Source: a virus (taxonomy: Duplodnaviria; Heunggongvirae; Uroviricota; Caudoviricetes). Taken from it: a DNA stretch of 42,066 nucleotides. Shown piece by piece: positions 1 to 42,066 of this stretch. Within the stretch, counting starts at the first letter, position 1. The number at the start of each line of letters is the position of its first letter. The stretch covers positions 1 through 42,066 of the IMG/VR virus record IMGVR_UViG_2579778919_000006, one strand, 5' to 3'. The notes below the pieces were generated by a model. It did no database searches. It had not been told where the DNA came from and was given only the letters and a program-made list of their open reading frames with translations. The position numbers were made by a program, and so were the translations under genes.

Positions 1-390
1 TCACATCACCGGGCAATCATCAAACTCTGCATTCCTGGCGTCATTGATGATGTAAGTAAGCACCCCAAATACAGCGGGTGCAGAACTGTAACCGCCATCA
101 TCTACTGGCAGCGCCTCCTTTCTCCCGTTCTCCAGATTAACGAGGTGGGGTTGAGGATGTGTCCGATATCGCTTGATCCTAAATTCTCCGTCTATCGCGC
201 AGATCAGCAGCGAGCCATCACAGGCTGAAAGTGAGGCATCAACAACAAGCAGCGCCCCCTGAATTATCCCTTCCCTGAAATGTGAACGCGATGCACGCAT
301 GAAATAAGTCGCTGCGGGCTGGCTGATTAACTGCTGATCGAGGGAGATTCGTGTTTCAACGTAATCCGTAGCCGGCGAAGGAAAGCCCAT
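1..390 (-). CDS. UmuD'-like protein (peptidase S24 fold, no N-terminal arm, degenerate serine motif)
   Basis: 129-aa ORF starting M-GFPSPATDY, which aligns to UmuD/ImpA immediately after the Cys-Gly self-cleavage site; LLVVD and GEF-x-IKR motifs kept, but the GDSM serine motif position reads RSHF; stop codon is nt 1-3 of the window; TAATG start/stop overlap with the upstream ORF. Confidence 0.6.
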   Translation of the reverse strand: MGFPSPATDYVETRISLDQQLISQPAATYFMRASRSHFREGIIQGALLVVDASLSACDGSLLICAIDGEFRIKRYRTHPQPHLVNLENGRKEALPVDDGGYSSAPAVFGVLTYIINDARNAEFDDCPVM

Positions 391-629
391 TAGAAAACCC
401 TCCCCATGTTACGCAGGATCCAGTATCGGTTCTCGCTTCCGTTTGTCGTCTTATCAGCGAAGTCAGGCTGGTATCGCTCTATCCATGCATTGGCGTCATA
501 CTGGCTGAAATGCCAGTTTCTATCGCGTAATTCAGCAATAAATTTATTTGTATTAAGACAAAGATAGCCCTTCGGATTCTGTTGTATGGCCGCCAAAAAA
601 GCCGCATGGATATCATATTGACGAGGCAT
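390..629 (-). CDS. hypothetical small protein, translationally coupled to the UmuD'-like gene
   Basis: ORF track 390..647 begins at a GTG; first ATG (629) has a GAGGG Shine-Dalgarno about 9 nt upstream; about 79 aa (MPRQYDIHAAF...); no family recognised. Confidence 0.4.
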   Translation of the reverse strand: MPRQYDIHAAFLAAIQQNPKGYLCLNTNKFIAELRDRNWHFSQYDANAWIERYQPDFADKTTNGSENRYWILRNMGRVF

Positions 630-653
630 AAGTGTCGCCCTCACCACACCATT

Positions 654-673
654 GACTGTATGTATATACAGTG
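654..673. promoter_or_regulatory. LexA (SOS) box in a divergent promoter region
   Basis: gaCTGTatgtatatACAGtg matches CTGT-N8-ACAG; overlaps a TTGACT -35 (652-657) with TATTTT -10 (675-680) for the + strand dinI-like gene; lies about 25 nt upstream of the minus-strand ORF start. Confidence 0.75.
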
Positions 674-714
674 GTATTTTTGTTAGTACAGATCAAGTAA
701 GCGAGTATGATGTG

Positions 715-981
715 ATGTTAGTTGAACTGGTTTATGACAAGCGAAATGTTGAGGGACTCGAAGGGGCCAGAGAGATCATTCTGGCCGAGCTGACGAAGCG
801 GGTGCACCAGATTTTCCCTGATGCCGAAGTGAAGGTGAAGCCGATGCAGGCAAATGGCCTAAATAGCGATGCCAGCAAAAGCGATCGGGAAAAACTGAAC
901 CGCATGCTGGAGGAAATGTTTGAAGAGTCCGATATGTGGTTGGTTTCAGAGTTCCCGACTGTTCGCCAGGTTGGCCTATAA
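715..981 (+). CDS. dinI: DinI-family SOS protein (MsgA/DinI-like)
   Basis: MLVELVYDKRNVEGL...EEMFEESDMWLVSE matches the DinI/MsgA family as I recall it; LexA box 45 nt upstream; the track ORF starts further upstream at 652. Confidence 0.8.
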   Translation: MLVELVYDKRNVEGLEGAREIILAELTKRVHQIFPDAEVKVKPMQANGLNSDASKSDREKLNRMLEEMFEESDMWLVSEFPTVRQVGL

Positions 982-1036
982 ATCTTGTTCGGGTAATATT
1001 CCCGGCGTTTGCTCGGGCATGAACACTGAGCAATCA

Positions 1037-1080
1037 ACCGCCGCTCATTCTTACACAAAATGGACGGCGGTTTTTTTTAA
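1037..1080 (+). terminator. putative intrinsic terminator after the dinI-like gene
   Basis: accgccg ... cggcggt stem followed by T8 (1071-1078); the loop is long, so strength is uncertain. Confidence 0.4.
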
Positions 1081-2516
1081 GACCCCTGTTCCTGCTTTAA
1101 AGCCTCTTCCGTTTGTTTCTGTTTCTTTTTCTGATTCCAGATGCTACTCGCTGGCATTTCTACACGAACGCTGACGAACTGATCGGCCGGGATGTCAACC
1201 GGATCGCCATCAGCCAATCCATCACGCTCATTCCTGGCAAATGCTGGAGCCGAAGGATGTTCGCGGTGATAGGTTTTGACCAACACAGAACCATCGGCAT
1301 TAACCTCATAATCCAGCCAAATCAGCGGTTGTTTATTCCGGTCTGTGGGAATCTCAAACCCTCCGTCGATACCGCCCCAGGCAGCGTCTGAATTGAGTGA
1401 TTCACACCCATCAATGAGATATTGGCCTACATCCAGACGAGTGACCGTAACACCTTCTGATTCATCGTTAGTTTCATATCGTCCGTCACCGTAAATCTTC
1501 ACAATTGGTGACGCGATTTTGATAAACCCGTTGCTATCTACGGTTGTGTTGCTTGTATCACGCACTACGGCGAGATTGTACCAGGACTGAGAGTTGGGGT
1601 TATAAACCTTATAACCGAACCCACGTTTACCATTATTGTCGCCATAAAAACCTATTAGCTGCATTCGGGCGGCTTCATCGGCAGAGGTAATATCAATCCA
1701 TGCCCCTAAGGCTCCACCTTCAACCTGGCCAGTAATGAAGCCGGTACTGTTTTTCCAGTAAATGTTCGTCGGTGTATCACCAGGCGCAAACCGTGCTGTC
1801 TTTTGTCTTATGGCTCCAATGTTAGTACAGGCTCCCCAGTAATCTCCGGTGGTTGCCCCCGTTCCGCCATAACGGGTTCCGAGTGGTACCGGATTACCAT
1901 TATCCGAAACAACGACGCCCCATTCGTCTTTTCGTACGACAAGCGCATGATCCCGCGACGGGCCATAGACGATGCTCTGATCTTCCTGGGTAACGAATGT
2001 GCCTAAACCGAGGTTTGTTCGAGCGTCTTCTGCCTTCGTTGCCCCGGTCCCGCCCTGCGCAATAGAAAGCGCAGTAGTGAGTCCTTTCAGCTCCGTGATA
2101 TCGCTGTTTGCCCCCTTTCTGGCAAGTGCACCAATGCCCGGAATATTCACGGAAGCTCCGTTGATGGTAACGGTGATGGTCTGGTTTGCTGAGGTAGTGG
2201 CGAACGTCTCCCACGCGCCAATATTCTCGTCATATTCTTTGATGAGCTGCGACATTGCCTGGGCCAGTCCGTCGACGGAGATAATGTCTGACACCAGAAT
2301 GGCGTATTTCTGGCCGCTCAGCGCCGGAGAAGCTGCAGGCGTTACCGTCATTGACGTGGCGCTATTCACGGATGAAATCTGGAACATCTGAACCGGGTTA
2401 GACATGACAATAATCGTCTGGCCAGCGCGAACCTGGCTGGCCGGTGCAGTCCAGTTTGTACCGGAGCCGGTTGCGGTATTTCCGTTAATAGAGATAGTTC
2501 CGGTGCTATAAATCAT
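1077..2516 (-). CDS. phage tail fibre protein
   Basis: 479 aa, Gly/Thr/Ser/Asn-rich with tail-fibre-like N-terminus MIYSTGTISINGNTATGSG; downstream of J in the tail module; no tail fibre assembly gene follows. Confidence 0.7.
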   Translation of the reverse strand: MIYSTGTISINGNTATGSGTNWTAPASQVRAGQTIIVMSNPVQMFQISSVNSATSMTVTPAASPALSGQKYAILVSDIISVDGLAQAMSQLIKEYDENIGAWETFATTSANQTITVTINGASVNIPGIGALARKGANSDITELKGLTTALSIAQGGTGATKAEDARTNLGLGTFVTQEDQSIVYGPSRDHALVVRKDEWGVVVSDNGNPVPLGTRYGGTGATTGDYWGACTNIGAIRQKTARFAPGDTPTNIYWKNSTGFITGQVEGGALGAWIDITSADEAARMQLIGFYGDNNGKRGFGYKVYNPNSQSWYNLAVVRDTSNTTVDSNGFIKIASPIVKIYGDGRYETNDESEGVTVTRLDVGQYLIDGCESLNSDAAWGGIDGGFEIPTDRNKQPLIWLDYEVNADGSVLVKTYHREHPSAPAFARNERDGLADGDPVDIPADQFVSVRVEMPASSIWNQKKKQKQTEEALKQEQGS

Positions 2517-3026
2517 AACAACTCCTAAATTTAGACAACATGAAGCCCGGAGAGGTATATAACCATCACCAGAAATAATTTCTGAATTGGTTTTTAATAC
2601 ATGTTGGGCAACGCCAGTGTTGGCATAGCTATAGTTGTATCAAATGCCATTGACCACCCACCCAAATAATAATTGCCGACTACTTTATTCCTTTCCGCTA
2701 TGACATTCCAACCTGTCATTACAATTCCTTTATACCTAATATTTCCGTAACCACCAACGTGTCGACAGTTAGCCCCGGTATAAACAATCTGGCAAAATTC
2801 ATCACCAATATTCAGGTTCGCATTGGCGATATTTATTGTCCCATCAAAAATGAATGGCTTCGTGCAAGTAAGAAGACGTTTGCGTTGACGATTGGTTTAT
2901 TCAATCCATCAACTAAAATACCATGTAAACGAATTGCCATGAGTTGTGCCCTTATATAAGATCGGGGTTTACATCTTAAATTATATCCCTATATAGTTGT
3001 TACACACAAACATAAAGGAGTTCGAA

Positions 3027-3305
3027 ATGAAGACTTTAATCTGCGCCATTATCCTTTCTATGACTGCTACTTTTGCTTATGCGACTGGCCCTTCCGGTGG
3101 TACTGGTGGTCCAGGTAATAGTGGCGCTGGTGGCTCATCATTAGGTGGGCATACCGGTGGAGTAAGTAACATTGAGCACCAGACTGTCATCTATGAAGGC
3201 ACTACCGCTGGTAAAGCTAAAGCTGAGTGGATGAAAGGTAAAAAAGTCAAACCTGATTGCTCACCAGCTATGAACCGTGTTGGTTGGTCCGAAGGTTGCA
3301 AATAA
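3027..3305 (+). CDS. small secreted glycine-rich protein (moron)
   Basis: AAGGAG Shine-Dalgarno 7 nt before ATG; signal-peptide-like N-terminus MKTLICAIILSMTATFAYA; Gly/Ser-rich middle; two C-terminal Cys; opposite strand to flanking tail genes. Confidence 0.45.
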   Translation: MKTLICAIILSMTATFAYATGPSGGTGGPGNSGAGGSSLGGHTGGVSNIEHQTVIYEGTTAGKAKAEWMKGKKVKPDCSPAMNRVGWSEGCK

Positions 3306-3307
3306 TT

Positions 3308-3334
3308 AAATAAAGGGCCATAAGGCCCTTTATT
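3308..3334. terminator. bidirectional intrinsic terminator
   Basis: perfect 8-bp stem aaagggcc-ataa-ggcccttt with an A-run on one side and a T-run on the other; sits between convergent J and the secreted-protein gene. Confidence 0.6.
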
Positions 3335-6300
3335 TTATGAGTAAGTAAACGATCCAGAACCTCTTGTTACAATCATTGTTGGACTTCTTAACCATCTATT
3401 AGTAGCACCCTCCTTAAATACGATTTTTGCAGTTACAGTTTCCGCAGTAACACCTTTAAAAGTGGCCATAACTGTACCAGACGTGGACAACATGCCGCCT
3501 TCCGTATTACGAACGGATGTGCCTGCGAATGCGCTTTTAGTAACACCATTCACGGTAATTTCCACCCCTAGTAACATCCCTGGATATTTAGGAACACCAG
3601 AAAGGTTAGCCATGACTGTGATGGTCTTAGTTGTATTAGCCGTATCCTTATAAGTGATTGTACGTGTCATATCGTACGTGCCACCTTCGCCGTATAAATC
3701 GTCAGCAACACCCATGTTGCATACATCACCAATAAAACTAGTAGCTTCTACAGTCCCTTTGAACTTACCGCTTGTTGCTTGTATCTCACCAGTAAATCTA
3801 CCGTCACTAGCATATACTACACCTCTGACGGTCACATTGTTGAATTCAGCATCTCCAGCTTTATTCAACTTCCAACCAGCAGAACCAGCTGCATAGTTGT
3901 TGGACTGGATGTAATTGCCGATTTTGGCGTTCTCAATGGTGCCGTCCTGGATGAAACTGGCCCGGATGAATGTCTGCCCGTTCTGGATCACGAACGGCAA
4001 AGCCACGCTGTTTCCGGCTGCCGTGGTGACGGCGAAGCGGTCAGCCAGGAAGATAACCTGCGACTGCATGCCGGATGGCGTATTCTCCACGCCGATCCCC
4101 ATCCCCGCGGCGTAATACTGACCGTTGCTGGAAACGCCAACCTTGATGTTATACATCGCGCTGAGGTCGCCATTAACGTTGGCTATCGCCTGAGCATTAG
4201 TGGTGATGGCTGAGGTATGCCCGTTCACCGTCGCCGTGATGCTGTTTACCTGCGTGGCCATAGCCTGCTGGTAATCGGAGAACGTCTGGTTCAGGCTGTT
4301 GATGGATGCCTTGTTGCTGTTAACGTCCGTCTGCAGGCTCAGCAGCGAGCGCGCCGTTGCCTCCCTGTCGTTGACAATCACCTCATCAATACGGTCCAGA
4401 TTCGCGCTGTTGCCGGCGACCGATGCAGACAACGTTTTACGCGCGGCTACCTGCGCCAGGTTGCCCTGAATAATTGCGATAGCAGAGTTCTTCACCCCGC
4501 CCGTCATGCCGTCCATAGACACGCTGATGCTGTCTATTCGCTGGCCCAGTGCGGTATCAGCAGTCGCAACAGTCTGCTCAAGCTCTGAGAGAGAAGACGA
4601 CACATCACCGACCGTGCTCGAAAGCTCATTAACACTGGTCTGAACCTGCCCAATGTCCTGCGCGTTTTTTGCGATTTCCTGCGCCTGGAGCTCAAGTTCA
4701 TCGTTGGCCTGTTTGATGTCGTCAGCCATGCCAGCAATTTTTTCGTTGCTGTCCACCGCGTTCTCGATCAGGTCTTTGAACGTATCGGAGTCTTTCATGT
4801 CCTCCAGGATTGCATCGGTGATATCGGATACATCGATGCTGGCCTGCCCGCGCACAAAGTCTGTATACCCTGATTCGTTTCCGCTGCGGTCCACCAGCTG
4901 CGCGCGGTACCAGAAAATTTGCCCAGCCTTTAGGCCCATCTGCTGATATTTGCGCTGCGGGTAAGGCACATCGGCCAGCAGCATGGCATCGTCTTCAGTA
5001 CCGGTCAGGCTGTACTGAATTTCAGTCTTCAGCGTGTCGTCGGTATTCGCCTGGAATCTCCAGTTCAGCTCGATACCGAACACCACGTTTTCAGAGGCGA
5101 TAAAGCCAACCGGCTTCGGTGGATTGCCCACTTTACCCGTCAGCGTTTTCTCTTCTGAATAGCCCCATCCGGATGAAATTTCTGCGGCATTGATTGCGCG
5201 CACCCGCACCAGGTAGCGCCCGGCATAAATCCCCGGGACGTCGAATGACGTGGTGGAGGTGCGCGGCACGTTAACCCAGTTCCCGTCGTTGCGGCGCCAT
5301 TGCGCTTCATAGGCGATAGCGTTCTGCGCCTGGTCCCAGCTCACGCGCATTGTTTCGACGCTGATATTTTGCTGAACCACGGAAAACGAGCTGATCACGA
5401 TATTCGCAGGCGGCGACTGGTTGCCCGGCGGGATCACGCTCACCGGCCGTTGGTCAATGATGGCTCCGGTATCGATACGGGCATATTTATCCGGGTCGTG
5501 CCATGCGCCGGTAATCGAGAAAGTGCCATCATTGTTATCGGAAACGCTGACAACACGATACTGCTGCGCGTAAAGCTCGTCAGATTCAACCACCCAAACA
5601 GCTTCGGCCTGTGGCGTCTCACTGTATGCCGTGGTGACTGTGACTGATTCCCCGTTCACGGCCTGAATGGTCCTGCTCTGCGACGCTCCGGAAGGCAGGT
5701 TGAGAATAAGGCGATCACCTGGTGCTGCATCAGCTACGCGGTCAAGTTTGATAACGCGACCGTTAACGGCGCTGATGCGGCCGCCCATAACCTTTCCGGA
5801 AAGCAGCTCGTCTGCCACGGCGATGATGTAGCCCGGCTGCGGAATGTTTCCGTCCAGCCCGACATCAAACGAAACAACGCGATCCTTGTTATTGGTGAGA
5901 ATACCCCAGCGCCCCTTTCGGTTCGCCTCTGACTGCCTGGTGCAGCCGATGGCTGTCATTTCCAGCTGATTGAAGCCGTACCGCGCCACCAGCGCCTGCT
6001 CAAATACCGGCTCCATCGCGTCGGCATAAGCGTTACCCGGGTCTGACCATGAAACCAGCGCTGTGGTGTAGCGGCTTTTCGTGGTGCTGCTCGAATAGGT
6101 GAAGCGACCGCCAACAACGTTAGCGCGCGTATAGCTGTAATCAACATCGCGCGGCATGTCAGCCAGGGCCACAATCTGATCCCCGCCCCAGTAGGTCATG
6201 CCACGGAAGATAGCGGCAAAATCACGCAGGACTGTGTAGGCGTCGTTCCGGTCCTGAATGTACACGTTGCAGGTATAGCGTGGTTCTGTACCGTTGCCCC

Positions 6301-7279
6301 CTTTGCCGTCTGGTACCATCTGATCACAATACTGAGCAACCTGATAAAGCGTCCATTTATCAATATTCGCAGCGGTCAAACGGTGCCCAAGGCCGAACCG
6401 GTCAGAAACAACCAGGTCGTAAAAAATCCACGCAGGGTTATCCGTCCATGCCCACTTAAACGCACCGGTCCATGTACCGCTATAAGTGCGGGTTTCAGGG
6501 TCGTAGGTATCTGGAACGCGGATAACGCGGCCGCGCGGTTCGCATGAAATTTGAGGAATAGAGCCGTTGAACTGGCTTGAGTCGAATTCGACGTAGAGCA
6601 GCGCGGTGTTCGGGTAGCGCAGTTTGGCGTCAATCACCTCGGTGAAGCTCTGCAGCATCATCGTGTCGCCGATCTTCGCGCTGTTGGCGTCAGAGGTAAT
6701 CTTACGCAGACGTATTGTCCATGTGCTGCCAGCCTGCGGTAAATCGATACGGTGGCTGCGCTCATAACCAGACGTCGTTTTGCCGGTCACGCTGGTATTG
6801 AGTACCGTCTGCCATGTGCCGCCGTCAGTCTGCAGGTCAATCGCATAATTGACCGAGTAACCCACCAGATCGCCGTCGTCTTCCTGTTTGAAAAGCGAGG
6901 GCCATTTAAGACGCAGGCGAACTGCTGAAAGCTGCGTATTGGTAAACGTGCGCGTCCAGGCTGTGGCACTTGATACCTCAGTTCCTACGCTGATCTCGTT
7001 TTCGGTACCGGGAATACCCTGAATATATTTTTGCGCCTGCGTTCCCGCGCGAAACTCCCACGTTACCCCGCTGAAGTTTTGGGAGCCGTCAGCATTCTCC
7101 AGCGCTGTTCCGTCCAGGTAGATATCTTTGCCGGTGAGCTGTCCAGCAAACTCCCCTTCCCCAAGCGCAACGAGGATTTTTGCCTTCGCTACAGATTGCA
7201 GATCATCAGGCTGTTCGGTAGGGGTTCGGGAACTTGAGCTGCCGCCCTTGCGGCCTTTTAACACTTTATCTGTAGCCAT
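3335..7279 (-). CDS. J: tail tip / host specificity protein J
   Basis: 1314 aa; N-terminal and central regions resemble lambda gpJ as I recall it; gene order after I; long divergent C-terminal region. Confidence 0.9.
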   Translation of the reverse strand: MATDKVLKGRKGGSSSSRTPTEQPDDLQSVAKAKILVALGEGEFAGQLTGKDIYLDGTALENADGSQNFSGVTWEFRAGTQAQKYIQGIPGTENEISVGTEVSSATAWTRTFTNTQLSAVRLRLKWPSLFKQEDDGDLVGYSVNYAIDLQTDGGTWQTVLNTSVTGKTTSGYERSHRIDLPQAGSTWTIRLRKITSDANSAKIGDTMMLQSFTEVIDAKLRYPNTALLYVEFDSSQFNGSIPQISCEPRGRVIRVPDTYDPETRTYSGTWTGAFKWAWTDNPAWIFYDLVVSDRFGLGHRLTAANIDKWTLYQVAQYCDQMVPDGKGGNGTEPRYTCNVYIQDRNDAYTVLRDFAAIFRGMTYWGGDQIVALADMPRDVDYSYTRANVVGGRFTYSSSTTKSRYTTALVSWSDPGNAYADAMEPVFEQALVARYGFNQLEMTAIGCTRQSEANRKGRWGILTNNKDRVVSFDVGLDGNIPQPGYIIAVADELLSGKVMGGRISAVNGRVIKLDRVADAAPGDRLILNLPSGASQSRTIQAVNGESVTVTTAYSETPQAEAVWVVESDELYAQQYRVVSVSDNNDGTFSITGAWHDPDKYARIDTGAIIDQRPVSVIPPGNQSPPANIVISSFSVVQQNISVETMRVSWDQAQNAIAYEAQWRRNDGNWVNVPRTSTTSFDVPGIYAGRYLVRVRAINAAEISSGWGYSEEKTLTGKVGNPPKPVGFIASENVVFGIELNWRFQANTDDTLKTEIQYSLTGTEDDAMLLADVPYPQRKYQQMGLKAGQIFWYRAQLVDRSGNESGYTDFVRGQASIDVSDITDAILEDMKDSDTFKDLIENAVDSNEKIAGMADDIKQANDELELQAQEIAKNAQDIGQVQTSVNELSSTVGDVSSSLSELEQTVATADTALGQRIDSISVSMDGMTGGVKNSAIAIIQGNLAQVAARKTLSASVAGNSANLDRIDEVIVNDREATARSLLSLQTDVNSNKASINSLNQTFSDYQQAMATQVNSITATVNGHTSAITTNAQAIANVNGDLSAMYNIKVGVSSNGQYYAAGMGIGVENTPSGMQSQVIFLADRFAVTTAAGNSVALPFVIQNGQTFIRASFIQDGTIENAKIGNYIQSNNYAAGSAGWKLNKAGDAEFNNVTVRGVVYASDGRFTGEIQATSGKFKGTVEATSFIGDVCNMGVADDLYGEGGTYDMTRTITYKDTANTTKTITVMANLSGVPKYPGMLLGVEITVNGVTKSAFAGTSVRNTEGGMLSTSGTVMATFKGVTAETVTAKIVFKEGATNRWLRSPTMIVTRGSGSFTYS

Positions 7280-7291
7280 ATTGCGCCCATA

Positions 7292-7315
7292 AAAAAGCCA
7301 CCCAAAGGTGGCTAC
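7292..7315 (-). terminator. intrinsic terminator 13 nt upstream of the J start codon
   Basis: perfect 7-bp stem agccacc-caaa-ggtggct followed on the minus strand by TTTTTTAT. Confidence 0.5.
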
Positions 7316-7444
7316 TGTCTGAATATCAGGATGTTACAAATCTAAATACCTGGTTATGTTGTGGATTCAGCCCGCCAGCGGTGGGACGCTGGTGAACTCA
7401 TAACAGGTGGAATGGCTGATTACCTCTGGAAAAAGGAGAAGTAA

Positions 7445-7705
7445 ATGGGTTCGATGTTAGAACTGGAAAAAGAAGTGGCAGAGCTTAAACAAAAGCTGCT
7501 TACGCATGAAATTGCAACTGGCCTGATTCTATCGGACATTGTGAAATTACTGGACATTGCCCGGCCAGGCGCACTCGATGCTCTGACTAAAAACTATCAG
7601 GCAGGGCAAGCAAAAATCCCAGAATCAGCTGCACGTAATGATCCGCACACAATTGATGCGTTCACGCGCATCCTTAAAGTTTTAGAGGTGGCATCAAAGA
7701 AATAA
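7445..7705 (+). CDS. hypothetical protein, antisense moron inside the tail operon
   Basis: 86-aa ORF with AAGGAG Shine-Dalgarno 6 nt before ATG; predicted helical; converges on and overlaps the 3' end of the minus-strand ORF at 7674-7991. Confidence 0.4.
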   Translation: MGSMLELEKEVAELKQKLLTHEIATGLILSDIVKLLDIARPGALDALTKNYQAGQAKIPESAARNDPHTIDAFTRILKVLEVASKK

Positions 7706-7991
7706 TTAAATCGAGCTTTTCATTGAATATTTCTTCATGAGTTTTAGCGGCCTCATTCTGGGCCGCTGTTACCGTTCCACCGAAAACCCCTGCATCACCC
7801 TGCGAAATCTTTCCCTCCTTTACTCGCAAACTCCAGCCATTACCGGTGATGGTCGAATGAATAGCGCCACCTGGCCGTAGTGCGTTCTGAATGGCGGAAT
7901 TGACGATTGCCGGGTTATGCAGCTCTGCTATCTCCACCTGCAGGCTCGCGATGGTTGCCTCAAGCATGCTCATGCGCTCTTCTAAAGTCAT
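7674..7991 (-). CDS. hypothetical protein between tail genes I and J
   Basis: start re-set to the ATG with GGAG Shine-Dalgarno (track ORF extends to 8093); coiled-coil-like N-terminus then IVNSAIQNALRPGGAI, a motif shared with the C-terminus of the 24747-25367 ORF. Confidence 0.45.
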   Translation of the reverse strand: MTLEERMSMLEATIASLQVEIAELHNPAIVNSAIQNALRPGGAIHSTITGNGWSLRVKEGKISQGDAGVFGGTVTAAQNEAAKTHEEIFNEKLDLIISLMPPLKL

Positions 7992-8028
7992 AGTTTTCTC
8001 CTGCCTATCAGCTAATAAGTTAATTAAT

Positions 8029-8619
8029 TTACTGTTGATCTTCGACATAAATTCCGGCAGAAATAATCGCTCCGCCGATTCGACGCTTACCATAAAGCAG
8101 AGGCACTGGGTAGCCTTGCGCTGCAGTGTTGGTTACCCCGCCAAACGCATACGATGCACGGTTATCTGCACTTTGTTTGCTGGCCAGCCCCGCTGGTTGA
8201 GGGGAAAGCATCTGAACAACCCCGCCAATCATCATTGCGGCACCGAATTTGTATAAGAATGGTGATGCCGCAGCCCAGGGTGTGAAATTAAGCACCGCCC
8301 CAACGGCAACCAGAACTGCACCAAGTATTGTCTGGAGTAATCCGGCCTTTTTGCTCCCGATAATCACCGGGACAATGCGAATGACATCGCCGGTGACCGG
8401 GTAACCCAGGTCATCAACTCCTATGTTTTTCTTTCCTTTAAAAATGGCAAAGGTTAGTCCGCGGCGCTTGCTGTTTACCATATAACTTTCAAACCCGGTG
8501 ATTGTTTTTGCGAGTGCTACACCTGCTTCAGAAACTTTACTGATAAGTCGCCAATGAGTTTTACCAAATATTTTACCGGGTTCGCCGCCGAGCTCAATTC
8601 GAGTCATTGCTTCAGACAT
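8029..8619 (-). CDS. I: tail assembly protein I
   Basis: 196 aa with RIVPV...GGVVQMLSPQP...YGKRRIGGAIISAGIYVEDQQ, the gpI pattern as I recall it. Confidence 0.8.
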   Translation of the reverse strand: MSEAMTRIELGGEPGKIFGKTHWRLISKVSEAGVALAKTITGFESYMVNSKRRGLTFAIFKGKKNIGVDDLGYPVTGDVIRIVPVIIGSKKAGLLQTILGAVLVAVGAVLNFTPWAAASPFLYKFGAAMMIGGVVQMLSPQPAGLASKQSADNRASYAFGGVTNTAAQGYPVPLLYGKRRIGGAIISAGIYVEDQQ

Positions 8620-8632
8620 ATAAACCTCTTAA

Positions 8633-8660
8633 TAATAAAAAACCCCGCCTGAGCGAGGTT
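8633..8660 (-). terminator. putative intrinsic terminator after the lipoprotein gene
   Basis: 6-bp stem with one G-U pair (cctcgc-tcag-gcgggg) followed by a T-run on the minus strand. Confidence 0.35.
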
Positions 8661-8677
8661 ATATATAATTGCTGCAT

Positions 8678-9091
8678 TCAAAATGCTGTAGGGTAGATAC
8701 CAAAATCACCGTTGGTTCCGTAACCAACTCTAAACATCAAAACCCCAGTATCTGTCACCTTACCCGACTGTTCGCTCATGCCTCCGCCACACATACCTTT
8801 GGGCCAAGCGCTAAAGATATGATCTCCAATTTTGGGATAGACCGTTACCTTTTGAGCTGTATCTAAGTCTGCGACCTCCTTGCCATCAACATAAACTCGG
8901 GTCATGCAGGCGCTGCCCATAAAACCAGAGTCTCGTTTGATTATTACCTTGCCAGTCCCTTCTTTTTTTACTAGCAGTGTATTGCTGATAACCTGTTTTG
9001 CAGGAACATCCTGTGCTTGTTCATTTGTCACCGGCTTAGTTGCACAACCGGCAACCATTAAGATGGAGGTAAAAACTAAAATTCTTTTCAT
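8678..9091 (-). CDS. predicted lipoprotein (moron)
   Basis: start re-set to MKRILVFTSILMVAGC, a lipoprotein signal peptide with lipobox and Cys; about 137 aa; no family recognised. Confidence 0.55.
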   Translation of the reverse strand: MKRILVFTSILMVAGCATKPVTNEQAQDVPAKQVISNTLLVKKEGTGKVIIKRDSGFMGSACMTRVYVDGKEVADLDTAQKVTVYPKIGDHIFSAWPKGMCGGGMSEQSGKVTDTGVLMFRVGYGTNGDFGIYPTAF

Positions 9092-9179
9092 ATCCCTATC
9101 CCCTTTGGTCAATTTTGCCAAAAGAGTAGCAGGGATCGAGCGGTAGCAAAACCGAATGTTATCTTGGTTCACGCGCCCT

Positions 9180-9689
9180 TTAAATACCGGGGAGATACAT
9201 CTGTACTTCATCAGCTACACGCTCCCGTGCTGTGTGTAGAAGCCGCTTGCGGCCACCAACACCCCACTTGGCCATCTGGCTGGCGCACTGGCTGATCGCT
9301 TTGGTTTCGGTGTTAATCACATGGTCGATTTTATTCAAGCGAGACATGGCATCGAACCCGCGACGCATTAGCATTTGAAATGTCTCATAGACTTTGATTT
9401 CAAAAAGCGGATTGAGCCAGGCTGCATAGCGTATAGCGATAAGTTCAAGCCCCCAGGAGCCCTGAAATGGTCCCCCCTTAATTGTCATAACCGATGCGAT
9501 TTTCTTCGCATCGCTCAAGGCTTGAACAAATCGCCTTACTTGCTTGGTTTTGAGAAACTCACCTGGTCGCTGTGATTCAGTGGCTTTGCCTTCAGCCACC
9601 GCTGCGGCGTGGAGATCATTAAGATTATAACGTCCTTCGTTATCGACACGAACTGATACGCCGTTTACAGATACGGTTGGATATTGCAT
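9180..9689 (-). CDS. KilA-N domain protein
   Basis: N-terminal VNGVSVRVDNEGRYNLNDLHAAA...GSWGLELIAIRYAAWLNPLFEIKV fits the KilA-N DNA-binding domain pattern; C-terminal half unassigned. Confidence 0.6.
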   Translation of the reverse strand: MQYPTVSVNGVSVRVDNEGRYNLNDLHAAAVAEGKATESQRPGEFLKTKQVRRFVQALSDAKKIASVMTIKGGPFQGSWGLELIAIRYAAWLNPLFEIKVYETFQMLMRRGFDAMSRLNKIDHVINTETKAISQCASQMAKWGVGGRKRLLHTARERVADEVQMYLPGI

Positions 9690-9830
9690 ATCGGATTACC
9701 TTTTAGTGATGAACCTTGTCGCACAGGAAAACGGCCCCAAGAAGGCTCCGACAGCCAGCCGGTTCCTCAAGGTGCATCCTGAAAGGTTCTTGGTTTGAAT
9801 TGCGCGTGCGGTGCGCGGTGAAATGCGGGG

Positions 9831-9854
9831 TTTAAAAAAACCCACCTGAGTGGG
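9831..9854 (-). terminator. intrinsic terminator immediately after K
   Basis: stem cccac-ctga-gtggg followed on the minus strand by TTTTTTTAAA, directly after the K stop codon. Confidence 0.55.
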
Positions 9855-10565
9855 CTATAGAAGCGTTTTATATCTGACGATCTTCATCGTCCTTTCCTGC
9901 CAGTAGCCACCATACGGCACGCGCTGGCTCAGATGTCCGTACAGGTGGTGCAGCAGCATATTTCCCTCCAGCAGAATTCCCGCGTGGTTCCACTTATCAG
10001 CCTGGACCTGCATGATCACCATATCGCCGGGTTTCGGTGGCCCGTCGAATTCCCGGAAACCGCACTCATACCAGCAATCCTGATAGAAGTTGTCCGGATA
10101 TTCGTTTTCCCACCAGGGATAATCAACCCGGTAATCGTGGAGTTCGATACCATGCGTTTGCCGAAAATAGCTCATTACCAGCCCCCAGCAGTCGAAGTGT
10201 CCAAGCACAAACGGACGCTCCAGCAGCGGCAGTTCTCCGCGCGGCTGGATGGTGCGTAAATCCCCCTCCGGCCAGCTCACAATATGCCAGGGTAAAAGCG
10301 TTGCGTCGCATTGCGCTTTATCCAGTTCGCTCGGTTGCGTTGTGGCGTCAGGGTGACTGTGAACGATGGCGATCACCGTACCCCAGTCCTCAGCAGCGGC
10401 ATAGTCTTCTGGCGACAGGTGAAAATGTTCTGTCGGCTCGGTAGCGAGGTTACTACATGGAAAATATTTCTCTACCCGGCTCTTTTGCGCCACCACGCCG
10501 CAACACTCACGAGGATATTCAGCTGCAGCATGCGCCATAATCGCATCGATGGTTTTCTGACGCAT
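9855..10565 (-). CDS. K: tail assembly protein K (MPN/JAMM plus NlpC/P60 domains)
   Basis: HSHP motif and C-terminal Cys/His-containing segment; position between L and I. Confidence 0.85.
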   Translation of the reverse strand: MRQKTIDAIMAHAAAEYPRECCGVVAQKSRVEKYFPCSNLATEPTEHFHLSPEDYAAAEDWGTVIAIVHSHPDATTQPSELDKAQCDATLLPWHIVSWPEGDLRTIQPRGELPLLERPFVLGHFDCWGLVMSYFRQTHGIELHDYRVDYPWWENEYPDNFYQDCWYECGFREFDGPPKPGDMVIMQVQADKWNHAGILLEGNMLLHHLYGHLSQRVPYGGYWQERTMKIVRYKTLL

Positions 10566-10566
10566 A

Positions 10567-11322
10567 TCAGCTCCTGATCAACGACGTTCCAACGAATCCG
10601 CCATGCGATAACTCATTACCTTTGCCAAAACGTAGCTCACATGCTGCCAACGTACCGTTGCATTCATCCAGCGACGGATCGCTTACCGGGTTGTTGTTTT
10701 TGTCGAAATAGCGCGTACCAGCATAGTCGCAGCCGTCGCCGGTTCGGTACTTGTTCCGGATGCACCATGTGCACAGAGAATGAAGCTGGCGGGTAGGTAT
10801 CATCAGCCCCTGCAGATCCATAGGGCTGGATAGTGTGAACTCAACAACTTCATTGGTTTCACTGCTCTTTGCATCGATGTAGAAAACCTTCAGCTTCTCC
10901 TGGGTCGGATCGGCTGTCGGATTGCCTCCGGTGAAGTTTCTCGCATCGAGATACTTACCAATGGTGTCATGTATCGTCACCTTCGCCTGCAGCATATCGT
11001 CGTAAGCCAGGCAAAGCGCGGTGATCGAACTGTCGAGGTTAGCAACCGAAAGTTTTGGCTGGGCACTACTTCCCGAGGTTGAAGCCTCGATCCCCTCAAT
11101 CTGACACGGCCAGGCTTTATACTCCTCCCCCTGCCACCAGATGGACTTCGCCGGAAGTTTATTCTCATCCCCGCCTGCAGCCTCAATCTCTTCCGGGGTA
11201 TGCGCGATATTATGTGCGTGGAAGCGGAGTACATCTGACATACCGAACGCTGTGCCATCGACAGAAAAAAGCCGGACTTCATTGCCCGGCTCGAGTTTTT
11301 GATAATCAGCATTAAGACTCAT
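10567..11322 (-). CDS. L: minor tail protein L
   Basis: 251 aa with C-terminal Cys cluster (CTWC...C...C) as in gpL; position after M. Confidence 0.85.
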   Translation of the reverse strand: MSLNADYQKLEPGNEVRLFSVDGTAFGMSDVLRFHAHNIAHTPEEIEAAGGDENKLPAKSIWWQGEEYKAWPCQIEGIEASTSGSSAQPKLSVANLDSSITALCLAYDDMLQAKVTIHDTIGKYLDARNFTGGNPTADPTQEKLKVFYIDAKSSETNEVVEFTLSSPMDLQGLMIPTRQLHSLCTWCIRNKYRTGDGCDYAGTRYFDKNNNPVSDPSLDECNGTLAACELRFGKGNELSHGGFVGTSLIRS

Positions 11323-11666
11323 GGTGCAAATGCCTGTTCAAACGTTGCGGTTACGGTTATCACTTTTACGTTTTTAACCACCTTTTTGAGCGTGTCAGCC
11401 TCGACACGCCACAGCGCGGTATCGCCGAAAGGCGGTGTGAAAATAAACGACTTCACTTTATGCCGCCGAAGGAAAGCGTGAATTTCATTCGCTGTAGTCG
11501 GATCCCCTGAAAAGGAATATTCATAGGTACGAATCTCATCATTCAGGCCGGAGCCGCTCACCTGTGCGTAACCGTCGCCGAACTGGACCTTCCTGACGGT
11601 GTCTTTGCTTCCCTCTGTGGGCTGGCTGGAGACCTTAATACCCCAGGAGAATGTTTCTATCGTCAT
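11319..11666 (-). CDS. M: minor tail protein M
   Basis: 115 aa; gene order between H and L; resembles gpM as I recall it. Confidence 0.8.
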   Translation of the reverse strand: MTIETFSWGIKVSSQPTEGSKDTVRKVQFGDGYAQVSGSGLNDEIRTYEYSFSGDPTTANEIHAFLRRHKVKSFIFTPPFGDTALWRVEADTLKKVVKNVKVITVTATFEQAFAP

Positions 11667-11671
11667 AACTG

Positions 11672-14188
11672 TTACCTGCGATTGTTCGCATTCCAGATAA
11701 GCCCACCGGGCTGGATTGCCCTGGCGATACCATCGTTGACAGATTTGTTAATCACCTGCTGATACGCCTTACCCAGCCTGTCTCCGTCATTTTGCTGCTG
11801 TGCGCCACCGGAGGCATTCTCGACGGTCACAGGCGCGTACACGCTCACCCCGAAAGGTGCTGCAGCGGGACCTGTGCCACTGCCCCCGACAAGCCCTCCT
11901 GTGGCGTACCCTTTCATCATCCGGTAAAGGTTGCCGACGCCGATCCGACTGGTAGCCTCTTTGGTGAAAACAAATTCGCCACGGTGAACGACACCTGCGG
12001 GTTCATATTTCCCACCCGAACCGGTGAATCCCCCGCTGGCAAACCCCAGCGCCGTGGAGGCTGAATCTACCAGTCCGGTCATTGCCTGCTTCAGCAGAAT
12101 TTGTGTCAGCATGGAGAGCGTGGAGCGGGTAAAGTCAGCCCAGTCAGCCTTTCCGCGTGTCAGCATGTCTGCCATATTCTGCCCGATGCCATCAAACGTA
12201 CTGGTGGCAACCGACTTCATCTGGCCATAAGCATCTGAAGCGGAATCAACATAATCTGCCCATGCGGATTTGGCCCCGGATTGCCAGTCGTCCCGCAGCT
12301 TATCCTGCTCGGCGTAATACGCCTGCAGCGCCTGCAGCTCATTCTGATAACCAGCGTCGTTCTCCGAACCGCCACCATTTTTCCAGCCCTGAAGAAGCTG
12401 GGCCTCCTCATTGCGGCGTTGTGCTGCACGACTGCTCATACCAGCACTTTCCGCAAGGGCTCGGGTTTTCTCGCCGATCTGCGTGACGTATTTTTGGGAC
12501 GTATCCTGCAGGCGGTTAAGCCGCTCCTGCGCCACTATCTGATCGCCAAGCTTCGCATTCAGCTCCGCACGGGAAAGCACCTCACTTTTACTGGCCAGCA
12601 GGGATTTTTCCTCAGCAGAAAGCGTTCGGGTCTTCGCGGCCTCTTCCAGAACCGTAAAGCGGGACTGCTGACGCCACAGCTCCTGACGCTGCTGGCTGAT
12701 GGTGTCATTGATGCTCTTATGCTCCTGCAGGGTGCGCAGCTGTGTCTGTAGCTCCAGCGTCTGGGCACTGGCCGTATCGGTGGCACGGGCACCTGCGGGG
12801 GTTCTGATTGCCGGGGTCTTCTTCGGCTTTTTAAGGGTGTCTTCGTACTCTTTTTTCGCGGCAGCCAGGTTGATGTTGTAGTCAGCCTGGAGGATCCGCC
12901 CCTCTTTCAGCGCCTTGTTGAGCTCGCTCTGCCTGGCCGTGTATTTCTCCAGTGCCGTCTGCGTTTTGGCATAGTTTGCCTGTGCCTGCGCAGCATACTT
13001 CTGGCGATCCGATTCCGCAGCCGCTTCGCGCGATGCATTCTCTTCGTTCGCCCTGGCAATTCCCGCCTGCTGCTGCGCCATATCCAGCGCAAGCCTGGCC
13101 GTTTCGCGGTCATTCCAGAATCGGGCGCGAGCCTCATCATTGACATATCGGTCACCTTTACGCAGGTTCCAGATTTCATCAGCTTTTTTGAACGCGGCTT
13201 CGGCTTTTGCCACCATCTCCTGCGCGGTGTCAGGTCGGCCAATATCGAGGGCTGCATCCCACATCGACTTGAAGGCGCGCTTCAGGGAGTCCGCTGAAGA
13301 CTCTATCGTCCCCATATTGTCGCGGATGGCTTTGGTCTGATCGTTGAATCCGGCTGTAGCCGCCTCGTTAGCCGCCTGCAGTGCGCCAGCCTCATCACCG
13401 GCACGCTGCAGCTGCGCCACATGGGCAATCTGTTCTGCGGTAACGTTATGGAACTGCTGGGCCATCGCGATCAGGCCCGATGTCGGGTCAGTTGCGAGCT
13501 TGCCGTAGGCTGCAGCGACTTTCTCCACCGGCACGCCGGAGGCATCAGTAAACCGCGCCACCGCCTGGCTCATTTCATCAAAGCGCGAGCCAGTACGCAC
13601 ACCTGCATTGATAAGCTCGGTCAGGGCTTCACTGGTCTGGTTGAACGTTAGCCCCGCTGCCTGTCCGTTCCGCGCCAGTGCCAGCATGCGGTCAGCTGTC
13701 AGTCCGGCTGTGTTCCCCGACAGTACCAGCGTTTTGTTGAAATCAGACAGAGTGGAAGAGCCCTGGTACCAGGCATAGAACAACGCGCCCGTTGCAACGG
13801 ACAATGCACCAATGCCGACCATCAACGGGGAAATCGTCCCCAGCAACGCCCGGAATGTCGGAATGATCCCGCCAAAGGAGTCCTTAACCTGACCGCCCTG
13901 CTGAAGCAGAATCAGCCAGGGGTTCTGCCCACCCGCCAGCTGCGTGGCCACGTCAGTAAACTGCGCCGGGAGCATACGCATCGCTGCGTTATACTGACCC
14001 ACTGAAATACCGGCCTTACGCGCGGCGTTCTCCTGGCGGCTGAAGGACTGCTGGATACGTAACGCTTCATCGTTTGCCGTATTGCCGGTCTGTTTTAATT
14101 CTTTTTTGACGTAGCTGAGCTGCTCGTTGAATTTTGTCGAGTTAACGTCAAGGTTAACGACCAGATCACCGACTGCCGTCTGAGCCAT
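11672..14188 (-). CDS. H: tail tape measure protein H
   Basis: 838 aa, long helical Ala/Gln/Glu-rich protein after the G-T pair. Confidence 0.85.
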   Translation of the reverse strand: MAQTAVGDLVVNLDVNSTKFNEQLSYVKKELKQTGNTANDEALRIQQSFSRQENAARKAGISVGQYNAAMRMLPAQFTDVATQLAGGQNPWLILLQQGGQVKDSFGGIIPTFRALLGTISPLMVGIGALSVATGALFYAWYQGSSTLSDFNKTLVLSGNTAGLTADRMLALARNGQAAGLTFNQTSEALTELINAGVRTGSRFDEMSQAVARFTDASGVPVEKVAAAYGKLATDPTSGLIAMAQQFHNVTAEQIAHVAQLQRAGDEAGALQAANEAATAGFNDQTKAIRDNMGTIESSADSLKRAFKSMWDAALDIGRPDTAQEMVAKAEAAFKKADEIWNLRKGDRYVNDEARARFWNDRETARLALDMAQQQAGIARANEENASREAAAESDRQKYAAQAQANYAKTQTALEKYTARQSELNKALKEGRILQADYNINLAAAKKEYEDTLKKPKKTPAIRTPAGARATDTASAQTLELQTQLRTLQEHKSINDTISQQRQELWRQQSRFTVLEEAAKTRTLSAEEKSLLASKSEVLSRAELNAKLGDQIVAQERLNRLQDTSQKYVTQIGEKTRALAESAGMSSRAAQRRNEEAQLLQGWKNGGGSENDAGYQNELQALQAYYAEQDKLRDDWQSGAKSAWADYVDSASDAYGQMKSVATSTFDGIGQNMADMLTRGKADWADFTRSTLSMLTQILLKQAMTGLVDSASTALGFASGGFTGSGGKYEPAGVVHRGEFVFTKEATSRIGVGNLYRMMKGYATGGLVGGSGTGPAAAPFGVSVYAPVTVENASGGAQQQNDGDRLGKAYQQVINKSVNDGIARAIQPGGLIWNANNRR

Positions 14189-14486
14189 AGCGCACGCCTC
14201 CTGAAATACCTGCAGCCTTCGCCATCAGCGTATCGTCATCCGGATCATCGATGTCGATGGCTTCCGGTGCAGAGGAAAGAATGCTGAAACTGTCCGGGGT
14301 TAACTCCGGATCGGCAAAAAACAGGGTTGAGATGGTGTAGAGCAAGCCGGAGAAATGTGCGTCCAGCTGCGCATCATGAAAGTAATTGTCCTGGTAGAAG
14401 ATTTTCCAGTCGCCGTACTCCGTAGAGGACATGCCAGCAAGCATGGCACGCCAGTCCGGGCGACCGAACTCACGCGCCAGTTTCAT
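14166..14486 (-). CDS. T: tail assembly chaperone T segment (made as a G-T frameshift fusion)
   Basis: ORF in the -1 frame relative to G, overlapping the G 3' end; candidate slip heptamer GGAAAAG at 14513-14519. Confidence 0.6.
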   Translation of the reverse strand: MKLAREFGRPDWRAMLAGMSSTEYGDWKIFYQDNYFHDAQLDAHFSGLLYTISTLFFADPELTPDSFSILSSAPEAIDIDDPDDDTLMAKAAGISGGVRYGSDGSR

Positions 14487-14494
14487 GGCAAATT

Positions 14495-14917
14495 TCAGCT
14501 CACTGGCGAGGACTTTTCCGCAGTAACGGGTTCAGCGGGATCATTACGTTCTTCACCGGATGAAGTCGGTTCTTCAATGACAGGCGCAATCATCCCGGAC
14601 AGGAGTTTCACCTTATATTCCGCTTCGGCAACCAGTTCGGTCGGCCATGACTGCATGACCTCATCCTGAATCTTTGCCACTTCCGCCGCCGCATTTTCTC
14701 CCTGGGAGCCTTTCAGTTCGTGGCCGTGCCAGAGTGACATCGCCACGAGGAACGCCCCACTTTTTACGGTGAGGGTGATGGCCGCCTGAAAATCGCCAGC
14801 TTCAACTGCCTCCAGCTGCTTCAGGTATTCGAGGTATTCAATACGCTGAAGCGCCGAAAGCTGGAACAATGTGACGCTGCTGCCGTTGCATTCAAGAAGT
14901 TCGCTCTTTAGAAACAT
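14495..14917 (-). CDS. G: tail assembly chaperone G
   Basis: 140 aa, position between V and H with the overlapping -1 frame T ORF. Confidence 0.7.
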   Translation of the reverse strand: MFLKSELLECNGSSVTLFQLSALQRIEYLEYLKQLEAVEAGDFQAAITLTVKSGAFLVAMSLWHGHELKGSQGENAAAEVAKIQDEVMQSWPTELVAEAEYKVKLLSGMIAPVIEEPTSSGEERNDPAEPVTAEKSSPVS

Positions 14918-14953
14918 AATTACTCCGGGGGAACGGGGCTCGCGCCCCGGTTA

Positions 14954-15691
14954 TCAGGAAACAGTGACTTTGCAGATCGCCACAAAGTTACCGTCATTGC
15001 TCATAACGATGATTTCGACGGTGCCTGCCGCCACGCCGGTGACCGTCAGTGTGTTACCGTTAGCCGTAACTGTGGCTTTGGCCCGGTCAGCTGACGATAC
15101 GCGGAAGGATTTATCTGACGCACTGGCCGGAAGAACAGATACAACCAGTTGCACAGTTTCACCGACCGCAACAGCTGCAGTGGATTTATCCAGGCTGATC
15201 CCCGTGACAGCAATCGGCGCGGCACCACTGTCTTCTGCCAGTGATGGTTTGCCGTTGTTGGTGATTTTGGCCGTCCGGGTCATGACCTCTTTGGACGTAA
15301 TGGTTTTACCGAGGCTGCTCACCCAGCCCTTAAACACATCGACAACACCATTTGGGTATTTGATTTTATATCCCCTCACGGTGCCCTCATCGAACCAGAT
15401 CACAAGGTCCTGCTGACCGGAATCTCCCGGCATCCACGCGAGCGTCAGGTTGGTTTCACCGGCTGATTTCTGCCCCTGCATGGTTGATGTCCAGTCAGCA
15501 TTCTCATCATCGATGTAGGTATCATCCTCAGATTCGGCGGTCAGTTCACCGGGCTGCAGGTCTTTAATCTTTGCCAGACGCAGCCAGTCAATATCTGAAA
15601 GCGGGTTGGCATAAGGGTCACCGGTTCCGGTGTAAACCCATAGGGTGGTACCAGCACCTTTTGTTGGTGCCAGCGGGTTTGGTGTGGCCAT
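14954..15691 (-). CDS. V: major tail tube protein V
   Basis: N-terminus [30 protein letters not shown] close to lambda gpV as I recall it; C-terminal Ig-like segment. Confidence 0.9.
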
Positions 15692-15698
15692 AGGGTCC

Positions 15699-16097
15699 TC
15701 ACATGTCGTAAGTAATGGAATATTTCAGGTCGGCAGAACTCCACAGCGCCATATCGTCATCGCGCTGGTAGTCATAGCCCTGCTGAACCATTGTGGTGAT
15801 AAGAGATTCAAGCCCCGGAACCTCTGCGAGAACCGGATACACTCTCGTCTCCATCCAGTCATCCAGATCAGAATCAGGTACCTGAGCCTCAAGAAAGACT
15901 TCGATATGCAGAATGGCCTGCCAGCTATCGGCGTCCAGTTCTTCCCCTGTGTATTCCGCATCTGTCAGGTAGACGGCAACAGCGGGAAAATCACCCTCTT
16001 CGAGCACTGCAGGTCTGCCGTCAAAATAAATGACATCAGTACCAATCGCGCTTTCCAGCGCGTCAATAATCACCTTGCGAATATCGCTGTGTTTCAT
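15699..16097 (-). CDS. U: tail terminator protein U
   Basis: 132 aa, gene order and resemblance to gpU. Confidence 0.85.
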
Positions 16098-16648
16098 CGT
16101 GTCAGAATTAACCTGAGTTGGTTGGTAAGGGATGCCCGGAGCTCTTTGGGCATATCTGACTCCATGAGCTTCGGCAGTTCTTCTTTAAATGCCGTAGTTA
16201 ATGGAGCTGCCAGCGGGATGCTGACCACTTCAATGGGGTAACGAGGTTTTGAAGTCCGCCTCATGACATGCCAGCGACCATTTTTAAGTTGCTGGATAAA
16301 GCCGCCCGGAAAACGAAATGGCCCTATGCGCAGAACGCTGTTGGCCCCTTTCTTGTCCCGTTTTCTGCGGGAAAGTCGCACGCTTGCGGTACCGAGTTTA
16401 ATGGCCGGTAAATTTCCCCGGTTTACCCGGATAAGTGCACGAGGTCTATTGACCGTCGCACGCTTCACCCTGGCGCGTTGCTTTACCAGTTTTCGCGGTA
16501 CGCGCGTATCTTTTGATACGACTGCCACGCTGCGGCTGACGGCCCGGTTTGCCACGCGGTTAACGGCCTGCGCCGATGCCCGCGGAACAGCCGTTTTGCT
16601 GATGCTGTTAAGGTTTTCTATGGCCTGTTCAAGGCCTTTTATGGACAT
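16094..16648 (-). CDS. Z: tail completion protein Z
   Basis: 184 aa basic protein in the Z position. Confidence 0.75.
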   Translation of the reverse strand: MSIKGLEQAIENLNSISKTAVPRASAQAVNRVANRAVSRSVAVVSKDTRVPRKLVKQRARVKRATVNRPRALIRVNRGNLPAIKLGTASVRLSRRKRDKKGANSVLRIGPFRFPGGFIQQLKNGRWHVMRRTSKPRYPIEVVSIPLAAPLTTAFKEELPKLMESDMPKELRASLTNQLRLILTR

Positions 16649-16657
16649 ATGCGCTCC

Positions 16658-17011
16658 TTAACGGCGACGCGAAGATGCAGGTGGAGAGCCGTTACCCAGA
16701 CAGATATGACAGGAGCCACAGTCATCCGGACCAATACGTTCAACCCAGAATTGCCGACCGTTAATCGTCAGCGTGTCCATACGCTGCAGCTGCCTGACAG
16801 TGGCGGTTTCCACAAACAGGGTCGGGCTGGTTCCTTCAACACGAATCCCGGCACCGGCATATCCGATATTTTCTGGATCATCGAATACACCGACCAGGGT
16901 GGCACCTGACAAAGCGCCTGACATCACCTTTGCCTCTGTGCCCATCACACCACGGATAGCGCTATCAGCTCGCGACATGGCCTCGTCAAAGAGATTATCG
17001 AAATCAGCCAT
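16658..17011 (-). CDS. FII: head-tail connector protein FII
   Basis: 117 aa, MADFDNLFDEAM... in the FII position. Confidence 0.8.
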   Translation of the reverse strand: MADFDNLFDEAMSRADSAIRGVMGTEAKVMSGALSGATLVGVFDDPENIGYAGAGIRVEGTSPTLFVETATVRQLQRMDTLTINGRQFWVERIGPDDCGSCHICLGNGSPPASSRRR

Positions 17012-17021
17012 GTGGCCCCCT

Positions 17022-17456
17022 TCAGACTTCGAAAGCCAGCCCCTTTGCGATCAAGTCGTCGGCATCCTGTTCAGATACGCGGATAATCACACCAGGCTCT
17101 ACGATAGATACCGGCTCGTTACGCGTGGCATGCAGAGCGTCAATATGCAGGGTGGCCAGCGTTTCTACTGATACCAGGTCACCCGTTGTGGCCGATTCCG
17201 TTTTTACTTTTGCCACGTTAGCAACATTGTTGTCGGTGCTGTCGGTGCTGTCGGTGCTGTCGGTGCTGTCGGTGCTGTCGGAAGCATTCTGCACGCCGTT
17301 TTCACCGTCAACTGACCCGGCATTGCCATCCAGTTCCTCTTCAAGCTCAGCAATACGCATCGTCAGTTCCTGAATGGTGCCGCTGGTACTGACCTCGCGG
17401 TTAAGCTGGGTCCCAAGTTCATTCAGGCGGGCGACCAGCTTTTCTTTTTCTGTCAT
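17022..17456 (-). CDS. FI: DNA packaging protein FI-like
   Basis: position between E and FII; start re-set to the ATG for MTEKEKLV; contains a (Ser-Thr-Asp)n linker. Confidence 0.6.
   Translation of the reverse strand: MTEKEKLVARLNELGTQLNREVSTSGTIQELTMRIAELEEELDGNAGSVDGENGVQNASDSTDSTDSTDSTDSTDNNVANVAKVKTESATTGDLVSVETLATLHIDALHATRNEPVSIVEPGVIIRVSEQDADDLIAKGLAFEV
17231..17280. repeat. 9-bp tandem repeat (GTCGGTGCT), five copies plus a partial
   Basis: read directly from the sequence; encodes the STDSTDSTDSTDSTD tract in the FI-like protein. Confidence 0.9.
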
Positions 17457-17501
17457 GGGAAATACTCCAGAAAGGTGGCCCGACAGGGCCACTGGGGGAA
17501 G

Positions 17502-18527
17502 TTATGCCAGTTTGACGGAGACGAATGCGTCAGGGTCTGGCAGCAGCATCAGCGGAGCTGACTGAATCATGGTGAATTCGCGCGCCGGATCCCCCGACTG
17601 CACCCAGTTTTTCGGGTAGCGTGTCGAGGCATTGATACCTTCGCGCTGGGCATCAGCATCAAGAATGCAGCCATAGGTACGCAGGCCACGAGCCTGGGTA
17701 TTCCCCAGCACCATTGTCAGGTCCGGCAGATAATTCTTTTTGACGTCGTTTTCGACGTACTGGCCGGAGTACACCACGATGGCCACATCGCCAAACATCC
17801 CCTTGTATGAAACAGCCATACCCAGGTCTTTCACGGCAGTTTCCAGCTCAGAGTTAGAACCACGACGCGTATCCAGCTTCTTCTCAACAGCCTTGAAGGA
17901 ACGGAACAGCGCCCAGCCTTTCGGATCGAACACAATGATGTTGACCACACCGCTGGCGTTGAGCGCGTAGGCTTCAATGTCATCGGTCGGGTCATACGTT
18001 TCTTTGTCGCGGGTTGACCATGCAGCCGCACCGGCCTGGACAATGTTGTTACCAGCGCTGCGGCCCATATCGACTTCAACAGGCTCGAACGCTTCCCCGG
18101 TCATGGTGTATTTACCGCTGAGCACCGCCGAAACAGCCTGTTTCTCTTCGACCTGAGCAATCGCCAGCTCTTCATCCTTCATGTTCTGAAGGATAATGCG
18201 GCGACGGCGATAGACCGGGTCAGCGAGATTCTGCGGATCCTCATCCGGCAGGCGGCGGAGAGTCATCAGTGGGTTAACTTCGTGTTTCGGCTTCACATAA
18301 CCCGGCGTGAATTCAGACGTGCTGCCGCCACGGGAGCGGATCACTTTGCCGGAGACAATCGGCGAGACGTAAAGCGCCATATTGACCAGGCCAGGAATTT
18401 GCGACAGGTAAACCTTCTCTGTACTGAAGGGATAGGTTTCGCGGAAAAAGATACGCAGGAAAAGCGGATCGAATTTGAATTTCTTCTCATTGACCGCCAG
18501 CAGTTGGGCAGTGGTGTAAACGGACAT
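17502..18527 (-). CDS. E: major capsid protein E
   Basis: 341 aa resembling lambda gpE along its length as I recall it. Confidence 0.9.
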   Translation of the reverse strand: MSVYTTAQLLAVNEKKFKFDPLFLRIFFRETYPFSTEKVYLSQIPGLVNMALYVSPIVSGKVIRSRGGSTSEFTPGYVKPKHEVNPLMTLRRLPDEDPQNLADPVYRRRRIILQNMKDEELAIAQVEEKQAVSAVLSGKYTMTGEAFEPVEVDMGRSAGNNIVQAGAAAWSTRDKETYDPTDDIEAYALNASGVVNIIVFDPKGWALFRSFKAVEKKLDTRRGSNSELETAVKDLGMAVSYKGMFGDVAIVVYSGQYVENDVKKNYLPDLTMVLGNTQARGLRTYGCILDADAQREGINASTRYPKNWVQSGDPAREFTMIQSAPLMLLPDPDAFVSVKLA

Positions 18528-18594
18528 AGATTTTTCCCGTAAAAAAAGCCGCGCAAGCGGCTTTTATGAATGATGATGGTTGTAGAAATGCGGA

Positions 18595-18927
18595 TTAAAC
18601 GATGCTGATTGCAGTACCGGCGAACGCGTTACGTTTAATGTTGTCGTCGGTGACGGCAGATGGCCAGAGGACATCTTCAATACGGAAAGAGCCAGATTTG
18701 TAATATGCCAGTTCCGCGCTGTTCTGGTCTGCGGTTACAGCCAGGATGCCCATTGCCGCGCCAGCATGAGCACCATCCCAGACGGTCAGCTTGCCAGAAG
18801 TGGCATCCAGCATGAGCGGCGTCATGGCTGGAGTGGAAGCCGTCAGTTCGCCAGGACCATACGCAGTGTGCGCCGGGTCGCTGTTACCGAGCGGCTGGTT
18901 ATGTGTGAAAACTTCAGTAATTGCCAT
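18595..18927 (-). CDS. D: head decoration protein D
   Basis: 110 aa, gpD-like sequence and position. Confidence 0.85.
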
Positions 18928-18936
18928 GATAGCCTC

Positions 18937-20280
18937 TTAAACGGGGGTGTTTAACAAATCGTCAGCGGCATCAGAAGATGCGCTACCTGCTGGGAGTGCA
19001 CCGGGTGCTGTTTCCATCAAACGATCCAGCGCCGTATCGGTACGCGCCTGGGCACTTTGCGGTGCAGCAGCCAGAATGCGCTGTGCGCTCTCTACCGTCA
19101 TACCCGGCGTTTCGGCCAGTGCTCGCGCCTGTGACTCACGCCCTTTAGCCTCATCGCAGTTCAGGATGCCCATGATGCGGCTATTCTCTGCAGCTACTGC
19201 TGCAGTAACCTGCGCACTGACATCTACAGGGGCCGCTACGGAAGCAATGGTCGTGTCAACGGTAGTGACCTGTTCAGCTGAGGCAGTTGTCTGAGTTGCT
19301 GCCTGGTCAACTGGCTTAGTGGTCACAGCTGAAGCAGAAGGTGATGGCATAGTTCCTCCAAGGGTTGTTTTTTTGCGTCTGTCGAGTGCTTCGCGCATCA
19401 CGCCGAGCGCATCGGTATTGTTAACAAGTTCATCCGCCAGTCCGTTATCCAAAGACTCCTGGCCGGAGAATACTGCCGCTTCGGTGTCCAGCACGTCCTG
19501 AACAGACATGCCGGTATAAGCGGAAACCTTTTCGGCAAACATCTGACGAGTGGCATCGATACGCGTCTGGAAATCAGCACGCACATCTTTCGGAAGCTTT
19601 TCGTAAGGGTTGCCGTCGACCTTGCGATCTCCGCTGTAAATCAGCGTGACCTCAACGCCGTTAGTTTTTAGCGCAGCACCATAGTTGCTGTGCGCCATCA
19701 TTACCCCGATGGAGCCGGTTCTGGCCGTTTGCGTGACCAGCCGTCGCGATGCCGAACTGGCTATAAGCTGACCTGCACTGCAGTTCATGTCATTGGCCAG
19801 CGCCCAGATGGGTTTGATATCGCGCATACGGGCAATAATGTCAGCGCAGTCAAATGCCCCTGACACCATTCCACCCGGCGTATCCATATCCAGAAGAATG
19901 CCGTCAACGCCGGGGTCACTGATTGCCTGCTGCAGGCGAGCAATGATCCCGTTGTAACCCGTCATGCCGGAATAAGGCTGAAGCGCACGGGTTTTACTGA
20001 CCAGCGTGCCGGAAACCGGCAAGACCGCGATACCATTTGCCACCTGATAGCTGCGTGATGGACGGGGATCCATGTCATCATCCTCACCAAACAGCGCCAG
20101 CGGTTCGGCTATTTGTCCGGCATCAAGCGTGATGCCAGAGACGGTATCTGTCAGCCGGGTGATGCCCAACTGGCCAGCCAGCGCGCAAAAGAAAACCCGC
20201 GCATAGGCGGGTTCAAGCATCAGCGGCTCATTAAAGGCCATACTGGCAATATGCGGAAGATTACGCAGCTCGTGCGCCAT
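18937..20280 (-). CDS. C: head maturation protease / scaffold (C, with nested Nu3-like region)
   Basis: 447 aa, S49/ClpP-like N-terminal part and Ala/Thr-rich C-terminal part, between B and D. Confidence 0.85.
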   Translation of the reverse strand: MAHELRNLPHIASMAFNEPLMLEPAYARVFFCALAGQLGITRLTDTVSGITLDAGQIAEPLALFGEDDDMDPRPSRSYQVANGIAVLPVSGTLVSKTRALQPYSGMTGYNGIIARLQQAISDPGVDGILLDMDTPGGMVSGAFDCADIIARMRDIKPIWALANDMNCSAGQLIASSASRRLVTQTARTGSIGVMMAHSNYGAALKTNGVEVTLIYSGDRKVDGNPYEKLPKDVRADFQTRIDATRQMFAEKVSAYTGMSVQDVLDTEAAVFSGQESLDNGLADELVNNTDALGVMREALDRRKKTTLGGTMPSPSASAVTTKPVDQAATQTTASAEQVTTVDTTIASVAAPVDVSAQVTAAVAAENSRIMGILNCDEAKGRESQARALAETPGMTVESAQRILAAAPQSAQARTDTALDRLMETAPGALPAGSASSDAADDLLNTPV

Positions 20281-21853
20281 CTTGCTCCTCCTCGTTTGAT
20301 TTTTTCACTCCGGCCTCAAAAGCTGCAGCGGCCCATGCCGGTGGTTTCAGACCCGCAGCACGACGCTCCATGGTTTCCCGGACCTGCTGGGCAAAAATCT
20401 CCTGATAATCATCACCGCGTTTGGCGCACTCTTTTTCATACGTGCTGAGACCTGCCTCAATGAGCATGACGGCCTCCTGTACCTCTTTCAGCCCGTCAAT
20501 TGCCATTCGACCAGAGCCAATCCAGTTGGCATTCCCCCAGGCTGTTCTCGCCTCCTGGAAACTGAACCGGGCTTTCGAAGGAAGCGTGACCACGCGGCGG
20601 ACAATCGCCTCTTCAAGCCAGCAAAGAAACATCTGACAGGCCTGTCGGGATGCCACAAACTTGCGACGCCCCATAAAGTACGCCCAGGACTCGTTAGCAC
20701 TTGCGCGTGCGGTCGAGTAGCTCATCTGCGAATAGTTTCGCGAAAGCTGCTCATACGACACACCAAGCCCAGCGGCAATATAACGCAGCAGGGACTGTTC
20801 AAAAGTCGAGTAGCCGTTATCGGTATCCTGCGCCGACTGAAGGTTGAGAGAATCACCCGGCAACAGGTGTGGAACCCTTGCCCCACCCAGGCGAACAGGC
20901 GCAGCTGAGTAATAGGACGCCATTTCACCGAGCCAGCCTGTCAGTTTGCTCTGCTGCTCTTTATTATCCGCGCCGAGAATAAAGTCCATCGCCGATTGGG
21001 TATCCAGTTCACTCTCGATGGTAGCGGCATACATAGCCTTCACTATCGCGCTCTGGAGCTGGGTATTTTGCAGGGTATCGAGCATTTTCATCTGCTCCAT
21101 CACGCTGTAAAACGCATTGGCCCCACGGGTCTGTCCATCCTCCATCGGTTCGAATACATGGATAAATGAAGGTCGACCGCCGGGTAGTTCGCGAGGAATG
21201 TAGGTCCAGTTCTGCGCCATCCAGCCGGGATAACCATCGTCGCTGACGTAATATCCCAGCGCAGCACCGCTATCATTTATTTTCACACCGGCGCGACAGT
21301 TCCGGGTATCACCGATATTATTCGGATTGCTGACGCGCTTCGGACTGACCATTTTGAACTGAGTACGGAAAAGACGCGTTGAATCGCTGTCCCAGGTCGC
21401 CTGCGTGCATAATTCACCGTTAAACGCGTGCATGGCCACACCTTCTCGGATCATCATCGTAAACGTTCGCTTACGCTCGGCATCAATCCCGCAAAAGTCG
21501 TCCTCGGCATACTCATTCCATGCAGCTTCCACATCCCGCGAGAATGCCCGTGAATCCTCCTCATTTATTCCCAGATAACGCCAGCTTGGTCGATAACTGA
21601 GTCTGAAAAATGACCCGACGATGTGGTCCTGGTGGAGCTGCACGGCGTTTGCCGCGTAGCCATTATTTCGCACCAGATCGTCAGCGCGGGCATTTCCGCG
21701 AGAATAGTTGGGTAGGAGTGCGGCATCTGCACTTTCACTCGGCGGATTCCAGCCTCGCAGCTGCCCACCAAACCCGCCTCCACCGCCATGATATCCTGCG
21801 TATTCCCGAAGGGATGTTTTCCCGTCAGGTCCCACCAAAGATGGTATTTTCAT
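20261..21853 (-). CDS. B: portal protein B
   Basis: 530 aa in the portal position between W and C. Confidence 0.9.
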
Positions 21854-22056
21854 ACGTAAAACCCTGCTGGCCCCCGGCGTCGTGATGTGGTGCCAACCTG
21901 AGATTCAAGGTCAGTAATATATTTTTTGAGATCGCTGACTGAAGTGGCTGTAAATTCCACTCTTCGACCGTCTTTCTGTACCGTCGCCACGCGCTTTCCC
22001 ATCATCAGGTCATGTAACGCAGCGCGCGCGGCATCCAGTTCAGTCTGTGTTGCCAT
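21850..22056 (-). CDS. W: head-tail joining protein W
   Basis: 68 aa, gpW-like, between A and B. Confidence 0.85.
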
Positions 22057-23978
22057 TATTCATCTCCAGATAATGCCCGCGCGTAATCCGCCAGGGTCTT
22101 GTTATTGTTACGGCTGCCTTCTTCCTCCAGCAGGCTGGCCAGAAGTGAATCAAGATTTAGCTGCCAGCGGGATATGCTTATACGCAGCGCCGCCAGTGCA
22201 TAAACAAAGCAATCGAGCGCCTCATTTCGTCGTTTTTTGCTGTCCCAGACGATCTTTTTCTTTCCGTCTACCCATTTTTCCACCTGCTCTTCAGCTGTTA
22301 GTTGTTGGGCCTCTGTTAGATCGTAGATTTCTGGGTTATTCGGGAAATGAACCGCTCCCGCCAGCGGCTCGTCTCTTTGCGCCACCAGCGTGAAACGGTT
22401 ATAAATCTGCTCTTTTGCGGTGTCTGTTCCTACCTCTGTGAGGTAAACACCATTCTTGTTACGCTTGCGTGGCATGTTCGCCACTGGCTTTCCATAAACC
22501 GACGCCCCCTTTATAGGGATCACACGAAACAGACCGTGTTTTTTTGAGCGGTTGTAGACGATGGTGGGATCAATGCCGCCAATATCCCAGCAAGTGCGGG
22601 ATATAACCATTTCGAGACCGTTCTGGCGCTTATACGTCCTGTTGATCGCTTCATCAACTCGAGCGAGAGTCGACTCATCATCATGACGACCCATAATGAT
22701 AATTTTGTCGATAAGCCAGCTTTCCTCTCCCGGCCCCCATCCCCAAACACGCATTTCGTAACGGTCAAGCTGGGAGTCAATACCCGCTGTCAGATATGCC
22801 ACTCGCTCCGGCACAGACGCTTCAAAGTGCTCTTTTCGTTCCGCTAAAACTTCAGCATCGGGTCGTTCACCTATTTTCGGTTCCCACGTTTCGCCCAGGG
22901 TCGTGTTAACGAAAGTTTTTCGCTTACCCGTATCACCTTTTGTTTTTATCCAGTCCTTGACGATCTGCACCCAGGTTGTGAACGGGCTATATGCGGTCCA
23001 GATGTGGAATGTAACGCTGTCAGGAGGTTCAATTTCGGTACCGGATGAAGAAAACCAGTTAAGGCCGTCTCGTGTCCAGATACCTGTTTCATCACAAATA
23101 TACCTGGCCTCCAGAAATTCCAGCTCCTGTTGTTTAATCACACAGGCATTGTGTTCACAGAGGTAGTAAACGCTGGCAGGTTCTCCCGGAGACCATTTGA
23201 AGCCAAATGGTGTCTCTTTATCACCGAATTTCAGATACTGCTCTTCCCCACAGTGTGGGCATGGAACATGGAACCGAAGAAAATGTTCAGACTCCTTAGC
23301 AGCTCTTTCTATCTGGCACGTACCTTTGACTTTCGGTGTAGATCCGCGAATGGATTTCGGCCATACAGAACCCTCAATACGCTTATCACCCAGAAAGGTG
23401 GGAGAACCTTCTTTCTCGATGTCATCATCGAAAGCGGCGAGCTCGTCGTAGCCAGCCACATCAACTGATTTTTCACGGTAGTTTTTTGCAGCCTTACCGC
23501 CCAGGCACCAGAAACCACGACCATTCGAGAAACGCTTCATGCTCAGCGTATTGTCCCGATGTTTTTTACCGTACCAGGGAGCAAGCGCCAGCAACGTCGG
23601 AATATCACGAATGGTCGGTTCTACATGAGACTTCATGAAGTTTTCAGCATCACCGTCGGTTGGTAACCATATTAGGGAGTTACGCTGTTTATGTTGGATG
23701 AAATATGCGTAAACGCCGAGCAACATTTTTGAGTAGCCGACACGAGCCGATTTAACGACATTCACCTCGCGAATATAGTCATTACCCATCGCATTCATAA
23801 TTGCACGCTGAAATGGCAGTGTTTCCCAGCGCCCTTCCTGGTAGGCAGACTCTTTCGGGAGATAATAATTCTCATCTGCCCATTCAACTGCTGTTTGCGG
23901 TTGCGGCCGGTACAGCGAACGTAACCCCGCCCGCGCAGAGTGCTGCAGCCCCTTAACCTGACTGTTCGATATATTCAC
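22056..23978 (-). CDS. A: terminase large subunit A
   Basis: 640 aa starting [11 protein letters not shown], near-collinear with lambda gpA as I recall it. Confidence 0.95.
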
Positions 23979-24498
23979 TCAGCAACCCCGGTATCATTTC
24001 ATCCAGCGCAGCTGCCTTGTTCATGGCCTTAATGATGTCCTTCTTGAGGAAATCAATATGTCGGTTCTCCAGCTCCGGGAAGCGCCGCTGAACCGACAGA
24101 GGTATTCCATCGAGAATGCTGGCGATTTCTCCGGCTACCCGCGACAGCACGAACGTGCAGAATGCGGTCTCCACCACTTCAGCGGACTCTTTTGCATTTT
24201 TTAATTCCTGAGCGTCAGCCTGAGCTCGCGTAAGTCGGTGTCGCTCATATTCAATCGTGCCAGGTTGAAGATCGGACTCAGAAGCGATACGGAGATCTTC
24301 AACTTCCTTCCGCAACTTTTCATTTTCTATAGCTGCATCGCGCGCACTGTACCATTCGATTGCAGCAGCAGATTCAAAGAGAACCTCATTACCTTTGCCA
24401 CCACCGCGGACAACCGGCATACCTTGCTCCTGCCAGTTCTGAATCGTTCGGACGCTTACCCCGAAAATTTCGGATAAGCGTTTTTTGTTAACCTCCAT
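23953..24498 (-). CDS. nu1: terminase small subunit Nu1
   Basis: MEVNKKRLSEIFGVSVRTIQNWQEQGMPV, winged-helix N-terminus as in lambda Nu1; overlaps the A start. Confidence 0.9.
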   Translation of the reverse strand: MEVNKKRLSEIFGVSVRTIQNWQEQGMPVVRGGGKGNEVLFESAAAIEWYSARDAAIENEKLRKEVEDLRIASESDLQPGTIEYERHRLTRAQADAQELKNAKESAEVVETAFCTFVLSRVAGEIASILDGIPLSVQRRFPELENRHIDFLKKDIIKAMNKAAALDEMIPGLLSEYIEQSG

Positions 24499-24700
24499 GG
24501 CTTACTCCTGGCAAAAAACAGAGAAAGGAAACAATCAACGGTAAACTTCCGTTTTCCTTGCTCAGCATTTCCTTTCTGGAGAGAGGACGTTTTTAACAAA
24601 AACAATGAGTAAACAAGAAGAAGAACGGAAATGGCATAAACCAGAAAATTTTCATAAATAGCGAGAATCTGCGCGGACGCCGCCCCGTAACATGTCGGAT
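24499..24700. other. cos: cos site (cosB and cosN; predicted cohesive-end sequence at about 24674-24685)
   Basis: minus-strand sequence GGGCGGCGTCCGCGCAGATTCTCGCTATTTATGAAAATTTTC...TTTCCGTTCTTCTTC...GTTTCCTTTCTCTGTTTTT parallels lambda cosN-cosB as I recall it, directly upstream of Nu1. Confidence 0.8.
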
Positions 24701-24746
24701 AACCGGAAAGGACCCGCGGCCCCCTGGGTGTCCCTGAGGGGGAGCA

Positions 24747-25367
24747 TCAACGCCCTCTTTGTTGAACCCATATTGCACCTCCAGGCTTTAGCGCGTTGCG
24801 GATTGCATCGTTTACAGCATCGTGCATCGCTTGTTTCAGGCCGGTGAGTGAGGCTGTTTGTGCATCGATATTTACTTGTATTGCCGTGAGCAGATCGCTT
24901 TCACGTACAGCATCAATGACGGCCTGCGTCATTTCATCGCCAAGCTTAAACTTCACCTTCGAGGCTGATACCACGGCGTTTCCGACGGTTGATCGAGCGG
25001 CTTCATTTACCTTCAAGGATTCAGCTTTAAACTCGGCCTTTCTTTGCCCATCTTCAACTCCAACAGCCATACCGGCAGCGTGCTCTATGCCATTATTGTT
25101 GATATTCAACTTCACGTTATAGTTCGCAGATACAATGCCACTACCAATAAAGGCATCTTTGATAAAGACCTTGCCATCTTTGACGCCAATAGCCCATCCC
25201 GTGGCTTTATCTTCTGTTACTCGTTCAATGCGGAAACTGAATGGACTCTTTTCATAAAGCCCCATGGCAATCGTTCTTTTCCCATCACGATCATAACGGG
25301 CTGTATACTCAGCCGTTTGAAGCTCATGGCCATCGTCACGTAATATGAGCACCATATCTTTATTCAT
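24747..25367 (-). CDS. hypothetical protein with segments resembling the distal region of J
   Basis: start re-set to MNKDMVLIL (AGGAAA Shine-Dalgarno); ANYNVKLNINNNGIEHAAGMAVGVEDG and KVFIKDAFIGSGIV resemble J segments AMYNIKVGVSSNGQYYAAGMGIGVEN and TFIRASFIQDGTI; C-terminus AVNDAIRNALKPGGAI. Confidence 0.5.
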   Translation of the reverse strand: MNKDMVLILRDDGHELQTAEYTARYDRDGKRTIAMGLYEKSPFSFRIERVTEDKATGWAIGVKDGKVFIKDAFIGSGIVSANYNVKLNINNNGIEHAAGMAVGVEDGQRKAEFKAESLKVNEAARSTVGNAVVSASKVKFKLGDEMTQAVIDAVRESDLLTAIQVNIDAQTASLTGLKQAMHDAVNDAIRNALKPGGAIWVQQRGR

Positions 25368-25528
25368 TTTTTCATTTCCTTTTAGACGTGAGCCTGTCGC
25401 ACAGCAAAGCCGCCGAAAGTTAACGGTTTGCCCAGGCTCACAACTGAAAGACTTTCTACGGTGTGCGCGTGCGATGCGCATAAAAAAGCCCCGCATAAGC
25501 GAGGCTAAATATCGAACAACTTCTTTTG

Positions 25529-25750
25529 TTAACTGCGCGTGAAGTTGTGGTGGATGAAGTCGTCAGAGCCTAACCGATGTGAGCCATAATGGGCTTCATA
25601 GCCCTCACCTAGTGAGGCTGCCTTAGTTTCGGCCACATCTTTGGTGGCGTAAACACCGACTAAATGCCACGGGGCATTCCTTACAACCCCCCACCCCATA
25701 ACCCAACCTATATTATCAAGGTCAGGCTTCAAGCCTTCTGCAACAAACAT
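25529..25750 (-). CDS. hypothetical small protein
   Basis: AAGGAG Shine-Dalgarno before the ATG for MFVAEGLKPD; 73 aa; no family recognised. Confidence 0.4.
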   Translation of the reverse strand: MFVAEGLKPDLDNIGWVMGWGVVRNAPWHLVGVYATKDVAETKAASLGEGYEAHYGSHRLGSDDFIHHNFTRS

Positions 25751-25809
25751 ATTTATCTCCTTTGGGTACCCGGAGATAATGCTAAGCAATTGAAGCTGCA
25801 AAATAAATA

Positions 25810-26055
25810 CTATTCAACAAGCTCTGCTGTAATTGTTAACCAGCTCAAATCAGGCCGATCATGCATCACATGTACAGCTGATTCATCAACATCGACAGCG
25901 TAAATTTTAGTGAAGGGATGGGAAGCTTTACCGGATAAAGAATCCTTCACTATCACACTTTCATTCTGAATAACCTGGAATGTGACGTTTGCGGCTCGAA
26001 CAATACCCTCGTAGTGCTCTTCAAGGTGAGCAATTGTAACTTTAACTTTTTTCAT
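25810..26055 (-). CDS. hypothetical small protein
   Basis: AAGGAG Shine-Dalgarno before the ATG for MKKVKVTIAH; 81 aa; no family recognised. Confidence 0.4.
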   Translation of the reverse strand: MKKVKVTIAHLEEHYEGIVRAANVTFQVIQNESVIVKDSLSGKASHPFTKIYAVDVDESAVHVMHDRPDLSWLTITAELVE

Positions 26056-26162
26056 AGGCTGGCTCCTTGGCTGAATGGCAACAGGCATTAGGTGAGTGTC
26101 TGCTGTAACGCCTATCCCTTAGCGGGGATAATGGTTGCTTTATCCCTTGCTAGGGATAAAGA

Positions 26163-26678
26163 CTATTGACGCTCGCTCTCTATTTGACGAATTCCAGCGA
26201 AATTGTTATTGCCCTTTTCAATCACGGCCAGCAGCGGCTTAATCCAGAGCACAGCCTGGCAGTACGTTATTGAGCCGGCGGCAGCGGTACTATCATCGGC
26301 TGCGTCAGGTCCGTCGGTATCGGCGTGCATTGCGCTGGAACGTAAACGGTACGCGTATTCGAGCAGCCCACCAGCAATGTCAGCAGGAACAGGCAGATCA
26401 CAGGTTTTTTCACGGCGGAGAATCTCCCGGTATTCGATTACAGTTTCTTCGGTGCTGGTGTCGATCAGGGAGTTTAGCCTGTTGGCATGTTCTGCAACCT
26501 GATTGAATCGATTGAAGTTGAATGCCTGGGTGGCGATCACCTGCCCCTGCATAGAGTTGTCACTTCGCAGAACGTCGTTATCGCTCTGAAGGCGACTGGC
26601 GTTGGAGCAACTCTTAGCGAGAGCGACCGAAAGGACAGCAATAACAACAACGCCTATAAGACCCGGATTAATTTTCAT
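26163..26678 (-). CDS. Rz-like inner-membrane spanin
   Basis: N-terminal transmembrane segment INPGLIGVVVIAVLSVALA then a helical periplasmic part; start overlaps the endolysin stop; an embedded Rz1-like ORF was not resolved. Confidence 0.6.
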   Translation of the reverse strand: MKINPGLIGVVVIAVLSVALAKSCSNASRLQSDNDVLRSDNSMQGQVIATQAFNFNRFNQVAEHANRLNSLIDTSTEETVIEYREILRREKTCDLPVPADIAGGLLEYAYRLRSSAMHADTDGPDAADDSTAAAGSITYCQAVLWIKPLLAVIEKGNNNFAGIRQIESERQ

Positions 26679-27214
26679 TGGTCTAACCCCCAGCACGCCA
26701 GCGCGCTTTCCTGGTCCCGTCGCTCAACCTGACCATAGCAGCCATTCTTCTGGCCTTTGGTCAGGCGGCAATCGCGGCCACCGTCTTTAATCCACCAGCG
26801 GATAGCTTCACAGGCTCCTTTCCGGTCACCGGCATTGATTCGCTGGTAGAAGGTCGATGGATAGCATTTACCTGGACCAATGTTGTACGGGCAGAAGGAC
26901 GCAATGCCTACCTTTTGTGGCGCTGTCAGTGGAACCTTGATATTCCTATCGACCCATACAAGCGCTTTGTCACGCTCAATCGCGTTCACCTTCTTACATT
27001 GCGCTTCGGTAGCAGTCATGCCTTTTACGACACGCTTGCCGTCGATAACTGTTACGCCATGGCATAGTGACCAGACGCCACCGGGATCCATCACAGCAAC
27101 GAGCGCATTGCCTTCCTTCTCACTGATGAACTGGTCAAACAGCACAGGAGCTGAAGCACCAGCGGCGATCAGGGATAGCATAGCTGCGCTTAGTTTTGCT
27201 CTGATCGATGCCAT
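26675..27214 (-). CDS. SAR endolysin (lysozyme)
   Basis: hydrophobic N-terminal SAR-like segment LSAAMLSLIAAGASAPVL then a lysozyme-like domain; immediately downstream of the holin. Confidence 0.8.
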   Translation of the reverse strand: MASIRAKLSAAMLSLIAAGASAPVLFDQFISEKEGNALVAVMDPGGVWSLCHGVTVIDGKRVVKGMTATEAQCKKVNAIERDKALVWVDRNIKVPLTAPQKVGIASFCPYNIGPGKCYPSTFYQRINAGDRKGACEAIRWWIKDGGRDCRLTKGQKNGCYGQVERRDQESALACWGLDQ

Positions 27215-27215
27215 G

Positions 27216-27464
27216 TTAGTTATCCTGTGGTGGCGCGGTGATGTAGCCCTTCTTTAGGGCCTTCTCGTATGCCTTGGTCTGGCGTCTTTTGAAGTAAAGG
27301 TTGGTCAGGTATGTGGCGATGCCGATAAGAAATCCGCCAATCACTGCAACCTTGTTCCAGTCGAGGTCGTGCAACCATTGCAAAATGCCGCCTCCACAAA
27401 TAAGACTGCCGGACACGCAATACGAGACTGCGGATGCAATTTTGTCAGGCATATATCGGATCAT
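27216..27464 (-). CDS. class II holin (pinholin-like) with dual-start motif
   Basis: GAGGAG Shine-Dalgarno before MIRYM; two transmembrane segments; ILQWL...YLTNLYFK resembles the phage 21 S protein as I recall it. Confidence 0.75.
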   Translation of the reverse strand: MIRYMPDKIASAVSYCVSGSLICGGGILQWLHDLDWNKVAVIGGFLIGIATYLTNLYFKRRQTKAYEKALKKGYITAPPQDN

Positions 27465-27563
27465 CTCTATCTCCTCGCGTAATGGCGGGAGCTGTGTGTA
27501 AGGGGTCAGGCCCTCGGGACGATTTAACAAGCAGTCATGTCGATGATGGTTCCCGGAGCCTGA

Positions 27564-27594
27564 AATAAAAAAAGCCCGCTTTTGATAGCGGGCT
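27564..27594 (-). terminator. intrinsic terminator in the late leader
   Basis: 7-bp stem agcccgc/gcgggct followed on the minus strand by a T-run. Confidence 0.6.
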
Positions 27595-27743
27595 AATGAG
27601 TTGACTATTTGTAAGGTAGGTGTGAGTAAGACTTATGCTCAGAGGTGAAGCTGTATCGGCTGATTCACTATCGGTCCAGGAGAACCACCGGGCATTCAGT
27701 TACTTCCCACAACTCAAAGCGTAGCAGCAGTTTGCAAAACCAT

Positions 27744-27771
27744 AAAAAAAGGCCTGCGTTTAATGGCAGGC
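27744..27771 (-). terminator. intrinsic terminator in the late leader
   Basis: 6-bp stem gcctgc/gcaggc followed on the minus strand by T7. Confidence 0.55.
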
Positions 27772-27988
27772 TCTCAAGGAATTTGAAACTTGTATTGTAG
27801 TTGTCATGGTGCCGGGTGCCTCCCGGTGACTCTACTCCAGCCAGCAAAGTCGCGCGCATACCTGCAGATAGCAGTTGGCTGGAACGCCCTTTCGCTTAGA
27901 AAGGATTCACCACAGAAATAAATTACGCCGAACTTATTCCTGCAGTCAATGAGATTAGCCATTGCTTCCTGATGGTTGTCTTACAAAT

Positions 27989-28011
27989 GAAAAAACCTCG
28001 CCGAAGCGAGG
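27989..28011 (-). terminator. intrinsic terminator in the late leader
   Basis: 6-bp stem cctcgc-cgaa-gcgagg followed on the minus strand by T6. Confidence 0.55.
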
Positions 28012-28208
28012 CTATTTGAATTTGAGGCACCTCACCCAACAAACCACCCGAGGTTAACTGGATTTTAACGAGATGCTTTTGGATGAGCGCTGAACCCAAA
28101 GGTCAGCATTTTCACACAGCAATTTTGCAAAAAGCAGCGCCCATTCAAAACTAGGTCGCTTTTCAGTCACTCCGGGGACCCCATCATCGCAGACCGAAAA
28201 GCTTAAAC

Positions 28209-28283
<75 letters not shown>

Positions 28284-28286
28284 ATA

Positions 28287-28362
<76 letters not shown>

Positions 28363-28364
28363 AG

Positions 28365-28438
28365 TGGTCCGCCACCGGAGCCTCGAACCCCGTACCACAA
28401 CACCTGGGTTGCCGCTCTTCCCGATGAGCTAGTGGCGG
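28365..28438 (-). tRNA. tRNA-like element, anticodon unresolved (possible degenerate tRNA)
   Basis: acceptor, D and T arms fold (T-loop TTCGAGG, 3' ACCA) but the best anticodon-arm pairing GCAAC/GTTGT leaves a 6-nt loop. Confidence 0.45.
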
Positions 28439-28440
28439 TC

Positions 28441-28517
28441 TGGTGGCCCTTGCTGGACTTGAACCAGCGACCGGGCGATTATGAGTCGCACGCTCTAACC
28501 AACTGAGCTAAAGGGCC
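28441..28517 (-). tRNA. tRNA with CAU anticodon (Met or Ile2-lysidine type)
   Basis: reverse complement GGCCCTTTAGCTCAGTTGGTTAGAGC...; anticodon loop CTCATAA; T-arm GGTTCAAGTCC; 3' CCA. Confidence 0.75.
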
Positions 28518-28642
28518 GGGAGCAAGAAGATACATAGGTAAAACTACCCTTGCAATAATATGGTTTTATGATGAAAAACAATCAGGGAAATGGTTAAATA
28601 TCAAGCGGCAGTGCTTTCAATCTAACCAGAGCAAGGGAAGAT

Positions 28643-29593
28643 ATGATTTTTATTAAAAACGGCAATAGCTTTGATCGCATTAATGACTGGACAGAAATTC
28701 AAGCTCGGGAAAGCTATCATTCCAGGCTGGAACTGACCGATCAACAATTATCCGATGTTTTTGGTTATTATGATGACCTCCCGGAAGAAATCCCGTGTGG
28801 CAAGTCGAGCTGTCGAACAGGCCATAAAAAAGGGTTTCTTGTTCTTACTGAGGATGGTCTGGAGACGAACCTGGGTCACGTTTGCGGTACAAAAGTCTTC
28901 GGTATAGCATTTGAAAACCTAGCCACTGACCTCGAGAAAAAGGCAAATTTCCACAGATATCTAACAGCCCTCAAGGAAGCCAAGAAAAATATTTTTCTCC
29001 ATTACCAAGCAAAAGCCAAAATCGAAGCCAGTGAACCATCATTAGAATGGGTCGCACATAAAATTTTAGATTTAAGAGATTCTAAAGTAGTTGGCCGAGC
29101 CGGGAGTCAAGCTTTGAAACGTATGGCTGCTTTAGGAGATGGAAAAGTTTTACTTCCCAGAAGGAAAACCAAGGAAGAAATGCAGTTGTCGAATGTTATG
29201 TCTCAAAAACCTTCCGATAACGAAGATGAAAATGCTGAGGATAATGTAAAACCACAATTCATCGACGAAGTAATTGGCATTGTTCGTAATCCTGAATGCC
29301 TCCTCAACGATTATAACATAGCGCTAATCTTCGAAAGAGATATTCGCCTTGTGCTGGAAGAACTCAATAATTGCAATCCTGACGATATTCCTGAGAAGAA
29401 GGTCATGTCATTAGGATTAAAAGTTTCCAGGCTGAATGAAAGATTTCAATTCCTTCAGGATCGTTTTGAGAAAGCATGTATATATCTCACAAAGGAAAAC
29501 TTTAAACCTTTAAATCATCAACTACATTTGAAAAAATCAATTAGCAATAAAGATAAGGCCCTTTTCAGTTCTTTCGTTAACTCGCTGCCATAA
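28643..29593 (+). CDS. hypothetical 316-aa protein, AT-rich cargo gene antisense in the late leader
   Basis: ATG-initiated ORF, by eye clearly more A+T-rich than the flanks; Lys/Glu-rich helical protein with a Cys/His cluster (PCGKSSCRTGH...HVCG); hairpin terminator at its 3' end. Confidence 0.5.
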   Translation: MIFIKNGNSFDRINDWTEIQARESYHSRLELTDQQLSDVFGYYDDLPEEIPCGKSSCRTGHKKGFLVLTEDGLETNLGHVCGTKVFGIAFENLATDLEKKANFHRYLTALKEAKKNIFLHYQAKAKIEASEPSLEWVAHKILDLRDSKVVGRAGSQALKRMAALGDGKVLLPRRKTKEEMQLSNVMSQKPSDNEDENAEDNVKPQFIDEVIGIVRNPECLLNDYNIALIFERDIRLVLEELNNCNPDDIPEKKVMSLGLKVSRLNERFQFLQDRFEKACIYLTKENFKPLNHQLHLKKSISNKDKALFSSFVNSLP

Positions 29594-29619
29594 AAAAGCC
29601 CCGCAAGGGGCTTATTGTT
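29592..29619. terminator. bidirectional hairpin terminator
   Basis: stem agcccc-gcaa-ggggct; strong T-run on the minus strand (candidate tR'), weaker T-rich tail on the plus strand. Confidence 0.6.
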
Positions 29620-29701
29620 GAAATCTTTCAGGCGTTACTCCGCATGATTAGAAGCATACACGACAACTTCGGACAAAATCAAGCCTTATGTCGTAATAAT
29701 G

Positions 29702-30538
29702 CTAAATTTCGTCACCTTCTTCGCCTAAACTGGTTGCAGATTGAAATTCTCTTGCGGCGTTTCCCTCCTCCTGCTGACAAATGCTTACCAGCGCCTCAAG
29801 AAACGGTTTCCAGTTGCGAGTCCATGTTCTGACGTGCAGATCCGGAACGCGCTTCAGTATCACTTTATAGGCTGCGGTAGACGGCACCGCAGAAAATCCA
29901 TTTCCGCTGCAGCGCTCGCAGGTTTTAAACACCGGCGCGCCGCGCTCGCTTGTGGCCTTGCGGTCTAGAACCTCGCCTTTACCGCCACAGCGACAACGGG
30001 CGCTTATCGTTCCCTTGCCATCACAGGCATCACAAACTGCTGGCACAATCTCCGTGACCTCTGTCCATTTCTCCCAGTCTGACGGGCGAACAGCACGGGA
30101 GCGGCTGGCCCAGTATGGAGCTTTACCCCATGGGTACGAAACCTTGCGGGTAATCTGTTCGCGGGTTGTTCGTCCGGTACCACTGCAGCTGTGACACGTC
30201 ACGCTTGTAGCCGCCGAACGTGAATAATCAGCAAAGGCAAATTGTGCCAACATCTGCATGCACCATCCGAACTGCCCACCAGCTGCTTTGCGAACATTCT
30301 TCGGTGCGACATCCATCGCATATCGCGCCAGCGCCTGAACTGCGAGCTGTTCATCCGTTTTGCTGATTCCCGCTTTACCGAAGAACGCCGCCAGTCCGAA
30401 GCGCGCACGGCTGCTGGTGGTGCCAATTGCCGCCATTACATCTGTTCCTGTAAGGCGGTCCGGAGAGGTTCCTTTCACGTCGTCGCTGATGTGCACACCC
30501 TGAGGGCTAAAGTGTTTTAGTGATGCTTCCAACTTCAT
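29702..30538 (-). CDS. putative late-gene antiterminator (Q-position protein) with four CxxCxGxG zinc-finger repeats
   Basis: position between replication genes and the late/lysis region; CHSCSGTG, CDACDGKG, CRCGGKG, CERCSGNG repeats; start re-set from GTG to ATG with ATGA coupling to the upstream ORF; family assignment uncertain. Confidence 0.45.
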   Translation of the reverse strand: MKLEASLKHFSPQGVHISDDVKGTSPDRLTGTDVMAAIGTTSSRARFGLAAFFGKAGISKTDEQLAVQALARYAMDVAPKNVRKAAGGQFGWCMQMLAQFAFADYSRSAATSVTCHSCSGTGRTTREQITRKVSYPWGKAPYWASRSRAVRPSDWEKWTEVTEIVPAVCDACDGKGTISARCRCGGKGEVLDRKATSERGAPVFKTCERCSGNGFSAVPSTAAYKVILKRVPDLHVRTWTRNWKPFLEALVSICQQEEGNAAREFQSATSLGEEGDEI

Positions 30539-30846
30539 TGAATGGTTTCCCACTTTTCAGCAGTGCCAAACCAGCCAGGGTGCGCCCACTGGACATCAGT
30601 CACTTTATCGCCGTTACCCCACAGCGTCAGAACACGCATAGCAACGTAGTGCATAAGGATTTTTTCATGCTCTCGCCACTCATCATCAGGAGTGTCTTCA
30701 ACAAATTCAGCGATGGCGTCAGCAATAAGACCGAAACACTCAGGAAAATCACTATGACCGATTGCGATGTCTTTTGCCGTTTCCTGAAGCTCCATAAAAC
30801 GCTGCTTGGTAAAGAGATACGACATTTCTCTAATTAGGCGATCCAT
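30535..30846 (-). CDS. hypothetical protein
   Basis: about 103 aa from the ATG for MDRLIREM; coupled between primase-helicase and the Q-like gene. Confidence 0.4.
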   Translation of the reverse strand: MDRLIREMSYLFTKQRFMELQETAKDIAIGHSDFPECFGLIADAIAEFVEDTPDDEWREHEKILMHYVAMRVLTLWGNGDKVTDVQWAHPGWFGTAEKWETIQ

Positions 30847-30847
30847 T

Positions 30848-32719
30848 TTAATACCTCGTTGCGTTGGTGGCTTCCCACTCAATATCAAGTTCACTTTGCT
30901 GTTTGCCGGCCAAGTAATTGAAGGGCCCTTTATCACCCTCGATAAACTGGTGTGAGCGGGAATCAAAGTTAGCCCCTATGTCTCCGATCCAGCCTTCCCC
31001 TTCACGTTGTTTCAACAGGCGGATCATCGAAGCGGGCATTTGGATAGCAGTCTGTTCGTCCTTATCAAGGCTCTCATACCCCATTCTTTCAGCTTTGCGC
31101 TGCGCCAGTTCGCGCGGGATATTACGCCAGACCGCCATAACGTTGTCGGGCATGTCAGTTAAAGCGCCAGTGCCTTTAACATCCATTTTCCCTGTTGGTG
31201 CAGCTTCGTTTGTTTTTCTGGCATGCGTTACCAGCAGAACATGGCAGTTGTGCTCGTTTTTAAAGTCGCAGAGGGTATCGATAAATTCTTTTTGTCCACC
31301 GTAGTCCTCCTCATCGAGTCCACATTTTGCCAAGTTGTCGATAACGAAAAGATCGATTCCATAGCGGCGTCTGGCATAGGCAAATATTTCCAACAGTCGA
31401 TCGGCCTTGGCTGTTCCGGTGAGTTTGAACACCCAAAGACGATCAGAAAACCACTCGTTAGTCATGATGATTTCAGTACGTTCTGGGTTTTTTCTACAAA
31501 TGGTTTGCCGGGTAAGACGAGCCAACATTTTCCCAGGCTTAAGCTCCAGCGAGGCAATGCATACCCGGACTCCCTGGCTCATGGCATTGACGGCGATATG
31601 TCCCACCAGCTCGGTTTTTCCGTGGCCGTTTACTCCGTTAACCAGCGTCAGCTCTCCGGCGCGGAATTTGAAATTACTGTTCAGCGAATCCCACGGGCTG
31701 GAAAATAATCCAACATCTCGATGCTCGAATGCATCCAGTGTTTCCTGAAGGAGATCACCCGCAGAGCAGAGTTCATCAGGGTCGAAGAATTTAGCGGTCC
31801 CCAAGTAGTGCCAGATTTCATCCTCGCTCATCCCGGAGGTCAGACATTCATTGATATCTTTGTGCGGCAGCTCTACCAGGCGGCAACGATGCTCCCCCAG
31901 GCGACGAGCAATTTCTTTTGCGGCTTCGCGCCCTACATCATCGTTATCGAGGCTTAACCAAATTTCTTCGAATCGGTCGAGGTTGTGATACTCGTATTCG
32001 ATCCATTGCTGTTTGGCCCCTTTTCCACCGCCGAACGGTACCGATAGAGCACTGATACCGAATTGCGAGTAGGTCATACAGTCAATCTCTCCTTCGCAAA
32101 GCACAACAGCGCGAGCTTTCGCGTCCATAGCCTGCCAGCCAAACAGACATGGCTCGCAATCAGCTTCAGCCATGATCAACTTTTTGCCATTTGGTCGTTC
32201 AGTGCCGATTCGCTTTACCTGCAAAAGCTCACCGTTGCGAAGATACGGAAACGCCACTGCCGGAATTTCGCGGTTTTCATCGTGGTACCAGACGACTGCG
32301 TCCGAAACACGGAATTGATCAGCTGTCTCTCGGGTGATGCCACGGGAAGAGAGGTAGTCGTAGCAATGGCTCGCCTTTTTAACGCCTTTTTTGGTTGGCC
32401 GTGAGAAGGTTTTTTTCTTCGCCTCGAAGTGGTTATCGTCGTCCTTCAGCCCAAGGAACTCTTTCGCTTCCCGCATAGCGTCGTGCAGCTGGCAGTTACG
32501 CACCAGCACCCAAAGATCAAGCAGGTCTCCGCTGTCGCCGCTTGCAAAATCTGCCCAAGTCTTCTTACCACCGAGATTAATTTTCAGGCTCTTACCGGCA
32601 TCACCATTGGTATTACCAGCGCACCACTCCTTGCCCTCGAGGTGTCCTCGTGGAAGCAGGTATTTCGCAACTCTTTCGGCGTTGTCCCACAATTTTTCAG
32701 ATAACTCAGCAGGGGTCAT
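30848..32719 (-). CDS. bifunctional DNA primase / DnaB-like helicase
   Basis: Toprim-like central region (LCEGEIDCMTY, DNDDVGREAA) and C-terminal P-loop NTPase (GVNGHGKT, LFVIDNL); start re-set to the ATG with GGAG Shine-Dalgarno. Confidence 0.8.
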   Translation of the reverse strand: MTPAELSEKLWDNAERVAKYLLPRGHLEGKEWCAGNTNGDAGKSLKINLGGKKTWADFASGDSGDLLDLWVLVRNCQLHDAMREAKEFLGLKDDDNHFEAKKKTFSRPTKKGVKKASHCYDYLSSRGITRETADQFRVSDAVVWYHDENREIPAVAFPYLRNGELLQVKRIGTERPNGKKLIMAEADCEPCLFGWQAMDAKARAVVLCEGEIDCMTYSQFGISALSVPFGGGKGAKQQWIEYEYHNLDRFEEIWLSLDNDDVGREAAKEIARRLGEHRCRLVELPHKDINECLTSGMSEDEIWHYLGTAKFFDPDELCSAGDLLQETLDAFEHRDVGLFSSPWDSLNSNFKFRAGELTLVNGVNGHGKTELVGHIAVNAMSQGVRVCIASLELKPGKMLARLTRQTICRKNPERTEIIMTNEWFSDRLWVFKLTGTAKADRLLEIFAYARRRYGIDLFVIDNLAKCGLDEEDYGGQKEFIDTLCDFKNEHNCHVLLVTHARKTNEAAPTGKMDVKGTGALTDMPDNVMAVWRNIPRELAQRKAERMGYESLDKDEQTAIQMPASMIRLLKQREGEGWIGDIGANFDSRSHQFIEGDKGPFNYLAGKQQSELDIEWEATNATRY

Positions 32720-32822
32720 CACACACTCCGTAAATCGAATTTTATAAAGCACATAGTCACGAATTCCTCACGCAAAAAGCCGCGGTTATAGCCAGCAACC
32801 AGTAGACGTTTGAGGATTCTTT

Positions 32823-33833
32823 TCATGGGCGGTTAGCTCCGCGCTTCATGCGGTCAATGGCTGCCTGGCTGATAAATACCTCAGCCGAACCGTCACTTGG
32901 TTTTGCGAACCAGGAAGCACCTGTCCCACCGATGGCGTTTGCGCTTGCGGATATCTGAGGAGCTCCATTTGGTTTTTCATCGTTCCAGCGCTCTCCGTTC
33001 AGGTATGACGCTGGCAGGAGTTTGTCGAACCCCATTTGCTGTGTTTTCACCCGGAGGCTGATATCTTCAGCCAGCATAACGGCGAAGTTCTCAGGCGTAC
33101 CTCGGTTCGCTTTTTTCCAGTCGCGATATTTGGTCCTGAACGCTGACTTAGCCTTGACCTTGGCATCCTTCCTCAGTCCAGCCCCCCAAAAAATATTTTC
33201 GAAAGCGGCATCGACTGGATCTGGGCTCTCAGCATCATCAGATTTTGAATCAGGTTTCCCCTGTGCAGGTTGACCTTTCAACTCGTCAGGTTTATCGCCA
33301 TCGGTCCGATTCGAATCGGACAAATTAGTTTTATTCCTTTCCTCTTCCCTTCCCTTCCTTTCCTTTCCGTCAGTGAGTTCTTCGTGAGCATTCAGTGAGT
33401 CCTCAGTGTTAGCTCCATTGCTTGTATGTGAATCATGAGTTTGTTTTTCATCATTACTCACTGAGCCATCCATGTAATTCGGTGCTGGTTTCCGTGAGTT
33501 ATCAGCAACGTCTTCAGGAGTAGGTATTGTTGTTGCGGATGGTCGGTTAATTTTCTGGTGTTTAGAAAAACCATCAATGTGAATATATTCAACACCACTC
33601 ACTGAATACTCACTGATTAACCCAGCCTGGCTAAGTTCTTTAATTAACGGCTCGCAGTCGATCATGTCCGCAGGGAAAATCTGCATCTTGATACGCTTCG
33701 GGGAGCGCACCAGATTGCCTTTGTCGTCGGCAAAATTGAACATGCCGATAAACATTAGGCGCGCCTCAAATGAGCACTCGACAATCTTCTCATCAGTCCA
33801 GAACTCAGGTTTAATTGTTCTAATGCGTGCCAT
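32823..33833 (-). CDS. putative replication initiator (O-position protein)
   Basis: position upstream of primase-helicase; N-terminal MARIRTIKPEFW domain; acidic low-complexity middle whose DNA carries iteron-like repeats. Confidence 0.45.
   Translation of the reverse strand: MARIRTIKPEFWTDEKIVECSFEARLMFIGMFNFADDKGNLVRSPKRIKMQIFPADMIDCEPLIKELSQAGLISEYSVSGVEYIHIDGFSKHQKINRPSATTIPTPEDVADNSRKPAPNYMDGSVSNDEKQTHDSHTSNGANTEDSLNAHEELTDGKERKGREEERNKTNLSDSNRTDGDKPDELKGQPAQGKPDSKSDDAESPDPVDAAFENIFWGAGLRKDAKVKAKSAFRTKYRDWKKANRGTPENFAVMLAEDISLRVKTQQMGFDKLLPASYLNGERWNDEKPNGAPQISASANAIGGTGASWFAKPSDGSAEVFISQAAIDRMKRGANRP
33335..33616. repeat. iteron-like repeats (ACTCACTGA / TCAGTGAGT) plus a polypyrimidine tract; candidate replication origin
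   Basis: copies at about 33369, 33391, 33456, 33596 and 33608; CT-rich tract at 33335-33367; all inside the putative initiator gene, as lambda ori lies inside O. Confidence 0.5.
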
Positions 33834-34187
33834 CTATCAGCCCTCCATCAGCACAAATAACCTCACTTACATCAGGCTTTGACTGGAATTTGGCATCAAC
33901 TAGGGAAGCCTTGCGCGCATTGCAGGAATCACACAAACATTGCATGTTGTCTGGGTGGTGAGCACCACCGTTACGTCGCGATACAATGTGATCTGCGACC
34001 AATTTAATGCGGTCTTGACTGCCACAATGACGGCATTTGAAACCGTCGCGCCAAAGAACAAATTCGCGTAGTGCGCGATGGCAAGGTACGCGCATTTTCA
34101 GGCGACCTTTGATCGTGGGCACTTTCCATTTGTTGCCGTTCTGGTCTAACCAAAACTCAGACGGCACCTTTCCGTAATCACGCATTT
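33820..34187 (-). CDS. HNH endonuclease
   Basis: CRHCGS...DHIVSRRNGGAHHPDNMQCLCDSCNARK motif; start re-set to the ATG for MRDYGKV. Confidence 0.75.
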
Positions 34188-34399
34188 TGCGCCTCCGAGA
34201 CCTTCGTAAAATATTGTTGGAACTTCCAGACAGGCTGCATACATTCATGCGGATAATTCTGCCTGGTGAAGTACACCTGCTGTTTATCCCGATTCCAGCC
34301 GGTGACATGCACAATCACACCGCGCGGATCGCGATAATCGATATCCAATGGCTTAACTTGGTTTTCGGTAGTGATTGAGTGCGACATATCACACCTCAC
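34178..34399 (-). CDS. hypothetical small protein in the cII position
   Basis: 73 aa; ATGA start/stop overlap with the Cro-like gene. Confidence 0.4.
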   Translation of the reverse strand: MRCDMSHSITTENQVKPLDIDYRDPRGVIVHVTGWNRDKQQVYFTRQNYPHECMQPVWKFQQYFTKVSEAQNA

Positions 34400-34623
34400 A
34401 CCTCATTTCCCGGATGAGGGAATGTGTCTGGAAGGTCTGGGCGGATCTGGTAGGCTTTAACTTCGCCACCAGTAGCTTTAACAATGGACATGACATGATC
34501 AGCCTTAACCCGGCTACCATTAAGCCAGCGAAAAACAGCTGGTTGAGTAACCCCACAAGCCCTTGCTAATGCAGCTTGTCCGCCGAGAATATCGATAGCT
34601 CTCTTGACATGTTGATTGATCAT
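34396..34623 (-). CDS. cro: Cro-like HTH regulator
   Basis: 75 aa from the ATG for MINQHVKRAIDILGGQAALARACGVTQPAVFRWL; divergent from the cI-like gene. Confidence 0.7.
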   Translation of the reverse strand: MINQHVKRAIDILGGQAALARACGVTQPAVFRWLNGSRVKADHVMSIVKATGGEVKAYQIRPDLPDTFPHPGNEV

Positions 34624-34732
34624 AAAAATACCAAAAGTTATTGAACACAAGGAAAGAGTATAACCTTGAATAACTTTATGCAATAACTTATCGTATTTGC
34701 CACTTAATAACTTTTTGTATAGGCTTATTGGT
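34624..34732. promoter_or_regulatory. immunity-region operator/promoter with repeated AATAACTT motifs
   Basis: three direct copies of AATAACTT (34669, 34682, 34706) and one inverted copy (34636-34643) between divergent cro-like and cI-like starts. Confidence 0.5.
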
Positions 34733-35431
34733 ATGAACACATTCTCAGATCGTCTTCAAAAAGCGATGGTTGACGCTGGCCTTACACAGGCAGAATTAGC
34801 GATGAAAGTTGGGGTTTCGCAACCAGCTATCTGGCGCCTTGTTGCAGGCAAAACCAACACAACACGTAAGCTGGTTGAGATTGCGAATGCGCTGGGTGTA
34901 AGCCCTGAATGGCTTTCTACCGGGAAAAATCATGTACCCCACAGACAGGGGTATGTGATAGAGACTATGCCCGACAGGGAAGTAAAGGATAACGCTGGCA
35001 TATTCAGGGTCGAAGTTCTTGACCTTTCGGTGAGTGCTGGGCCTGGCACGTTTATGCTTTCAGAATATGTTGAGGTTTTACATGCTATAGAGTTCACTAC
35101 TGAACACGCAAAATCCCTTTTTGGAAATCGTAGTGAAGATGTCGTAAAAGTAATGACAGTCAATGGCGACAGCATGGCCAGCACATTCAATTCCGGTGAT
35201 CGTGTCTTCGTTGACATTTCCGTCCGACACTTTCTAACAGATGGTGTATATGTCTTTGTTTTTGGTAAAACATTTCACCTAAAACGACTCCAGATGCAGG
35301 GAAACAGGCTAGCAGTGTTATCGGATAACCCAGCATATGAGAAATGGTATATCACGGAAGAAAACCAGGATGACCTTTACGTGATGGGTAAAGCCATAAT
35401 GCACGAATCAATCAATTACAATAGGCTCTAA
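34733..35431 (+). CDS. cI: CI-like repressor (HTH plus S24 LexA-like peptidase domain)
   Basis: N-terminal HTH (LTQAELAMKVGVSQPAIWRL), Ala-Gly in the linker (SAGPG), GDSM serine motif and KR lysine motif. Confidence 0.85.
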   Translation: MNTFSDRLQKAMVDAGLTQAELAMKVGVSQPAIWRLVAGKTNTTRKLVEIANALGVSPEWLSTGKNHVPHRQGYVIETMPDREVKDNAGIFRVEVLDLSVSAGPGTFMLSEYVEVLHAIEFTTEHAKSLFGNRSEDVVKVMTVNGDSMASTFNSGDRVFVDISVRHFLTDGVYVFVFGKTFHLKRLQMQGNRLAVLSDNPAYEKWYITEENQDDLYVMGKAIMHESINYNRL

Positions 35432-35452
35432 CCTTCAACACCACACCTTTTG

Positions 35453-35478
35453 AAGCCGCTGAAAAGCGGCTTTTTCTT
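35453..35478 (+). terminator. intrinsic terminator after cI
   Basis: perfect 7-bp stem agccgct-gaaa-agcggct followed by TTTTTCTTT. Confidence 0.7.
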
Positions 35479-35559
35479 TATCAATAGCTGTATACATGCA
35501 GTAAAACAATAAAATTTAATCAGAAAAATCAATGCATTAAACCAAATTGCAAAATAAAA

Positions 35560-35592
35560 ATAAGTTTTGTTATTGCAATAAGTTATTGCGTG
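35560..35592. promoter_or_regulatory. operator-like palindrome (putative OL)
   Basis: perfect palindrome TTATTGCAATAA (35570-35581) and AAGTTATTG, the 9-mer also found in the cro/cI intergenic region. Confidence 0.4.
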
Positions 35593-35632
35593 ACTTAAAG
35601 TTCATTCATCGGCAAACAACGGAGCCAATGAA

Positions 35633-36064
35633 ATGAATACTCAAATCACCGTAGCCAAAACCATCGGCAAAAGAATATTAAATCAAAGATCTTCGCTTCG
35701 ACTCTCTCAGGATTTTTTGGCTGATCATCTTGGTTTAACAACCGAAACCATTAACAACTGGGAAACGGAAAAAACAGTTCCGTTTGCTGACCAGTTAATC
35801 CAATTGGCTAACATTCTTCATTCTGATGTTCTGTGGCTCATTTCAGGCAACGAGCAGTGCGGTGAATTTACAGAACCAACAAGTATTATAACGTCCAATC
35901 AACTTAACTCATGGTCTGCTGATATTGGCAATTGCAGAATGGCTTTATCTAACGCTATGGATTGCATGCCTCCGGAATTGTCGGCTATCGGTACACTAAC
36001 TATCGTTTATGAAAAATTAGACGACTTGCAAGAAACCATCTGCAAGCAAGCCGACAAAATTTAA
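35633..36064 (+). CDS. XRE-family HTH protein
   Basis: HTH segment LSQDFLADHLGLTTETINNWE; C-terminal 60 aa unassigned and contains Cys-Gly (NEQCGEF); by eye A+T-rich. Confidence 0.6.
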   Translation: MNTQITVAKTIGKRILNQRSSLRLSQDFLADHLGLTTETINNWETEKTVPFADQLIQLANILHSDVLWLISGNEQCGEFTEPTSIITSNQLNSWSADIGNCRMALSNAMDCMPPELSAIGTLTIVYEKLDDLQETICKQADKI

Positions 36065-36124
36065 AATTAATTAACATTATTTAATTAACACCTTTCTTGG
36101 TGGGGACAAACTCACCCTTAGGAA

Positions 36125-36517
36125 ATGAAAATGCAAAATTCCGTCGCAATTAATCAGCCAGTTAAAACACCTCAAATGCTGTTCGGATCTGACAACATTA
36201 ATGACTTTGGCAACCGCGTTCAAAGCTGCCGGATGGAAGGTGATTCAATGCAGCCGACCATAGAACCATGTGAGGTTGTGGCTTTCGTTGATTGCGGTGG
36301 ACGTGCGCTTACCTCTGGCATTTATGTTTACACAATGGATGCTTTTGGTCGCCCATGCCTTTTCATTAAGAGAATCGAGCCATTAGCTGATGGCTCATTA
36401 AAAATCATCTCAGATAACCATCATTACGAAACTTTCACCCTCAACACCAATGAACAGAAAGAAATCAAAATTCACGGTCGGGTAGTCGCTTCTTTGGCTG
36501 TGAGGCGCTTCGTATGA
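36125..36517 (+). CDS. stand-alone S24 (LexA/UmuD-like) peptidase domain protein
   Basis: MEGDSMQPTI serine motif and FIKRI lysine motif, no HTH domain; AGGAAA Shine-Dalgarno. Confidence 0.6.
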   Translation: MKMQNSVAINQPVKTPQMLFGSDNINDFGNRVQSCRMEGDSMQPTIEPCEVVAFVDCGGRALTSGIYVYTMDAFGRPCLFIKRIEPLADGSLKIISDNHHYETFTLNTNEQKEIKIHGRVVASLAVRRFV

Positions 36518-36623
36518 CTTTCATCAAGGATAAGACGGCATACAGAACAGCATGCCTTTATGCAGCCTGCGGTTACGAGGTAATCGCTCGTCTTTATCTT
36601 AAAAAAGCATATGGTCGTTAATT

Positions 36624-36848
36624 ATGGGTGTTTTAAAAAGACAGGATATTCAGGAAGTGAATATCAAAGCGGAGAAGTTGTCAGGCTTGACGCAAGCATT
36701 ATTTGAATATCACGACAAACTGGACCATTTCCAACTTAAAACTATTTGCTCTCTTGTTTATGACATTGCTGGAGAAATTAATGATTGGACCGAAAAAGAA
36801 GAGGAAATTGTTATGAGCTTAGAGGAGGAGGTTCGCCGCAATGGATAA
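36624..36848 (+). CDS. hypothetical small protein
   Basis: 74-aa ORF in the rightward early operon; no family recognised. Confidence 0.35.
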   Translation: MGVLKRQDIQEVNIKAEKLSGLTQALFEYHDKLDHFQLKTICSLVYDIAGEINDWTEKEEEIVMSLEEEVRRNG

Positions 36849-37248
36849 ATTAATCGAGACATATCGCCGCCGAATTTTAAAGGCAGCGTTATTACGCCAC
36901 CAGCGTAAAACGGGCAGTAACTGCCTTGTTATTAAGCTCAATAAAGGCGGTATTAACACGGTCGAGTTAACAGAGATTCTTCTCGATGGATTATTACGAA
37001 AATTCGAAAGGCTCGCGATCAGTGAGTACGGAAATGTCGAAGGTGTAAAAGCTATTAAGGGGATTTACAGCAGCTCTGTTGATGTTAATGGCAGCGGTGA
37101 ATTCCTCACAAATAGCGGGAAGGAGTTAATCGACGAGCTCATTTCTGAGCTGGTTGAGTTCGTCAAAAAACAAAAAGTGGAGGCTCCGAAAACGGAGGGT
37201 CATGAAATGGAGGAATCTGATGGCTCTTACAGCGATACGAATTCCTGA
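36841..37248 (+). CDS. hypothetical protein
   Basis: 135-aa ORF; overlapping start with the previous gene; no family recognised. Confidence 0.4.
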   Translation: MDKLIETYRRRILKAALLRHQRKTGSNCLVIKLNKGGINTVELTEILLDGLLRKFERLAISEYGNVEGVKAIKGIYSSSVDVNGSGEFLTNSGKELIDELISELVEFVKKQKVEAPKTEGHEMEESDGSYSDTNS

Positions 37249-37441
37249 GTGGGTTCACCTCAAAGCCGCACACGTTTTAAGCCAGTTCAGAGCAAGGCGC
37301 ATTCACCCCTGCCGTATGCACAGCTCCGGTAATTTGAGCCTCAAGGTTAATCATCGCTGGCGGCTACTATCCCGCGATGGCGGAAAGAACTGGGAAGTAA
37401 TGAGTCACGAACGATACAGCAAAGTTAAGGACCGGAAATGA
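37202..37441 (+). CDS. hypothetical small basic protein (start uncertain, 37202 or 37220)
   Basis: both candidate ATGs have GGAGG-type Shine-Dalgarno sequences; overlaps the 3' end of the previous gene. Confidence 0.3.
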   Translation: MKWRNLMALTAIRIPEWVHLKAAHVLSQFRARRIHPCRMHSSGNLSLKVNHRWRLLSRDGGKNWEVMSHERYSKVKDRK

Positions 37442-37851
37442 ACGATAAACGCACCGTAAGCATGATTGACCTGGCATTACAGAAACACGATACGCCAGTT
37501 GGCCCACTGTTCGTGGCAGTACGCCACGGTCGTATCAAAAAATGCTTCACGCGAGATACGGCGATCCGCTATCTGGCTTTCTTCATGACCACCGAGGCTT
37601 TTGAGCGTTCAGGTTTTCCGCAGCGTCACCCGCGGGTGCGTATTGATCGCGATGATAGGGAGGTATGGCGAGACGGGGAAACAAAGGCTGAGTATCTGGC
37701 CGCCCATCAGCGTTGTGTTCGCCGTCTACGTCGCATCCTGGCGCGTAAGCGAGAAATGGAGAAGTGGCGTAAGAAATGGGACGCGATGCATGACCGGTTC
37801 ATTAAAGAGGTCGATGCACTTCAAGCCATCAAGCCTAAAGGAGTGTATTGA
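37438..37851 (+). CDS. hypothetical protein
   Basis: 137-aa Arg-rich ORF with ATGA coupling to neighbours. Confidence 0.4.
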   Translation: MNDKRTVSMIDLALQKHDTPVGPLFVAVRHGRIKKCFTRDTAIRYLAFFMTTEAFERSGFPQRHPRVRIDRDDREVWRDGETKAEYLAAHQRCVRRLRRILARKREMEKWRKKWDAMHDRFIKEVDALQAIKPKGVY

Positions 37852-38429
37852 TGATTGCTTCAGCCTTTACTCCGGAGCCGACATCAACAGGCATCCGTTT
37901 TGGTAACCGCGTCATTGGTTATTCCGTCGCTGTTCGCCAACTCGACAATGGCATCTATGACAAACGAATTCCGGATGGATTAGATCTGCTGGCTTGCATC
38001 ATGGAAGCGATTGAAAGCGGCTGGTTTACCCCTGGCATCGAGAAAGAAATCATCCTGTGGCGCTGGCTTGTGGCAACTGTGTTCATCAACGAAGAGAGGG
38101 ATAAGAACGGCACTATCGATATCCCTAACGAGTCCGGAGGAGTCGACACCGCAGTTATTTATTCGGGTAAGAAAGGCGATCTGAGTATCTATCCTGGCCC
38201 ACTACGCTTTTCTCTTGCCAACCACGTAGAAAGTATCGCGATTGAGAAATACGGCGTGGAGAAGGGTTCAATGATGGCCCTTCGCATGTACCAGAACATG
38301 GTGATAGCAGATCCAGAAGACGGATTCAGGATGTCACCCTTTGGACGAGAGGGGCTTGAGATGCTTCACGATGACTACATCGGAATGATTAAAACCAGCG
38401 GCATGCCAGATATGCCAGTTATGCACTGA
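37848..38429 (+). CDS. hypothetical protein
   Basis: 193-aa ORF; no family recognised. Confidence 0.4.
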   Translation: MMIASAFTPEPTSTGIRFGNRVIGYSVAVRQLDNGIYDKRIPDGLDLLACIMEAIESGWFTPGIEKEIILWRWLVATVFINEERDKNGTIDIPNESGGVDTAVIYSGKKGDLSIYPGPLRFSLANHVESIAIEKYGVEKGSMMALRMYQNMVIADPEDGFRMSPFGREGLEMLHDDYIGMIKTSGMPDMPVMH

Positions 38430-38437
38430 GGGAACTG

Positions 38438-39271
38438 ATGATGAATAACCAGCTGATGACATTTAGTTCAGAAGAGCTCGATTTTTCGATGAGTGGGGTC
38501 CTCTACGAAGGAAAACCAGCATTTGACGCAGTTGAATTGGCTAAGTCGCTTGGGTATACGAACCCAGCAAAAGCACTGAAAGACCATTGTAAGTCTCTGA
38601 TTAAACTTAATTATAACGAATCGTTAGAATTGGGATTTGGTGAAAAACCACGTGGCACTCAACTTGCCGGTCAGGCTGATTTGTTCCGACTGATCCTGCG
38701 TAGCCAGCTCCCATCCGCTGAACGTGTGCAGGACTGGGTTTGTGAGGATGTACTTCCAACCATCATGGCCACTGGCACATACGGCAAAGAAGTGCCAGTA
38801 ACTAAATCACACCAGCAGGGGATCAGCATGAATAACGATATTCTTTCCTTGGCCCGGGTGGTTGCCGAAGCAACCGCATCAGCGACGATGAAAGCGGTTT
38901 TGGAAGTCAGCGGTACTAGCCTGGTTACTACTGCGACCGAATCCCCCGCAGCGCCACAGCAACGCATCAGTTCAACTGAATTCATTAGCACTGACGCTGA
39001 GTTCGTTCCGGTGCATAAGATTTCGTGGGAAACCGGTCTGTCCGATCCTTCCTGCCGTCGCCTCGTTCGGTTCGCAAACCTGCCATCCAGGCAATTACCA
39101 GGCGTTCGCGGTCTGTGCGTGCATCGTGAATCATTCATGCACGCCTTCCAGGTTCTGCTGGAAGAATCCACTCCCCCGGGCGGTAAGCGCAAGCGCTGGC
39201 AGCATACGGAGTTTGGCGGATTCGTTCTGCGTAAGGCACCAGTAAACGCGAATGATGAGAGTGCTGTATGA
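38438..39271 (+). CDS. Bro-N domain protein (antirepressor-like)
   Basis: N-terminus FSSEELDFSMSGVLYEGKPAFDAVELAKSLGYTNPAKAL...ADLFRLILRSQLPSAERVQDWVCEDVLPTI fits the Bro-N/AntA-type pattern. Confidence 0.65.
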   Translation: MMNNQLMTFSSEELDFSMSGVLYEGKPAFDAVELAKSLGYTNPAKALKDHCKSLIKLNYNESLELGFGEKPRGTQLAGQADLFRLILRSQLPSAERVQDWVCEDVLPTIMATGTYGKEVPVTKSHQQGISMNNDILSLARVVAEATASATMKAVLEVSGTSLVTTATESPAAPQQRISSTEFISTDAEFVPVHKISWETGLSDPSCRRLVRFANLPSRQLPGVRGLCVHRESFMHAFQVLLEESTPPGGKRKRWQHTEFGGFVLRKAPVNANDESAV

Positions 39272-39492
39272 AGATCCAATATCAGGACTACGGCGCCGCA
39301 GCGAACATCGTGATCACCAGTACCGTGTTTGAATTCCGTAAACATAACCGGGTGGTAGACGCCGCCCTGCTCTGCACGCCAGGCATCATTGCAACCCGTA
39401 GCGGCGTGCTTTTCATGAAGTCGGTTTTGTCCGGTAAATCTCTCGACATGTTGCGAGCCTACAAGACAATCCAGCGAGAGGCGACACGATGA
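39268..39492 (+). CDS. hypothetical small protein
   Basis: 74-aa ORF coupled to neighbours. Confidence 0.35.
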   Translation: MKIQYQDYGAAANIVITSTVFEFRKHNRVVDAALLCTPGIIATRSGVLFMKSVLSGKSLDMLRAYKTIQREATR

Positions 39493-39950
39493 GCAAAATT
39501 CAGAACCCTGTCGTGCTTATCTATAAGCGCGAAAACAGTGATACCTACGCTGTCGCGATCACCAATGGCAGCCAGGACTATCACGACGCCGTTCTGATGG
39601 CGACGATGGAACCGGATATGGCCGGTGATGATGTAGATACCTGGAGCAAAACCGGTTACTACATGGCGGCGGAGATTCAGCGCTTACGCCAGCAGTTGAT
39701 CGCCCCTTTAAGTATTGGGGAGTTAATTCAGCGTCTTGAATCGCAGACTGGCGACCACTGGGAGAGAGTGGTTTGCGATGTCACTTCTGGTAAACCGTTG
39801 ACCATCACCCTGCCAGATATCACGTCAAAGGCGTTCTGGAGCGGTACCGGGAAAAGCGAGGTATTCCATCCGGAAAGCTATAAGCGCTGGGTAAAGGAAG
39901 CTATAGAACGAGCCTGTGTTATCGCAGGGATCGGTGTGGAGGTGAAGTGA
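39489..39950 (+). CDS. hypothetical protein
   Basis: 153-aa ORF; no family recognised. Confidence 0.4.
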   Translation: MSKIQNPVVLIYKRENSDTYAVAITNGSQDYHDAVLMATMEPDMAGDDVDTWSKTGYYMAAEIQRLRQQLIAPLSIGELIQRLESQTGDHWERVVCDVTSGKPLTITLPDITSKAFWSGTGKSEVFHPESYKRWVKEAIERACVIAGIGVEVK

Positions 39951-40312
39951 TGCAAAAATCATTTATCAATACAGACAATCTGAACTCTGTAAATGACTGC
40001 CTCCAGCAACTGGTAATCGCTGAAGAAACACAACTGAGCATTGAAGACCAGTTGTCCAACTCAAACAGTAGTAGTGAATGGAGTGCGTGGCGCAAAAAGG
40101 CAGAGAATGCCTTACGGGTTGTAAAAGCGAAGCGTCGCATCATCACAGCCCGTCTTGCTGTTCTCCGCCAGATTGAAAAAGAAAACAACATGCAACTCCA
40201 CCAGCGACACAACGATTACCTGGTTGCTGAGTTGAAAAAGATTGTTACGCCGTCGTCGTTTGAGCGTTGCGTTCGTCGGGTTGATGAAAAATTGGAGGGA
40301 TCAATTGAATAA
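39947..40312 (+). CDS. hypothetical protein
   Basis: 121-aa ORF; no family recognised. Confidence 0.4.
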   Translation: MMQKSFINTDNLNSVNDCLQQLVIAEETQLSIEDQLSNSNSSSEWSAWRKKAENALRVVKAKRRIITARLAVLRQIEKENNMQLHQRHNDYLVAELKKIVTPSSFERCVRRVDEKLEGSIE

Positions 40313-40460
40313 GGCATTTGAAATCTGGGTGCGTCAGCGGTACGGAAACCGCTACGACCTCTCGAGGGATCAGGAAGGATTCTACTGCCGGGAAGTGGTT
40401 AAACGAATGTTCGAAACGTGGTGCCACTGCCGTGGCCTGAACGTGGTGTGAGGCGGGTAT

Positions 40461-40697
40461 ATGAGCAATGTTATTCAGTTAGCTCCTAACGATTGGGTTT
40501 GTGAAAGTGTTCTGATCGCGGTGACCGGGCTCAAGCCCGGTACCATCCTCCGGGCCAGAAAAGAGTGCTGGATGGTTGGGAGGGAGTATATCCACGTATC
40601 ACCTGACGGGAATCCAAAACCTTCCAGTGAGTGCATGTATAACAGAAAGGCTGTAGATGCCTGGGTCGCTTCAATGAAAAGCAAGCAGCCAGGATGA
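40461..40697 (+). CDS. xis: putative excisionase
   Basis: 78-aa protein immediately upstream of the integrase; LAPNDWVCESVLIAVTGLKPGTILRARKECWMVGREYIHVSPDG resembles small excisionase-like proteins of enterobacterial prophages as I recall them. Confidence 0.55.
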   Translation: MSNVIQLAPNDWVCESVLIAVTGLKPGTILRARKECWMVGREYIHVSPDGNPKPSSECMYNRKAVDAWVASMKSKQPG

Positions 40698-40752
40698 TTT
40701 GATGCCATGAAAAAGGTAAGCTCGTATTGCTCTTGGGCGTCTGGAGGTATTA

Positions 40753-42066
40753 ATGGATAAAATCACATATCCAACAGGCGTCGAAAACCACGGTGGCAGT
40801 CTGCGCATCTGGTTTAATTTTAAAGGTAAGCGCGTCAGGGAAAACCTCGGTGTCCCTGACACCGCTAAGAACAGGAAGATCGCCGGGGAACTGCGGGTGT
40901 CGGTATGCTTTGCCATCCGCACGGGAAGCTTTGATTATGCTGAACGGTTTCCAGATTCACCTAACCTTAAAATTTTTGGGTTGGGCAAGAAAGAAATCAC
41001 AGTGAAAGAACTCGAAGAGAAGTGGCTGGATCTGAAAAAGATGGAAATCAGCGCGAACGCGCACAAACGGTACGAGTCGGTCGTGGCAGTTGTTGTACCG
41101 CTGATCGGGGCTACCCGACTGGTGACAGCGATTGAGAAAGAAGAGTTGCTGTACATCAGGAAAGAGCTTTTGATGGGTTATCAGTGCGCGGCAAAGGGCA
41201 GGATCCCTGTTAAGGGCCGGAGCGCGGTCACCGTCAATTACTACATGACGACTATCGCCGGAATGTTCCAGTTCGCCGCCGATAATGGGTACATAAAGGC
41301 AAATCCCTTTGATGGAATAAAGCCATTAAAAAGGGCCAGGGTGGAGCCAGATCCGCTCAGCCGTGATGAATTCATCCGTCTGATAGATGCGTGCCGGCAT
41401 CAGCAGACGAAAAACATGTGGTCACTGGCGGTGTACACAGGTGTTCGTCACGGAGAACTGGTTTCCCTGGCATGGGAAGATATAGACCTTGAAGCGGGTA
41501 CAATAACAATTCGCCGTAATTATACAAAACTGGGCGAGTTCACACTACCGAAAACGGACGCCAGTACGGATAGAGTGATACACCTCATTCAGCCAGCCAT
41601 CGATGCGTTAAGGAATCAGATGGAAATGACCAGACTCGGGCAGCAGTATCACATCAACGTGCAATTGCGTGAATATGGTCGAACAACGCAGCACAGCTGT
41701 ACATTTGTCTTTAACCCTAAGATAGTCCGTCGAAGTAAGGATGTGGGGGTTATCTACAAGGTTGATTCGTTTGGTGACTCGTGGGACGCAGGGTTAAAAA
41801 AGGCGGGGATCAGGCATCGAAAAGCTTACCAGTCGCGCCACACTTACGCGTGCTGGTCACTGGCTGCTGGCGCCAATCCAAGCTTTATAGCCAGTCAGAT
41901 GGGGCACGCTAGTGCGCAAATGGTTTTCAATGTGTACGGCGCATGGATGGCAGACAATAACGCAGAGCAGATCGCAATGCTGAATCAGAAGCTGGGTGAT
42001 TTTGCCCCATTGATGCCCCATAGACCACAAACTAGCAGTAGAGGATTATTAAAATCAGCAAGTTAA
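40753..42066 (+). CDS. int: tyrosine integrase (lambda Int family)
   Basis: 437 aa; C-terminal catalytic region with conserved Arg (TGVRHGEL), His/Arg (HRKAYQSRHTYA) and Tyr (MVFNVYGAWM); ends at the last base of the window. Confidence 0.9.
   Translation: MDKITYPTGVENHGGSLRIWFNFKGKRVRENLGVPDTAKNRKIAGELRVSVCFAIRTGSFDYAERFPDSPNLKIFGLGKKEITVKELEEKWLDLKKMEISANAHKRYESVVAVVVPLIGATRLVTAIEKEELLYIRKELLMGYQCAAKGRIPVKGRSAVTVNYYMTTIAGMFQFAADNGYIKANPFDGIKPLKRARVEPDPLSRDEFIRLIDACRHQQTKNMWSLAVYTGVRHGELVSLAWEDIDLEAGTITIRRNYTKLGEFTLPKTDASTDRVIHLIQPAIDALRNQMEMTRLGQQYHINVQLREYGRTTQHSCTFVFNPKIVRRSKDVGVIYKVDSFGDSWDAGLKKAGIRHRKAYQSRHTYACWSLAAGANPSFIASQMGHASAQMVFNVYGAWMADNNAEQIAMLNQKLGDFAPLMPHRPQTSSRGLLKSAS

Follow-up and report, generated by a model that had tools for sequence, protein, structure and literature searches.

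The window analysed here, a stretch of 42,066 nucleotides from the IMG/VR record IMGVR_UViG_2579778919_000006 (Caudoviricetes), is an integrated lambda-like prophage. It also encodes tail genes, a Q antiterminator, a primase-helicase, a Cro-like protein, a CI repressor with HTH and S24 domains and an intact GDSM motif, and a tyrosine integrase whose stop codon coincides with the final base. Positions 1-981 are the accessory ("moron") end of the prophage, with the tail-fibre gene on one side and the attachment site on the other. A gene of the dinI family lies there on the plus strand (715..981, 88 aa) and, divergent from it, a minus-strand pair: p79 (390..629), which encodes a conserved 79-aa protein of unassigned function, and a humD-family gene (1..390, 129 aa). 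A LexA (SOS) box of the CTGT-N8-ACAG type, CTGTATGTATATACAG, is placed at 656-671 between the two directions and is common to both divergent promoters; both its coordinates and its pattern are borne out as the preliminary description of this DNA had given them, and the reading of the module as divergent and of SOS type is supported.

The 20-mer GACTGTATGTATATACAGTG agrees with the LexA consensus TACTGTATATATATACAGTA at 17 of 20 positions. The window holds two copies of the bare CTGT-N8-ACAG pattern where 0.58 would be expected, and the pattern taken alone is therefore weak. When the 95 nt 5' of p79 were compared in 30 loci (the window plus 29 others with readable upstream DNA), a LexA box with at most one mismatch was found 16-26 nt from the ATG of the p79 homologue in all 30 of them, and on this sequence comparison the conservation is far beyond chance. 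The box is kept in phages HK140 and mEp390, and equivalent LexA sites are annotated in the P1 and phiKO2 records. A sigma-70 promoter of the dinI-family gene is predicted at 652..680 on the plus strand (TTGACT, 17 nt, TATTTT, with an upstream TG); a promoter scan gave 9 of 12 consensus matches, the LexA box sits between both hexamers, and the arrangement is kept in HK140 and mEp390. The predicted p79-humD promoter (668..696, minus strand) has a -35 element TTGATC at 696..691 and, after 17 nt, a -10 element CACTGT at 673..668, which overlaps the left arm of the box. A consensus scan of the window alone gave no good minus-strand promoter, CACTGT being weak as a -10 element; in most related loci TTGATC is found 17-18 nt upstream of TACTGT or CACTGT, and TACTGT is the left arm of the box. 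We infer the function of both predicted promoters. LexA control of both directions is well supported by the conservation of the box and of TTGATC, and a CTGT-N8-ACAG box overlapping predicted promoter elements, the signature expected of an SOS-regulon member, is present.

The 88-aa product of the rightward gene matches Pfam PF06183 (DinI) with E = 2e-22 and 79.6 bits (cut-off 24.2), and it falls into phrog_189, RecA filament binding protein DinI. It reaches only 40.7 bits against the NCBIfam DinI equivalog NF007893, below the cut-off of 111, and is therefore regarded as a DinI-family paralogue rather than as DinI itself. The gene is also present in HK140 and mEp390; since the homologues in both phages begin at the ATG, position 715 is taken as the start. 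A TTG at 652 was considered as the start codon and rejected for the same reason.

On the other strand, p79 runs from an ATG at 627-629, chosen because its homologues all start with MPR, to a TAA at 390-392. Its putative Shine-Dalgarno sequence, GTGAGGG, lies at 638..644 (minus strand), with GAGG in the same place in homologous loci. The p79 stop overlaps the humD start codon (ATG, 388-390) as TAATG; the overlap behind the proposed translational coupling is thus real, and the junction is conserved across loci. A Shine-Dalgarno sequence of humD, GGGGAGGG, can be read at 398..405 (minus strand) within the conserved M-G-R codons of p79. The humD stop codon is the TGA at 1-3, which, as had been stated, makes up the first three nucleotides of the window.

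The 129-aa protein matches the NCBIfam equivalog NF051876 ("HumD family translesion DNA polymerase") end to end (219.2 bits, cut-off 120, residues 1-129 on 1-129), and with 89.8 bits it stays below the cut-off of 110 for UmuD (NF007621). It shares 71% identity with phage P1 HumD over the full length, both proteins being 129 aa long, and 64-69% with N15 gp26, phiKO2 gp23 and HK140 gp28, while an identical E. coli protein (RefSeq WP_023062968.1) is named HumD family translesion DNA polymerase by PGAP. The best match among solved structures in phmmer is UmuD' (1umu, E = 3e-22), to which it is approx. 41% identical in the hhalign alignment. Gly2 aligns with UmuD Gly25 in the numbering of 8gmt, and with residue 1 of the 1umu chain in phmmer. 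Gly25 is the first residue past the UmuD cleavage bond, and the protein does begin where mature UmuD' begins, as the preliminary description had held. Given the full-length equivalog match, the identity to P1 HumD and the Gly25 start, the protein is by its sequence a genuine member of the HumD family, a naturally armless and pre-activated UmuD' homologue; family membership and the armless start likewise support the earlier view that it would be made already activated. FPSP stands at index 2 in 100 of 120 HumD clusters, the C-terminal tail EFDDCPVM is found in 106 of the 120, and more than 400 clusters (90% identity) preserve the frame over its full length, many alignment columns being invariant.

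A start further upstream, giving a normal UmuD with its arm, was considered and rejected. The longer database versions (148-223 aa) owe their extra residues to a translated LexA box region (…IQYLYC…) or to a frameshift fusion with a p79-like sequence, and do not represent forms with an arm. The arm's own cleavage site (Cys/Ala-Gly) is absent, as the protein starts with Met-Gly and the DNA upstream is p79, in another frame.

The catalytic motif needs a more careful reading. UmuD ASGDSMIDGGI corresponds to ASRSHFREGI in the 129-aa protein, a segment shorter by one residue, and for this reason the counterpart of Ser60 is ambiguous between Ser36 and His37. In phmmer the gap falls after the helix and Ser60 is paired with His37 (posterior approx. 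0.6), whereas MAFFT and hhalign place the gap before the helix and pair Ser60 with Ser36 (confidence approx. 0.5); the UmuD homologues available for the profile comparison were close relatives only (at least 76% identity), which limits it. Lys73 corresponds to UmuD Lys97 in every alignment (GEFRIKR against GEFTVKK), so the lysine region is kept, as had been claimed. Among 121 sequences (120 HumD clusters and the window protein), the Ser36 column holds Ser in 89 and Thr in 28, i.e., Ser or Thr in 117; the Lys73 column is Lys in 119 and the His37 column His in 111. Threonine replaces serine at position 36 in 23% of the members, including N15, phiKO2 and HK140, and Gly58, Asp59 and Met61 of UmuD are unconserved in the 129-aa protein. 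In more distant armless phage homologues (Hafnia yong1, Aeromonas pAEv1818 and Pantoea G19), the serine position reads Tyr, Gln or Thr in one register and Cys, Ala or Val in the other, and the Lys97 position is Arg, Arg and Ala, respectively. An AF2 model of HumD built on a 57-sequence alignment (pLDDT 43) was too poor to place Ser36 or His37 near Lys73. The canonical GDSM motif is thus degraded in the HumD sequence, and the preliminary description was right that RSHF stands in its position; its further step, the loss of Ser60 and with it probably of autoprotease activity, depends on the alignment, since MAFFT and hhalign retain a Ser36/Lys73 pair and so go part of the way towards the counter-evidence that the description had itself named. 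A protease-dead HumD is plausible from its sequence, and self-cleavage is in any case moot in a protein with no N-terminal arm. GDSM is present in both further S24 proteins that the window encodes (34697-35431 and 36125-36517), as had been noted.

What lies to the left of the window could be read from related DNA. Over its first 1080 bases the window shares approx. 81% identity with the end of phage HK140 that runs from the tail fibre to attP, where the same three genes (gp26-gp28) follow in the same order and adjoin attP and int; they are annotated there as "RecA filament binding protein DinI", "hypothetical protein" and "UmuD-like protein". An E. coli chromosome matches these 1080 bases at 100% identity; leftward of the 129-aa gene it continues with a small YnaM/YnfT ORF, then a truncated host gene, then yecD and aspS. 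The identical 129-aa protein is indexed in 224 contig blocks, and each of the eight places displayed reads tail fibre, DinI, HumD, followed by host or other genes; in seven of them p79 is also called. A tblastn search with UmuC of phage Oslo gave no umuC match in the window or in approx. 45 related loci. Taken together, attP and int in HK140, host genes in chromosomes with the identical module and the tblastn result indicate that no umuC follows, which settles in the negative the question that the window's left edge had raised. The umuC-carrying phages Oslo and PHB10 encode a full-length UmuD with arm and intact GDSM.

The least-explained part of the module is p79. It has no match in Pfam, NCBIfam or PADLOC and belongs to phrog_3893 of PHROGs, a family of unknown function; the family makes up 159 clusters at 90% identity in a tight Enterobacteriaceae group, and 163 representatives among 1.8 billion were found at E ≤ 1e-3. 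The AF2 model (pLDDT 89) has the element order H-β-H-H-β-β of a winged helix, and p79 is confidently predicted to adopt this fold. In a tblastn search of 50,697 phage records, the 40 of 47 p79 matches listed were p79-type "hypothetical" genes in lambdoid and Klebsiella/Enterobacter-type phages. In 28 of 30 species-representative genomes, gathered with an alignment of the closer p79 relatives, the p79 stop joins directly, via T[AG]ATG, onto an ORF that starts with MGFPSPA or a close variant. Two of these 28 ORFs are of the HumD type (123-129 aa), most others measure approx. 105 aa, and truncation leaves a few with 48-78 aa. The approx. 105-aa short type, also present in mEp390 and Klebsiella phage RothD, has no match to Pfam S24 and keeps the N-terminal peptide and a tail (DDIPL, DDGCPF). 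Only 7 of the 30 loci have DinI, which is thus not an obligatory companion. HumD is found in the absence of p79 in P1, N15 and phiKO2, but p79 hardly ever lacks an armless S24 protein at its side; from this gene distribution, p79 is most likely an accessory of that protein, as its partner or regulator.

Among the closest known systems is that of phage P1. Both P1 HumD and the window protein start with M-GFPSPA at the UmuD' N-terminus, have a degraded GDSM motif (DSHH in P1), keep the IKR lysine and end in an EFDDCPV tail, and each gene is preceded by a LexA box and has no umuC of its own. In P1, a plasmid prophage, humD stands alone and diverges from lxr (190 aa, with no relation found between p79 and Lxr), whereas the prophage of the window is an integrating lambdoid one, at whose att end humD comes second in an operon, behind p79, and a dinI-family gene points the other way. 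HumD complementation in the work of McLenigan et al. in 1999 was reportedly strong only from a high-copy plasmid. In the GenBank record of P1, HumD "functionally complements E. coli UmuD'", and a LexA site is annotated for lxr/humD. PMC7092418, citing McLenigan et al. 1999, presents P1 HumD as an already activated, shorter UmuD, and PMC9603915 describes humD as LexA-regulated. In phiKO2 a divergent dinI-like gene (gp22), a lexA binding site and a UmuD-like gene (gp23) are annotated after the tail genes, and in N15 a LexA box, TACTGTATAAAAAAACAGTT, precedes the start codon of gp26 by 12 nt. In both phages the UmuD'-like gene follows the box with no p79 in between, and dinI is missing from this position in N15. 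In mEp390 (gp24-gp26) dinI, the box and p79 are kept, but here and in most other p79 loci a short (approx. 105 aa), divergent UmuD'-like protein replaces HumD.

The Pol V accessory subunits E. coli UmuD, MucA and ImpA share with the window protein the S24 fold core, the GFPSPAxDY motif and SOS regulation. UmuD differs from the window HumD in its arm of 24 residues, which carries a Cys-Gly cleavage site, in its intact GDSM and in the umuC next to its gene, while the window protein has an extra conserved acidic C-terminal tail. The impCAB operon, in turn, pairs a small gene with umuD and umuC homologues. Both armless forms (approx. 129 and 105 aa) keep GFPSPAxDY together with an acidic tip (EFDDCPVM, DDIPL, DDGCPF). 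Such a tip resembles DDDIPF, the C-terminal hub motif of SSB (SSB-Ct; PMC5872125).

We consider it likely that the locus is a LexA-controlled module of a DinI-family gene and p79-humD, supplying a ready-cut UmuD' that works with the host UmuC. In such a module one LexA box would govern two divergent promoters, and LexA would silence both in an undamaged lysogen. Upon DNA damage, RecA* would trigger LexA cleavage and both promoters would fire. The rightward transcript would give the DinI-family protein as a binder or modulator of RecA filaments, a role in which members of this family are described (PMC9926225), and the leftward one p79 and then, by translational coupling, HumD. Made ready in the UmuD' form, HumD would dimerise and join the host UmuC and RecA*, and Pol V-type translesion synthesis would result without the slow RecA*-mediated cleavage of UmuD, as reported for P1 HumD. 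The use of the host UmuC is expected because HumD is made as UmuD' and the phage has no umuC; we infer this partnership, as well as any interaction between p79 and HumD, and substitution for UmuD' with host UmuC and RecA* is carried over by analogy from P1 HumD, 71% identical, the only member for which it is reported. A simple role as a UmuD' surrogate does not account for the EFDDCPVM tail, which is strongly conserved and specific to the family, nor for the conservation of His37 or the partner p79.

It is possible, though doubtful, that the conserved unit is not dinI with humD but an SOS-induced two-gene cassette of p79 and an armless S24-derived protein that does more than stand in for a Pol V subunit; such a cassette might plug into the host SSB, RecA* or UmuC network, or be a split LexA-like regulator. 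HumD could also be less a polymerase subunit than a decoy or modulator acting on the RecA*/S24 network; it would fill the RecA filament groove or heterodimerise with host UmuD or the CI C-terminal domain, and together with the DinI-family protein it would then tune the cleavage of LexA, UmuD or CI and hence the timing of induction. UmuD, LexA, CI and DinI bind the same groove elements of RecA (PMC9926225), and the module brings an S24 dimerisation fold together with a protein of the DinI family. The short p79-coupled relatives, which have lost recognisable S24 sequence and kept both ends, are moreover difficult to square with a strict Pol V role. Nevertheless, the P1 record and PMC7092418 credit HumD with UmuD' complementation, and the scarcity of DinI in p79 loci shows that the pairing is dispensable; a mainly modulatory HumD is unlikely. 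That the 129-aa ORF is a pseudogene, the decaying remnant of a umuDC operon, is hardly credible: the missing umuC, the degraded catalytic motif and the position at the prophage end by attP would fit, but the frame conserved across more than 400 clusters effectively refutes it, and it has its own Shine-Dalgarno sequence, translational coupling and a conserved LexA box, with a P1 orthologue reported as functional in the GenBank record cited above.

A regulatory role was weighed against loci that look alike. Gifsy GfoA/GftA, 186 Tum and N15 AntC also combine a LexA box, a dinI homologue and a small gene of unknown function at the prophage periphery, and the LexA-controlled small genes adjoining dinI homologues in Gifsy prophages are antirepressors (PMC3121763). 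By this likeness, p79 and the armless S24 protein could form a two-piece LexA/CI-like regulator or a LexA-controlled antirepressor that governs induction. The predicted winged helix of p79 would suit a regulator, in-frame fusions of a p79-like sequence to HumD exist under the name "LexA family transcriptional regulator", and small binders of S24 regulators are known (DdrR-UmuDAb and gp7-LexA; PMC11332147). Yet the fusions look like frameshift products and helix 3 of p79 is not notably basic. Unlike in the antirepressor loci, p79 lies on the strand opposite to the dinI-family gene and is coupled to an S24 protein; CI of the window is of the cleavable type, unlike the repressors of LexA-controlled antirepressor loci, and with its HTH and S24 domain and GDSM intact an antirepressor is not needed. 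The tblastn search of the 50,697 phage records gave no sequence similarity of p79 to the known antirepressors (Tum, AntC, GfoA/GftA), none named 186, N15 or Gifsy being among the 40 of 47 matches listed. We hold a regulator of this kind to be improbable. Very unlikely, finally, is a HumD with a working Ser36/Lys73 dyad that cleaves S24 substrates in trans, e.g., the arm of host UmuD in a heterodimer. The MAFFT and hhalign register and the near-constant Ser/Thr and Lys columns agree with it, as does the intermolecular cleavage of UmuD (PMC9926225), but threonine in almost a quarter of the members, the lost Gly58, Asp59 and Met61 in a loop one residue shorter, the phmmer register with His37 at Ser60 and the residues of the distant armless homologues at both positions speak against a working pair. 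A pre-cut UmuD' acting with host UmuC is the best supported of these readings.

The module is of an already known kind and this exact protein is already named in RefSeq; the HumD family, its LexA control and the pairing with dinI are already annotated across P1, N15, phiKO2 and HK140 and treated in the literature (PMC7092418, citing McLenigan et al. 1999). The preliminary description had overrated the novelty of the module. Fresh angles lie elsewhere: in a predicted winged-helix protein, p79, that is genetically tied to armless UmuD'-like proteins in Enterobacteriaceae prophages; in the short UmuD'-like variant, missed by profile libraries, which most p79 loci hold; and in a C-terminal tail resembling the SSB tip that is common to the whole armless clade. 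More broadly, the module illustrates how temperate phages wire accessory genes under host SOS control at the prophage edge. With a pre-activated UmuD', translesion synthesis and mutagenesis in lysogens could be faster and independent of RecA-mediated cleavage, and this, an idea that dates from P1 HumD, would bear on stress-induced mutation and on the evolution of antibiotic resistance.

Across window 1-1080, the sequence is 100% identical to that of E. coli MEI4O1-23 (L003), while beyond approximately position 1080 the tail-fibre gene diverges, encoding 479 aa in the window vs. 419 aa in E. coli MEI4O1-23. This switch from full identity to a differing tail-fibre gene marks the junction between the dinI-family and tail-fibre genes as a mosaic recombination boundary. 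The stretch separating dinI from the tail-fibre gene that converges on it contains a GC stem (CCGCCG … CGGCGG) followed by T8 (1039-1078), which is probably a bidirectional terminator and was overlooked by the scan because its loop is about 20 nt long.

Upstream of p79, the gene for the predicted winged-helix protein preceding humD, the -35 element TTGATC is preceded, at a distance of approximately 21 nt, by a second copy of ATTGATAGG in loci without dinI (L015, L020, L024, L025, L029, L031, L050 and L051). The two copies form a direct repeat with a spacing of two helical turns, and the second could be another promoter or operator. Besides the main LexA box, the only CTGT-N8-ACAG in the window is found at 13708-13723; its spacer is GC-rich, it falls within an 838-aa ORF (11672-14188), and chance most likely accounts for the match.

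It was also observed that a second, split gene pair adjoins the CI gene on its downstream side. It encodes a 143-aa protein of the HTH/CI-repressor type (35633-36064, plus strand), which PADLOC matched weakly and by its HTH only, and a 130-aa S24-only protein with GDSM and Lys intact (36125-36517, plus strand), for which PADLOC gave no match; the pair looks like a CI divided into two genes. A 316-aa ORF (28643-29593, plus strand), downstream of the Q antiterminator gene and on the opposite strand to it, had no match in Pfam or PADLOC and may be a cargo gene.

Some database relatives of HumD, the armless UmuD'-like protein, are longer. In P0288 and P0289 (167 and 223 aa; 427 and 112 member sequences), from Salmonella and other contigs and named "LexA family transcriptional regulator", a divergent p79-like N-terminus is joined in-frame to HumD, and these fusions look like a frameshift fixed at the p79 C-terminus. 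The 148-aa versions (P0271, P0275, P0298 and P0353) start at an ATG further upstream; an N-terminal arm was rejected for them, as residues 1-19 (…IQYLYC…) result from reading the LexA box and promoter as coding sequence, a start-codon miscall.

For most p79 genes, the coupled partner is not HumD but a protein of about 105 aa (L008-L033; L002, 3710-4030; L050, 2740-3057), which retains MGFPSPAxDY, the FAKL lysine and the acidic tail, and is no longer picked up by Pfam Peptidase_S24. The acidic-hydrophobic C-terminal tip (HumD aa 121-129, window 1-27) is conserved across the armless clade, whereas UmuD has no such tip; the HumD tail is EFDDCPVM in 106 of 120 HumD clusters, and the short-type tails, encoded by the downstream ORFs of L007-L033, read DDIPL, DDGCPF, DDELPI or DDDDCPVM. 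This tip looks similar to DDDIPF, the C-terminal hub motif of SSB. The short p79-coupled protein appears to represent an undescribed UmuD'-like family that has been reduced further.

Follow-up and report, generated by a model that had tools for sequence, protein, structure and literature searches.

A small, putatively exported protein encoded with an exchangeable J tip is a candidate superinfection-exclusion factor of lambdoid, Queuovirinae, and T1-like phages

Overview

A small gene encoding a predicted exported protein was identified between the host-specificity gene J and a tail-fibre gene in a 42,066-nucleotide stretch of phage DNA (the window). In three phage lineages this gene invariably lies convergent with J or a receptor-binding gene, and it is exchanged as a cassette that also includes the receptor-binding C-terminus of J. 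We put the chance at roughly one in two that the encoded protein is a periplasmic superinfection-exclusion or receptor-masking factor belonging to this exchangeable J-tip module. The locus directly 3′ of gpJ in small siphoviruses carries receptor-binding proteins and their cognate exclusion proteins (PMC8594841, PMC11990801). The features of the locus are collected in Table 1.

Table 1. Features of the small-gene locus and of the neighbouring tail genes (coordinates of the window).
Feature	Coordinates	Strand	Basis or remark
Tail-fibre gene, 479 aa, downstream of the module	1077..2516	-	ORF list; start collinear with HK97 stf
Nonagvirus-type side-tail-fibre gene, first 29 codons; right recombination flank	2854..2941	-	Out of frame with the sequence beyond
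Sigma-70-like promoter, TTTACA-18 nt-TATAGT	2968..2997	+	Consensus scan, 10/12; consensus match only
Shine-Dalgarno sequence AAGGAG	3015..3020	+	Direct sequence reading; 6 nt spacing to ATG
Small exported-protein gene, 92 aa + stop	3027..3305	+	phrog_2243 member; homologues, purifying selection
Signal peptide, residues 1-19, MKTLICAIILSMTATFAYA; predicted signal peptidase I cleavage AYA/TG, without lipobox	3027..3083	+	
Gly/Ser-rich linker, residues 20-44	3084..3158	+	Alignments; length-variable, missing from most of the family
Conserved 48-residue domain, GVSNIExQTxIYExTxxGK...EW.KG[KR]...C(x12)C, with C78 and C91	3159..3302	+	Invariant alignment columns
Bidirectional intrinsic terminator hairpin, common to small gene and J	3308..3335	both	Folding, conservation
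Receptor-binding C-terminal J tip, type A allele, about the last 130 codons	3335..3725	-	Exchangeable, paired with the small gene
Conserved J hinge (…AGSAGWKLNKAGDAE…GEIQATSGKFKGTVEA); left recombination flank	3726..3955	-	Common to relatives
Tail-tip/host-specificity gene J, 1314 aa	3335..7279	-	Pfam FNIII-A_GpJ, Phage-tail_3, Phage_Tail_Tip

Gene structure and expression signals

The small gene begins with an ATG at 3027 and ends with a TAA at 3303–3305, whereas J and the tail-fibre gene both lie on the − strand, as an earlier note on this DNA had stated. The ORF that the note gave as 93 aa is real, but the protein has 92 residues, and the figure of 93 is reached only by counting the stop codon. 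A start at 2997, where the ORF had previously been placed, is the TTG of the stop-to-stop ORF; it was dropped because it lacks a Shine-Dalgarno sequence and would bury the signal peptide, and because every homologue starts at the MK that corresponds to 3027. The near-consensus Shine-Dalgarno sequence reported earlier is present, and all of the diverged homologues are likewise preceded by a strong one. Promoter-like sites comparable to that of the window were found at the same distance in sequence-diverged modules, with the −10 element ending ~28–34 nt 5′ of the ATG (TTGACA-17-TATGGT in L024, TTGACA-17-TATATT in L029, and further sites in L006 and L014). If active, sites held at this distance would permit expression early in lytic infection as well as from a prophage.

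The sequence between the small gene and J forms a hairpin with a perfect 12-bp stem (3308–3319 paired with 3324–3335) and a 4-nt loop, which begins 2 nt past the stop codon of the small gene and overlaps the first base of the J stop codon. Its folding energy is −19.3 kcal/mol on the + strand and −18.4 kcal/mol on the − strand (z = −5.0 and −5.6, respectively), and none of 200 shuffled sequences was as stable. Runs of U follow the stem on both strands. An equivalent hairpin with a different stem sequence was found between the small gene and J in 17 of 17 distinct intergenic sequences, which upholds the earlier proposal of a perfect bidirectional terminator shared with J.

The pattern of substitution was examined in the 48-residue C-terminal domain. 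When the window was compared with PD328, this domain contained 10 synonymous and 0 non-synonymous differences over its 48 codons; comparison with the Klebsiella-type phages L003 and L006 gave a pS of 0.84–0.87 and a pN of 0.10–0.13. Overall, pN/pS of the domain is 0–0.16. The small gene is real and under strong purifying selection.

Features of the encoded protein

The N-terminus, MKTLICAIILSMTATFAYA followed by TG, has the predicted organization of a Sec-type signal peptide, with a basic n-region, a hydrophobic h-region (12-residue mean Kyte-Doolittle value of 2.24), and A-x-A at positions −3/−1. The basic n-region and hydrophobic h-region are kept in all 61 full-length family members scanned, despite turnover of the sequence itself, which agrees with the signal peptide claimed previously. 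A-x-A-type cleavage sites were read from the alignment; the automatic cleavage-site rule is crude. A lipobox (L-x-x-C) was sought in the same members and found in none of the 61, and the window protein is therefore predicted to be soluble and not lipid-anchored. Signal peptidase I would probably release a soluble mature protein of ~73 residues. The description of the protein as secreted thus holds with respect to export, and is better worded as exported to the periplasm, where the mature protein would be expected to reside.

Residues 20–44 comprise 13 Gly and 4 Ser. This stretch is confined to one E. coli sub-clade, within which its length varies (members of 84–96 aa), and it is lacking in natural forms of 77 aa. 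The label glycine-rich therefore fits the core of the window protein but not the family, in which the stretch is a dispensable linker and not the conserved part. The conserved part is the C-terminal domain, and both of the C-terminal cysteines to which the earlier note had drawn attention lie within it: C91 is invariant and C78 is conserved in at least 90% of the sequences in the family alignments. A C78–C91 disulfide probably closes the domain. Two AlphaFold2 runs, with alignments of 22 and 23 sequences, gave a pLDDT of ~55 (below 50 in the linker) and predicted helices at approximately residues 49–58, 60–69, and 80–84 with low confidence. A Foldseek search of the PDB with the model returned no match. 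Given the poor pLDDT and this empty search, no conclusions were drawn from the fold.

Family membership

The PHROGs profile HMMs assigned the protein to phrog_2243, which is annotated as unknown function (E = 5.9e-30, residues 1–92 aligned to positions 3–86 of the 87-position profile). Searches with the window protein of Pfam (E ≤ 1), NCBIfam, and PADLOC resulted in no match, and a sequence-profile search of the PDB resulted only in noise, with no similarity to any chain, including Llp, Rtp45, and T4 Sp. Only 10 clusters were recovered from 1.84 billion representatives by profile search. Judged by these searches, the family appears tiny and devoid of distant annotated relatives. Alignment of the family with hhalign gave a probability of 3% for the Cor protein of L030, with no NCBIfam match to Cor, and 1.5% for phrog_12984, a lipoprotein linked to LamB-type tips. 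A faint C-terminal resemblance to the latter lipoprotein (R[IV]G..x.C) is not significant.

The block carrying the gene is present at a coverage of at least 80% in 3 of 5426 complete E. coli genomes, in 2 of which it is full. In a scan of 185,579 species-representative genomes, the sole match was one likely contaminant contig, and a further scan of genome contigs returned no match. A window-wide Rfam scan gave nothing bearing on the small-gene locus; the prophage sRNA svsR was considered and is not relevant to this locus.

Distribution and position among phages

The gene was examined in 25 phage loci, which include lambdoid prophages (the window, ET245, CUPF06, and L013), Queuovirinae with genomes of ~60 kb (PD328, JenK1, L011, L012, and L022–L029), and Klebsiella/Enterobacter T1-like phages (L003, L006, L014–L017, PMBT64, and N5822). 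In all 25, the small gene is convergent with J or, in PMBT64 and N5822, with the gene after J, a small or a fibre gene. In 24 of the loci, the two convergent genes are 27–40 bp apart, and the hairpin terminator lies in the gap. Direct adjacency to a tail-tip receptor-binding gene or domain, of the kind known for Llp, Rtp45, and Cor, is likewise found in 25 of 25. Carriers of the same gene in the same convergent slot include the strictly virulent phages Nonagvirus PD328 (97% identity), JenK1, HdK1, HdSG1, and ESCO3.

Exchange of the J tip together with the small gene

Comparison with collinear relatives delimited the exchanged segment. DNA identity to HK97 and to the Nissle prophage ends at position 3726, up to which the J DNA of HK97 is 96% identical, and the small gene is missing from HK97 at this site. 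The replaced block spans 2598–3725 relative to HK97 and 2941–3725 relative to the Nissle prophage, the latter being exactly the J tip plus the small gene. Conversely, the block from 2854 to 3955 is 92–94% identical to Nonagvirus PD328 and L011, while the remaining J is ~22% identical; the J tip of the window is 89–90% identical to that of PD328 and the remaining J ~20–25%. The block is also low in GC (38–47% compared with 53–60% in the flanks). On the J side, the tip and the small gene are bordered by the hinge, which is common to PD328 (92%), JenK1 (78%), 9g (83%), HK97, and Nissle. On the other side lies the stf fragment, which is 92–97% identical to the 5′ ends of stf in PD328, JenK1, and 9g; its frame breaks after 35 codons, the same break is found in ET245, and the Nissle DNA is near-identical.

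J tips of type A are paired with forms of the small protein of 92, 88, or 77 aa in 11 of 11 loci and type B tips with a 96-aa form in 3 of 3 (JenK1, L012, and CUPF06), and both pairings occur in lambdoid as well as Nonagvirus backgrounds. The same slot is used in relatives by other small exported proteins, Cor among them. In KurtStettler/Bas22, 9g, and the Nissle prophage, an HK97-like J tip is accompanied by a convergent gene for a 77-aa lipoprotein (phrog_12984), and KurtStettler/Bas22 was shown experimentally to be LamB-dependent (PMC8594841). In L030, a close relative, two extra genes and a gene annotated as phage exclusion lipoprotein Cor lie between J and the same tail-fibre gene. The small gene is swapped along with the J tip against LamB-type and Cor-type modules. 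A factor in this slot is dispensable, as HK97 has no gene there.

No receptor can be assigned from similarity of the J tip, since both the nearest characterized tips and the partner tips are too diverged. The tips of HK97, 9g, and KurtStettler (LamB) are only 32–39% identical to the window tip proper, and those partnered with the small-protein family share 17–42% pairwise identity and are no closer to one another than to the LamB type. JenK1, HdK1, and HdSG1, each a carrier of the small gene, were singled out in BASEL 2021 as having an RBP module that was not matched to any receptor (PMC8594841). A literature search on the receptors of JenK1, HdK1, HdSG1, PD328, and ESCO3 returned nothing beyond that statement, and the main text of a 2026 receptor-prediction preprint mentions none of these phages.

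The family accompanies many dissimilar J tips, and strict pairing of one tip with one factor is not evident, because JenK1 and PD328 have near-identical small genes and J tips that are only 21% identical. Strict pairing would require all of these tips to bind one receptor with variable surface loops.

Alternative functions

Retention of the small gene across the tip swap between JenK1 and PD328, and the occurrence of the same conserved domain with very different J tips, are also what would be expected if the protein acted in the periplasm as an exclusion or competition factor without receptor specificity, blocking a step after adsorption, such as tail-tip penetration, passage through peptidoglycan, or formation of the DNA channel, in the manner of T4 Sp or HK97 gp15. 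T4 Sp (spackle) is a small soluble periplasmic superinfection-exclusion protein with a cleaved signal peptide, and the window protein is likewise small, predicted to be soluble instead of lipid-anchored, and putatively periplasmic. The resemblance does not extend to sequence, for which the PDB search revealed no similarity, or to genomic context, and these siphoviruses have no counterpart of the gp5 tail lysozyme, the enzyme that Sp inhibits. Moreover, a common post-adsorption target is not obvious, because the tape-measure and tail-tip machineries of the lambdoid, Queuovirinae, and T1-like carriers are unrelated, and relatives with LamB-type tips carry a different exported protein instead. 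On balance, we regard a block after adsorption as unlikely.

The earlier note had interpreted the gene as a moron expressed by the lysogen, at the site where lambda carries lom. In lambda, lom lies in the interval between J and the tail-fibre genes, and the window gene resembles lom/bor-type morons in being an autonomous unit next to the late operon in that interval with a patchy distribution among relatives. The structural half of this interpretation is sound: the gene is an opposite-strand unit with its own promoter-like site, Shine-Dalgarno sequence, and terminator, its GC content is deviant, and collinear relatives either lack it (HK97) or have other genes in its place (Nissle and L030). 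These features would be consistent with a factor, periplasmic or secreted, that the prophage expresses to the benefit of its host (in envelope stress, adhesion, or virulence) and that is unrelated to adsorption. A host-directed function also fits the finding that IncX1 conjugative plasmids stably carry homologues next to a surface adhesin. The functional half fares poorly. Strictly virulent phages (Queuovirinae and Klebsiella T1-like) make up the majority of carriers, and in them lysogenic conversion would be meaningless; the block is also rare in prophages, as the count in complete E. coli genomes shows. Unlike lom, the window gene is linked to the J tip and lies on the strand opposite J; in every phage locus it has a fixed place at the receptor-binding end of the tail operon. 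Nor is the product an Ail/Lom beta-barrel, as no Pfam family was matched at E ≤ 1 and 92 aa is too small for a barrel. Its presence in the same slot of virulent phages and its travel with the J tip therefore tie its role to phage host recognition and not to lysogenic conversion, which we consider improbable.

The IncX1 homologues, one of which is WP_000855411 of pEC4115, have a YadA-anchor trimeric autotransporter as operon partner and suggest a different role, that of a periplasmic helper or partner of a surface-exposed protein, aiding its insertion into the outer membrane or its display. Wherever the upstream gene could be identified, which was so in 4 plasmid contexts, the homologue is located 29–30 bp downstream of, and co-directional with, a YadA-like gene; 2 of these 4 genes have a YadA anchor annotation or Pfam match. 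Some trimeric autotransporters have small dedicated partners. The phages with the small gene, however, have no autotransporter gene, J assembly takes place in the cytoplasm, out of reach of a periplasmic helper, and in phages the small gene forms a transcription unit of its own that runs against the tail genes, making this role quite improbable. A binding domain shared between the plasmid YadA-like protein and J was considered and rejected, as the two have no similarity, and no literature was found on the role of the IncX YadA-like gene. That the IncX1 homologues adjoin an adhesin gene and not a phage tail gene is an observation that counts against receptor masking. Finally, a secreted bacteriocin- or microcin-like peptide akin to colicin V or microcin L, suggested by the size, the Gly-rich stretch, and the C-terminal cysteine pair, is very improbable given a Sec-type signal peptide in place of a double-glycine leader, neighbours that are J and tail-fibre genes with no immunity or ABC-exporter genes nearby, the lack of the Gly-rich stretch in most of the family, and the lack of any Pfam, NCBIfam, or PADLOC match.

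Proposed role in receptor masking

The role we consider most likely is exclusion directed at the receptor of the adjacent J tip. The protein would be exported by the Sec pathway and cleaved by signal peptidase I, freeing a soluble periplasmic protein in which a flexible Gly/Ser linker precedes the 48-residue domain with its putative C78–C91 disulfide. From the periplasmic side, this protein would act on the outer-membrane receptor recognized by the neighbouring J tip, such that related phages would fail to adsorb or inject. In a lysogen, superinfection would thereby be blocked; during the lytic cycle, progeny would be spared from loss on infected cells and debris.

This proposal draws on known exclusion factors. 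Llp and Rtp45 are proteins of ~6–8 kDa whose binding to FhuA or LptD, on the periplasmic face of the receptor, closes the phage-binding loops allosterically (PMC9586334, PMC12685063). Like Llp of T5 and Rtp45 of Rtp, the window protein is small and putatively exported (mature forms of ~6–8 kDa), is encoded beside a receptor-binding gene or domain, and is found in virulent phages as well. It differs from them in lacking a lipobox and being predicted to be soluble, in having no sequence similarity to them in the PDB search, and in having as its partner the J C-terminus itself and not a separate receptor-binding protein. Cor (of T1, phi80, N15, and HK022 type; FhuA) occupies the J-to-tail-fibre interval in L030 and is likewise exported, similar in length (77 aa), and equipped with a cysteine pair ending in ...CK, but it is a lipoprotein (LTGC lipobox) encoded co-directionally with J after two extra putative receptor-binding genes. 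The 77-aa phrog_12984 lipoprotein of KurtStettler, 9g, and Nissle 1917 shares the slot before stf and the orientation convergent with J, and a swap of the J tip brings it in place of the window gene; it differs in being a lipoprotein, in its unrelated sequence, and in its pairing with an HK97-like tip (LamB-dependent in KurtStettler, PMC8594841).

The lack of a lipobox sets the family apart. All characterized exclusion factors at the locus downstream of gpJ are, to our knowledge, lipoproteins, and the window protein is not. This difference counts against receptor masking, as do the lack of similarity to Cor, to phrog_12984, and to any PDB chain, the poor models with their empty fold search, the diversity of the partner tips, and the vacant slot of HK97. 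A more far-reaching version of receptor masking, which we advance as a speculation with little chance of being correct in full, is that the family represents a new soluble, non-lipidated class of periplasmic masking proteins. Its target would be a not-yet-recognized outer-membrane receptor of Enterobacteriaceae used by JenK1, HdK1, HdSG1, PD328, and the J tip of the window, and the class would be common to lambdoid, Queuovirinae, and Klebsiella T1-like phages as well as to IncX1 plasmids, where, alongside a YadA-like adhesin, it would serve in surface exclusion or anti-phage defence. One exclusion currency would then be common to phages and plasmids.

Implications

If receptor masking is correct, the small protein would provide a handle on the receptor of a J-tip module that was left unassigned by BASEL 2021 and that is passed between temperate prophages of E. 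coli and virulent phages under consideration for therapeutic use. Receptor-linked exclusion factors would then need not be lipoproteins, and genome searches and receptor-prediction models that use gpJ-adjacent accessory proteins would need to be widened accordingly. In that case, a strain could also become resistant to an entire group of lytic phages through a prophage or IncX1 plasmid that carries the gene. If the protein has no part in phage exclusion, it remains an unexplained, very narrowly distributed, and strongly constrained exported protein. The locus itself is a clear case of a host-recognition cassette of ~1.1 kb, comprising the J tip, an exported protein, and the 5′ end of stf, that has moved between lambdoid and Queuovirinae phages.

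A constrained gene convergent with J

The earlier note had described, on the strand opposite to the surrounding tail genes, a 93-residue ORF with a Shine-Dalgarno sequence, a signal peptide, a Gly/Ser core, C-terminal cysteines, and a terminator shared with the tail-tip gene J. All of these elements were confirmed in the sequence and only the length required revision, as the protein read from the plausible ATG has 92 residues (MKTLICAIILSMTATFAYA / TGPSGGTGGPGNSGAGGSSLGGHTG / GVSNIEHQTVIYEGTTAGKAKAEWMKGKKVKPDCSPAMNRVGWSEGCK). The last base of the intergenic hairpin is also the first base of the J stop codon. The folding energy is -19.3 kcal/mol (z = -5.0) on one strand and -18.4 kcal/mol (z = -5.6) on the other; none of 200 shuffled sequences was equally stable, and U-runs follow the stem on either strand.

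Coordinates of features in the window, blocks aligned to it, and related genes in comparison loci
Feature	Locus	Coordinates	Strand	Remarks
Small gene, stop-to-stop ORF	window	2997..3305	+	plausible start ATG 3027, 92 aa
Sigma-70-like site TTTACA-18-TATAGT	window	2968-2997	+	10/12 in consensus scan
Shine-Dalgarno AAGGAG	window	3015-3020	+	6 nt before ATG 3027
Hairpin, perfect 12-bp stem, 4-nt loop	window	3308-3335	both	begins 2 bases past small-gene stop codon
J	window	3335..7279	-	Pfam domains of lambda gpJ
Tail-fiber gene	window	1077..2516	-	next large - strand gene (ORF list)
HK97 alignment	window	6410 down to 3726		J 96% identical; similarity then lost, back at 2597
Nissle 1917 prophage alignment	window	2941-3725		dissimilar block, J tip and small gene
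PD328 and L011 alignment	window	2854-3955		common at 92-94%
JenK1 and L012 alignment	window	2854-3305; 3722-3955		only stf 5' end with small gene, and J hinge, common; tip itself replaced
phrog_12984 lipoprotein	L010 (Nissle 1917 prophage)	6506-6739		convergent with J
phrog_12984 lipoprotein	L019 (9g)	3054-3287		convergent with J
phrog_12984 lipoprotein	L034 (KurtStettler/Bas22)	1752-1985		convergent with J
Extra genes (100 and 224 aa) and cor	L030	1925-3246	J strand	before same tail-fiber gene
75-aa plasmid homologue	L008 (pEC4115, NC_011351)	6001-6228		
75-aa plasmid homologue	L032	3501-3728		
75-aa plasmid homologue	L033	3501-3728		
75-aa plasmid homologue	L004	604-831		

A word-indexed protein search returned 57 relatives, every one labeled hypothetical, and just 10 clusters were matched when 1.84 billion cluster representatives were searched exhaustively with a profile, indicating that the family is very small. 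In the alignments the signal peptide differs in sequence from member to member, yet its start is always basic and its core hydrophobic, and in most cases inspection by eye shows a small-x-small site after the core. Basic start and core were recovered by a scan in 61 of 61 members, none of which has a lipobox. The Gly/Ser stretch is restricted to one E. coli sub-clade, where its length varies (members of 84-96 aa), and seems dispensable, since 77-aa forms that do not have it occur beside the same J tip. Around this linker (3084-3158), otherwise near-identical homologues (P0001-P0036) have 84, 88, 89, 91, 92, 93, 94, and 96 aa, a variation consistent with slippage in GGN-rich DNA. What is conserved is a 48-residue domain, GVSNIExQTxIYExTxxGK..EW.KG[KR]..., whose end carries a pair of conserved cysteines spaced by about 12 residues. 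Between the window and the virulent phage PD328 this domain has 10 synonymous and no non-synonymous differences; against Klebsiella-type homologues pS is 0.84-0.87 (synonymous sites saturated) and pN 0.10-0.13. On this sequence evidence the gene is real and constrained, and encodes a strongly constrained, narrowly distributed protein with predicted export.

Elsewhere in the window, an S24/UmuD-like peptidase ORF (1-390, -) and a DinI-like ORF (~715-981, +) occupy the left end, and both genes also occur in the Nissle prophage beyond its tail-fiber genes. On the - strand (28209-28517 and 27740-27946), a cluster of four tRNA-like genes, namely Gly-TCC, Thr-TGT, Met-CAT, and one given a two-base anticodon by ARAGORN and not scored by Rfam, adjoins a region matching the sRNA family STnc100.

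Distribution in phages

The closest copies of the small gene are in virulent Nonagvirus phages, not in prophages, with PD328 at 97% and JenK1, HdK1, HdSG1, and ESCO3 at 81-87% (tblastn). In PD328 and JenK1 it is flanked by J and the side tail fiber gene (stf) and lies on the opposite strand, exactly the layout of the window. Further contexts were drawn from public assemblies and IMG/VR, complete E. coli genomes, and GenBank phages. Lambdoid prophages, Queuovirinae of about 60 kb, and Klebsiella and Enterobacter T1-like phages of 48-50 kb are represented among the 25 phage loci examined, and in all of them the gene converges with J or, in PMBT64 and N5822, with the small gene or fiber gene after J. 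Of these loci, 24 have an intergenic gap of 27-40 bp, and each of 17 distinct intergenic sequences contains a GC-rich hairpin with flanking A- and T-runs, built on differing stems (GGGCC, GGCGCTC, GGGCGC, GGGAGC, GGAGCC, GGGGTC, and others). A promoter-like site, its -10 element ending ~28-34 nt before the ATG, likewise recurs in diverged upstream regions. The unit of promoter, Shine-Dalgarno sequence, ORF, and bidirectional terminator thus appears conserved as a structure, also in phages unable to lysogenize.

Among 185,579 species-representative genomes the sole match (L035, 841-1116; 97% identical to the window protein) lies on a 2.6-kb contig, NZ_MPDK01000063.1, of an assembly of the acidophilic Firmicute Sulfoacidibacillus thermotolerans, and is almost certainly coliphage contamination.

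An exchangeable J-tip cassette

Over most of their length, the J proteins of the window and PD328 are ~20-25% identical; identity rises to 72% over the last 286 residues and 90% over the last ~190. The exchanged block has a GC content of 38-47%, against 53-60% on either side. The flanks conserved in both lambdoid and Nonagvirus groups, the J hinge (…AGSAGWKLNKAGDAE…GEIQATSGKFKGTVEA) on one side and the initial 29 codons of stf on the other, are obvious candidate sites for homologous exchange. Tip type A, the allele of the window, accompanies the 92-, 88-, or 77-aa forms (11 of 11 loci) and type B the 96-aa form (3 of 3: JenK1, L012, and the CUPF06 prophage), and both linkage groups recur in lambdoid and Nonagvirus backgrounds. 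Judged from these comparisons, the small gene belongs to a mobile J-tip module.

A low-GC island lies at 2500-3950, between the J body and the tail-fiber gene, coinciding with the block shared with Queuovirinae. At 2594-2941 (-), a Nonagvirus-type stf start of 29 codons (2854-2941) runs into an out-of-frame ORF, which in relatives has the RefSeq name 'DUF6453 family protein'. Prophage ET245 shows this break too, and the Nissle DNA is near-identical, which rules out a sequencing error in the window and points to a frameshifted gene or to a recombination scar that was inherited. The J of the E. coli ET245 prophage is ~900 bp longer than that of the window (L009 7991-8865 against window 4221-4537), owing to three additional tandem copies of a ~290-bp segment of which the window has one.

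In relatives the J-to-stf interval is filled differently. Locus comparison found no gene there in HK97. KurtStettler (Bas22), 9g, and the Nissle prophage combine an HK97-like tip with an unrelated 77-aa lipoprotein, phrog_12984 (lipobox L(T/S)AC), in the same convergent position; it appears to be uncharacterized so far and, as KurtStettler is experimentally LamB-dependent (PMC8594841), is a candidate LamB-directed exclusion lipoprotein. L030, a close relative of the window prophage, has a shorter J, two extra genes, and an annotated exclusion lipoprotein, Cor, a different host-recognition module that is probably of FhuA type. These replacements suggest that the interval accommodates small exported proteins, with the occupant changing along with the receptor-binding module.

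Plasmid homologues

In PLSDB, 63 plasmids carry a 75-aa homologue with ~50% identity to the window protein. IncX1 and other conjugative MOBP/MPF_T plasmids, pEC4115 for example, are among them, and the IncX1 carriers come from E. coli, Salmonella, Citrobacter, and Shigella. In all four contexts where the preceding gene is visible, the homologue follows it on the same strand at a distance of 29-30 bp. In two of the four, annotation or score identifies this neighbor, at the end of a block of transfer genes, as a YadA-anchor protein (trimeric autotransporter), and comparison of the YadA-like adhesin with J found no similarity. The locus follows genes for the T4SS coupling protein and TrbM/KikA. 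Such a context is compatible with plasmid-borne receptor masking or surface exclusion, or else with a function linked to the adhesin.

A putative exclusion factor

In small siphoviruses, receptor-binding proteins with cognate exclusion proteins are encoded downstream of gpJ, and JenK1, HdK1, and HdSG1, all named carriers of the small gene, were singled out for a receptor-binding module without a receptor match (BASEL 2021, PMC8594841). Llp of T5 and Rtp45 of Rtp, both small lipoproteins, attach to FhuA or LptD from the periplasmic side, and the resulting distortion of the surface loops keeps the phage protein from binding (PMC9586334, PMC12685063); with factors of this kind virulent phages avoid the loss of progeny on debris (PMC11990801). 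The most economical reading, to which we assign a probability of about 0.5, makes the window gene the part of this orphan J-tip module that serves exclusion or masks the receptor; it is not rated higher mainly because of the plasmid homologues and their adhesin context.

A strict cognate-pair model is weakened by the partner tips, which are as unlike each other (17-42%) as they are unlike the LamB type, and by JenK1 and PD328, between which the tip was swapped and the small gene kept. With pairing so loosened, a periplasmic exclusion role that is not receptor-specific has also to be weighed, and we regard it as unlikely. Receptor masking could be reconciled with this tip diversity if all partner tips bound one receptor with variable surface loops and a conserved periplasmic face. 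More doubtful still is the host-benefit moron of the earlier note, likened to lambda lom: the architecture it described holds, and a lysogeny-specific conversion gene does not, given the same unit in virulent phages.

All characterized exclusion factors of this locus are lipoproteins, whereas the window protein has no lipobox and no similarity to them detectable by NCBIfam, by PDB sequence-profile search, or by hhalign against Cor and phrog_12984; structure models were poor, and a fold search came back empty. The window protein probably extends the receptor-linked exclusion factors by a new variant that is not a lipoprotein.

Follow-up and report, generated by a model that had tools for sequence, protein, structure and literature searches.

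The junction between tail genes I and J of the window (the whole 42,066-nucleotide stretch analysed here, which is an HK97/HK022-like prophage) is occupied, at about 7291–8017, by what is probably a mobile two-gene accessory cassette, in HK97 terms a "moron" together with a "reverse moron". The two-gene architecture at I–J was already known, because HK97 and HK022 carry a moron and a reverse moron at this junction while HK75-like relatives are empty; HK97 gp22 and gp23 are annotated as "moron product" and "reverse moron product", respectively. What is new here is the evidence that the plus-strand ORF is real, the promoter–leader element that precedes it, and the mosaic MTLEERVEALE family of the minus-strand ORF. 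We refer to the minus-strand 105-aa ORF as the forward ORF and to the plus-strand 86-aa gene as the reverse, or cargo, gene (Table 1).

Morons, as defined for HK97 and HK022, are additional transcription units in a conserved phage operon, and it is chiefly through them that prophages alter their hosts. Juhala et al. 2000 is reportedly the source for the pair in HK97 and HK022. To our knowledge, neither a function nor a regulatory logic has been assigned to the I–J reverse morons of these two phages since 2000, and the literature that we searched reported no function for the pair.

Table 1. Features of the I–J region, in window coordinates.
Feature	Position	Strand	Description and basis
J	3335–7279	−	Flanking tail gene, ATG at 7279
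Intrinsic terminator facing the tail-operon direction	7291–7313	−	Terminator scan; AGCCACC-TTTG-GGTGGCT, then TTTTTT
Promoter/operator-like region of the reverse gene	7314–7365	+	Alignments and conservation profile
Structured 5′ leader of the reverse gene	7366–7444	+	Covariance model R1, pair counts
Reverse (cargo) gene	7445–7705	+	86 aa, ORF list; identical to WP_008323354.1
Forward ORF	7674–7991	−	105 aa (MTLEERMSML...), read with the tail operon
Hairpin after the cargo gene	7745–7768	+	UAGCGGCCU-CAUUCU-GGGCCGCUG; sliding folds, −15.7 kcal/mol
Conserved "left end" of the cassette	7992–8017	−	GNRA-type hairpin (GCUGAUAGGC) and Shine–Dalgarno AGGAG, upstream of the forward ATG
I	8029–8619	−	Flanking tail gene on the other side

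A sequence-only reading of the window had held that extra genes are wedged into the I–J gap, and comparison with related phages bears this out. In HK75, mEp234, HK446, HK106, HK140, mEpX1/X2 and mEp235 only the flanks match (22% of the query) and the I–J site is empty but for the terminator; the HK75 junction contains nothing but an annotated "terminator", and relative to this phage the insert extends over about 7314–8017. The same comparison, which that reading had put forward as a check on variability, shows that the insert is indeed variable, with other gene pairs occupying the same place in HK97, HK022 and mEp506. An extension of the 5′ end of J is ruled out, as the J start and the first 526 residues are 99–100% identical to J of HK97 and HK022, and a distance of 166 nt between the J start and the plus-strand ATG is kept in both phages. 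The two ORFs converge as had been described, with a 32-nt overlap (7674–7705). E. coli VREC0864 / MB06232 have an identical insert. The insert has a lower GC content than its flanks (0.44–0.48 over 7300–7800, versus 0.53–0.57 in J). As is characteristic of morons, it is extra DNA absent from close relatives, has its own terminator and deviates in base composition; as for a promoter of its own, a consensus scan found none, and the conservation profile shows a −10-like TAnnnT without a canonical −35. A transposable element or insertion sequence was also considered and rejected, since the region 7200–8120 contains only short, chance-level repeats, with no TIR or target-site duplication.

The plus-strand ORF had been treated as the secondary member of the pair. 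Its presence, with an AAGGAG Shine–Dalgarno sequence (7433–7438), is confirmed; its rank is not, as it is the better supported of the two. Judged by its substitution pattern, the 86-aa ORF is a real gene: its dN/dS is 0.03, and differences are distributed as 10/6/37 over the three codon positions, that is, with a third-position excess. The protein corresponds to phrog_23209 (E 5.5e-59), has 13 homologues in Enterobacteriaceae with identity down to 43%, carries an invariant NDPH(T) motif, and is found in exactly this form on 453 contigs. It is modelled as a soluble protein of three helices (AlphaFold2 pLDDT 88), and read from the sequence and this helical model it has neither a signal peptide nor a transmembrane segment. 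Searches of PDB sequences, Pfam, NCBIfam, PADLOC and a fold library gave no match, and a Foldseek comparison of the model with PDB and BFVD returned nothing below E 0.4. The PADLOC-DB 2.0 profiles yielded no family for either the 86-aa or the 105-aa protein at E values up to 0.1, and tblastn of both against INPHARED phage records found no match; the homologues of the two proteins are in prophages and metagenomes only. A DUF2594/YecF-like identity, which is the annotation of the mEp506 reverse gene, was rejected, as the 86-aa protein has no Pfam match; in hhalign comparisons its cluster and the mEp506-like cluster were not among the significant pairs.

The reverse gene is an autonomous unit: ahead of it are a promoter-like region and a structured 5′ leader, both conserved, and behind it is a hairpin. 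The promoter and leader form a conserved element of about 130 nt (7314–7444). Its first part contains two palindromes, TACTG-N9-CAGG and CAGG-N19-CCTGG, and a −10-like hexamer, TATGTT, at 7355–7360, with a predicted transcription start near 7367. The hexamer lies at −12 to −7 relative to TCAGCC, and when 85 unique copies are profiled for conservation, its T1, A2 and T6 are the best-conserved positions. The −35 is non-canonical, and a consensus sigma-70 scan reported no promoter upstream of the reverse gene. A LexA box was rejected because the TACTG-N9-CAG palindrome is misspaced (N9 rather than N10), and sigma-54, sigma-32 and CII-type promoters were rejected because the conserved positions, compared by eye, do not fit them.

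The leader begins with an invariant UCAGCC, followed by a hairpin, P2 (CGCCAGCG/CGCUGGUG, loop GUGGGA), a second hairpin, P3 (CAGGUGG/CCUCUG, with GGCUGA in the loop), and the Shine–Dalgarno sequence; the GGCUGA of the P3 loop and the UCAGCC may form a pseudoknot. Both P2 and P3 show compensatory changes, with base-pair covariation on the plus strand, and in pair counts over 75 sequences 93% of cells are paired, versus 28–49% in slid controls. The covariance model built on the leader, R1, matches 7366–7436 with 80 bits (E 5e-23), which is the sole copy in the window, and scores 91 bits on HK022. It has 18 genuine species-level matches, all in Enterobacteriaceae, at 45–88 bits, while chance matches reach at most 24 bits. 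No Rfam 15 family is reached, the best being rseX, MicA and isrD at 14–23 bits against gathering thresholds of 37–50, and these sub-threshold matches fall on the terminator, on the minus strand. The leader is a candidate cis-regulatory RNA with covariation support. Two specific roles were tried for it and rejected: a put-like antiterminator RNA, as the model gives no second copy in HK022 and none near PL/PR, and an anti-Shine–Dalgarno switch in which CCUCU pairs with the Shine–Dalgarno sequence, which fits the window and misfits most other copies.

The element is conserved across the HK97, HK022, mEp506, Leclercia and Citrobacter loci despite differing downstream ORFs, and its 19-mer core is found in more than 120 IMG/VR viral stretches, all from Enterobacteriaceae. 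The ORFs behind it fall into 23 BLAST clusters, few pairs of which are related by hhalign; the same promoter–leader precedes at least 15 unrelated small genes in enterobacterial prophages. Wherever the neighbours are identifiable, the element is antisense to tail genes, at I–J, M–L and H–M as well as behind tape-measure genes. A literature search for the leader core sequence returned no papers, Juhala et al. 2000 lying outside that search. The covariance model, together with two sequence patterns, provides a search handle for hundreds of such units and for at least 15 unrelated small-protein families.

On its J side the cassette ends at an intrinsic terminator that had been placed 13 nt upstream of the J start, and we find it 11–13 nt before the ATG. 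This terminator abuts the putative reverse promoter, and phages with an empty site, HK75 among them, have it as well; at other junctions, too, the element is adjoined by a hairpin, whose stems covary (GGTGGC or GGCGGC). At the other end of the reverse unit, 39 nt past the cargo stop codon, is a hairpin that is probably the weak-tailed terminator of the reverse transcript, and whose opposite strand encodes TAAQNEAA of the forward ORF. A hairpin with a T-rich tail follows the cargo gene in about half of 86 distinct cassettes.

The weak T-tail of this hairpin makes read-through into I plausible, and the reverse transcript would in any case be antisense to the tail operon, sharing at least 32 nt with the forward ORF. 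We nevertheless regard as improbable the idea that its chief role is that of a cis-antisense RNA directed at the late tail mRNA (forward ORF and I), limiting leaky tail-gene expression in the lysogen or excluding superinfecting relatives that share the sequence, with the 86-aa product being secondary. There is a precedent for exclusion by RNA in STnc6030 of the Salmonella prophage BTP1, an antisense RNA without an ORF of more than 60 aa, and ST64B STMMW_20121 is an accessory gene antisense to late structural genes (PMC7067206). Both resemble the reverse unit of the window in being prophage-expressed, independent transcripts antisense to late structural genes. However, STnc6030 is non-coding, whereas the reverse unit encodes a conserved protein whose sequence is under strong purifying selection, with a conserved Shine–Dalgarno sequence. 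Moreover, the ORFs driven by this leader are many, unrelated and spread over different junctions, so that it is coding capacity that is conserved, and not the target sequence.

For the forward ORF, the start codon can be chosen in several ways. The longest minus-strand open frame encodes 139 aa from 8093, and the RefSeq/PGAP version 124 aa from 8048; the ATG that has a Shine–Dalgarno sequence and is conserved across relatives is that of the 105-aa version. The good Shine–Dalgarno sequence ascribed to this start is there (AGGAG, with a 6-nt spacer). The claim that no terminator separates the ORF from I stands in practice: there is a weak terminator-like hairpin at 8078–8054, within the 3′ end of I, which has a poor T-tail and is probably a chance structure. 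No promoter belonging to the forward ORF was found, and as it adjoins I without a gap of its own, it would be readable only from the late tail transcript.

The forward ORF is a mosaic. It carries an N-terminal coiled coil (MTLEERMSMLE...), a motif resembling the tape-measure C-terminus (IVNSAIQNALRPGGAI) and a fibre-like segment (GW...GDAGVFGG), and corresponds to phrog_22477 (E 2.5e-73). By its sequence it belongs to an "MTLEERVEALE" family that makes up the other conserved end of the cassette. The left end begins about 10 nt past the I stop codon and is conserved at the nucleotide level in 28 unique copies, non-coding bases included. When viral contigs were scanned with it, 72 of the 77 matches had the reverse leader 340–595 nt downstream on the other strand. 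The forward and reverse pair of the window type is found at three different junctions (loci L006, L007 and L008). Forward-ORF and cargo types are nonetheless shuffled, the Leclercia locus having an identical cargo and a forward ORF without the RPGG motif, which argues against tight pairwise co-evolution.

Of the two ORFs, the forward one is the less well supported as a gene. It is possible, though we think it doubtful, that only the reverse gene is functional, as a single-gene reverse moron, and that the 105-aa ORF is a decaying or non-functional mosaic kept open by chance, in which a conserved translation start is fused to fibre-like and tape-measure-like gene fragments. Among close relatives in the subtype of the window, dN/dS is about 1 (0.6–1.05 on 4–12 differences, and uninformative), with changes even over codon positions. 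The AlphaFold2 monomer has a pLDDT of only 56, and just 7 relatives are found among 1.8 billion representative proteins. The C-terminal third, or the last 30 or so codons, is antisense to the cargo terminator and the 3′ end of the cargo gene, and varies with cassette type, while the left end is conserved in its non-coding bases as well, as a recombination arm would be. Against this, the ORF is open in all 51 distinct forward variants, the N-terminal heptad pattern of the coiled coil is kept over deep divergence, and several variants that otherwise differ share the RPGG motif. The Shine–Dalgarno sequence and ATG are likewise strong and conserved. A sister subtype of the same cassette class (EFKVGFPKENG...) shows clear purifying selection, with dN/dS of 0.13–0.37.

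Sequence comparisons of the 105-aa protein gave no match in Pfam, NCBIfam or PADLOC, and PDB sequence searches returned designed coiled coils and a weak match to a tail-tip fibre (7z4b, E 0.07) only; there is also a weak likeness to fibre-like repeats, and BLASTP found no similarity to J. The motif said to be common to the 105-aa protein and the 206-aa protein at 24747–25367 was recovered by BLASTP in two segments (E 1e-6 for ...VNxAIxNALxPGGAI and E 5e-5 for GW..VKxGK). The profile of the forward ORF aligns to the C-terminus of the 206-aa protein with 94.8% probability (E 5e-8), and to that of the tape measure with 39% probability (E 3e-4) over 22 columns, which is a short, weak match. The 206-aa protein shows no homology to HK022 gp73, which is at the equivalent position. 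The tape-measure C-terminus of the window aligns to residues 736–848 of lambda gpH, in which residues 818–842 make up a coiled coil of three helices resting on the gpI tripod (PMC10721106).

This likeness could be taken to mean that the forward protein is a dispensable accessory of tail-tip assembly or structure, a trimeric coiled-coil mimic of the tape-measure C-terminus docked on gpI/gpJ, and that the reverse gene is an independent lysogenic-conversion gene acting on host physiology. The forward ORF is flanked by I and J and shares their transcript, its motif recurs in the C-terminal helix of the tape measure, the part that contacts gpI in lambda, and the weak fibre matches point the same way, as does the shuffling of forward and cargo types. 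We consider this unlikely, since the forward family also occurs at H–M, at M–L and in non-lambda siphophages, and is tied to the reverse unit, as would be unexpected if the two functions were unrelated. In addition, many forward variants are only helices of about 50 aa without the motif, and infectious relatives such as HK75 lack the forward ORF.

The most likely reading, which draws on the likeness to the Tab/anti-Tab pair of Pseudomonas phage JBD26, is that the cassette combines a lysogeny-expressed accessory gene with a late-expressed partner. In JBD26, gp31 (Tab) is read from its own promoter on the reverse strand and gp30 (anti-Tab) lies on the late strand, and Tab senses or targets the tape-measure C-terminus (PMC10884400). 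As in the window, two small genes lie between conserved late genes, with the forward partner directly after the preceding late gene, and the late-strand partner of the window carries a motif resembling the very tape-measure C-terminus that Tab senses. The JBD26 genes, gp30 at 1578–1829(+) and gp31 at 1783–2034(−) in our locus L195, converge with an overlap of 47 nt, compared with 32 nt in the window. [quoted passage not shown] The proteins themselves are not similar: BLASTP gave E 1.9 for one pair with the window proteins and no alignment for the other, and the hhalign probability was 0.1%.

In a lysogen, under the preferred reading, the late operon would be silent and the reverse gene would be transcribed from its own putative promoter, which the terminator at 7313–7291 would shield against stray tail-strand transcription. 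On induction, Q-antiterminated late transcription would pass this terminator and enter the reverse unit, shutting the reverse gene down through collision and antisense pairing while yielding the forward protein. We infer where transcription starts, that expression is specific to the lysogen and that it is shut off on induction. The reverse product would be an accessory, probably anti-phage, protein, from which the late forward partner would spare the prophage's own assembly. As the forward protein copies the motif of the tape-measure C-terminal helix, which in lambda sits on the gpI trimer, the process touched is probably tail-tip/tape-measure assembly. The model, in which antisense nesting results in a lysogeny-on/lysis-off gene with a partner that mimics the tape-measure C-terminus, is testable. 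If it is a defence/counter-defence pair, the Tab/anti-Tab principle would extend from Pseudomonas Mu-like phages to enterobacterial lambdoid phages, with the contact between gpI and the tape measure indicated as a target; if not, the locus is an ordinary variable accessory insert.

A wider proposal, which we put forward tentatively and hold to be possible rather than probable, is that these loci make up a hitherto undescribed family of cassettes, two-ended and exchangeable, in siphophage prophages of Enterobacteriaceae. One end would be a lysogeny-specific portable promoter with a possibly pseudoknotted leader, the other a late coiled-coil start, and the two genes a defence/counter-defence pair. 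The reverse protein would block tail-tip/tape-measure assembly of invading phages, while the forward protein would mimic the tape-measure C-terminal helix, dock on gpI and neutralise the reverse protein in the lytic cycle. In that case, the cargo families would constitute a store of new small proteins with anti-phage or host-modifying activity.

The closest known loci are those of HK97 (GenBank AF069529; gp22/gp23) and HK022 (AF069308; gp22 and srb, or gp23). They share with the window the junction, the orientations, the convergent overlap and the terminator before J, and their reverse morons have the same 166-nt spacing and the same upstream promoter–leader element. However, the reverse proteins are unrelated to that of the window, with hhalign probabilities of 0.8% for the gp23 cluster and 5.5% for the srb cluster and different PHROGs, and the forward ORFs of both phages are without the MTLEERVEALE start of the window's family.

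More distant parallels exist for the antisense arrangement. In Staphylococcus aureus phage 80alpha, tha and ith comprise an antisense-nested gene with mutually exclusive expression in lysogenic versus lytic growth (PMC11087260). Such noncontiguous operons resemble the window in that a gene with its own promoter (putative in our case) is nested antisense in a phage operon. In 80alpha, though, the nested gene is an inhibitor and lies in the lysogeny operon, whereas in the window it lies in the late tail operon, and there is no homology between the two systems. Closer to the window in origin, the moron-encoded HK97 gp15 and the Cor lipoprotein are prophage-expressed superinfection exclusion factors that act on incoming phages (PMC3594210). 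Like the genes of the cassette, they are encoded by small accessory genes among the tail genes of the same phage group, but these membrane or lipoprotein factors are read from the tail strand, whereas the 86-aa protein is modelled as soluble and is encoded on the opposite strand.

The gap between tail genes I and J holds a convergent gene pair, a minus-strand (forward) ORF of 105 aa and a plus-strand (reverse) ORF of 86 aa, and the sequence-only reading was correct in describing both with their Shine-Dalgarno sites, their 32-nt overlap and a hairpin terminator just before the J start. On the minus strand the frame stays open for up to 139 aa, and the PGAP gene call is 124 aa long; the start kept in relatives is that of the 105-aa ORF. 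This kind of locus, a moron with a reverse moron, is already known. When positions 7200-8100 were compared with phage records by megablast, HK022, HK97 and mEp506 matched both flanks and part of the middle, while HK75, mEp234, HK446, HK106, HK140, mEpX1/X2 and mEp235 (HK97-like) matched the flanks only. In the I-J gap of the HK97 record, gp22 is labelled "moron product" and gp23 "reverse moron product", and terminators are also annotated; HK022 has gp22 and "srb" (gp23) there, mEp506 a similar gene pair, and HK75 a terminator alone. The architecture has therefore been annotated before, and what the site contains differs from one relative to another. Measured against HK75, the insert spans about 7314-8017; its GC content is lower than that of J, and few complete E. 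coli genomes have it in this exact form (3 of 5,426). An extension of J, the other identity considered, is ruled out, as J is conserved at its start and over its first 526 residues, and so is the 166-nt distance from the start to the reverse ATG. Two more inserts lie on the tail strand at the K-I junction (8641-9856), and thus the prophage tail operon holds at least three accessory insertions.

Features of the I-J insert, its surroundings and the 206-aa protein
Feature	Position	Strand	Remarks
Gene J	3335-7279	-	flanks insert; start at 7279
Hairpin with T-run	7313-7291	-	terminator scan; directly before J start
Reverse ORF, 86 aa	7445-7705	+	sequence and ORF list; AAGGAG at 7433-7438
ORF overlap, 32 nt	7674-7705	both	ORF list; convergent
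Forward ORF, 105 aa	7674-7991	-	sequence and ORF list; AGGAG before ATG
Hairpin after reverse gene	7745-7768	+	same position as T-tailed hairpins behind cargo of other units
Gene I	8029-8619	-	flanks insert
Lipoprotein-like gene	8678-9211	-	K-I junction insert
Terminator, lipoprotein-like gene	8660-8641	-	after this insert gene
KilA-N domain gene	9180-9689	-	K-I junction insert
Terminator, KilA-N gene	9856-9839	-	after this insert gene
206-aa protein, phrog_29765	24747-25367	-	between lysis genes and small terminase gene

The reverse gene is real. Its product matches phrog_23209 end to end and is identical to WP_008323354.1 (found on 453 contigs). Thirteen homologues, the most distant at 43% identity, come from E. 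coli, Citrobacter and metagenomes, and an NDPH(T) motif is invariant in the alignment. Comparison with the Citrobacter copy gives a dN/dS of 0.03, with 10, 6 and 37 differences across the three codon positions. The main role of the reverse transcript may be that of an antisense RNA, as with STnc6030 (PMC7067206), but such strong selection at the protein level argues against this. AlphaFold2 predicts a three-helix protein with confidence (pLDDT 88); no resemblance was found in Pfam, NCBIfam, PADLOC, PDB or BFVD, and a signal peptide or membrane segment is absent. One homologue (P0013) is a frameshifted copy, identical for 57 residues and out of frame afterwards, which suggests occasional decay.

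The approximately 130 nt from the terminator to the reverse ATG (7314-7444) are conserved in the window, HK97, HK022, mEp506, Leclercia, Citrobacter and metagenome loci, with different ORFs downstream. The 19-mer core of this promoter-leader element, TCAGCCCGYCAGYGGTRGG, occurs in at least 120 IMG/VR stretches, and among the matches listed a small ORF preceded by a Shine-Dalgarno site always follows about 75 nt downstream. These cargo ORFs, among the matches listed, form 23 BLAST clusters (including DUF1883 proteins, a 154-aa aspartic-protease-like protein, srb-like and mEp506-like proteins, HK97 gp23 and the window's family), only a few pairs of which are related by hhalign. A covariance model built from 75 leader copies recognises exactly one copy each in the window (at 7366-7436, scoring 80 bits) and in HK022; in a search of one genome per bacterial species it finds 18 genuine matches of 45-88 bits, in Citrobacter, Enterobacter, Atlantibacter, Kluyvera, Phytobacter, Pseudocitrobacter and Dryocola, chance pattern matches reaching at most 24 bits. 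The element is present in about 1% of complete E. coli genomes, with no annotation under it, and no Rfam family matches the leader. Wherever neighbours are identifiable, the leader and its ORF are antisense to tail genes, at I|J, M|L or H|M, behind the tape-measure genes of other siphophages, or near fibre genes, and a terminator hairpin facing the direction of the tail operon usually adjoins the element's upstream edge.

Some prophages or genomes have two or three leader copies, each with a different cargo gene. One stretch (L018) has two copies 2 kb apart, before an srb-like gene and the 154-aa aspartic-protease-like gene, and three (L133, L170, L186) lie on one Enterobacter bugandensis contig. 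In another stretch (L042:1242-1333), the leader is cut off after GGCTGATT and followed by an IS3-family OrfA-like ORF (MPMSGKRYPEEFKTEAVKQV...), an insertion sequence having apparently landed inside it.

Two hairpins of the leader RNA are supported. P2 is 98% paired, with one pair appearing as UA/CG/UG and another as UG/CG/UA, and P3 is 82% paired, with both sides changed in four pairs; overall, 93% of cells pair, versus 28-49% when the partners are slid. The support is for the plus strand, the only one that the U-G intermediates fit. UCAGCC at the 5' end and GGCUGA in the P3 loop are both invariant and complementary to each other, making a pseudoknot possible. The best-conserved upstream positions, TAnnnT, lie exactly at -12 to -7 of UCAGCC and constitute the predicted signature of a -10 element with transcription starting at that block; a canonical -35 is absent, and a consensus scan before the reverse gene called no promoter. 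Two upstream palindromes look like candidate operator sites for a regulator. The upstream edge (7314-7334) contains TACTGTCTGAATATCAGG, a CTG-N9-CAG palindrome kept in nearly all copies, which is similar to a LexA box but has a spacer of 9 bases rather than 10. In a leader subgroup (L013, L019, L050, L115; L008), UUUU(A) directly follows P2, and the P3 region is replaced with GGCUGA kept; P2 with this U-run resembles an intrinsic terminator or an attenuator.

The forward ORF is a member of a large mosaic family. Many cassettes with unrelated cargo are preceded by a block of about 55 nt conserved at the nucleotide level (a small hairpin, a Shine-Dalgarno site, ATG and MTLEERVEALE), and an independent scan with this block found at least 120 stretches. 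Among the matches listed, 72 of the 77 with enough flanking DNA carry the reverse leader on the opposite strand at a distance of 340-595 nt downstream, so the unit is a two-ended cassette whose interior varies; these matches comprise 51 distinct forward ORFs, from 43 to 129 aa long. A pair like the window's is present at three different junctions. Purifying selection is clear in one forward subtype (dN/dS 0.13-0.37), and the class is therefore protein-coding. The window's own subtype may be a decaying mosaic, the reverse gene alone being of importance: it has few relatives, its monomer model is poor, and close copies give dN/dS of 0.6-1.05 from only 4-12 differences. The C-terminal ~30 residues vary by cassette type, and in the window they are antisense to the cargo terminator hairpin and cargo 3' end. 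A hairpin with a T-rich tail follows the cargo gene in about half of the units; the window's hairpin reads as alanine codons on the opposite strand (GCG GCC ... GCC GCT), which explains the TAAxNxAA peptide common to otherwise different forward ORFs, whose conservation may be a property of the RNA hairpin rather than of the protein.

Several forward variants share a coiled coil followed by ..I..A.RPGG.I/L. The motif noticed earlier in the 105-aa ORF and the 206-aa protein is real (two local BLASTP matches, E 1e-6 and 5e-5), and a profile of the RPGG variants matches the 206-aa C-terminus with 94.8% probability (E 5e-8) and, more weakly, the very end of the window's tape-measure protein (39%, E 3e-4). 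The 206-aa protein, unrelated to HK022 gp73 at the equivalent position, holds a fragment of a J-type Phage_Tail_Tip domain (Pfam E 5e-6), and its C-terminus (…AVNDAIRNALKPGGAIWVQQRGR) is closely like the extreme tape-measure C-terminus (…SVNDGIARAIQPGGLIWNANNRR; E 5e-5). The latter aligns with lambda gpH residues 736-848, and in the lambda virion gpH 818-842 forms a three-helix coiled coil that lies in the lumen of the tail tip, seated on the gpI tripod (PMC10721106). Together these data indicate that the forward ORF, located between I and J, carries a copy of a gpI-contacting element. Alternatively, the forward protein may be a dispensable accessory of the tail tip with no relation to the reverse gene. 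Neither this tape-measure-like motif, the portable leader nor the two-ended cassette was found in Rfam or the searchable literature (excluding Juhala et al. 2000).

The insert thus comprises a reverse gene that is under selection and looks autonomous, a promoter-leader that is reused elsewhere, and a late-strand partner with a conserved start. We propose that the reverse gene would be expressed from the prophage and silenced by antiterminated late transcription through it, and that the forward product would be made solely during such transcription. The same on/off logic, here predicted from sequence, has been demonstrated experimentally for antisense-nested genes of S. aureus phages (PMC11087260). 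In JBD26, Tab lies on the reverse strand behind a promoter of its own and senses the C-terminus of the tape-measure protein; anti-Tab, on the late strand, neutralises Tab, and the genes overlap by 47 nt (PMC10884400). The gene arrangement is the same as in the window, but neither Tab nor anti-Tab has sequence similarity to the window's proteins, and the claim is therefore of a probable resemblance in working, not of family membership.

Follow-up and report, generated by a model that had tools for sequence, protein, structure and literature searches.

A lipoprotein gene and a leader-linked KilA-N gene between phage tail genes K and I are probably two unrelated morons lying side by side

Results

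Two genes separate tail genes K and I

We analyzed a stretch of 42,066 nucleotides (IMG/VR record IMGVR_UViG_2579778919_000006), which is called the window here. The minus strand carries its tail genes, which run H (14188-11672), M, L, K, I, and J (7279-3335). In lambda, K and I are adjacent, and in phage HK639 (locus L002) I follows K directly with nothing in between. A preliminary description of the window had placed a KilA-N gene and a lipoprotein gene between K and I, and the open reading frames and the Pfam and PHROG matches confirm this (Table 1). The insertion into the tail operon is real and compositionally distinct, as the G+C content is 0.42-0.47 across the lipoprotein gene and the insert versus 0.53-0.57 in K, L, and J.

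We found the whole insert at 100% identity in 1 of 5,426 complete Escherichia coli genomes. The matching prophage (L001) is lambdoid, lies beside yecD and aspS, and has a separate annotated cor gene. Pseudocitrobacter faecalis DSM 27453 encodes identical copies of both proteins, and its leader segment is 97% identical. No phage record carried more than one third of the insert. Both genes are present at K-I in the window, in L001, and in L014.

Table 1. Features of the K-I interval and of a second leader-bearing region of the window
Feature	Position	Strand	Evidence or content
Tail gene K, upstream border of the insert	9855-10565	-	Pfam Prok-JAB 2.6e-21 and NlpC_P60 9.6e-22; phrog_30 1e-134
Terminator 3' of K, 5' element of the KilA-N module	9832-9856	-	7-bp GC-rich stem and T7 run
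Structured 5' leader of the KilA-N gene	9687-9819	-	Two hairpins; blastn, RNAalifold, covariance model (CM) R1
KilA-N protein gene, 169 aa	9180-9689	-	Pfam KilA-N 2.6e-15; phrog_129 8.5e-55
88-nt spacer separating the two modules	9092-9179	-	Contains the lipoprotein ribosome-binding site AAAGGGGATAGGGATATG
Lipoprotein gene, 137 aa, outer-membrane type	8678-9091	-	phrog_890 2e-51
Terminator of the lipoprotein module	8633-8660	-	8-bp stem and T6 run
Tail gene I, downstream border; tail assembly protein	8029-8619	-	phrog_32 7.8e-70
Second terminator and leader module, with 206-aa Phage_Tail_Tip-domain ORF	24747-25506	-	CM R1; Pfam 5e-6

The lipoprotein carries a valid lipobox and is modeled as a beta-sandwich

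The lipoprotein matched the PHROG profile phrog_890, annotated as "lipoprotein," over residues 1-137 on profile positions 1-136 of 136 (E 2.1e-51). A V-A-G-C lipobox closes its signal peptide, MKRILVFTSILMVAGC, the +2 position is Ala, and the residues MKRILVFTSILMVAG directly precede the lipobox Cys. Across 42 homologues, Cys16, Cys62, Cys101, and K52-R53-D54 are invariant. The processing signals on which the preliminary description relied are thus present, given the valid lipobox and the invariance of Cys16. An AF2 model (pLDDT 90.4) has 8 strands in a single beta-sandwich domain, and a structure search with the lipoprotein returned only generic transthyretin/Ig-like matches.

The lipoprotein falls in no Pfam family. 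Searches of Pfam and NCBIfam with it gave signal-peptide noise only, and PADLOC gave no match. NCBIfam held no meaningful match, and sequence searches of the PDB returned nothing useful, for either the lipoprotein or the KilA-N protein. A DUF2846-like family had been suspected for the lipoprotein, and Pfam gives it no support. The ribosome-binding-site stretch of the gene is kept in phage mEp390, where the proteins are only 32% identical.

The KilA-N protein is likely of the "Bro network" type

The KilA-N protein matched Pfam KilA-N (PF04383) over residues 9-109 with 56.6 bits against a cutoff of 23.8 (E 2.6e-15). It has 496 homologues across Enterobacterales. The closest of these (78-90% identity) are encoded between the tail tube/DUF6246 and tape-measure genes of Klebsiella and Enterobacter prophages. 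The protein also aligns over its full length (BLASTP E 7e-13) with a leader-linked KilA-N plus ORF11CD3 protein, in which residues 134-183 match ORF11CD3 (PF10549) at 2.7e-12. The window's protein itself gave no direct Pfam match to ORF11CD3. From these alignments, we consider it likely to be a domain-shuffled DNA-binding protein of the "Bro network" type with an ORF11CD3-like C-terminal tail.

Pfam finds KilA-N alone in the protein and none of the antirepressor domains ANT, AntA, and P22_AR_N; P22_AR_N occurs instead in the cargo of 933W-type loci. An antirepressor role is possible. With PADLOC, the protein did not match the BstA model and gave only a weak match to PDC-S22 (E 0.0023).

Terminators lie at both places, and neither gene has a detectable sigma-70 promoter

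The preliminary description had reported intrinsic terminators after K and after the lipoprotein gene, and both are where it put them. The post-K element is a hairpin (9856-9839) followed by a T7 run (dG -10.3 kcal/mol, z -3.5), and the post-lipoprotein element is a hairpin (8660-8641) followed by a T6 run (dG -12.1 kcal/mol, z -5.0). We counted 12 terminator-like sites in the 4-kb region versus 4.2 +/- 2.3 expected, and the strong ones fall exactly in the intergenic gaps.

Similar elements accompany each gene at other loci. We inspected 11 other lipoprotein copies, and in 10 a hairpin and T run are evident 3' of the gene, with a different stem sequence each time; at the P2-like locus L017, the hairpin has no clear T run. 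In an alignment, most of the other inspected copies of the KilA-N module have a terminator at the same place, again with differing stem sequences. A hairpin also lies upstream of the leader in 933W and Klebsiella phage 2b LV-2017, where it has no clear T run. Of the two terminators in the window's insert, the post-K one is the 5' element of the mobile KilA-N module and the post-lipoprotein one goes with the lipoprotein module.

Scanning and inspection by eye found no convincing sigma-70 promoter in the leader, in the 88-nt spacer, or upstream of either gene of the window. The scan used the sigma-70 consensus, which weak or factor-dependent promoters would escape. Nor does this consensus occur ahead of the lipoprotein gene in L003 or L016, and in L019 the nearest same-strand match lies ~500 nt upstream, within the chaperone gene. 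Where the lipoprotein gene stands between K and I, the gap upstream of it is only 30-60 nt. The two genes had been credited with transcription-unit boundaries of their own. We could not uphold this, because no sigma-70 promoter precedes either gene and the terminators belong to two separate modules. Since no promoter was detected for either gene, a transcription unit of their own and expression in the lysogen are unproven.

A conserved terminator and leader precede many accessory genes of temperate phages

We found by blastn that the leader segment, comprising the 130-160 nt 5' of the start codon, is shared at 77-96% DNA identity by 307 phage records. The leader itself is ~125 nt long. In 933W and other Stx phages it precedes "ant," between R and Rz; in P22-like phages it follows Rz; and in Klebsiella and Salmonella siphoviruses it lies between the tail tube and tape-measure genes. 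The leader is present in phages Dewey and Hafnia Pocitis76 as well. More than 120 loci in IMG/VR have it, and at most of them it follows either Rz or, at a distance of 153 nt, the endolysin gene R, or else lies ~800 nt downstream of V. None of these copies follows K.

The distance from the leader to the start of the cargo gene is constant, but the cargo itself varies. We found KilA-N joined to ORF11CD3 or to P63C, P22_AR_N joined to ORF11CD3, Rha with or without ORF11CD3, an HNH nuclease, and a Phage_Tail_Tip-domain protein. Most of these are domain-swapping proteins of the "Bro network" (PMC10111431). The KilA-N and Rha cargo genes have their first six codons (MxYPTV) in common, which places a recombination joint just inside the open reading frame.

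An RNAalifold consensus of the leader consists of an invariant GCGC-N7-GCGC hairpin followed by a long imperfect hairpin. In the latter, a 5' ACCUUU pairs with AAAGGU, the Shine-Dalgarno sequence of the KilA-N gene. In 16 distinct sequences, pairing was present in 97.2% of cells, compared with 34-47% in slid controls. We counted 11 compensatory pairs, compared with 0-3 in slid controls, and 0 of 500 shuffles reached 11; the changes stem from only ~3-4 independent lineages. Because the copies are for the most part almost identical in sequence, the conservation may look stronger than it is if the element spread recently.

The covariance model R1, built from the leader alignment, scores the leader of the window at 126.9 bits. 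It also recovers a copy in HK639 and a divergent second copy in the window (25365-25482, 53.9 bits, E 1.5e-10). This second copy is in the usual post-lysis position and has its own terminator (25483-25506, dG -14.7). Rfam gave no match over 9687-9819, at the gathering threshold or at E<=1, and known regulatory RNAs (C4, IsrK, and similar) are not present in the leader. A small open reading frame in the leader (9696-9845) overlaps the terminator, and its frame is broken by indels between copies, which rules out a coding explanation. We found no functional study of the leader or of Rha/Ant late-operon regulation in the literature.

This anatomy suggests how the module might work. The KilA-N cargo would be transcribed only when a Q-modified polymerase passes the terminator in lytic growth. 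The long hairpin would bury the Shine-Dalgarno sequence, and translation would be throttled until something opens it.

The leader could instead be a recombination linker through which cargo genes are swapped by homologous recombination, with the pairing incidental. This would account for the very high identity of the leader across unrelated phages, which runs into the first six codons, and for a single-sequence fold that is only modestly better than shuffles (z -1.4). However, compensatory double changes preserve the helix in the Hafnia, Salmonella 29485, and HK639/second-window-copy lineages, and the Shine-Dalgarno sequence is always part of the helix, at a constant distance from the start codon. 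We therefore regard a linker with incidental pairing as doubtful. The regulatory-RNA and linker roles are compatible and not mutually exclusive.

The lipoprotein family prefers tail modules and also occurs beside cI and defense genes

The phrog_890 family is large, with ~1,555 clusters at 50% identity in a profile search, and tblastn with the lipoprotein matched 61 phage records. At least six other loci have the lipoprotein gene at K-I without a KilA-N gene: phage mEp390, Pseudomonas phage vB_Pae_CF127a (28% identity), prophages L015, L016, and L018, and L020, where the gene lies directly upstream of I. Other tail modules carry it elsewhere. A Yersinia prophage has it between the tail chaperone gene T and the tape-measure gene H, and HK639 has it on the far side of the tape-measure gene, at the H-M junction. 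In a P2-like prophage, it follows gpU/gpD at the outer end. Overall, the family strongly prefers the tail modules of lambda-like siphoviruses.

We also found the gene well away from tails. In Vibrio phage H20, it shares a strand with the cI repressor gene and begins 15 nt downstream of that gene. In Nitrosospira, it lies immediately upstream of SIR2 and HerA genes (PADLOC 1e-159 and 2e-259). In a deltaproteobacterial metagenome-assembled genome (MAG), it flanks AbiGi (8e-52) and a second copy of it follows 2 kb later, and in a Methylococcales symbiont it precedes an HNH nuclease gene and Shedu SduA (5e-23). A metagenomic element has it between a Prim-Pol/DUF3987 primase gene and an Mrr nuclease gene, Vibrio alginolyticus has it in a small integrase and Rep island, and the family extends to Geomonas. 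The defense-island association holds for 4 of the ~13 non-tail contexts.

The lipoprotein is not a structural tail component, because members of the family also follow cI, stand at the end of a P2-like prophage, and occur in non-prophage defense islands. The preliminary description had named conservation as a tail-module component as a ground against itself, and the lipoprotein does not fit that case: the gene recurs at K-I, yet it is also found outside tail modules and prophages.

The lipoprotein may act in envelope-level exclusion

The defense-gene neighborhoods and the position after cI argue for an anti-phage role expressed by resident elements. We give an even chance to the proposal that the lipoprotein brings about envelope-level exclusion from the periplasmic face of the outer membrane. 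The protein would be exported and lipidated at Cys16, Ala at +2 would direct it to the inner face of the outer membrane, and a disulfide-stabilized beta-sandwich would be presented to the periplasm. There it would protect the envelope from infecting phages by superinfection exclusion at or after adsorption. This step would be independent of the receptor-binding domain of the prophage itself.

Three prophages with 100% identical lipoproteins have J C termini that are unrelated or only 62% identical. Conversely, mEp390 has a nearly identical J N terminus and a K that is 94% identical, though its lipoprotein is only ~32-33% identical. Together, these cases indicate that the lipoprotein is not matched to the receptor-binding domain of its carrier. 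The preliminary description had proposed superinfection exclusion on the model of Cor or Llp. An exclusion or defense role is still the best-supported guess, given the defense contexts; a Cor/Llp-like block of the phage's own receptor is not, as both the linkage to J and the homology are absent. We found no functional study of the H20 lipoprotein in the literature.

The main rival to envelope-level exclusion is a late-expressed, Llp-like role in "lytic conversion." The lipoprotein would be made late only, together with the tail proteins, and would mask a receptor or an entry component, so that progeny virions are spared loss on cell debris and the dying cell is spared superinfection. The lack of an own promoter and the tiny upstream gaps at the tail-operon sites point to cotranscription with the late genes, and the preference of the family for lambda-like siphovirus tail modules fits as well. 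In contrast, identical lipoproteins stand beside three different J C termini, and the copies after cI and in non-prophage islands cannot be late only. In addition, the conserved terminator would barely affect a Q-modified polymerase, which suggests some transcription that is not antiterminated. We consider this role unlikely.

A host-fitness or virulence conversion factor like lambda Bor, which confers serum resistance, would not be anti-phage at all. A prophage outer-membrane lipoprotein that is widespread in Enterobacterales, including pathogens, invites the comparison, as does the Yersinia pMT1-type element noted in the mEp390 annotation. However, the family is also found in Nitrosospira, Geomonas, a Methylococcales symbiont, and deltaproteobacterial MAGs. 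Virulence toward animals has no bearing on these, and there the gene sits beside defense genes; Pfam and NCBIfam also show no homology to Bor/Iss. This makes a Bor-like function very unlikely.

The K-I gap probably holds two stacked modules

We propose that the K-I gap holds two unrelated morons side by side at a recurrent hot spot of lambda-like tail operons. Module A combines the lipoprotein gene with a ribosome-binding site and an intrinsic terminator of its own. Module B is a portable unit that joins a terminator, the ~125-nt leader, and a cargo gene, which here encodes KilA-N with an ORF11CD3-like tail. We assign this reading a probability of roughly 0.62, which covers the whole explanation: stacked modules, envelope protection, and leader-gated KilA-N expression. 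We observed the anatomy of the modules, their separate distributions, and the covariation in the leader directly; we infer the timing of expression, the exclusion function, and the KilA-N target.

The preliminary description had called the pair a two-gene unit. This does not hold, since the lipoprotein gene is at K-I without KilA-N in at least six loci and the KilA-N module normally lies after the lysis genes or between the tube and tape-measure genes. It had also called the pairing at this position unusual. The pairing is indeed rare (1 of 5,426 E. coli genomes), but a lipoprotein gene at K-I is recurrent.

The pair could instead form a single functional cassette, with the KilA-N protein controlling the lipoprotein or working together with it and the terminators enclosing a transcription unit dedicated to the two genes. 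In its favor, the genes are adjacent and co-oriented with terminators on both outer sides, and the exact pair is found again, at 97-100% DNA identity, in an E. coli chromosome and in P. faecalis. However, at the DNA level just 1 of 5,426 E. coli genomes has the pair, each gene is widespread without the other and keeps its own flanking element (leader or terminator) wherever it is found, and no promoter was found for either. We consider a single cassette highly improbable.

Discussion

The insertion is an ordinary instance of tail-operon morons, and only the stacking of the lipoprotein and KilA-N genes is rare. Two by-products of the analysis are worth following: an uncharacterized, defense-associated lipoprotein family and an apparently undescribed leader RNA in hundreds of temperate phages. 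We advance, tentatively and at less than even odds, a claim in two parts: that phrog_890 is an uncharacterized envelope anti-phage family and that the terminator-leader unit is an undescribed portable cis-regulatory RNA.

For its part, phrog_890 may be a large single-gene family that is distributed over prophage tail modules, repressor operons, satellite-like elements, and chromosomal defense islands. It may span Proteobacteria and related Gram-negative lineages and act independently of the receptor of the carrier phage. If it is an exclusion factor, it adds a widespread, compact, receptor-independent envelope defense to the prophage repertoire. Its role is easily testable, as it is a single gene that can be expressed in E. 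coli.

The terminator-leader unit may gate translation of "Bro-network" and other late-operon accessory genes, including ant of the Shiga toxin phages. If the leader is regulatory, it would account for the silencing of potentially toxic DNA-binding genes in hundreds of temperate phages, among them the Stx phages. These accessory genes lie inside the most strongly transcribed operon of the phages. The leader would also serve as a searchable marker for accessory cargo.

Comparison with known systems

BstA is reportedly larger than 169 aa and encoded beside the repressor locus. The KilA-N protein of the window differs from it in its length of 169 aa, in its place in the late tail operon, and in having no PADLOC match to BstA. 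It resembles BstA, an abortive-infection protein, in being prophage encoded and in its N-terminal KilA-N domain (PMC8585504).

The likeness to the "Bro network" (KilA-N, Rha, P22_AR_N, Bro-N, and ORF11CD3), which includes the 933W "Ant" and the Rha proteins of P22 and phi80, lies in the KilA-N N terminus and the ORF11CD3-like tail. The 933W ant gene and Rha-type genes have the same leader and the same late-operon placement as the KilA-N gene of the window. The window's gene departs from the network in its atypical K-I location and in the absence of an ANT/AntA domain.

Cor (phi80/N15/mEp) and T5 Llp are, like the window's protein, small phage lipoproteins with a lipobox that are encoded in or beside the tail/receptor-binding region. 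Exclusion is likewise the leading hypothesis for the window lipoprotein. Unlike Cor and Llp, however, the window lipoprotein is not tied to a particular J receptor-binding domain. It has no sequence homology to them, and its mature part is a beta-sandwich of ~121 aa, roughly twice their size. The related E. coli prophage L001 has cor as well as the lipoprotein gene.

The mEpimmI phage lipoproteins Lpp021 and Lpp010, encoded in the structural gene cluster, have been found experimentally to exclude phages (PMC11893012). As with the window's protein, the genes for these lipoproteins lie among the structural genes of temperate coliphages. We considered them as homologues, and tblastn with the window protein found no mEp021 or mEp010 record, so the likeness is one of analogy only.

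The arrangement as a whole resembles that of morons in lambdoid late operons. HK97 gene 15 and lambda bor and lom are examples of this concept, which is due to Juhala and Hendrix. Classic morons are organized as promoter, gene, and terminator, whereas module B has a 5' terminator and a structured leader, with no promoter identified. HK97 gp15 is encoded at the T-H junction, and one member of the lipoprotein family is found at this same junction. Like morons, the insert is present or absent among syntenic tail modules, has a low G+C content, carries its own terminator, and is accessory rather than structural.

Conservation of the leader module extends into its cargo ORFs

The first six codons of the cargo gene, encoding M-x-Y-P-T-V, are common to KilA-N cargo and Rha cargo, in a comparison of the window's KilA-N gene with IMG/VR cargo genes. 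Beyond these codons, we found that the two kinds of cargo are unrelated. Because the motif is kept across both, conservation of the leader module reaches into the ORF. We concluded that the conserved start of the cargo ORFs marks a recombination joint.

A second terminator and leader, detected with the covariance model built from the leader alignment (CM R1), has the lysis genes on one side and terminase on the other. Its cargo ORF encodes 206 aa and includes a Phage_Tail_Tip domain. Phage HK639 carries a divergent leader copy, preceded by an annotated terminator and followed by HK639_13, also a Phage_Tail_Tip-domain ORF. HK639 also has the lipoprotein gene, located 3' of the tape-measure gene and followed by a YafO-type toxin gene. 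In a deltaproteobacterial metagenome-assembled genome (L022), two copies of the lipoprotein gene flank an AbiGi gene.

Features of the window and of related loci
Feature	Position	Strand	Match or score
102-aa ORF between J and side tail-fibre gene	2997-3305	+ (opposite strand)	
J, 1,314 aa	3335-7279	-	
I-J insertion	7296-8028		
Strong terminator immediately ahead of J	7313-7296		dG -12.7
86-aa ORF, I-J insertion	7445-7705	+	phrog_23209
~105-aa ORF, I-J insertion	7991-7674	-	phrog_22477
M-x-Y-P-T-V codons	9672-9689		
Second terminator + leader module	24747-25506	-	CM R1, 53.9 bits
STnc100 sRNA match, then three tRNA genes	27740-27946 and 28212-28517	-	Rfam; STnc100, 53 bits
HK639 leader copy (divergent)	L002:347-465		59 bits
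Lipoprotein gene copies beside AbiGi	L022:5931-6332, 8578-8996		

Other sites in the window

A second insertion parts I and J and holds two convergent ORFs. Both are present in the related E. coli prophage (L001), and the Pseudocitrobacter faecalis locus (L014) is without the pair. The 206-aa Phage_Tail_Tip-domain ORF has the C-terminal motif RNALKPGGAIW, and the small I-J ORF has a similar one. The STnc100 match and the tRNA genes are flanked by the Q-like region and, on the other side, by the lysis genes.

Downstream of J, the 102-aa protein carries a Gly-rich region in addition to its signal peptide (MKTLICAIILSMTATFAYA), and its gene looks like another moron. There is no cor gene at this site; the related E. 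coli prophage carries one. The N-terminal 900 residues of J are 94 to 97% identical to those of relatives whose J is about 1,150 aa, whereas the last 250 residues have at most one ~80-residue stretch in common with them (68 to 77% identical). This near-identity followed by a mostly unshared end indicates that the receptor-binding end of J was exchanged relative to these relatives.

Follow-up and report, generated by a model that had tools for sequence, protein, structure and literature searches.

The DNA considered here is a lambdoid E. coli prophage of 42,066 nucleotides (hereafter the window), and its positions 24600–25520, the only region queried, are 100% identical to NZ_LR536431.1. On the minus strand of this region lies an open reading frame (ORF) for a protein of 206 amino acids, which the RefSeq/PGAP annotation of NZ_LR536431.1 calls with identical coordinates and names 'phage tail tip fiber protein'. 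A preliminary description of the window had put this gene between the lysis cassette and cos, and the placement holds, with cosN located at about 24675–24686 by alignment with the phi80 sticky end. Since the lysis genes and cos flank it, the ORF is the final gene that the late transcript covers ahead of cos. Farther upstream, three tRNA genes (28212–28517, minus strand) precede the lysis cassette, and an Rfam STnc100 match upstream of the lysis genes (27740–27946, minus strand, 53 bits) is probably a late-promoter leader RNA. The features discussed below are collected in Table 1.

Table 1. Genes, protein parts and RNA elements discussed in the text; positions refer to the window unless a contig is named
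Feature	Position	Strand	Evidence, identifier or remark
206-aa ORF	24747–25367	minus	WP_024262612.1, PHROG 29765
Residues 1–56, swappable family-specific N-terminal domain	25200–25367	minus	alignment, N-domain survey, AF2
Residues 57–133, units like the J central straight fibre	24969–25199	minus	BLASTP, Pfam, family HMM
Residues 140–206, helical region with heptad pattern	24750–24950	minus	HMM, profile comparison, AF2
Intrinsic terminator, immediately upstream of the leader	25487–25506	minus	
Structured leader (5' hairpin, anti-SD/SD pairing, long hairpin between)	25365–25481	minus	covariance model, 121.8 bits
Second, diverged leader copy	9689–9818	minus	covariance model, 45.8 bits, E 1e-8
Segment swapped relative to phage mEp237 (ORF plus 29 nt)	24718–25369	minus	
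Nu1	23953–24498	minus	
A	22056–23978	minus	
H	11672–14188	minus	
C-terminal 30 residues of H, YQQVINKSVNDGIARAIQPGGLIWNANNRR	11675–11764	minus	profile search, hhalign
M		minus	
L		minus	
K	9855–10565	minus	
KilA-N gene	9180–9689	minus	
Lipoprotein gene	8678–9211	minus	
I	8029–8619	minus	
105-aa ORF between I and J	7674–7991	minus	PHROG 22477; BLASTP, HMM
86-aa convergent partner ORF	7445–7705	plus	PHROG 23209; overlaps 3' end of 105-aa ORF
J	3335–7279	minus	
J residues 1037–1116, central straight fibre units homologous to the 206-aa protein	3932–4171	minus	BLASTP, Pfam, HMM
Fibre gene	1077–2516	minus	
Leader copy in contig L012	1–41		
Leader copies in contig L144	35742–35857 and 37719–37849		
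Glycosyltransferase-like locus, contigs L003–L005	5635–7337		
Glycosyltransferase-like locus, contig L144	33505–34962		SP016_00200
Glycosyltransferase-like cargo 'MQVTIDGV...', contigs L023, L028 and others			

The 206-aa ORF is a genuine, intact accessory gene encoded among the late genes, and the unit of insertion comprises an intrinsic terminator, a structured leader and the ORF. Phage mEp237 and the window are 99.9% identical up to 2 nt before the ATG and 98% identical from 29 nt past the stop codon; on this alignment, the replacement covers precisely the ORF, with the leader on one side and the cos-side flank on the other. In HK639, the leader and the N-terminal half of the gene are 89.6% identical to the window and the 3' part about 76%, a drop that points to recombination within the gene. 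Recombination was probably anchored by the leader and the 3' half of the gene, both of which are conserved. Terminators are annotated on either side of the HK639 homologue.

The leader is about 115–135 nt long and widespread in temperate enterobacterial phages: 49 GenBank phage records have it, about half of them with 90–99% identity over the ~115 nt before the ATG, and it is also present in at least 120 IMG/VR viral contigs. Its consensus consists of a 5' hairpin, a long hairpin and a helix joining (U/C)CUUU to AAAGG in the ribosome-binding site. In an alignment of 42 distinct copies, itself fitted to the model, pairing holds in 95.8% of cells and in 26–57% when the partners are slid; nine pairs show double changes, and none of 500 shuffles reached the observed values, which come from few lineages. 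No Rfam family matches the leader. The covariance model finds two copies in the window, of which the second has a terminator before it and the KilA-N gene directly after it, within the insert between K and I. That insert (8678–9855, minus strand) is made up of the terminator, the leader, the KilA-N gene and an overlapping lipoprotein gene (phrog_890), whose product could be a Cor-like exclusion protein. The distance from the leader to the start codon is constant, and the gene that follows belongs to the 206-aa family, to Rha-like genes (about 50 of 132 copies), to KilA-N genes or to a few others. Phages phi80 and FSL SP-016 carry two copies each, one of those in phi80 standing before rha.

The leader is 80–91% identical to E. 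coli copies in Aeromonas phage AsXd-1 (MH178096.1) and Elizabethkingia phage EKP1 (OM284015.1). In AsXd-1, a family member and HK97-like enterobacterial genes accompany the leader, which is 91% identical although the protein is only 35% identical. Either the host assignment of these two phages is doubtful or the transfer was recent. A coding role for the leader, through an in-frame ATG at 25496 that would extend the ORF, was rejected because leader variants differ by 17 and 22 nt and this ATG falls within the terminator hairpin.

A consensus scan of 24400–26200 found no sigma-70-like site, which leaves room for a weak or unusual promoter. We infer that the gene is transcribed within the antiterminated late transcript and that the leader gates its translation. 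Translation would probably be held off until the long hairpin is opened or cut, and RNase III is the obvious candidate for cutting it and freeing the ribosome-binding site. Rha expression is harmful when unregulated.

The preliminary description had also claimed that segments of the protein resemble J at about nt 3900–4150 and stand in a changed order, and both claims were borne out. BLASTP aligns residues 77–128 with J 1037–1092 (39% identity, E 1e-7) and a second motif, residues 62–101, with J 1098–1134 (E 0.08), and a family HMM built without the window's own 206-aa sequence matches J 1036–1090 at 2.8e-13 and J 1094–1116 at 2e-3. Pfam PF09327 matches residues 77–133 with 26.7 bits (gathering score 22 bits; E 5.3e-6) over profile positions 14–74 of 139, and it also matches 69 of 100 representative relatives. 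The profile is only partly covered, and its unit at positions 69–94 stands upstream instead, so the native order is not kept. In J, 'PFVxxxGQxFIxxAxI' comes after 'YNIKV..AGMGIGV..ADRFAV'; in the 206-aa protein it comes first, as a B-like unit 'GWAIGVKDGKVFIKDAFIGSGIV' followed by the A unit 'ANYNVKLNINNNGIEHAAGMAVGVEDG...'. The swapped order is seen by Pfam's own model in the relative P0106, residues 182–207 of which match profile positions 69–94. A simple circular permutation of J was rejected, as B-A-helix is not a cyclic permutation of helix-A-B; extra stacked beta units are the more likely explanation of the order. Farther on, the family HMM finds a likeness between the helix EMTQAVIDAVRESDL and DITDAILEDMKDSDTF, where the alpha-helical bundle of J begins.

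The source of the shared units is thus the central straight fibre of lambda gpJ (PF09327 Phage_Tail_Tip, formerly DUF1983; PDB 8XCJ, 8IYK). Both proteins have 'Y.[IV]K......G....AGM..GV' and 'G..FI..A.I..G.I', and 'ADRF.V', which is degraded in the window copy (AESLKV), is kept in relatives. Unlike gpJ, the 206-aa protein has about half of the PF09327 domain, with the units reordered, and in this member it has no hub, no FNIII domain and no receptor-binding domain; it measures 206 aa against 1314 and is encoded outside the tail cluster. The N-terminal hub domains FNIII-A_GpJ and Phage-tail_3 are absent from this short protein (J proteins exceed 1000 aa), and neither BLASTP nor the HMM finds similarity to J past residue 1134, the C-terminal receptor-binding domain included. 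It is important to note that low-complexity bias does not account for the resemblance: with the family profile as query, the 528 six-frame ORFs of the window that have 40 or more codons yielded only four at E <1e-3, namely the gene itself, J, the ORF at 7674–7991 and H. These alignments reflect homology between the modules of the 206-aa protein and those of the tail-tip apparatus.

In lambda, the central straight fibre of J is a three-chain beta-prism that is preceded by an alpha-helical bundle (PMC11101478). As judged from the alignment, the shared J piece is this trimeric beta-prism shaft together with a stretch like the alpha-helical segment, and not the C-terminal receptor-binding domain. 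Where tail-tip or receptor-interaction domains had been proposed, the tail-tip origin therefore stands and receptor interaction is without support.

The C-terminus had further been said to match the protein encoded at 7674–7991. It does so: residues 167–199 align with residues 44–78 of ORF 7674–7991/8093 (E 2e-6), and the family HMM matches this ORF at 1.2e-7. A second alignment, of residues 57–84 with residues 86–113 of the ORF, has E 8e-5, and the two segments stand in swapped order relative to the 206-aa protein. The 105-aa ORF carries the helix-'NALRPGGAI' module and the 'GWSLRVKEGKI' unit in common with the 206-aa protein; its helix-PGG is internal and is followed by a 'GW.L.v.eGki' unit of the kind that follows the straight fibre in J. 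The protein is rare (4 clusters). ORFs of this type are always accompanied by a convergent ORF of 81–86 aa, and the pair is mobile among prophages, being found between I and J in the window and in a Leclercia prophage, and after the tape measure gene in contig L137. The two may form a small regulatory or toxin-like pair. In the window, the insert between I and J spans 7290–7991 on both strands, with a terminator-like intrinsic hairpin just before the J start codon. The two small genes are accessory cassettes, inserted in slots that differ from phage to phage, rather than the scattered structural set that had been suggested.

The statement that three genes share modules was correct for J and the 7674–7991 ORF and missed a fourth partner, the tape measure protein H. 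The extreme C-terminus of H is matched by the family profile at E 6.6e-5 (528 window ORFs). The corresponding part of the 206-aa protein is its last ~30–33 residues, with the terminal letters ...NALKPGGAIWVQQRGR, and the aligned ends read YQQVINKSVNDGIARAIQPGGLIWNANNRR in H and LKQAMHDAVNDAIRNALKPGGAIWVQQRGR in the 206-aa protein. Comparison by hhalign of the family with a profile of eight tape-measure C-termini (H of the window and seven other lambda-type tape measures) gave a probability of 96.3% and E 1.9e-9. The H-like end is present in six of the seven further tape measures, including those of HK639, phi80, an N15-like Enterobacter phage, a Leclercia prophage and lambda; the seventh, from AsXd-1, ends in the variant MPGSPLW. 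The location is identical, since the motif forms the extreme C-terminus both in H and in the 206-aa family. The best-conserved part of the 206-aa protein is this C-terminal '...AVNDAIRNALKPGGxxW...', and its match is the C-terminal tip-docking helix of H.

In lambda, three helices of gpH 818–849 wind into a coiled coil that sits on the gpI tripod inside the tail-tip lumen (PMC10721106), and the gpH C-terminus persists in the virion within a separate fragment of ~14 kDa (gpHC) in three copies (PMC12617516). Like gpHC, the 206-aa protein has at its extreme C-terminus a helix followed by (P/D)GG, a pair of hydrophobic or aromatic residues and a short basic tail, and its small size is similar to that of the cleaved fragment. 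Unlike gpHC, it does not belong to a long helical tape measure and has neither the Tape_meas_lam_C region nor the glycine-rich segment, its gene is a separate accessory gene outside the interval between the tail chaperone and M in which tape measure genes lie, and its docking is putative. Cleavage at the GG by the JAB domain of K, as at a ubiquitin-like processing site, was rejected because lambda virions retain an intact gpH 818–849, including DGGLF (PMC10721106, PMC12617516). Otherwise diverged lambda-type tape measures keep the terminal helix-(P/D)GG-hydrophobic-aromatic motif, which is absent in that of FSL SP-016 and may be a useful marker of gpI-type tip docking.

About 356 homologues of the 206-aa protein were found in a set of 5.8 billion proteins, mainly in prophages of Enterobacter, Salmonella and E. 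coli, and they carry the NCBI names 'DUF1983 domain-containing' or 'phage tail tip fiber protein'. A library clustered at 50% gave 186 clusters at E <=1e-3; among the 150 clusters listed, most proteins are of 100–330 aa, and a few are J proteins, which are matched in the fibre unit only. Against PHROG profiles, the 206-aa protein scores 3.3e-128 with phrog_29765 and 3.5e-32 with phrog_13555, and the family covers PHROGs 29765, 13555, 17079 and 16910, for all of which functional annotation is absent. In the alignment, the conserved part runs from '(P)Fv.kdGqVFIKDAfIG.GIVSANYNVKLNI..' through the C-terminus, and PGG is its sole nearly invariant element. The protein phi80 gp49 (ORF x171.28, 'similar to N15 gp59') can be placed by its sequence as a divergent relative, as can mEp213 gp73 and mEp237 gp62, which have the same C-terminal end; HK639 gp13 is 65% identical to the 206-aa protein, and FSL SP-016 has a gp59-like member. 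These members, close or divergent, share the leader, the slot before cos or the terminase gene and the PGGxIW end, and they differ in their N-terminal domains; in the phi80 and mEp213 members the J-like units are degenerate or absent. Searches of the literature on DUF1983, N15 gp59, rha/IHF and moron/Rha/KilA found no functional data.

These numbers bear on whether the gene is a non-functional J/H chimera left by recombination, or a chance resemblance. Its occurrence in just 1 of 5426 complete E. coli genomes and the degraded 'ADRF.V' motif speak for such an origin. Set against 356 homologues that are intact, fall into conserved length classes and keep PGG nearly invariant, and against significant E-values and a dedicated, conserved leader at constant spacing, it is scarcely credible.

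The family has the architecture, as its alignments indicate, of unrelated, swappable N-terminal domains on a constant stalk, the stalk comprising at least one J-shaft beta unit, a J-like helix and an H-like helix-PGGxxW end. All three stalk modules exist as three-fold units of the tail axis in lambda-type tails. The N-terminal domains belong to at least ten unrelated types, sometimes in tandem, and none had a Pfam match among ten relatives and 100 representatives; PADLOC and NCBIfam likewise returned nothing for them. One is an FNIII type: residues 4–116 of P0088 match J 721–837 (E 7e-8), that is, the last FNIII domain and the start of the helical segment. The other types are private to the family in the sequences searched.

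With 44 sequences, the AF2 monomer model of the 206-aa protein had a pLDDT of 52; with 124 sequences the value rose to 72, the helical C-terminal part reaching 87–97 and residues 1–30 reaching 73–82, and the J-like part still at 55–66. Residues 1–56 are predicted to form a four-stranded beta-meander. A Foldseek search of the PDB gave nothing under E 0.1, and a PDB sequence search with the protein gave nothing meaningful. The heptad register of the helical region has hydrophobic residues at 12 of 16 a/d positions, compatible with a three-helix coiled coil. Homology to obligate trimeric modules, this heptad pattern and the confidently predicted long helices together suggest that the protein is a homotrimer. 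For the J-like part, given its poor monomer model, trimerisation is suggested by homology only.

A variable end on a constant stalk is also the logic of a fibre, and the preliminary description had suggested tail-tip or receptor-interaction domains. On this view the protein would be an auxiliary virion fibre or receptor-interaction protein, a trimer that would decorate the particle and bind the host surface through its N-terminal domain. The fibre-type modules and late expression agree with this, as does the position of the family gene within the tail gene cluster in HK639 and in Salmonella prophages. However, usual fibres anchor N-terminally and vary C-terminally, the J piece is shaft and not receptor-binding domain (PMC11101478), binding and depolymerase domains known so far have no match among the N-terminal domains, the constant end is like a part of the tail-tip lumen and not of the particle exterior, and the protein is very short for a fibre. 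We consider such a role rather improbable.

The genomic slots of the family point in more than one direction. Homologues lie between the lysis genes and the small terminase gene, or between the major tail protein and tail chaperone genes, always on the late strand and with an upstream gap of ~120–145 nt, and all carriers examined are siphophages with lambda-type tips. In contig L004, a gene of the Acb2/Tad1 hairpin-domain type (3592–3876), from a family of anti-CBASS/anti-Thoeris sponges, occupies the slot between lysis and terminase genes two genes upstream of the family gene, suggesting that the slot is a hotspot of accessory and counter-defence genes. Behind the family gene in HK97-like prophages come a 75-aa gene and then a 485-aa gene annotated as glycosyltransferase-like, and another putative glycosyltransferase-like ORF is frequent cargo behind the leader; a functional link between the family gene and these genes is possible.

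The contents of the slot give weight to the explanation that the J- and H-like modules are a generic trimerisation scaffold. The stalk would then oligomerise a cytoplasmic accessory protein that makes no contact with the tail, and the work would be done by the N-terminal domain, for example in regulation, host takeover or counter-defence. Rha and KilA-N, which are of cytoplasmic DNA-binding types, as well as HNH-like and other non-structural genes, occupy the same slot behind the same leader, and the anti-defence gene of L004 lies in that slot too. A preprint reports phage proteins in which a ParB-CTPase fold, of cytoplasmic type, is fused to DUF1983 and which bind ATP (10.1101/2025.10.10.680097). 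The N-terminal domains are private to the family save for the FNIII type common to J, and the end of the small protein shows no consistent co-variation with the tape-measure end of its own phage, FSL SP-016 being a counter-example in which the small protein is present and the tape measure has no terminal motif. What a scaffold leaves unexplained is that the best-conserved element is the terminal anchor motif of the tape measure in the same terminal position, that some N-terminal domains are FNIII and helical-segment pieces of J, and that the family is seen only in phages with lambda-type tips. We rate this explanation as unlikely, though it deserves serious consideration.

The explanation we favour, at a little short of an even chance, is that the protein forms homotrimers whose H-like end engages the tail tip. 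We infer this engagement because the H-like end is the best-conserved part of the protein and is positioned exactly as in H. The stalk would make the protein homotrimeric, the H-like end would engage the gpI plug inside the tail-tip lumen, which is the site of the tape measure C-terminal fragment, and a functional head would be provided by the variable N-terminal domain. Being made late alongside J, H and I, the protein would most likely act at or in the tail tip, where it could be a tip passenger or a competitor that modulates tip assembly. From the homologies, the shared pieces are best described as shaft and anchor modules, not receptor-binding ones. Docking at the tip accords with the homology to J and H, the three-fold structures of the lambda counterparts, the predicted helices and their heptad pattern, the family architecture, the late-strand contexts, the lambda-type tips of all carriers examined, the exact swap of the cassette and the leader. 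Counting against it are the cytoplasmic types in the same slot behind the same leader, the ParB-CTPase fusions, the missing co-variation with the cognate tape measure together with the case of FSL SP-016, the poorly modelled J-like part, the PHROGs without function, and the lack of a match among PADLOC anti-phage defence profiles and NCBIfam named families. Moreover, the three docking positions of gpI in lambda are filled by the tape measure fragment, and simple co-occupancy is therefore sterically doubtful.

A more elaborate version of tip docking is a cargo system, in which the stalk, as a mimic of the tape measure, would load the trimer into or onto the tip under control of the leader, and the interchangeable N-terminal domain would be one of the first phage proteins to reach a new host, or would sabotage the tips of rival phages. 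We think this quite improbable. Conflict could also be the sole function: imitation of the J shaft and the tape measure anchor, with co-expression with J, would suit a poison subunit or assembly blocker acting against rival lambdoid phages, or a decoy for a Bil-like defence, since Bil ubiquitin-like conjugation has been reported on the central tail fibre (10.1101/2023.09.04.556158). The decoy idea is speculative because that paper gives no target region. No promoter for expression in the prophage state was found, the protein would meet its own J, H and I, and both the variable N-terminal domain and the absence of a PADLOC match fit poorly, making a pure conflict mimic very unlikely.

Compared with known accessory systems, the gene is similar to morons such as HK97 gp15 and lambda bor and lom in being a single accessory gene amid essential late genes, bounded by terminators and variable in position. 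Unlike morons, it has no autonomous promoter that we could find, its leader masks the ribosome-binding site, and the late transcript, not the prophage, is probably the source of its expression. If the 206-aa protein competes for the tip, prophage tail-assembly blockers of the Tab type are a possible functional analogue. We know of no sequence relationship between the two, and their expression logic differs.

Both the public protein name and Pfam already reflect the similarity to J. As far as the literature and databases searched show, the tape-measure-like end, the architecture of variable heads on a constant stalk and the shared structured leader have not been described. If neither docking nor control by the leader holds, the locus is a case of ordinary phage mosaicism that public annotation has partly captured. 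A strong candidate for a new cis-regulatory RNA is the leader, which would control accessory genes, among them Rha, KilA-N and the 206-aa family. No tip accessory has been described at the gpI position in lambda-type tails; if the H-like end does dock on the gpI plug, it would show that lambdoid phages add interchangeable passengers or inhibitors to their tail tips, and the C-terminal fragment of the tape measure would gain a defined, transferable 'address' function.

Follow-up and report, generated by a model that had tools for sequence, protein, structure and literature searches.

The 42,066-nt stretch of DNA analysed here (the window) contains an E. coli lambdoid prophage in which a single gene, located between the antiterminator gene Q and the tRNA and lysis genes, is oriented antisense to the late operon. 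This arrangement raises the questions of what the gene encodes, how it can be expressed from within an operon that is read in the opposite direction, and what the prophage may gain from it. This paper describes the gene, its conserved protein family and its flanking regulatory elements, as well as the genomic settings in which relatives are encountered, and weighs the functions that could account for them.

Position and base composition of the gene

An open reading frame of exactly 316 aa inside positions 28520-29630 is located at 28643-29593 on the plus strand, and its assignment as a coding sequence is supported by a phrog_7003 match and an AlphaFold model. It is preceded by a ribosome-binding site, AAGGGAAG (28633-28640, plus strand, recognised by sequence reading), that ends 2 nt 5' of the ATG. 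The gene is convergent with the Q antiterminator gene (29702-30553, minus strand), which was identified by Pfam (PF03589, E=8.9e-54) and phrog_127. On its other side, at 28209-28517 on the minus strand, ARAGORN and the RefSeq annotation place late-leader tRNA genes for Gly, Thr, a degenerate Leu-like tRNA, and Met/Ile-CAT, three of the four being recovered by Rfam. The plus-strand gene that an earlier note had proposed between a Q-like gene and the tRNA and lysis genes was thereby borne out. The adjoining leader (27531-28208) contains small ORFs and an STnc100-like RNA and nothing else; beyond the tRNAs follow holin and lysozyme genes, and the tRNA, lysis and terminase genes are all encoded on the minus strand, downstream of the PR'-like promoter described below. 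The cI gene of the window is about 5 kb away from the gene, which occupies the Q slot.

The G+C content of the gene (0.391) is lower than that of the window (0.506), of Q (0.553) and of the tRNA block (0.576), and ranks among the lowest 1.3% of all 951-nt windows, which confirms by computation the A+T-richness relative to the flanks that had been noticed by eye. The family gene is also lower in G+C than its own flanks in 35 of 39 other loci. An unusually conserved 5'UTR was considered and dropped, as its identity (72%, versus 68% for the coding sequence) is unremarkable.

A large unnamed protein family with a conserved Cys/His core

The earlier description of the gene as an orphan without a recognisable family proved to be wrong. 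Residues 1-315 match phrog_7003 (E=3.5e-118) over profile positions 1-308 of 309, the protein has 15 close clusters, and a profile search detected 568 clusters of relatives at 50% identity that are mostly about 300 aa in length and match end to end; a repeated word-indexed homologue search with the deep profile added one further protein. Most relatives are found in soil and water Beta- and Gammaproteobacteria. The match to phrog_7003 covers the full length, but this PHROG has no function assigned and the family is far wider, comprising 568 clusters that include non-phage loci. The literature on phrog_7003 or on defence genes in the Q slot yielded no paper on the family. The gene is thus a member of a large unnamed family of about 300-aa proteins, with a predicted fold unlike any solved structure.

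The protein (36.2 kDa, pI 6.5) has no signal peptide or membrane segment by sequence prediction (maximum 19-residue hydropathy 0.82), and a secreted or membrane-bound exclusion protein was rejected on that basis. Charged residues represent 30% of the protein and two-thirds of it is helical, in agreement with the Lys/Glu-rich helical protein initially proposed, except that the first ~90 residues are beta-rich; a central segment (residues 91-166) is basic, with a pI of 9.5. Conservation is concentrated near the N-terminus, with a mean pairwise identity of 45% for residues 31-95 and 20-24% for the remainder. Here, codons 52-82 (28796-28888, plus strand) encode the core CG(K/L)xxCxxxHxxG(F/Y)LV...ETN(I/L)GxxCG, defined by invariant or nearly invariant columns among 70 sequences at about 20-30% identity. 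Y43, C52, C57, G64, G78, C81 and G82 are invariant in these 70 sequences, H61 and N76 are conserved in at least 90% of them, and the family motif Y-x(6-8)-CGxx(x)Cxx(x)HxxG(Y/F)...TN(I/L)GxxCG is present in the window protein. The Cys/His cluster PCGKSSCRTGH...GHVCG, to which possible zinc binding had been ascribed, is therefore real with respect to C52, C57, H61 and C81, but H79 of its 'HVCG' part is not conserved in the wider family, because of which the set C52/C57/H61/C81, situated in a beta-hairpin plus helix, most likely represents the putative zinc ligands.

An AlphaFold model based on the deep alignment of 70 sequences (pLDDT 95.1, pTM 0.82) predicts an N-terminal beta domain that contains the invariant C-C-H-C site, followed by helical bundles; it supersedes an earlier run with 16 close sequences, in which residues 25-91 were poorly modelled. 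Foldseek comparison of this model with PDB and BFVD gave no match at E<=1e-3, the PDB matches listed being weak and generic, and sequence searches of PDB, whether started from the protein, the deep profile or the domain profile, returned chance-level matches only. Scans of the protein with Pfam, NCBIfam and PADLOC gave no significant match (one insignificant CsxC match was obtained), Pfam and PADLOC scans of the 70 relatives gave no useful match, and Pfam had no match to any of ten N-terminal domains that were scanned separately, with E values up to 10 allowed. Hence, the profile and structure search proposed earlier recovered a sequence family (phrog_7003), but no significant fold match in PDB or BFVD. 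No nuclease, protease, NADase or pore domain was detected with Pfam and NCBIfam profiles, and no HTH or known DNA-binding family with Pfam profiles of the protein, its relatives or the N-terminal domains. An HNH or beta-beta-alpha-metal nuclease was rejected after the whole protein and the N-terminal domain produced no profile match and the PDB domain-profile search nothing significant. PADLOC-DB v2.0.0 produced zero matches to the protein at E<=1, and single scattered matches only, with E>1e-3, to the 70 relatives.

Candidate promoters and a conserved candidate terminator flank the gene

A candidate sigma-70 promoter of the gene was recognised as a conserved block at 28571-28599 on the plus strand, consisting of ATGAAA (28571-28576), a 17-nt spacer and TGgTTAAAT, in which TG (28591-28592) precedes the predicted -10 hexamer (28594-28599). 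The same block recurs in loci L012, L015, L017, L002, L022 and L027, which encode proteins that are 62-96% identical to that of the window. A consensus promoter scan did not call this candidate, in whose hexamer, TTAAAT, position 2 is not an A.

On the opposite strand, between Q and the gene, sequence reading pointed to a candidate late promoter PR' (29631-29682), which comprises a -35 element TTGATT (29682-29677), an 18-nt spacer and a -10 element TATGCT (29658-29653), followed by TAATCATGCGG and TAACGCC. We take the latter two elements to be similar to the -10-like sequences that cause pausing at lambdoid late promoters, of which lambda PR' is the textbook example. The PR'-like block is kept in 9 loci, irrespective of the cargo allele behind it, and its geometry equals the annotated layout of pR', Q-binding site and terminator in phi80, the Q protein of which is 40% identical to that of the window.

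The candidate late-leader terminator tR' (29590-29613, minus strand) was obtained by terminator scanning and folding as the hairpin AAGCCCC-TTGC-GGGGCTT followed by TTTTAT. Its G+C stem-loop (29596-29613) is located directly 3' of the gene, and the element abuts or overlaps the TAA stop codon (29591-29593). Folding energies are -15 kcal/mol for the plus strand and -12.7 kcal/mol for the minus strand, and the hairpin is kept in 9 diverged loci with compensatory changes in the stem. Since the long T-run (GGGGCTTTTTTAT) is on the minus strand and only that strand passed the terminator rule, the hairpin is better read as tR' than simply as the gene's own terminator, and it is possibly bidirectional, in which case it probably also ends the plus-strand transcript of the gene. 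The hairpin terminator that had been attributed to the gene does directly follow its stop codon, but the T-run favours the minus strand. With a conserved PR'-like block and a T-run hairpin placed on the minus strand between Q and the gene, late transcription from the predicted PR' should cross the gene antisense before reaching the tRNAs; comparison of loci thus sustains the earlier proposal of a late promoter just past Q.

A polymorphic cargo slot

The gene appears to be an occasional passenger, as it is intact in 5 of 5426 complete E. coli genomes, and the lysis and replication modules beside it vary among its carriers. Behind the same Q family, the slot is occupied by this allele (A), by a second allele (B) of approximately 25% identity or by decayed copies, or else it has no member of the family, as is the case behind a homologous Q in 2015C-3121, A41 and D53-1. 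The presence/absence comparison among related prophages that had been suggested therefore shows a polymorphic slot. Frameshifted and truncated copies of the gene occur, which implies that it is often dispensable.

Autonomous prophage cargo genes have been termed morons by Hendrix and colleagues. Of the features that define them, a base composition differing from the flanks and presence or absence among related phages were both found; as to an own promoter and terminator, the gene has the 3' hairpin with its T-run on the minus strand and the upstream -35/extended -10-like block that the consensus scan passed over. Base composition and polymorphism suggest that the gene is cargo, probably a moron, of a lambdoid prophage, which the candidate promoter would make self-contained.

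Genomic settings of the relatives

Genome contigs gave no match with the close-family profile, and genomic loci were recovered with sub-alignment A3. The family gene is convergent with Q in 35 loci. In 12 others, a full-length member follows an S24 (cI-type) repressor gene on the same strand at a distance of 14-327 bp, and further members are found elsewhere in immunity regions or antisense inside a structural module. Relatives in non-phage loci on mobile elements also reside close to defence genes: type ISP restriction and a Schlafen-like protein are encoded beside one member (locus L043), and GajA/GajB, a CBASS cyclase with capP, type I and type IIG restriction, a DRT reverse transcriptase and a TOTE primase are found at most two genes from members. 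Strong neighbour matches included those to GajA (8e-236), GajB (4e-243), the CBASS cyclase (7e-145), type IIG (E=0) and type I restriction (5e-203). Strong defence-model matches amounted to at least about 15 of 195 first and second neighbours at 52 genomic loci, a raw tally pooled over loci without a matched background. Many of the neighbouring genes, among them those for integrases, Tn3, metal resistance and chaperones, are common passengers of mobile elements, and no conserved partner gene was found among the neighbours of family members.

Discussion

Judged from its position and neighbours, there is about an even chance that the gene encodes a stand-alone, cytoplasmic, zinc-binding protein for defence or inter-phage competition that is made in the lysogen. 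According to this model, the gene would be transcribed in the lysogen from its own candidate promoter, and transcription would end at the hairpin that it has in common with the late leader. The N-terminal C-C-H-C beta domain may represent the constant functional core of the protein, and the fast-evolving helical two-thirds might set its specificity. Binding of a phage component or a nucleic acid might be a likelier mode of action than an enzymatic one, considering that no catalytic motif or effector domain could be recognised. Upon induction, Q-modified RNA polymerase starting from the predicted PR' would pass tR' and cross the gene antisense, and, by analogy with taiEcA of phi80, this crossing may damp expression of the gene, as a consequence of which the phage's own lytic growth would be left unharmed. 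Other phages may have reached the same on-in-lysogen logic by placing the family gene directly behind cI. The broader reading, that these proteins constitute a new and widespread single-protein anti-phage family with a new fold (a zinc-stabilised beta domain plus variable helical bundles), which is switched on only in the lysogen in two independent ways (by co-transcription with cI or by an antisense position behind PR'/tR') and is also kept in bacterial defence islands, falls slightly short of an even chance and is put forward tentatively.

Several other functions would account for part of these observations. A regulatory or maintenance factor, i.e., a zinc-finger nucleic-acid binder that is made in the lysogen and modulates late transcription, host genes or the choice between lysis and lysogeny, is unlikely. 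The protein could in that case reinforce repression, or convergent transcription, which reaches PR' within about 50 nt, could brake leaky PR' activity; the tight linkage of the family to Q/PR' (35 loci) and to cI (12 to 20 loci), the two control centres of temperate phages, the basic central segment and the conserved putative zinc domain, which could bind DNA or RNA, are consistent with such a role. However, a core regulator would be conserved in the phage group, whereas in closely related Q modules the gene is absent or decayed, and members are also encountered outside phages, in islands with adjacent restriction, Gabija and CBASS genes. Moreover, profile scans detected no HTH or known DNA-binding family, and the common terminator should halt the transcript before PR' or Q. 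Similar neighbourhoods bear on the quite unlikely possibility of an anti-defence or host-takeover protein that neutralises a bacterial immune system or host factor, as some members are located beside Gabija or CBASS genes and the protein resembles many anti-defence proteins in being phage-borne, fast-evolving, non-enzymatic and without a recognised fold. Nevertheless, anti-defence genes are normally expressed early in infection and co-oriented with early operons, whereas the present gene is antisense to the late operon and other members are placed with cI, both being lysogen-type positions. Moreover, genes that reside beside defence systems in chromosomal islands typically serve in defence rather than inhibit it, and PDB contained no structural match to solved inhibitors.

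The patchy distribution and low G+C content of the family, its insertion between conserved genes of several phage modules, the frequency of degenerate copies and the occurrence of two deeply divergent alleles at one site would also suit a selfish mobile gene, e.g., a homing-type nuclease, free-standing and with a beta-beta-alpha domain stabilised by zinc, that inserts in intergenic slots and then decays, and in the AlphaFold model the Cys/His site is indeed enclosed by a beta-hairpin and a helix. This explanation is very unlikely, as no nuclease signal of the HNH, GIY-YIG or any other type was obtained, not even when the isolated N-terminal domain was scanned with a cut-off as permissive as E=10, and no conserved His ends strand 1 (residues 69-70), where the HNH catalytic base sits; the invariant polar residues appear essentially all to be taken by the metal site, and regular same-strand pairing with cI and association with defence islands are unlike homing endonucleases. 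Finally, a lysogenic-conversion or virulence factor acting on an animal host or the cell surface, like stx, would fit the Q-to-lysis interval, which is the stx slot, and in the Stx2f phage phi467 a family member adjoins stxA. That copy is frameshifted, however, the gene of the window runs opposite to the transcript from which cargo of the stx type is expressed under Q, and the conversion role that the earlier note had entertained is highly improbable because the protein lacks both a signal peptide and membrane segments and its relatives mostly belong to environmental Proteobacteria.

If the family serves in defence, bacterial immunity would gain a novel fold and, probably, a novel mechanism. 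In practice, 568 clusters of 'hypothetical proteins' are flagged for annotation, and the slot after PF03589-type Q genes, which is shared with stx2f in phi467, is a place to seek more cargo. The lambdoid Q-to-lysis slot that accommodates stx and tRNA genes corresponds to the present one in being the interval past PR'/tR', near the late-leader tRNAs, and phi467 combines a family member with stx2f; stx is read in the direction of the late operon and turned on by Q, whereas the gene studied here is antisense and would be turned down.

In phage lambda, rexAB are exclusion genes downstream of cI that are expressed in the lysogen by co-transcription with the repressor gene. The likeness to cI-rexA-rexB consists of the position after cI and applies to 12 family loci only; RexAB are two genes with a membrane partner, whereas the family is a single gene without conserved neighbour or membrane segment, and RexA was not found among the PDB fold-search matches listed. 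BstA is a prophage-encoded, stand-alone and self-immune abortive-infection protein in diverse Gram-negative bacteria (PMC8585504). It resembles the role proposed here for the gene, namely that of a stand-alone prophage defence protein whose own prophage has to be spared on induction. BstA is reportedly about 300 aa in size and encoded beside the repressor locus, and its own prophage is said to be spared via the aba DNA element, as opposed to the antisense late transcription that is the proposed self-sparing device of the present gene. Moreover, BstA carries an N-terminal KilA-N domain, whereas neither KilA-N nor a PADLOC match was detected by Pfam and PADLOC scans of the protein and 70 relatives, the PADLOC models presumably including any BstA model.

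The closest precedent, established by experiment, is the prophage defence gene taiEcA (tail assembly interference) of phi80, which is positioned antisense in a Q-dependent late operon (a 'noncontiguous operon') and expressed in the lysogen, and the protein level of which is lowered by Q (PMC11364771); Tha/Ith of S. aureus prophages provide a similar precedent (PMC11087260). Both TaiEcA and, by prediction, the protein studied here are single, non-enzymatic cytoplasmic proteins encoded opposite to a Q-dependent late operon, the promoter of which is in the present case predicted from conservation. The two differ in that TaiEcA has 204 aa and is placed after the lysis genes, as compared with 316 aa and a position between Q and the tRNAs, and in that TaiEcA has an adjacent, late-expressed counter-defence partner, AtiEcA, of which no equivalent has been identified next to the present gene. 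Homology to TaiEcA was rejected, given an hhalign probability of 0.1% for the family profile and the absence of phi80 from the tblastn matches. If the model proposed here is correct, this would be a second, independent case, after phi80 with Tai, in which a prophage silences its own immune gene by Q-driven antisense transcription, and the occurrence of the same family behind cI elsewhere would allow two naturally evolved ways of regulating around autoimmunity to be compared.

Position and composition of the 316-aa gene

The window is a lambdoid prophage with its rightward early and late operons on the minus strand, where a Cro-type gene (34396-34740), a primase-helicase (30848-32752), the PF03589 antiterminator Q (29702-30553), four tRNA or tRNA-like genes (28209-28517), a holin (27216-27530), a lysozyme (26675-27214) and the large terminase subunit (22056-23978) are encoded; the cI-type repressor (HTH and Peptidase_S24; 34697-35431) lies on the plus strand. 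The plus-strand gene that an earlier note had placed after Q was recovered as a single ORF of exactly 316 codons for amino acids (28643-29593), the sole plus-strand ORF separating Q from the tRNA block, and the Cys/His string quoted there is present in its product. Its A+T-richness, judged by eye, was borne out by calculation: GC content is 0.391 versus 0.506 for the window, 0.553 for Q and 0.576 for the tRNA block, within the lowest 1.3% of 951-nt windows. A ribosome-binding site, AAGGGAAG (28633-28640, plus strand), is found upstream of the ATG, and a plus-strand block at 28571-28599 (ATGAAA-17 nt-TGgTTAAAT) looks like a candidate extended -10 promoter; its hexamer is imperfect and it was missed by a consensus scanner, and it is retained in lineages whose proteins are just 62-67% identical to that of the window.

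Two other regions of the window are low in GC. The second strong one, at 34571-37020 (down to 0.373), surrounds the immunity switch and holds, besides the cI-type repressor, a further repressor-like pair in which HTH (35633-36064) and Peptidase_S24 (36125-36517) fall in separate ORFs, as well as a 135-aa ORF without family; it may be another cargo site. The stretch at 2401-3780 (951-nt windows below 0.42) covers the 3' end of a 1314-aa minus-strand ORF and downstream sequence. The early rightward operon also contains, after the Cro-type gene and ahead of the replication genes, an HNH endonuclease ORF (33820-34314, minus strand), possibly a free-standing gene of the homing type.

Late promoter and terminator

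On the minus strand, a -35-like TTGATT (29682-29677) starts 20 nt past the Q stop codon and is followed after 18 nt by a -10-like TATGCT (29658-29653), by TAATCATGCGG and TAACGCC, and by a hairpin (AAGCCCC-TTGC-GGGGCTT, 29596-29613) running into TTTTAT. This block is kept in nine loci with Q proteins that are 65-87% identical, whichever version of the cargo gene comes next, and the hairpin stem varies with retention of pairing (AGCCCC/GGGGCT versus ACCCGC/GCGGGT). The layout recurs in phi80, which has a Q 40% identical to that of the window and for which the GenBank record annotates pR', a Q-binding site and a terminator. The AATCAT-G-rich element of the window is similar to the -10-like pause element through which Q is loaded at lambda PR'. 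On the basis of this conservation, layout and resemblance, 29682-29590 was assigned as the putative PR' and tR'. Polymerase modified by Q would then have to traverse the 316-aa gene antisense on its way to the tRNAs and lysis genes. The gene had been credited with its own hairpin terminator; a hairpin does follow its stop codon, but the long T-run is on the minus strand, the only strand that passes the terminator rule. Since the TAA stop (29591-29593) falls within the A-run of the hairpin, one terminator appears to be common to both convergent transcripts.

The late leader contains further RNA features, all on the minus strand. In the otherwise unannotated interval from the tRNAs to the holin gene, 27740-27946 matches the Rfam sRNA family STnc100 (53.1 bits, gathering score 47), with terminator-like hairpins nearby (28013-27994, 27771-27752 and 27594-27573). 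The fourth tRNA (28365-28438) was called by ARAGORN with an undefined anticodon; neither Rfam (at gathering score) nor RefSeq has it. It aligns with a tRNA-Leu that occupies the corresponding position in another family-bearing locus (L012), with one extra base and several anticodon-loop changes, and may be a degenerate or unusual tRNA. The CAT-anticodon tRNA (28441-28517) is Met according to ARAGORN and tRNA-Ile according to RefSeq in the identical locus of Escherichia coli FAM21845, presumably because it was read there as the lysidine-modified type.

A widespread protein family

The gene had been described as an orphan, which did not hold: its product matches phrog_7003 end to end (E=3.5e-118), has close relatives in 15 enterobacterial clusters, and a family profile retrieved 568 relatives (E<=1e-3) from 1.84 billion representative proteins, nearly all of approximately 300 aa and matched over their full length. 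Every source annotates these proteins as hypothetical, and the finding is larger than the single gene first noticed. No match was found for the 316-aa protein in Pfam, NCBIfam or PADLOC, for 70 relatives in Pfam or PADLOC, or for isolated N-terminal domains of the family in Pfam.

The protein (36.2 kDa, pI 6.5) has no hydrophobic segment and is therefore probably cytoplasmic. A first AlphaFold model from 16 close sequences was poor in the N-terminal third; with 70 sequences at about 20-30% identity, a mean pLDDT of 95.1 and a pTM of 0.82 were reached. The predicted fold comprises a beta-rich N-terminal domain (strands 2-13, 36-43, 64-69 and 74-78; helix 79-86), long helices (90-165), a beta-hairpin with an acidic loop (168-174 and 206-213) and a C-terminal helical bundle (217-313). 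Sequence and profile searches of the PDB gave no significant match to protein or family, and Foldseek searches of PDB and BFVD with the model gave none at E<=1e-3. The family is widespread and unannotated, and the protein is new, with a confident model unmatched among solved structures. Across the family, Y43, C52, C57, G64, G78, C81 and G82 do not vary, and H61 and N76 hardly do; H79 is not conserved, which leaves C52/C57/H61/C81 as the likely metal site, putatively for zinc. The core (31-95) has a mean pairwise identity of 45% versus 20-24% for the fast-evolving helical remainder.

Genomic settings and variation of the slot

A local HMM placed the family in 150 loci, all carrying a member. 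In 35 of these, from E. coli, Leclercia and related viral contigs, the gene and a PF03589-type Q converge with 109-160 bp between them (637 bp in phage phi467), amid varying lysis and replication modules. In 12 loci (Oceanisphaera, Pseudomonas and viral contigs) a full-length member follows an S24 repressor-like gene in the same orientation after 14-327 bp, the place of rexAB in lambda; the divergent Cro gene in Oceanisphaera confirms this site as the immunity switch. Others occur elsewhere in immunity regions or within structural modules, oriented against the local operon (for example Klebsiella phage ST13-OXA48phi12.2, Serratia prophages and one metagenomic phage). The remaining setting, chromosomal islands and mobile elements of Beta- and Gammaproteobacteria (69 loci), has integrases, resolvases and Tn3 transposases as immediate neighbours and no conserved partner gene among them. 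Strong defence-model matches within two genes include GajA, GajB, a CBASS cyclase with capP, type I and type IIG restriction enzymes, a DRT reverse transcriptase, TOTE primase and several PADLOC candidate systems, in a neighbour tally made without matched control; many neighbours are plain mobile-element cargo. One distant member comes after a type ISP restriction enzyme and a Schlafen-like protein. In GC content the family gene falls below its flanks at 35 of 39 loci (median difference -0.07). In the metagenomic phage locus L034, a 109-aa ORF (5663-5992) with a weak Zn_ribbon_3 match lies 8 bp upstream of a distant member on the same strand, both antisense inside the head module; it is the only hint at a possible partner gene.

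Presence in related prophages, which the earlier note had proposed to check, proved polymorphic. Window-type Q occurs in 37 of 5426 complete E. coli genomes, and the 316-aa gene is present in each of the seven whose Q reaches 95% identity or more (five intact, two truncated). Some diverged Q modules carry a second allele, about 25% identical to the window protein (P0028-type; EC2001, M8 and Leclercia), of which a frameshifted copy adjoins stx2f in phi467; others hold no family member, and have a methyltransferase remnant, small ORFs or tRNAs alone. These variants mark the gene as dispensable cargo that can be exchanged at a hotspot. The phi467 copy (locus L004 from LN997803.1, 5001-5875, between Q and stxA) is a P0028-type member at 55-58% identity and is annotated as a pair of hypothetical proteins; its two frameshifts reflect either loss of the gene or an error in sequencing. 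The FAM21845 locus (L001), otherwise identical to the window, carries upstream of Q, at locus positions 8381-9649, an additional lysis cassette with two holins and a GH19 hydrolase where the window has its primase-helicase, which suggests a recombinant or tandem prophage.

Possible function and comparison with known systems

The positions of the family point to a function in the lysogenic state. Placement behind cI, like antisense placement behind PR'/tR', would be expected to keep the gene on in the lysogen and off during lytic growth, the logic of prophage immune genes. Defence-island neighbours, low GC, patchy distribution and the fast-evolving C-terminal part favour a stand-alone, cytoplasmic protein of defence or inter-phage competition, a reading to which we give about an even chance. 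A regulator of the element is considerably less probable, and an anti-defence protein somewhat less so again. That it is a selfish nuclease-like mobile gene seems improbable, slightly more so than an anti-defence role. A conversion or virulence factor is very improbable.

If the protein acts in defence or competition, the absent catalytic signature leads us to guess at action by binding: the conserved putative zinc domain might bind a phage component or nucleic acid, and the variable helical part might set specificity.

The closest parallel is taiEcA of phi80, which lies antisense in the Q-dependent late operon and was found experimentally to be made in the lysogen and to fall on Q expression (PMC11364771); homology to TaiEcA was ruled out (hhalign probability 0.1%). 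Tha/Ith of Staphylococcus aureus prophages are a second case of such logic (PMC11087260). As an arrangement, a prophage cargo gene in a noncontiguous operon is already known.
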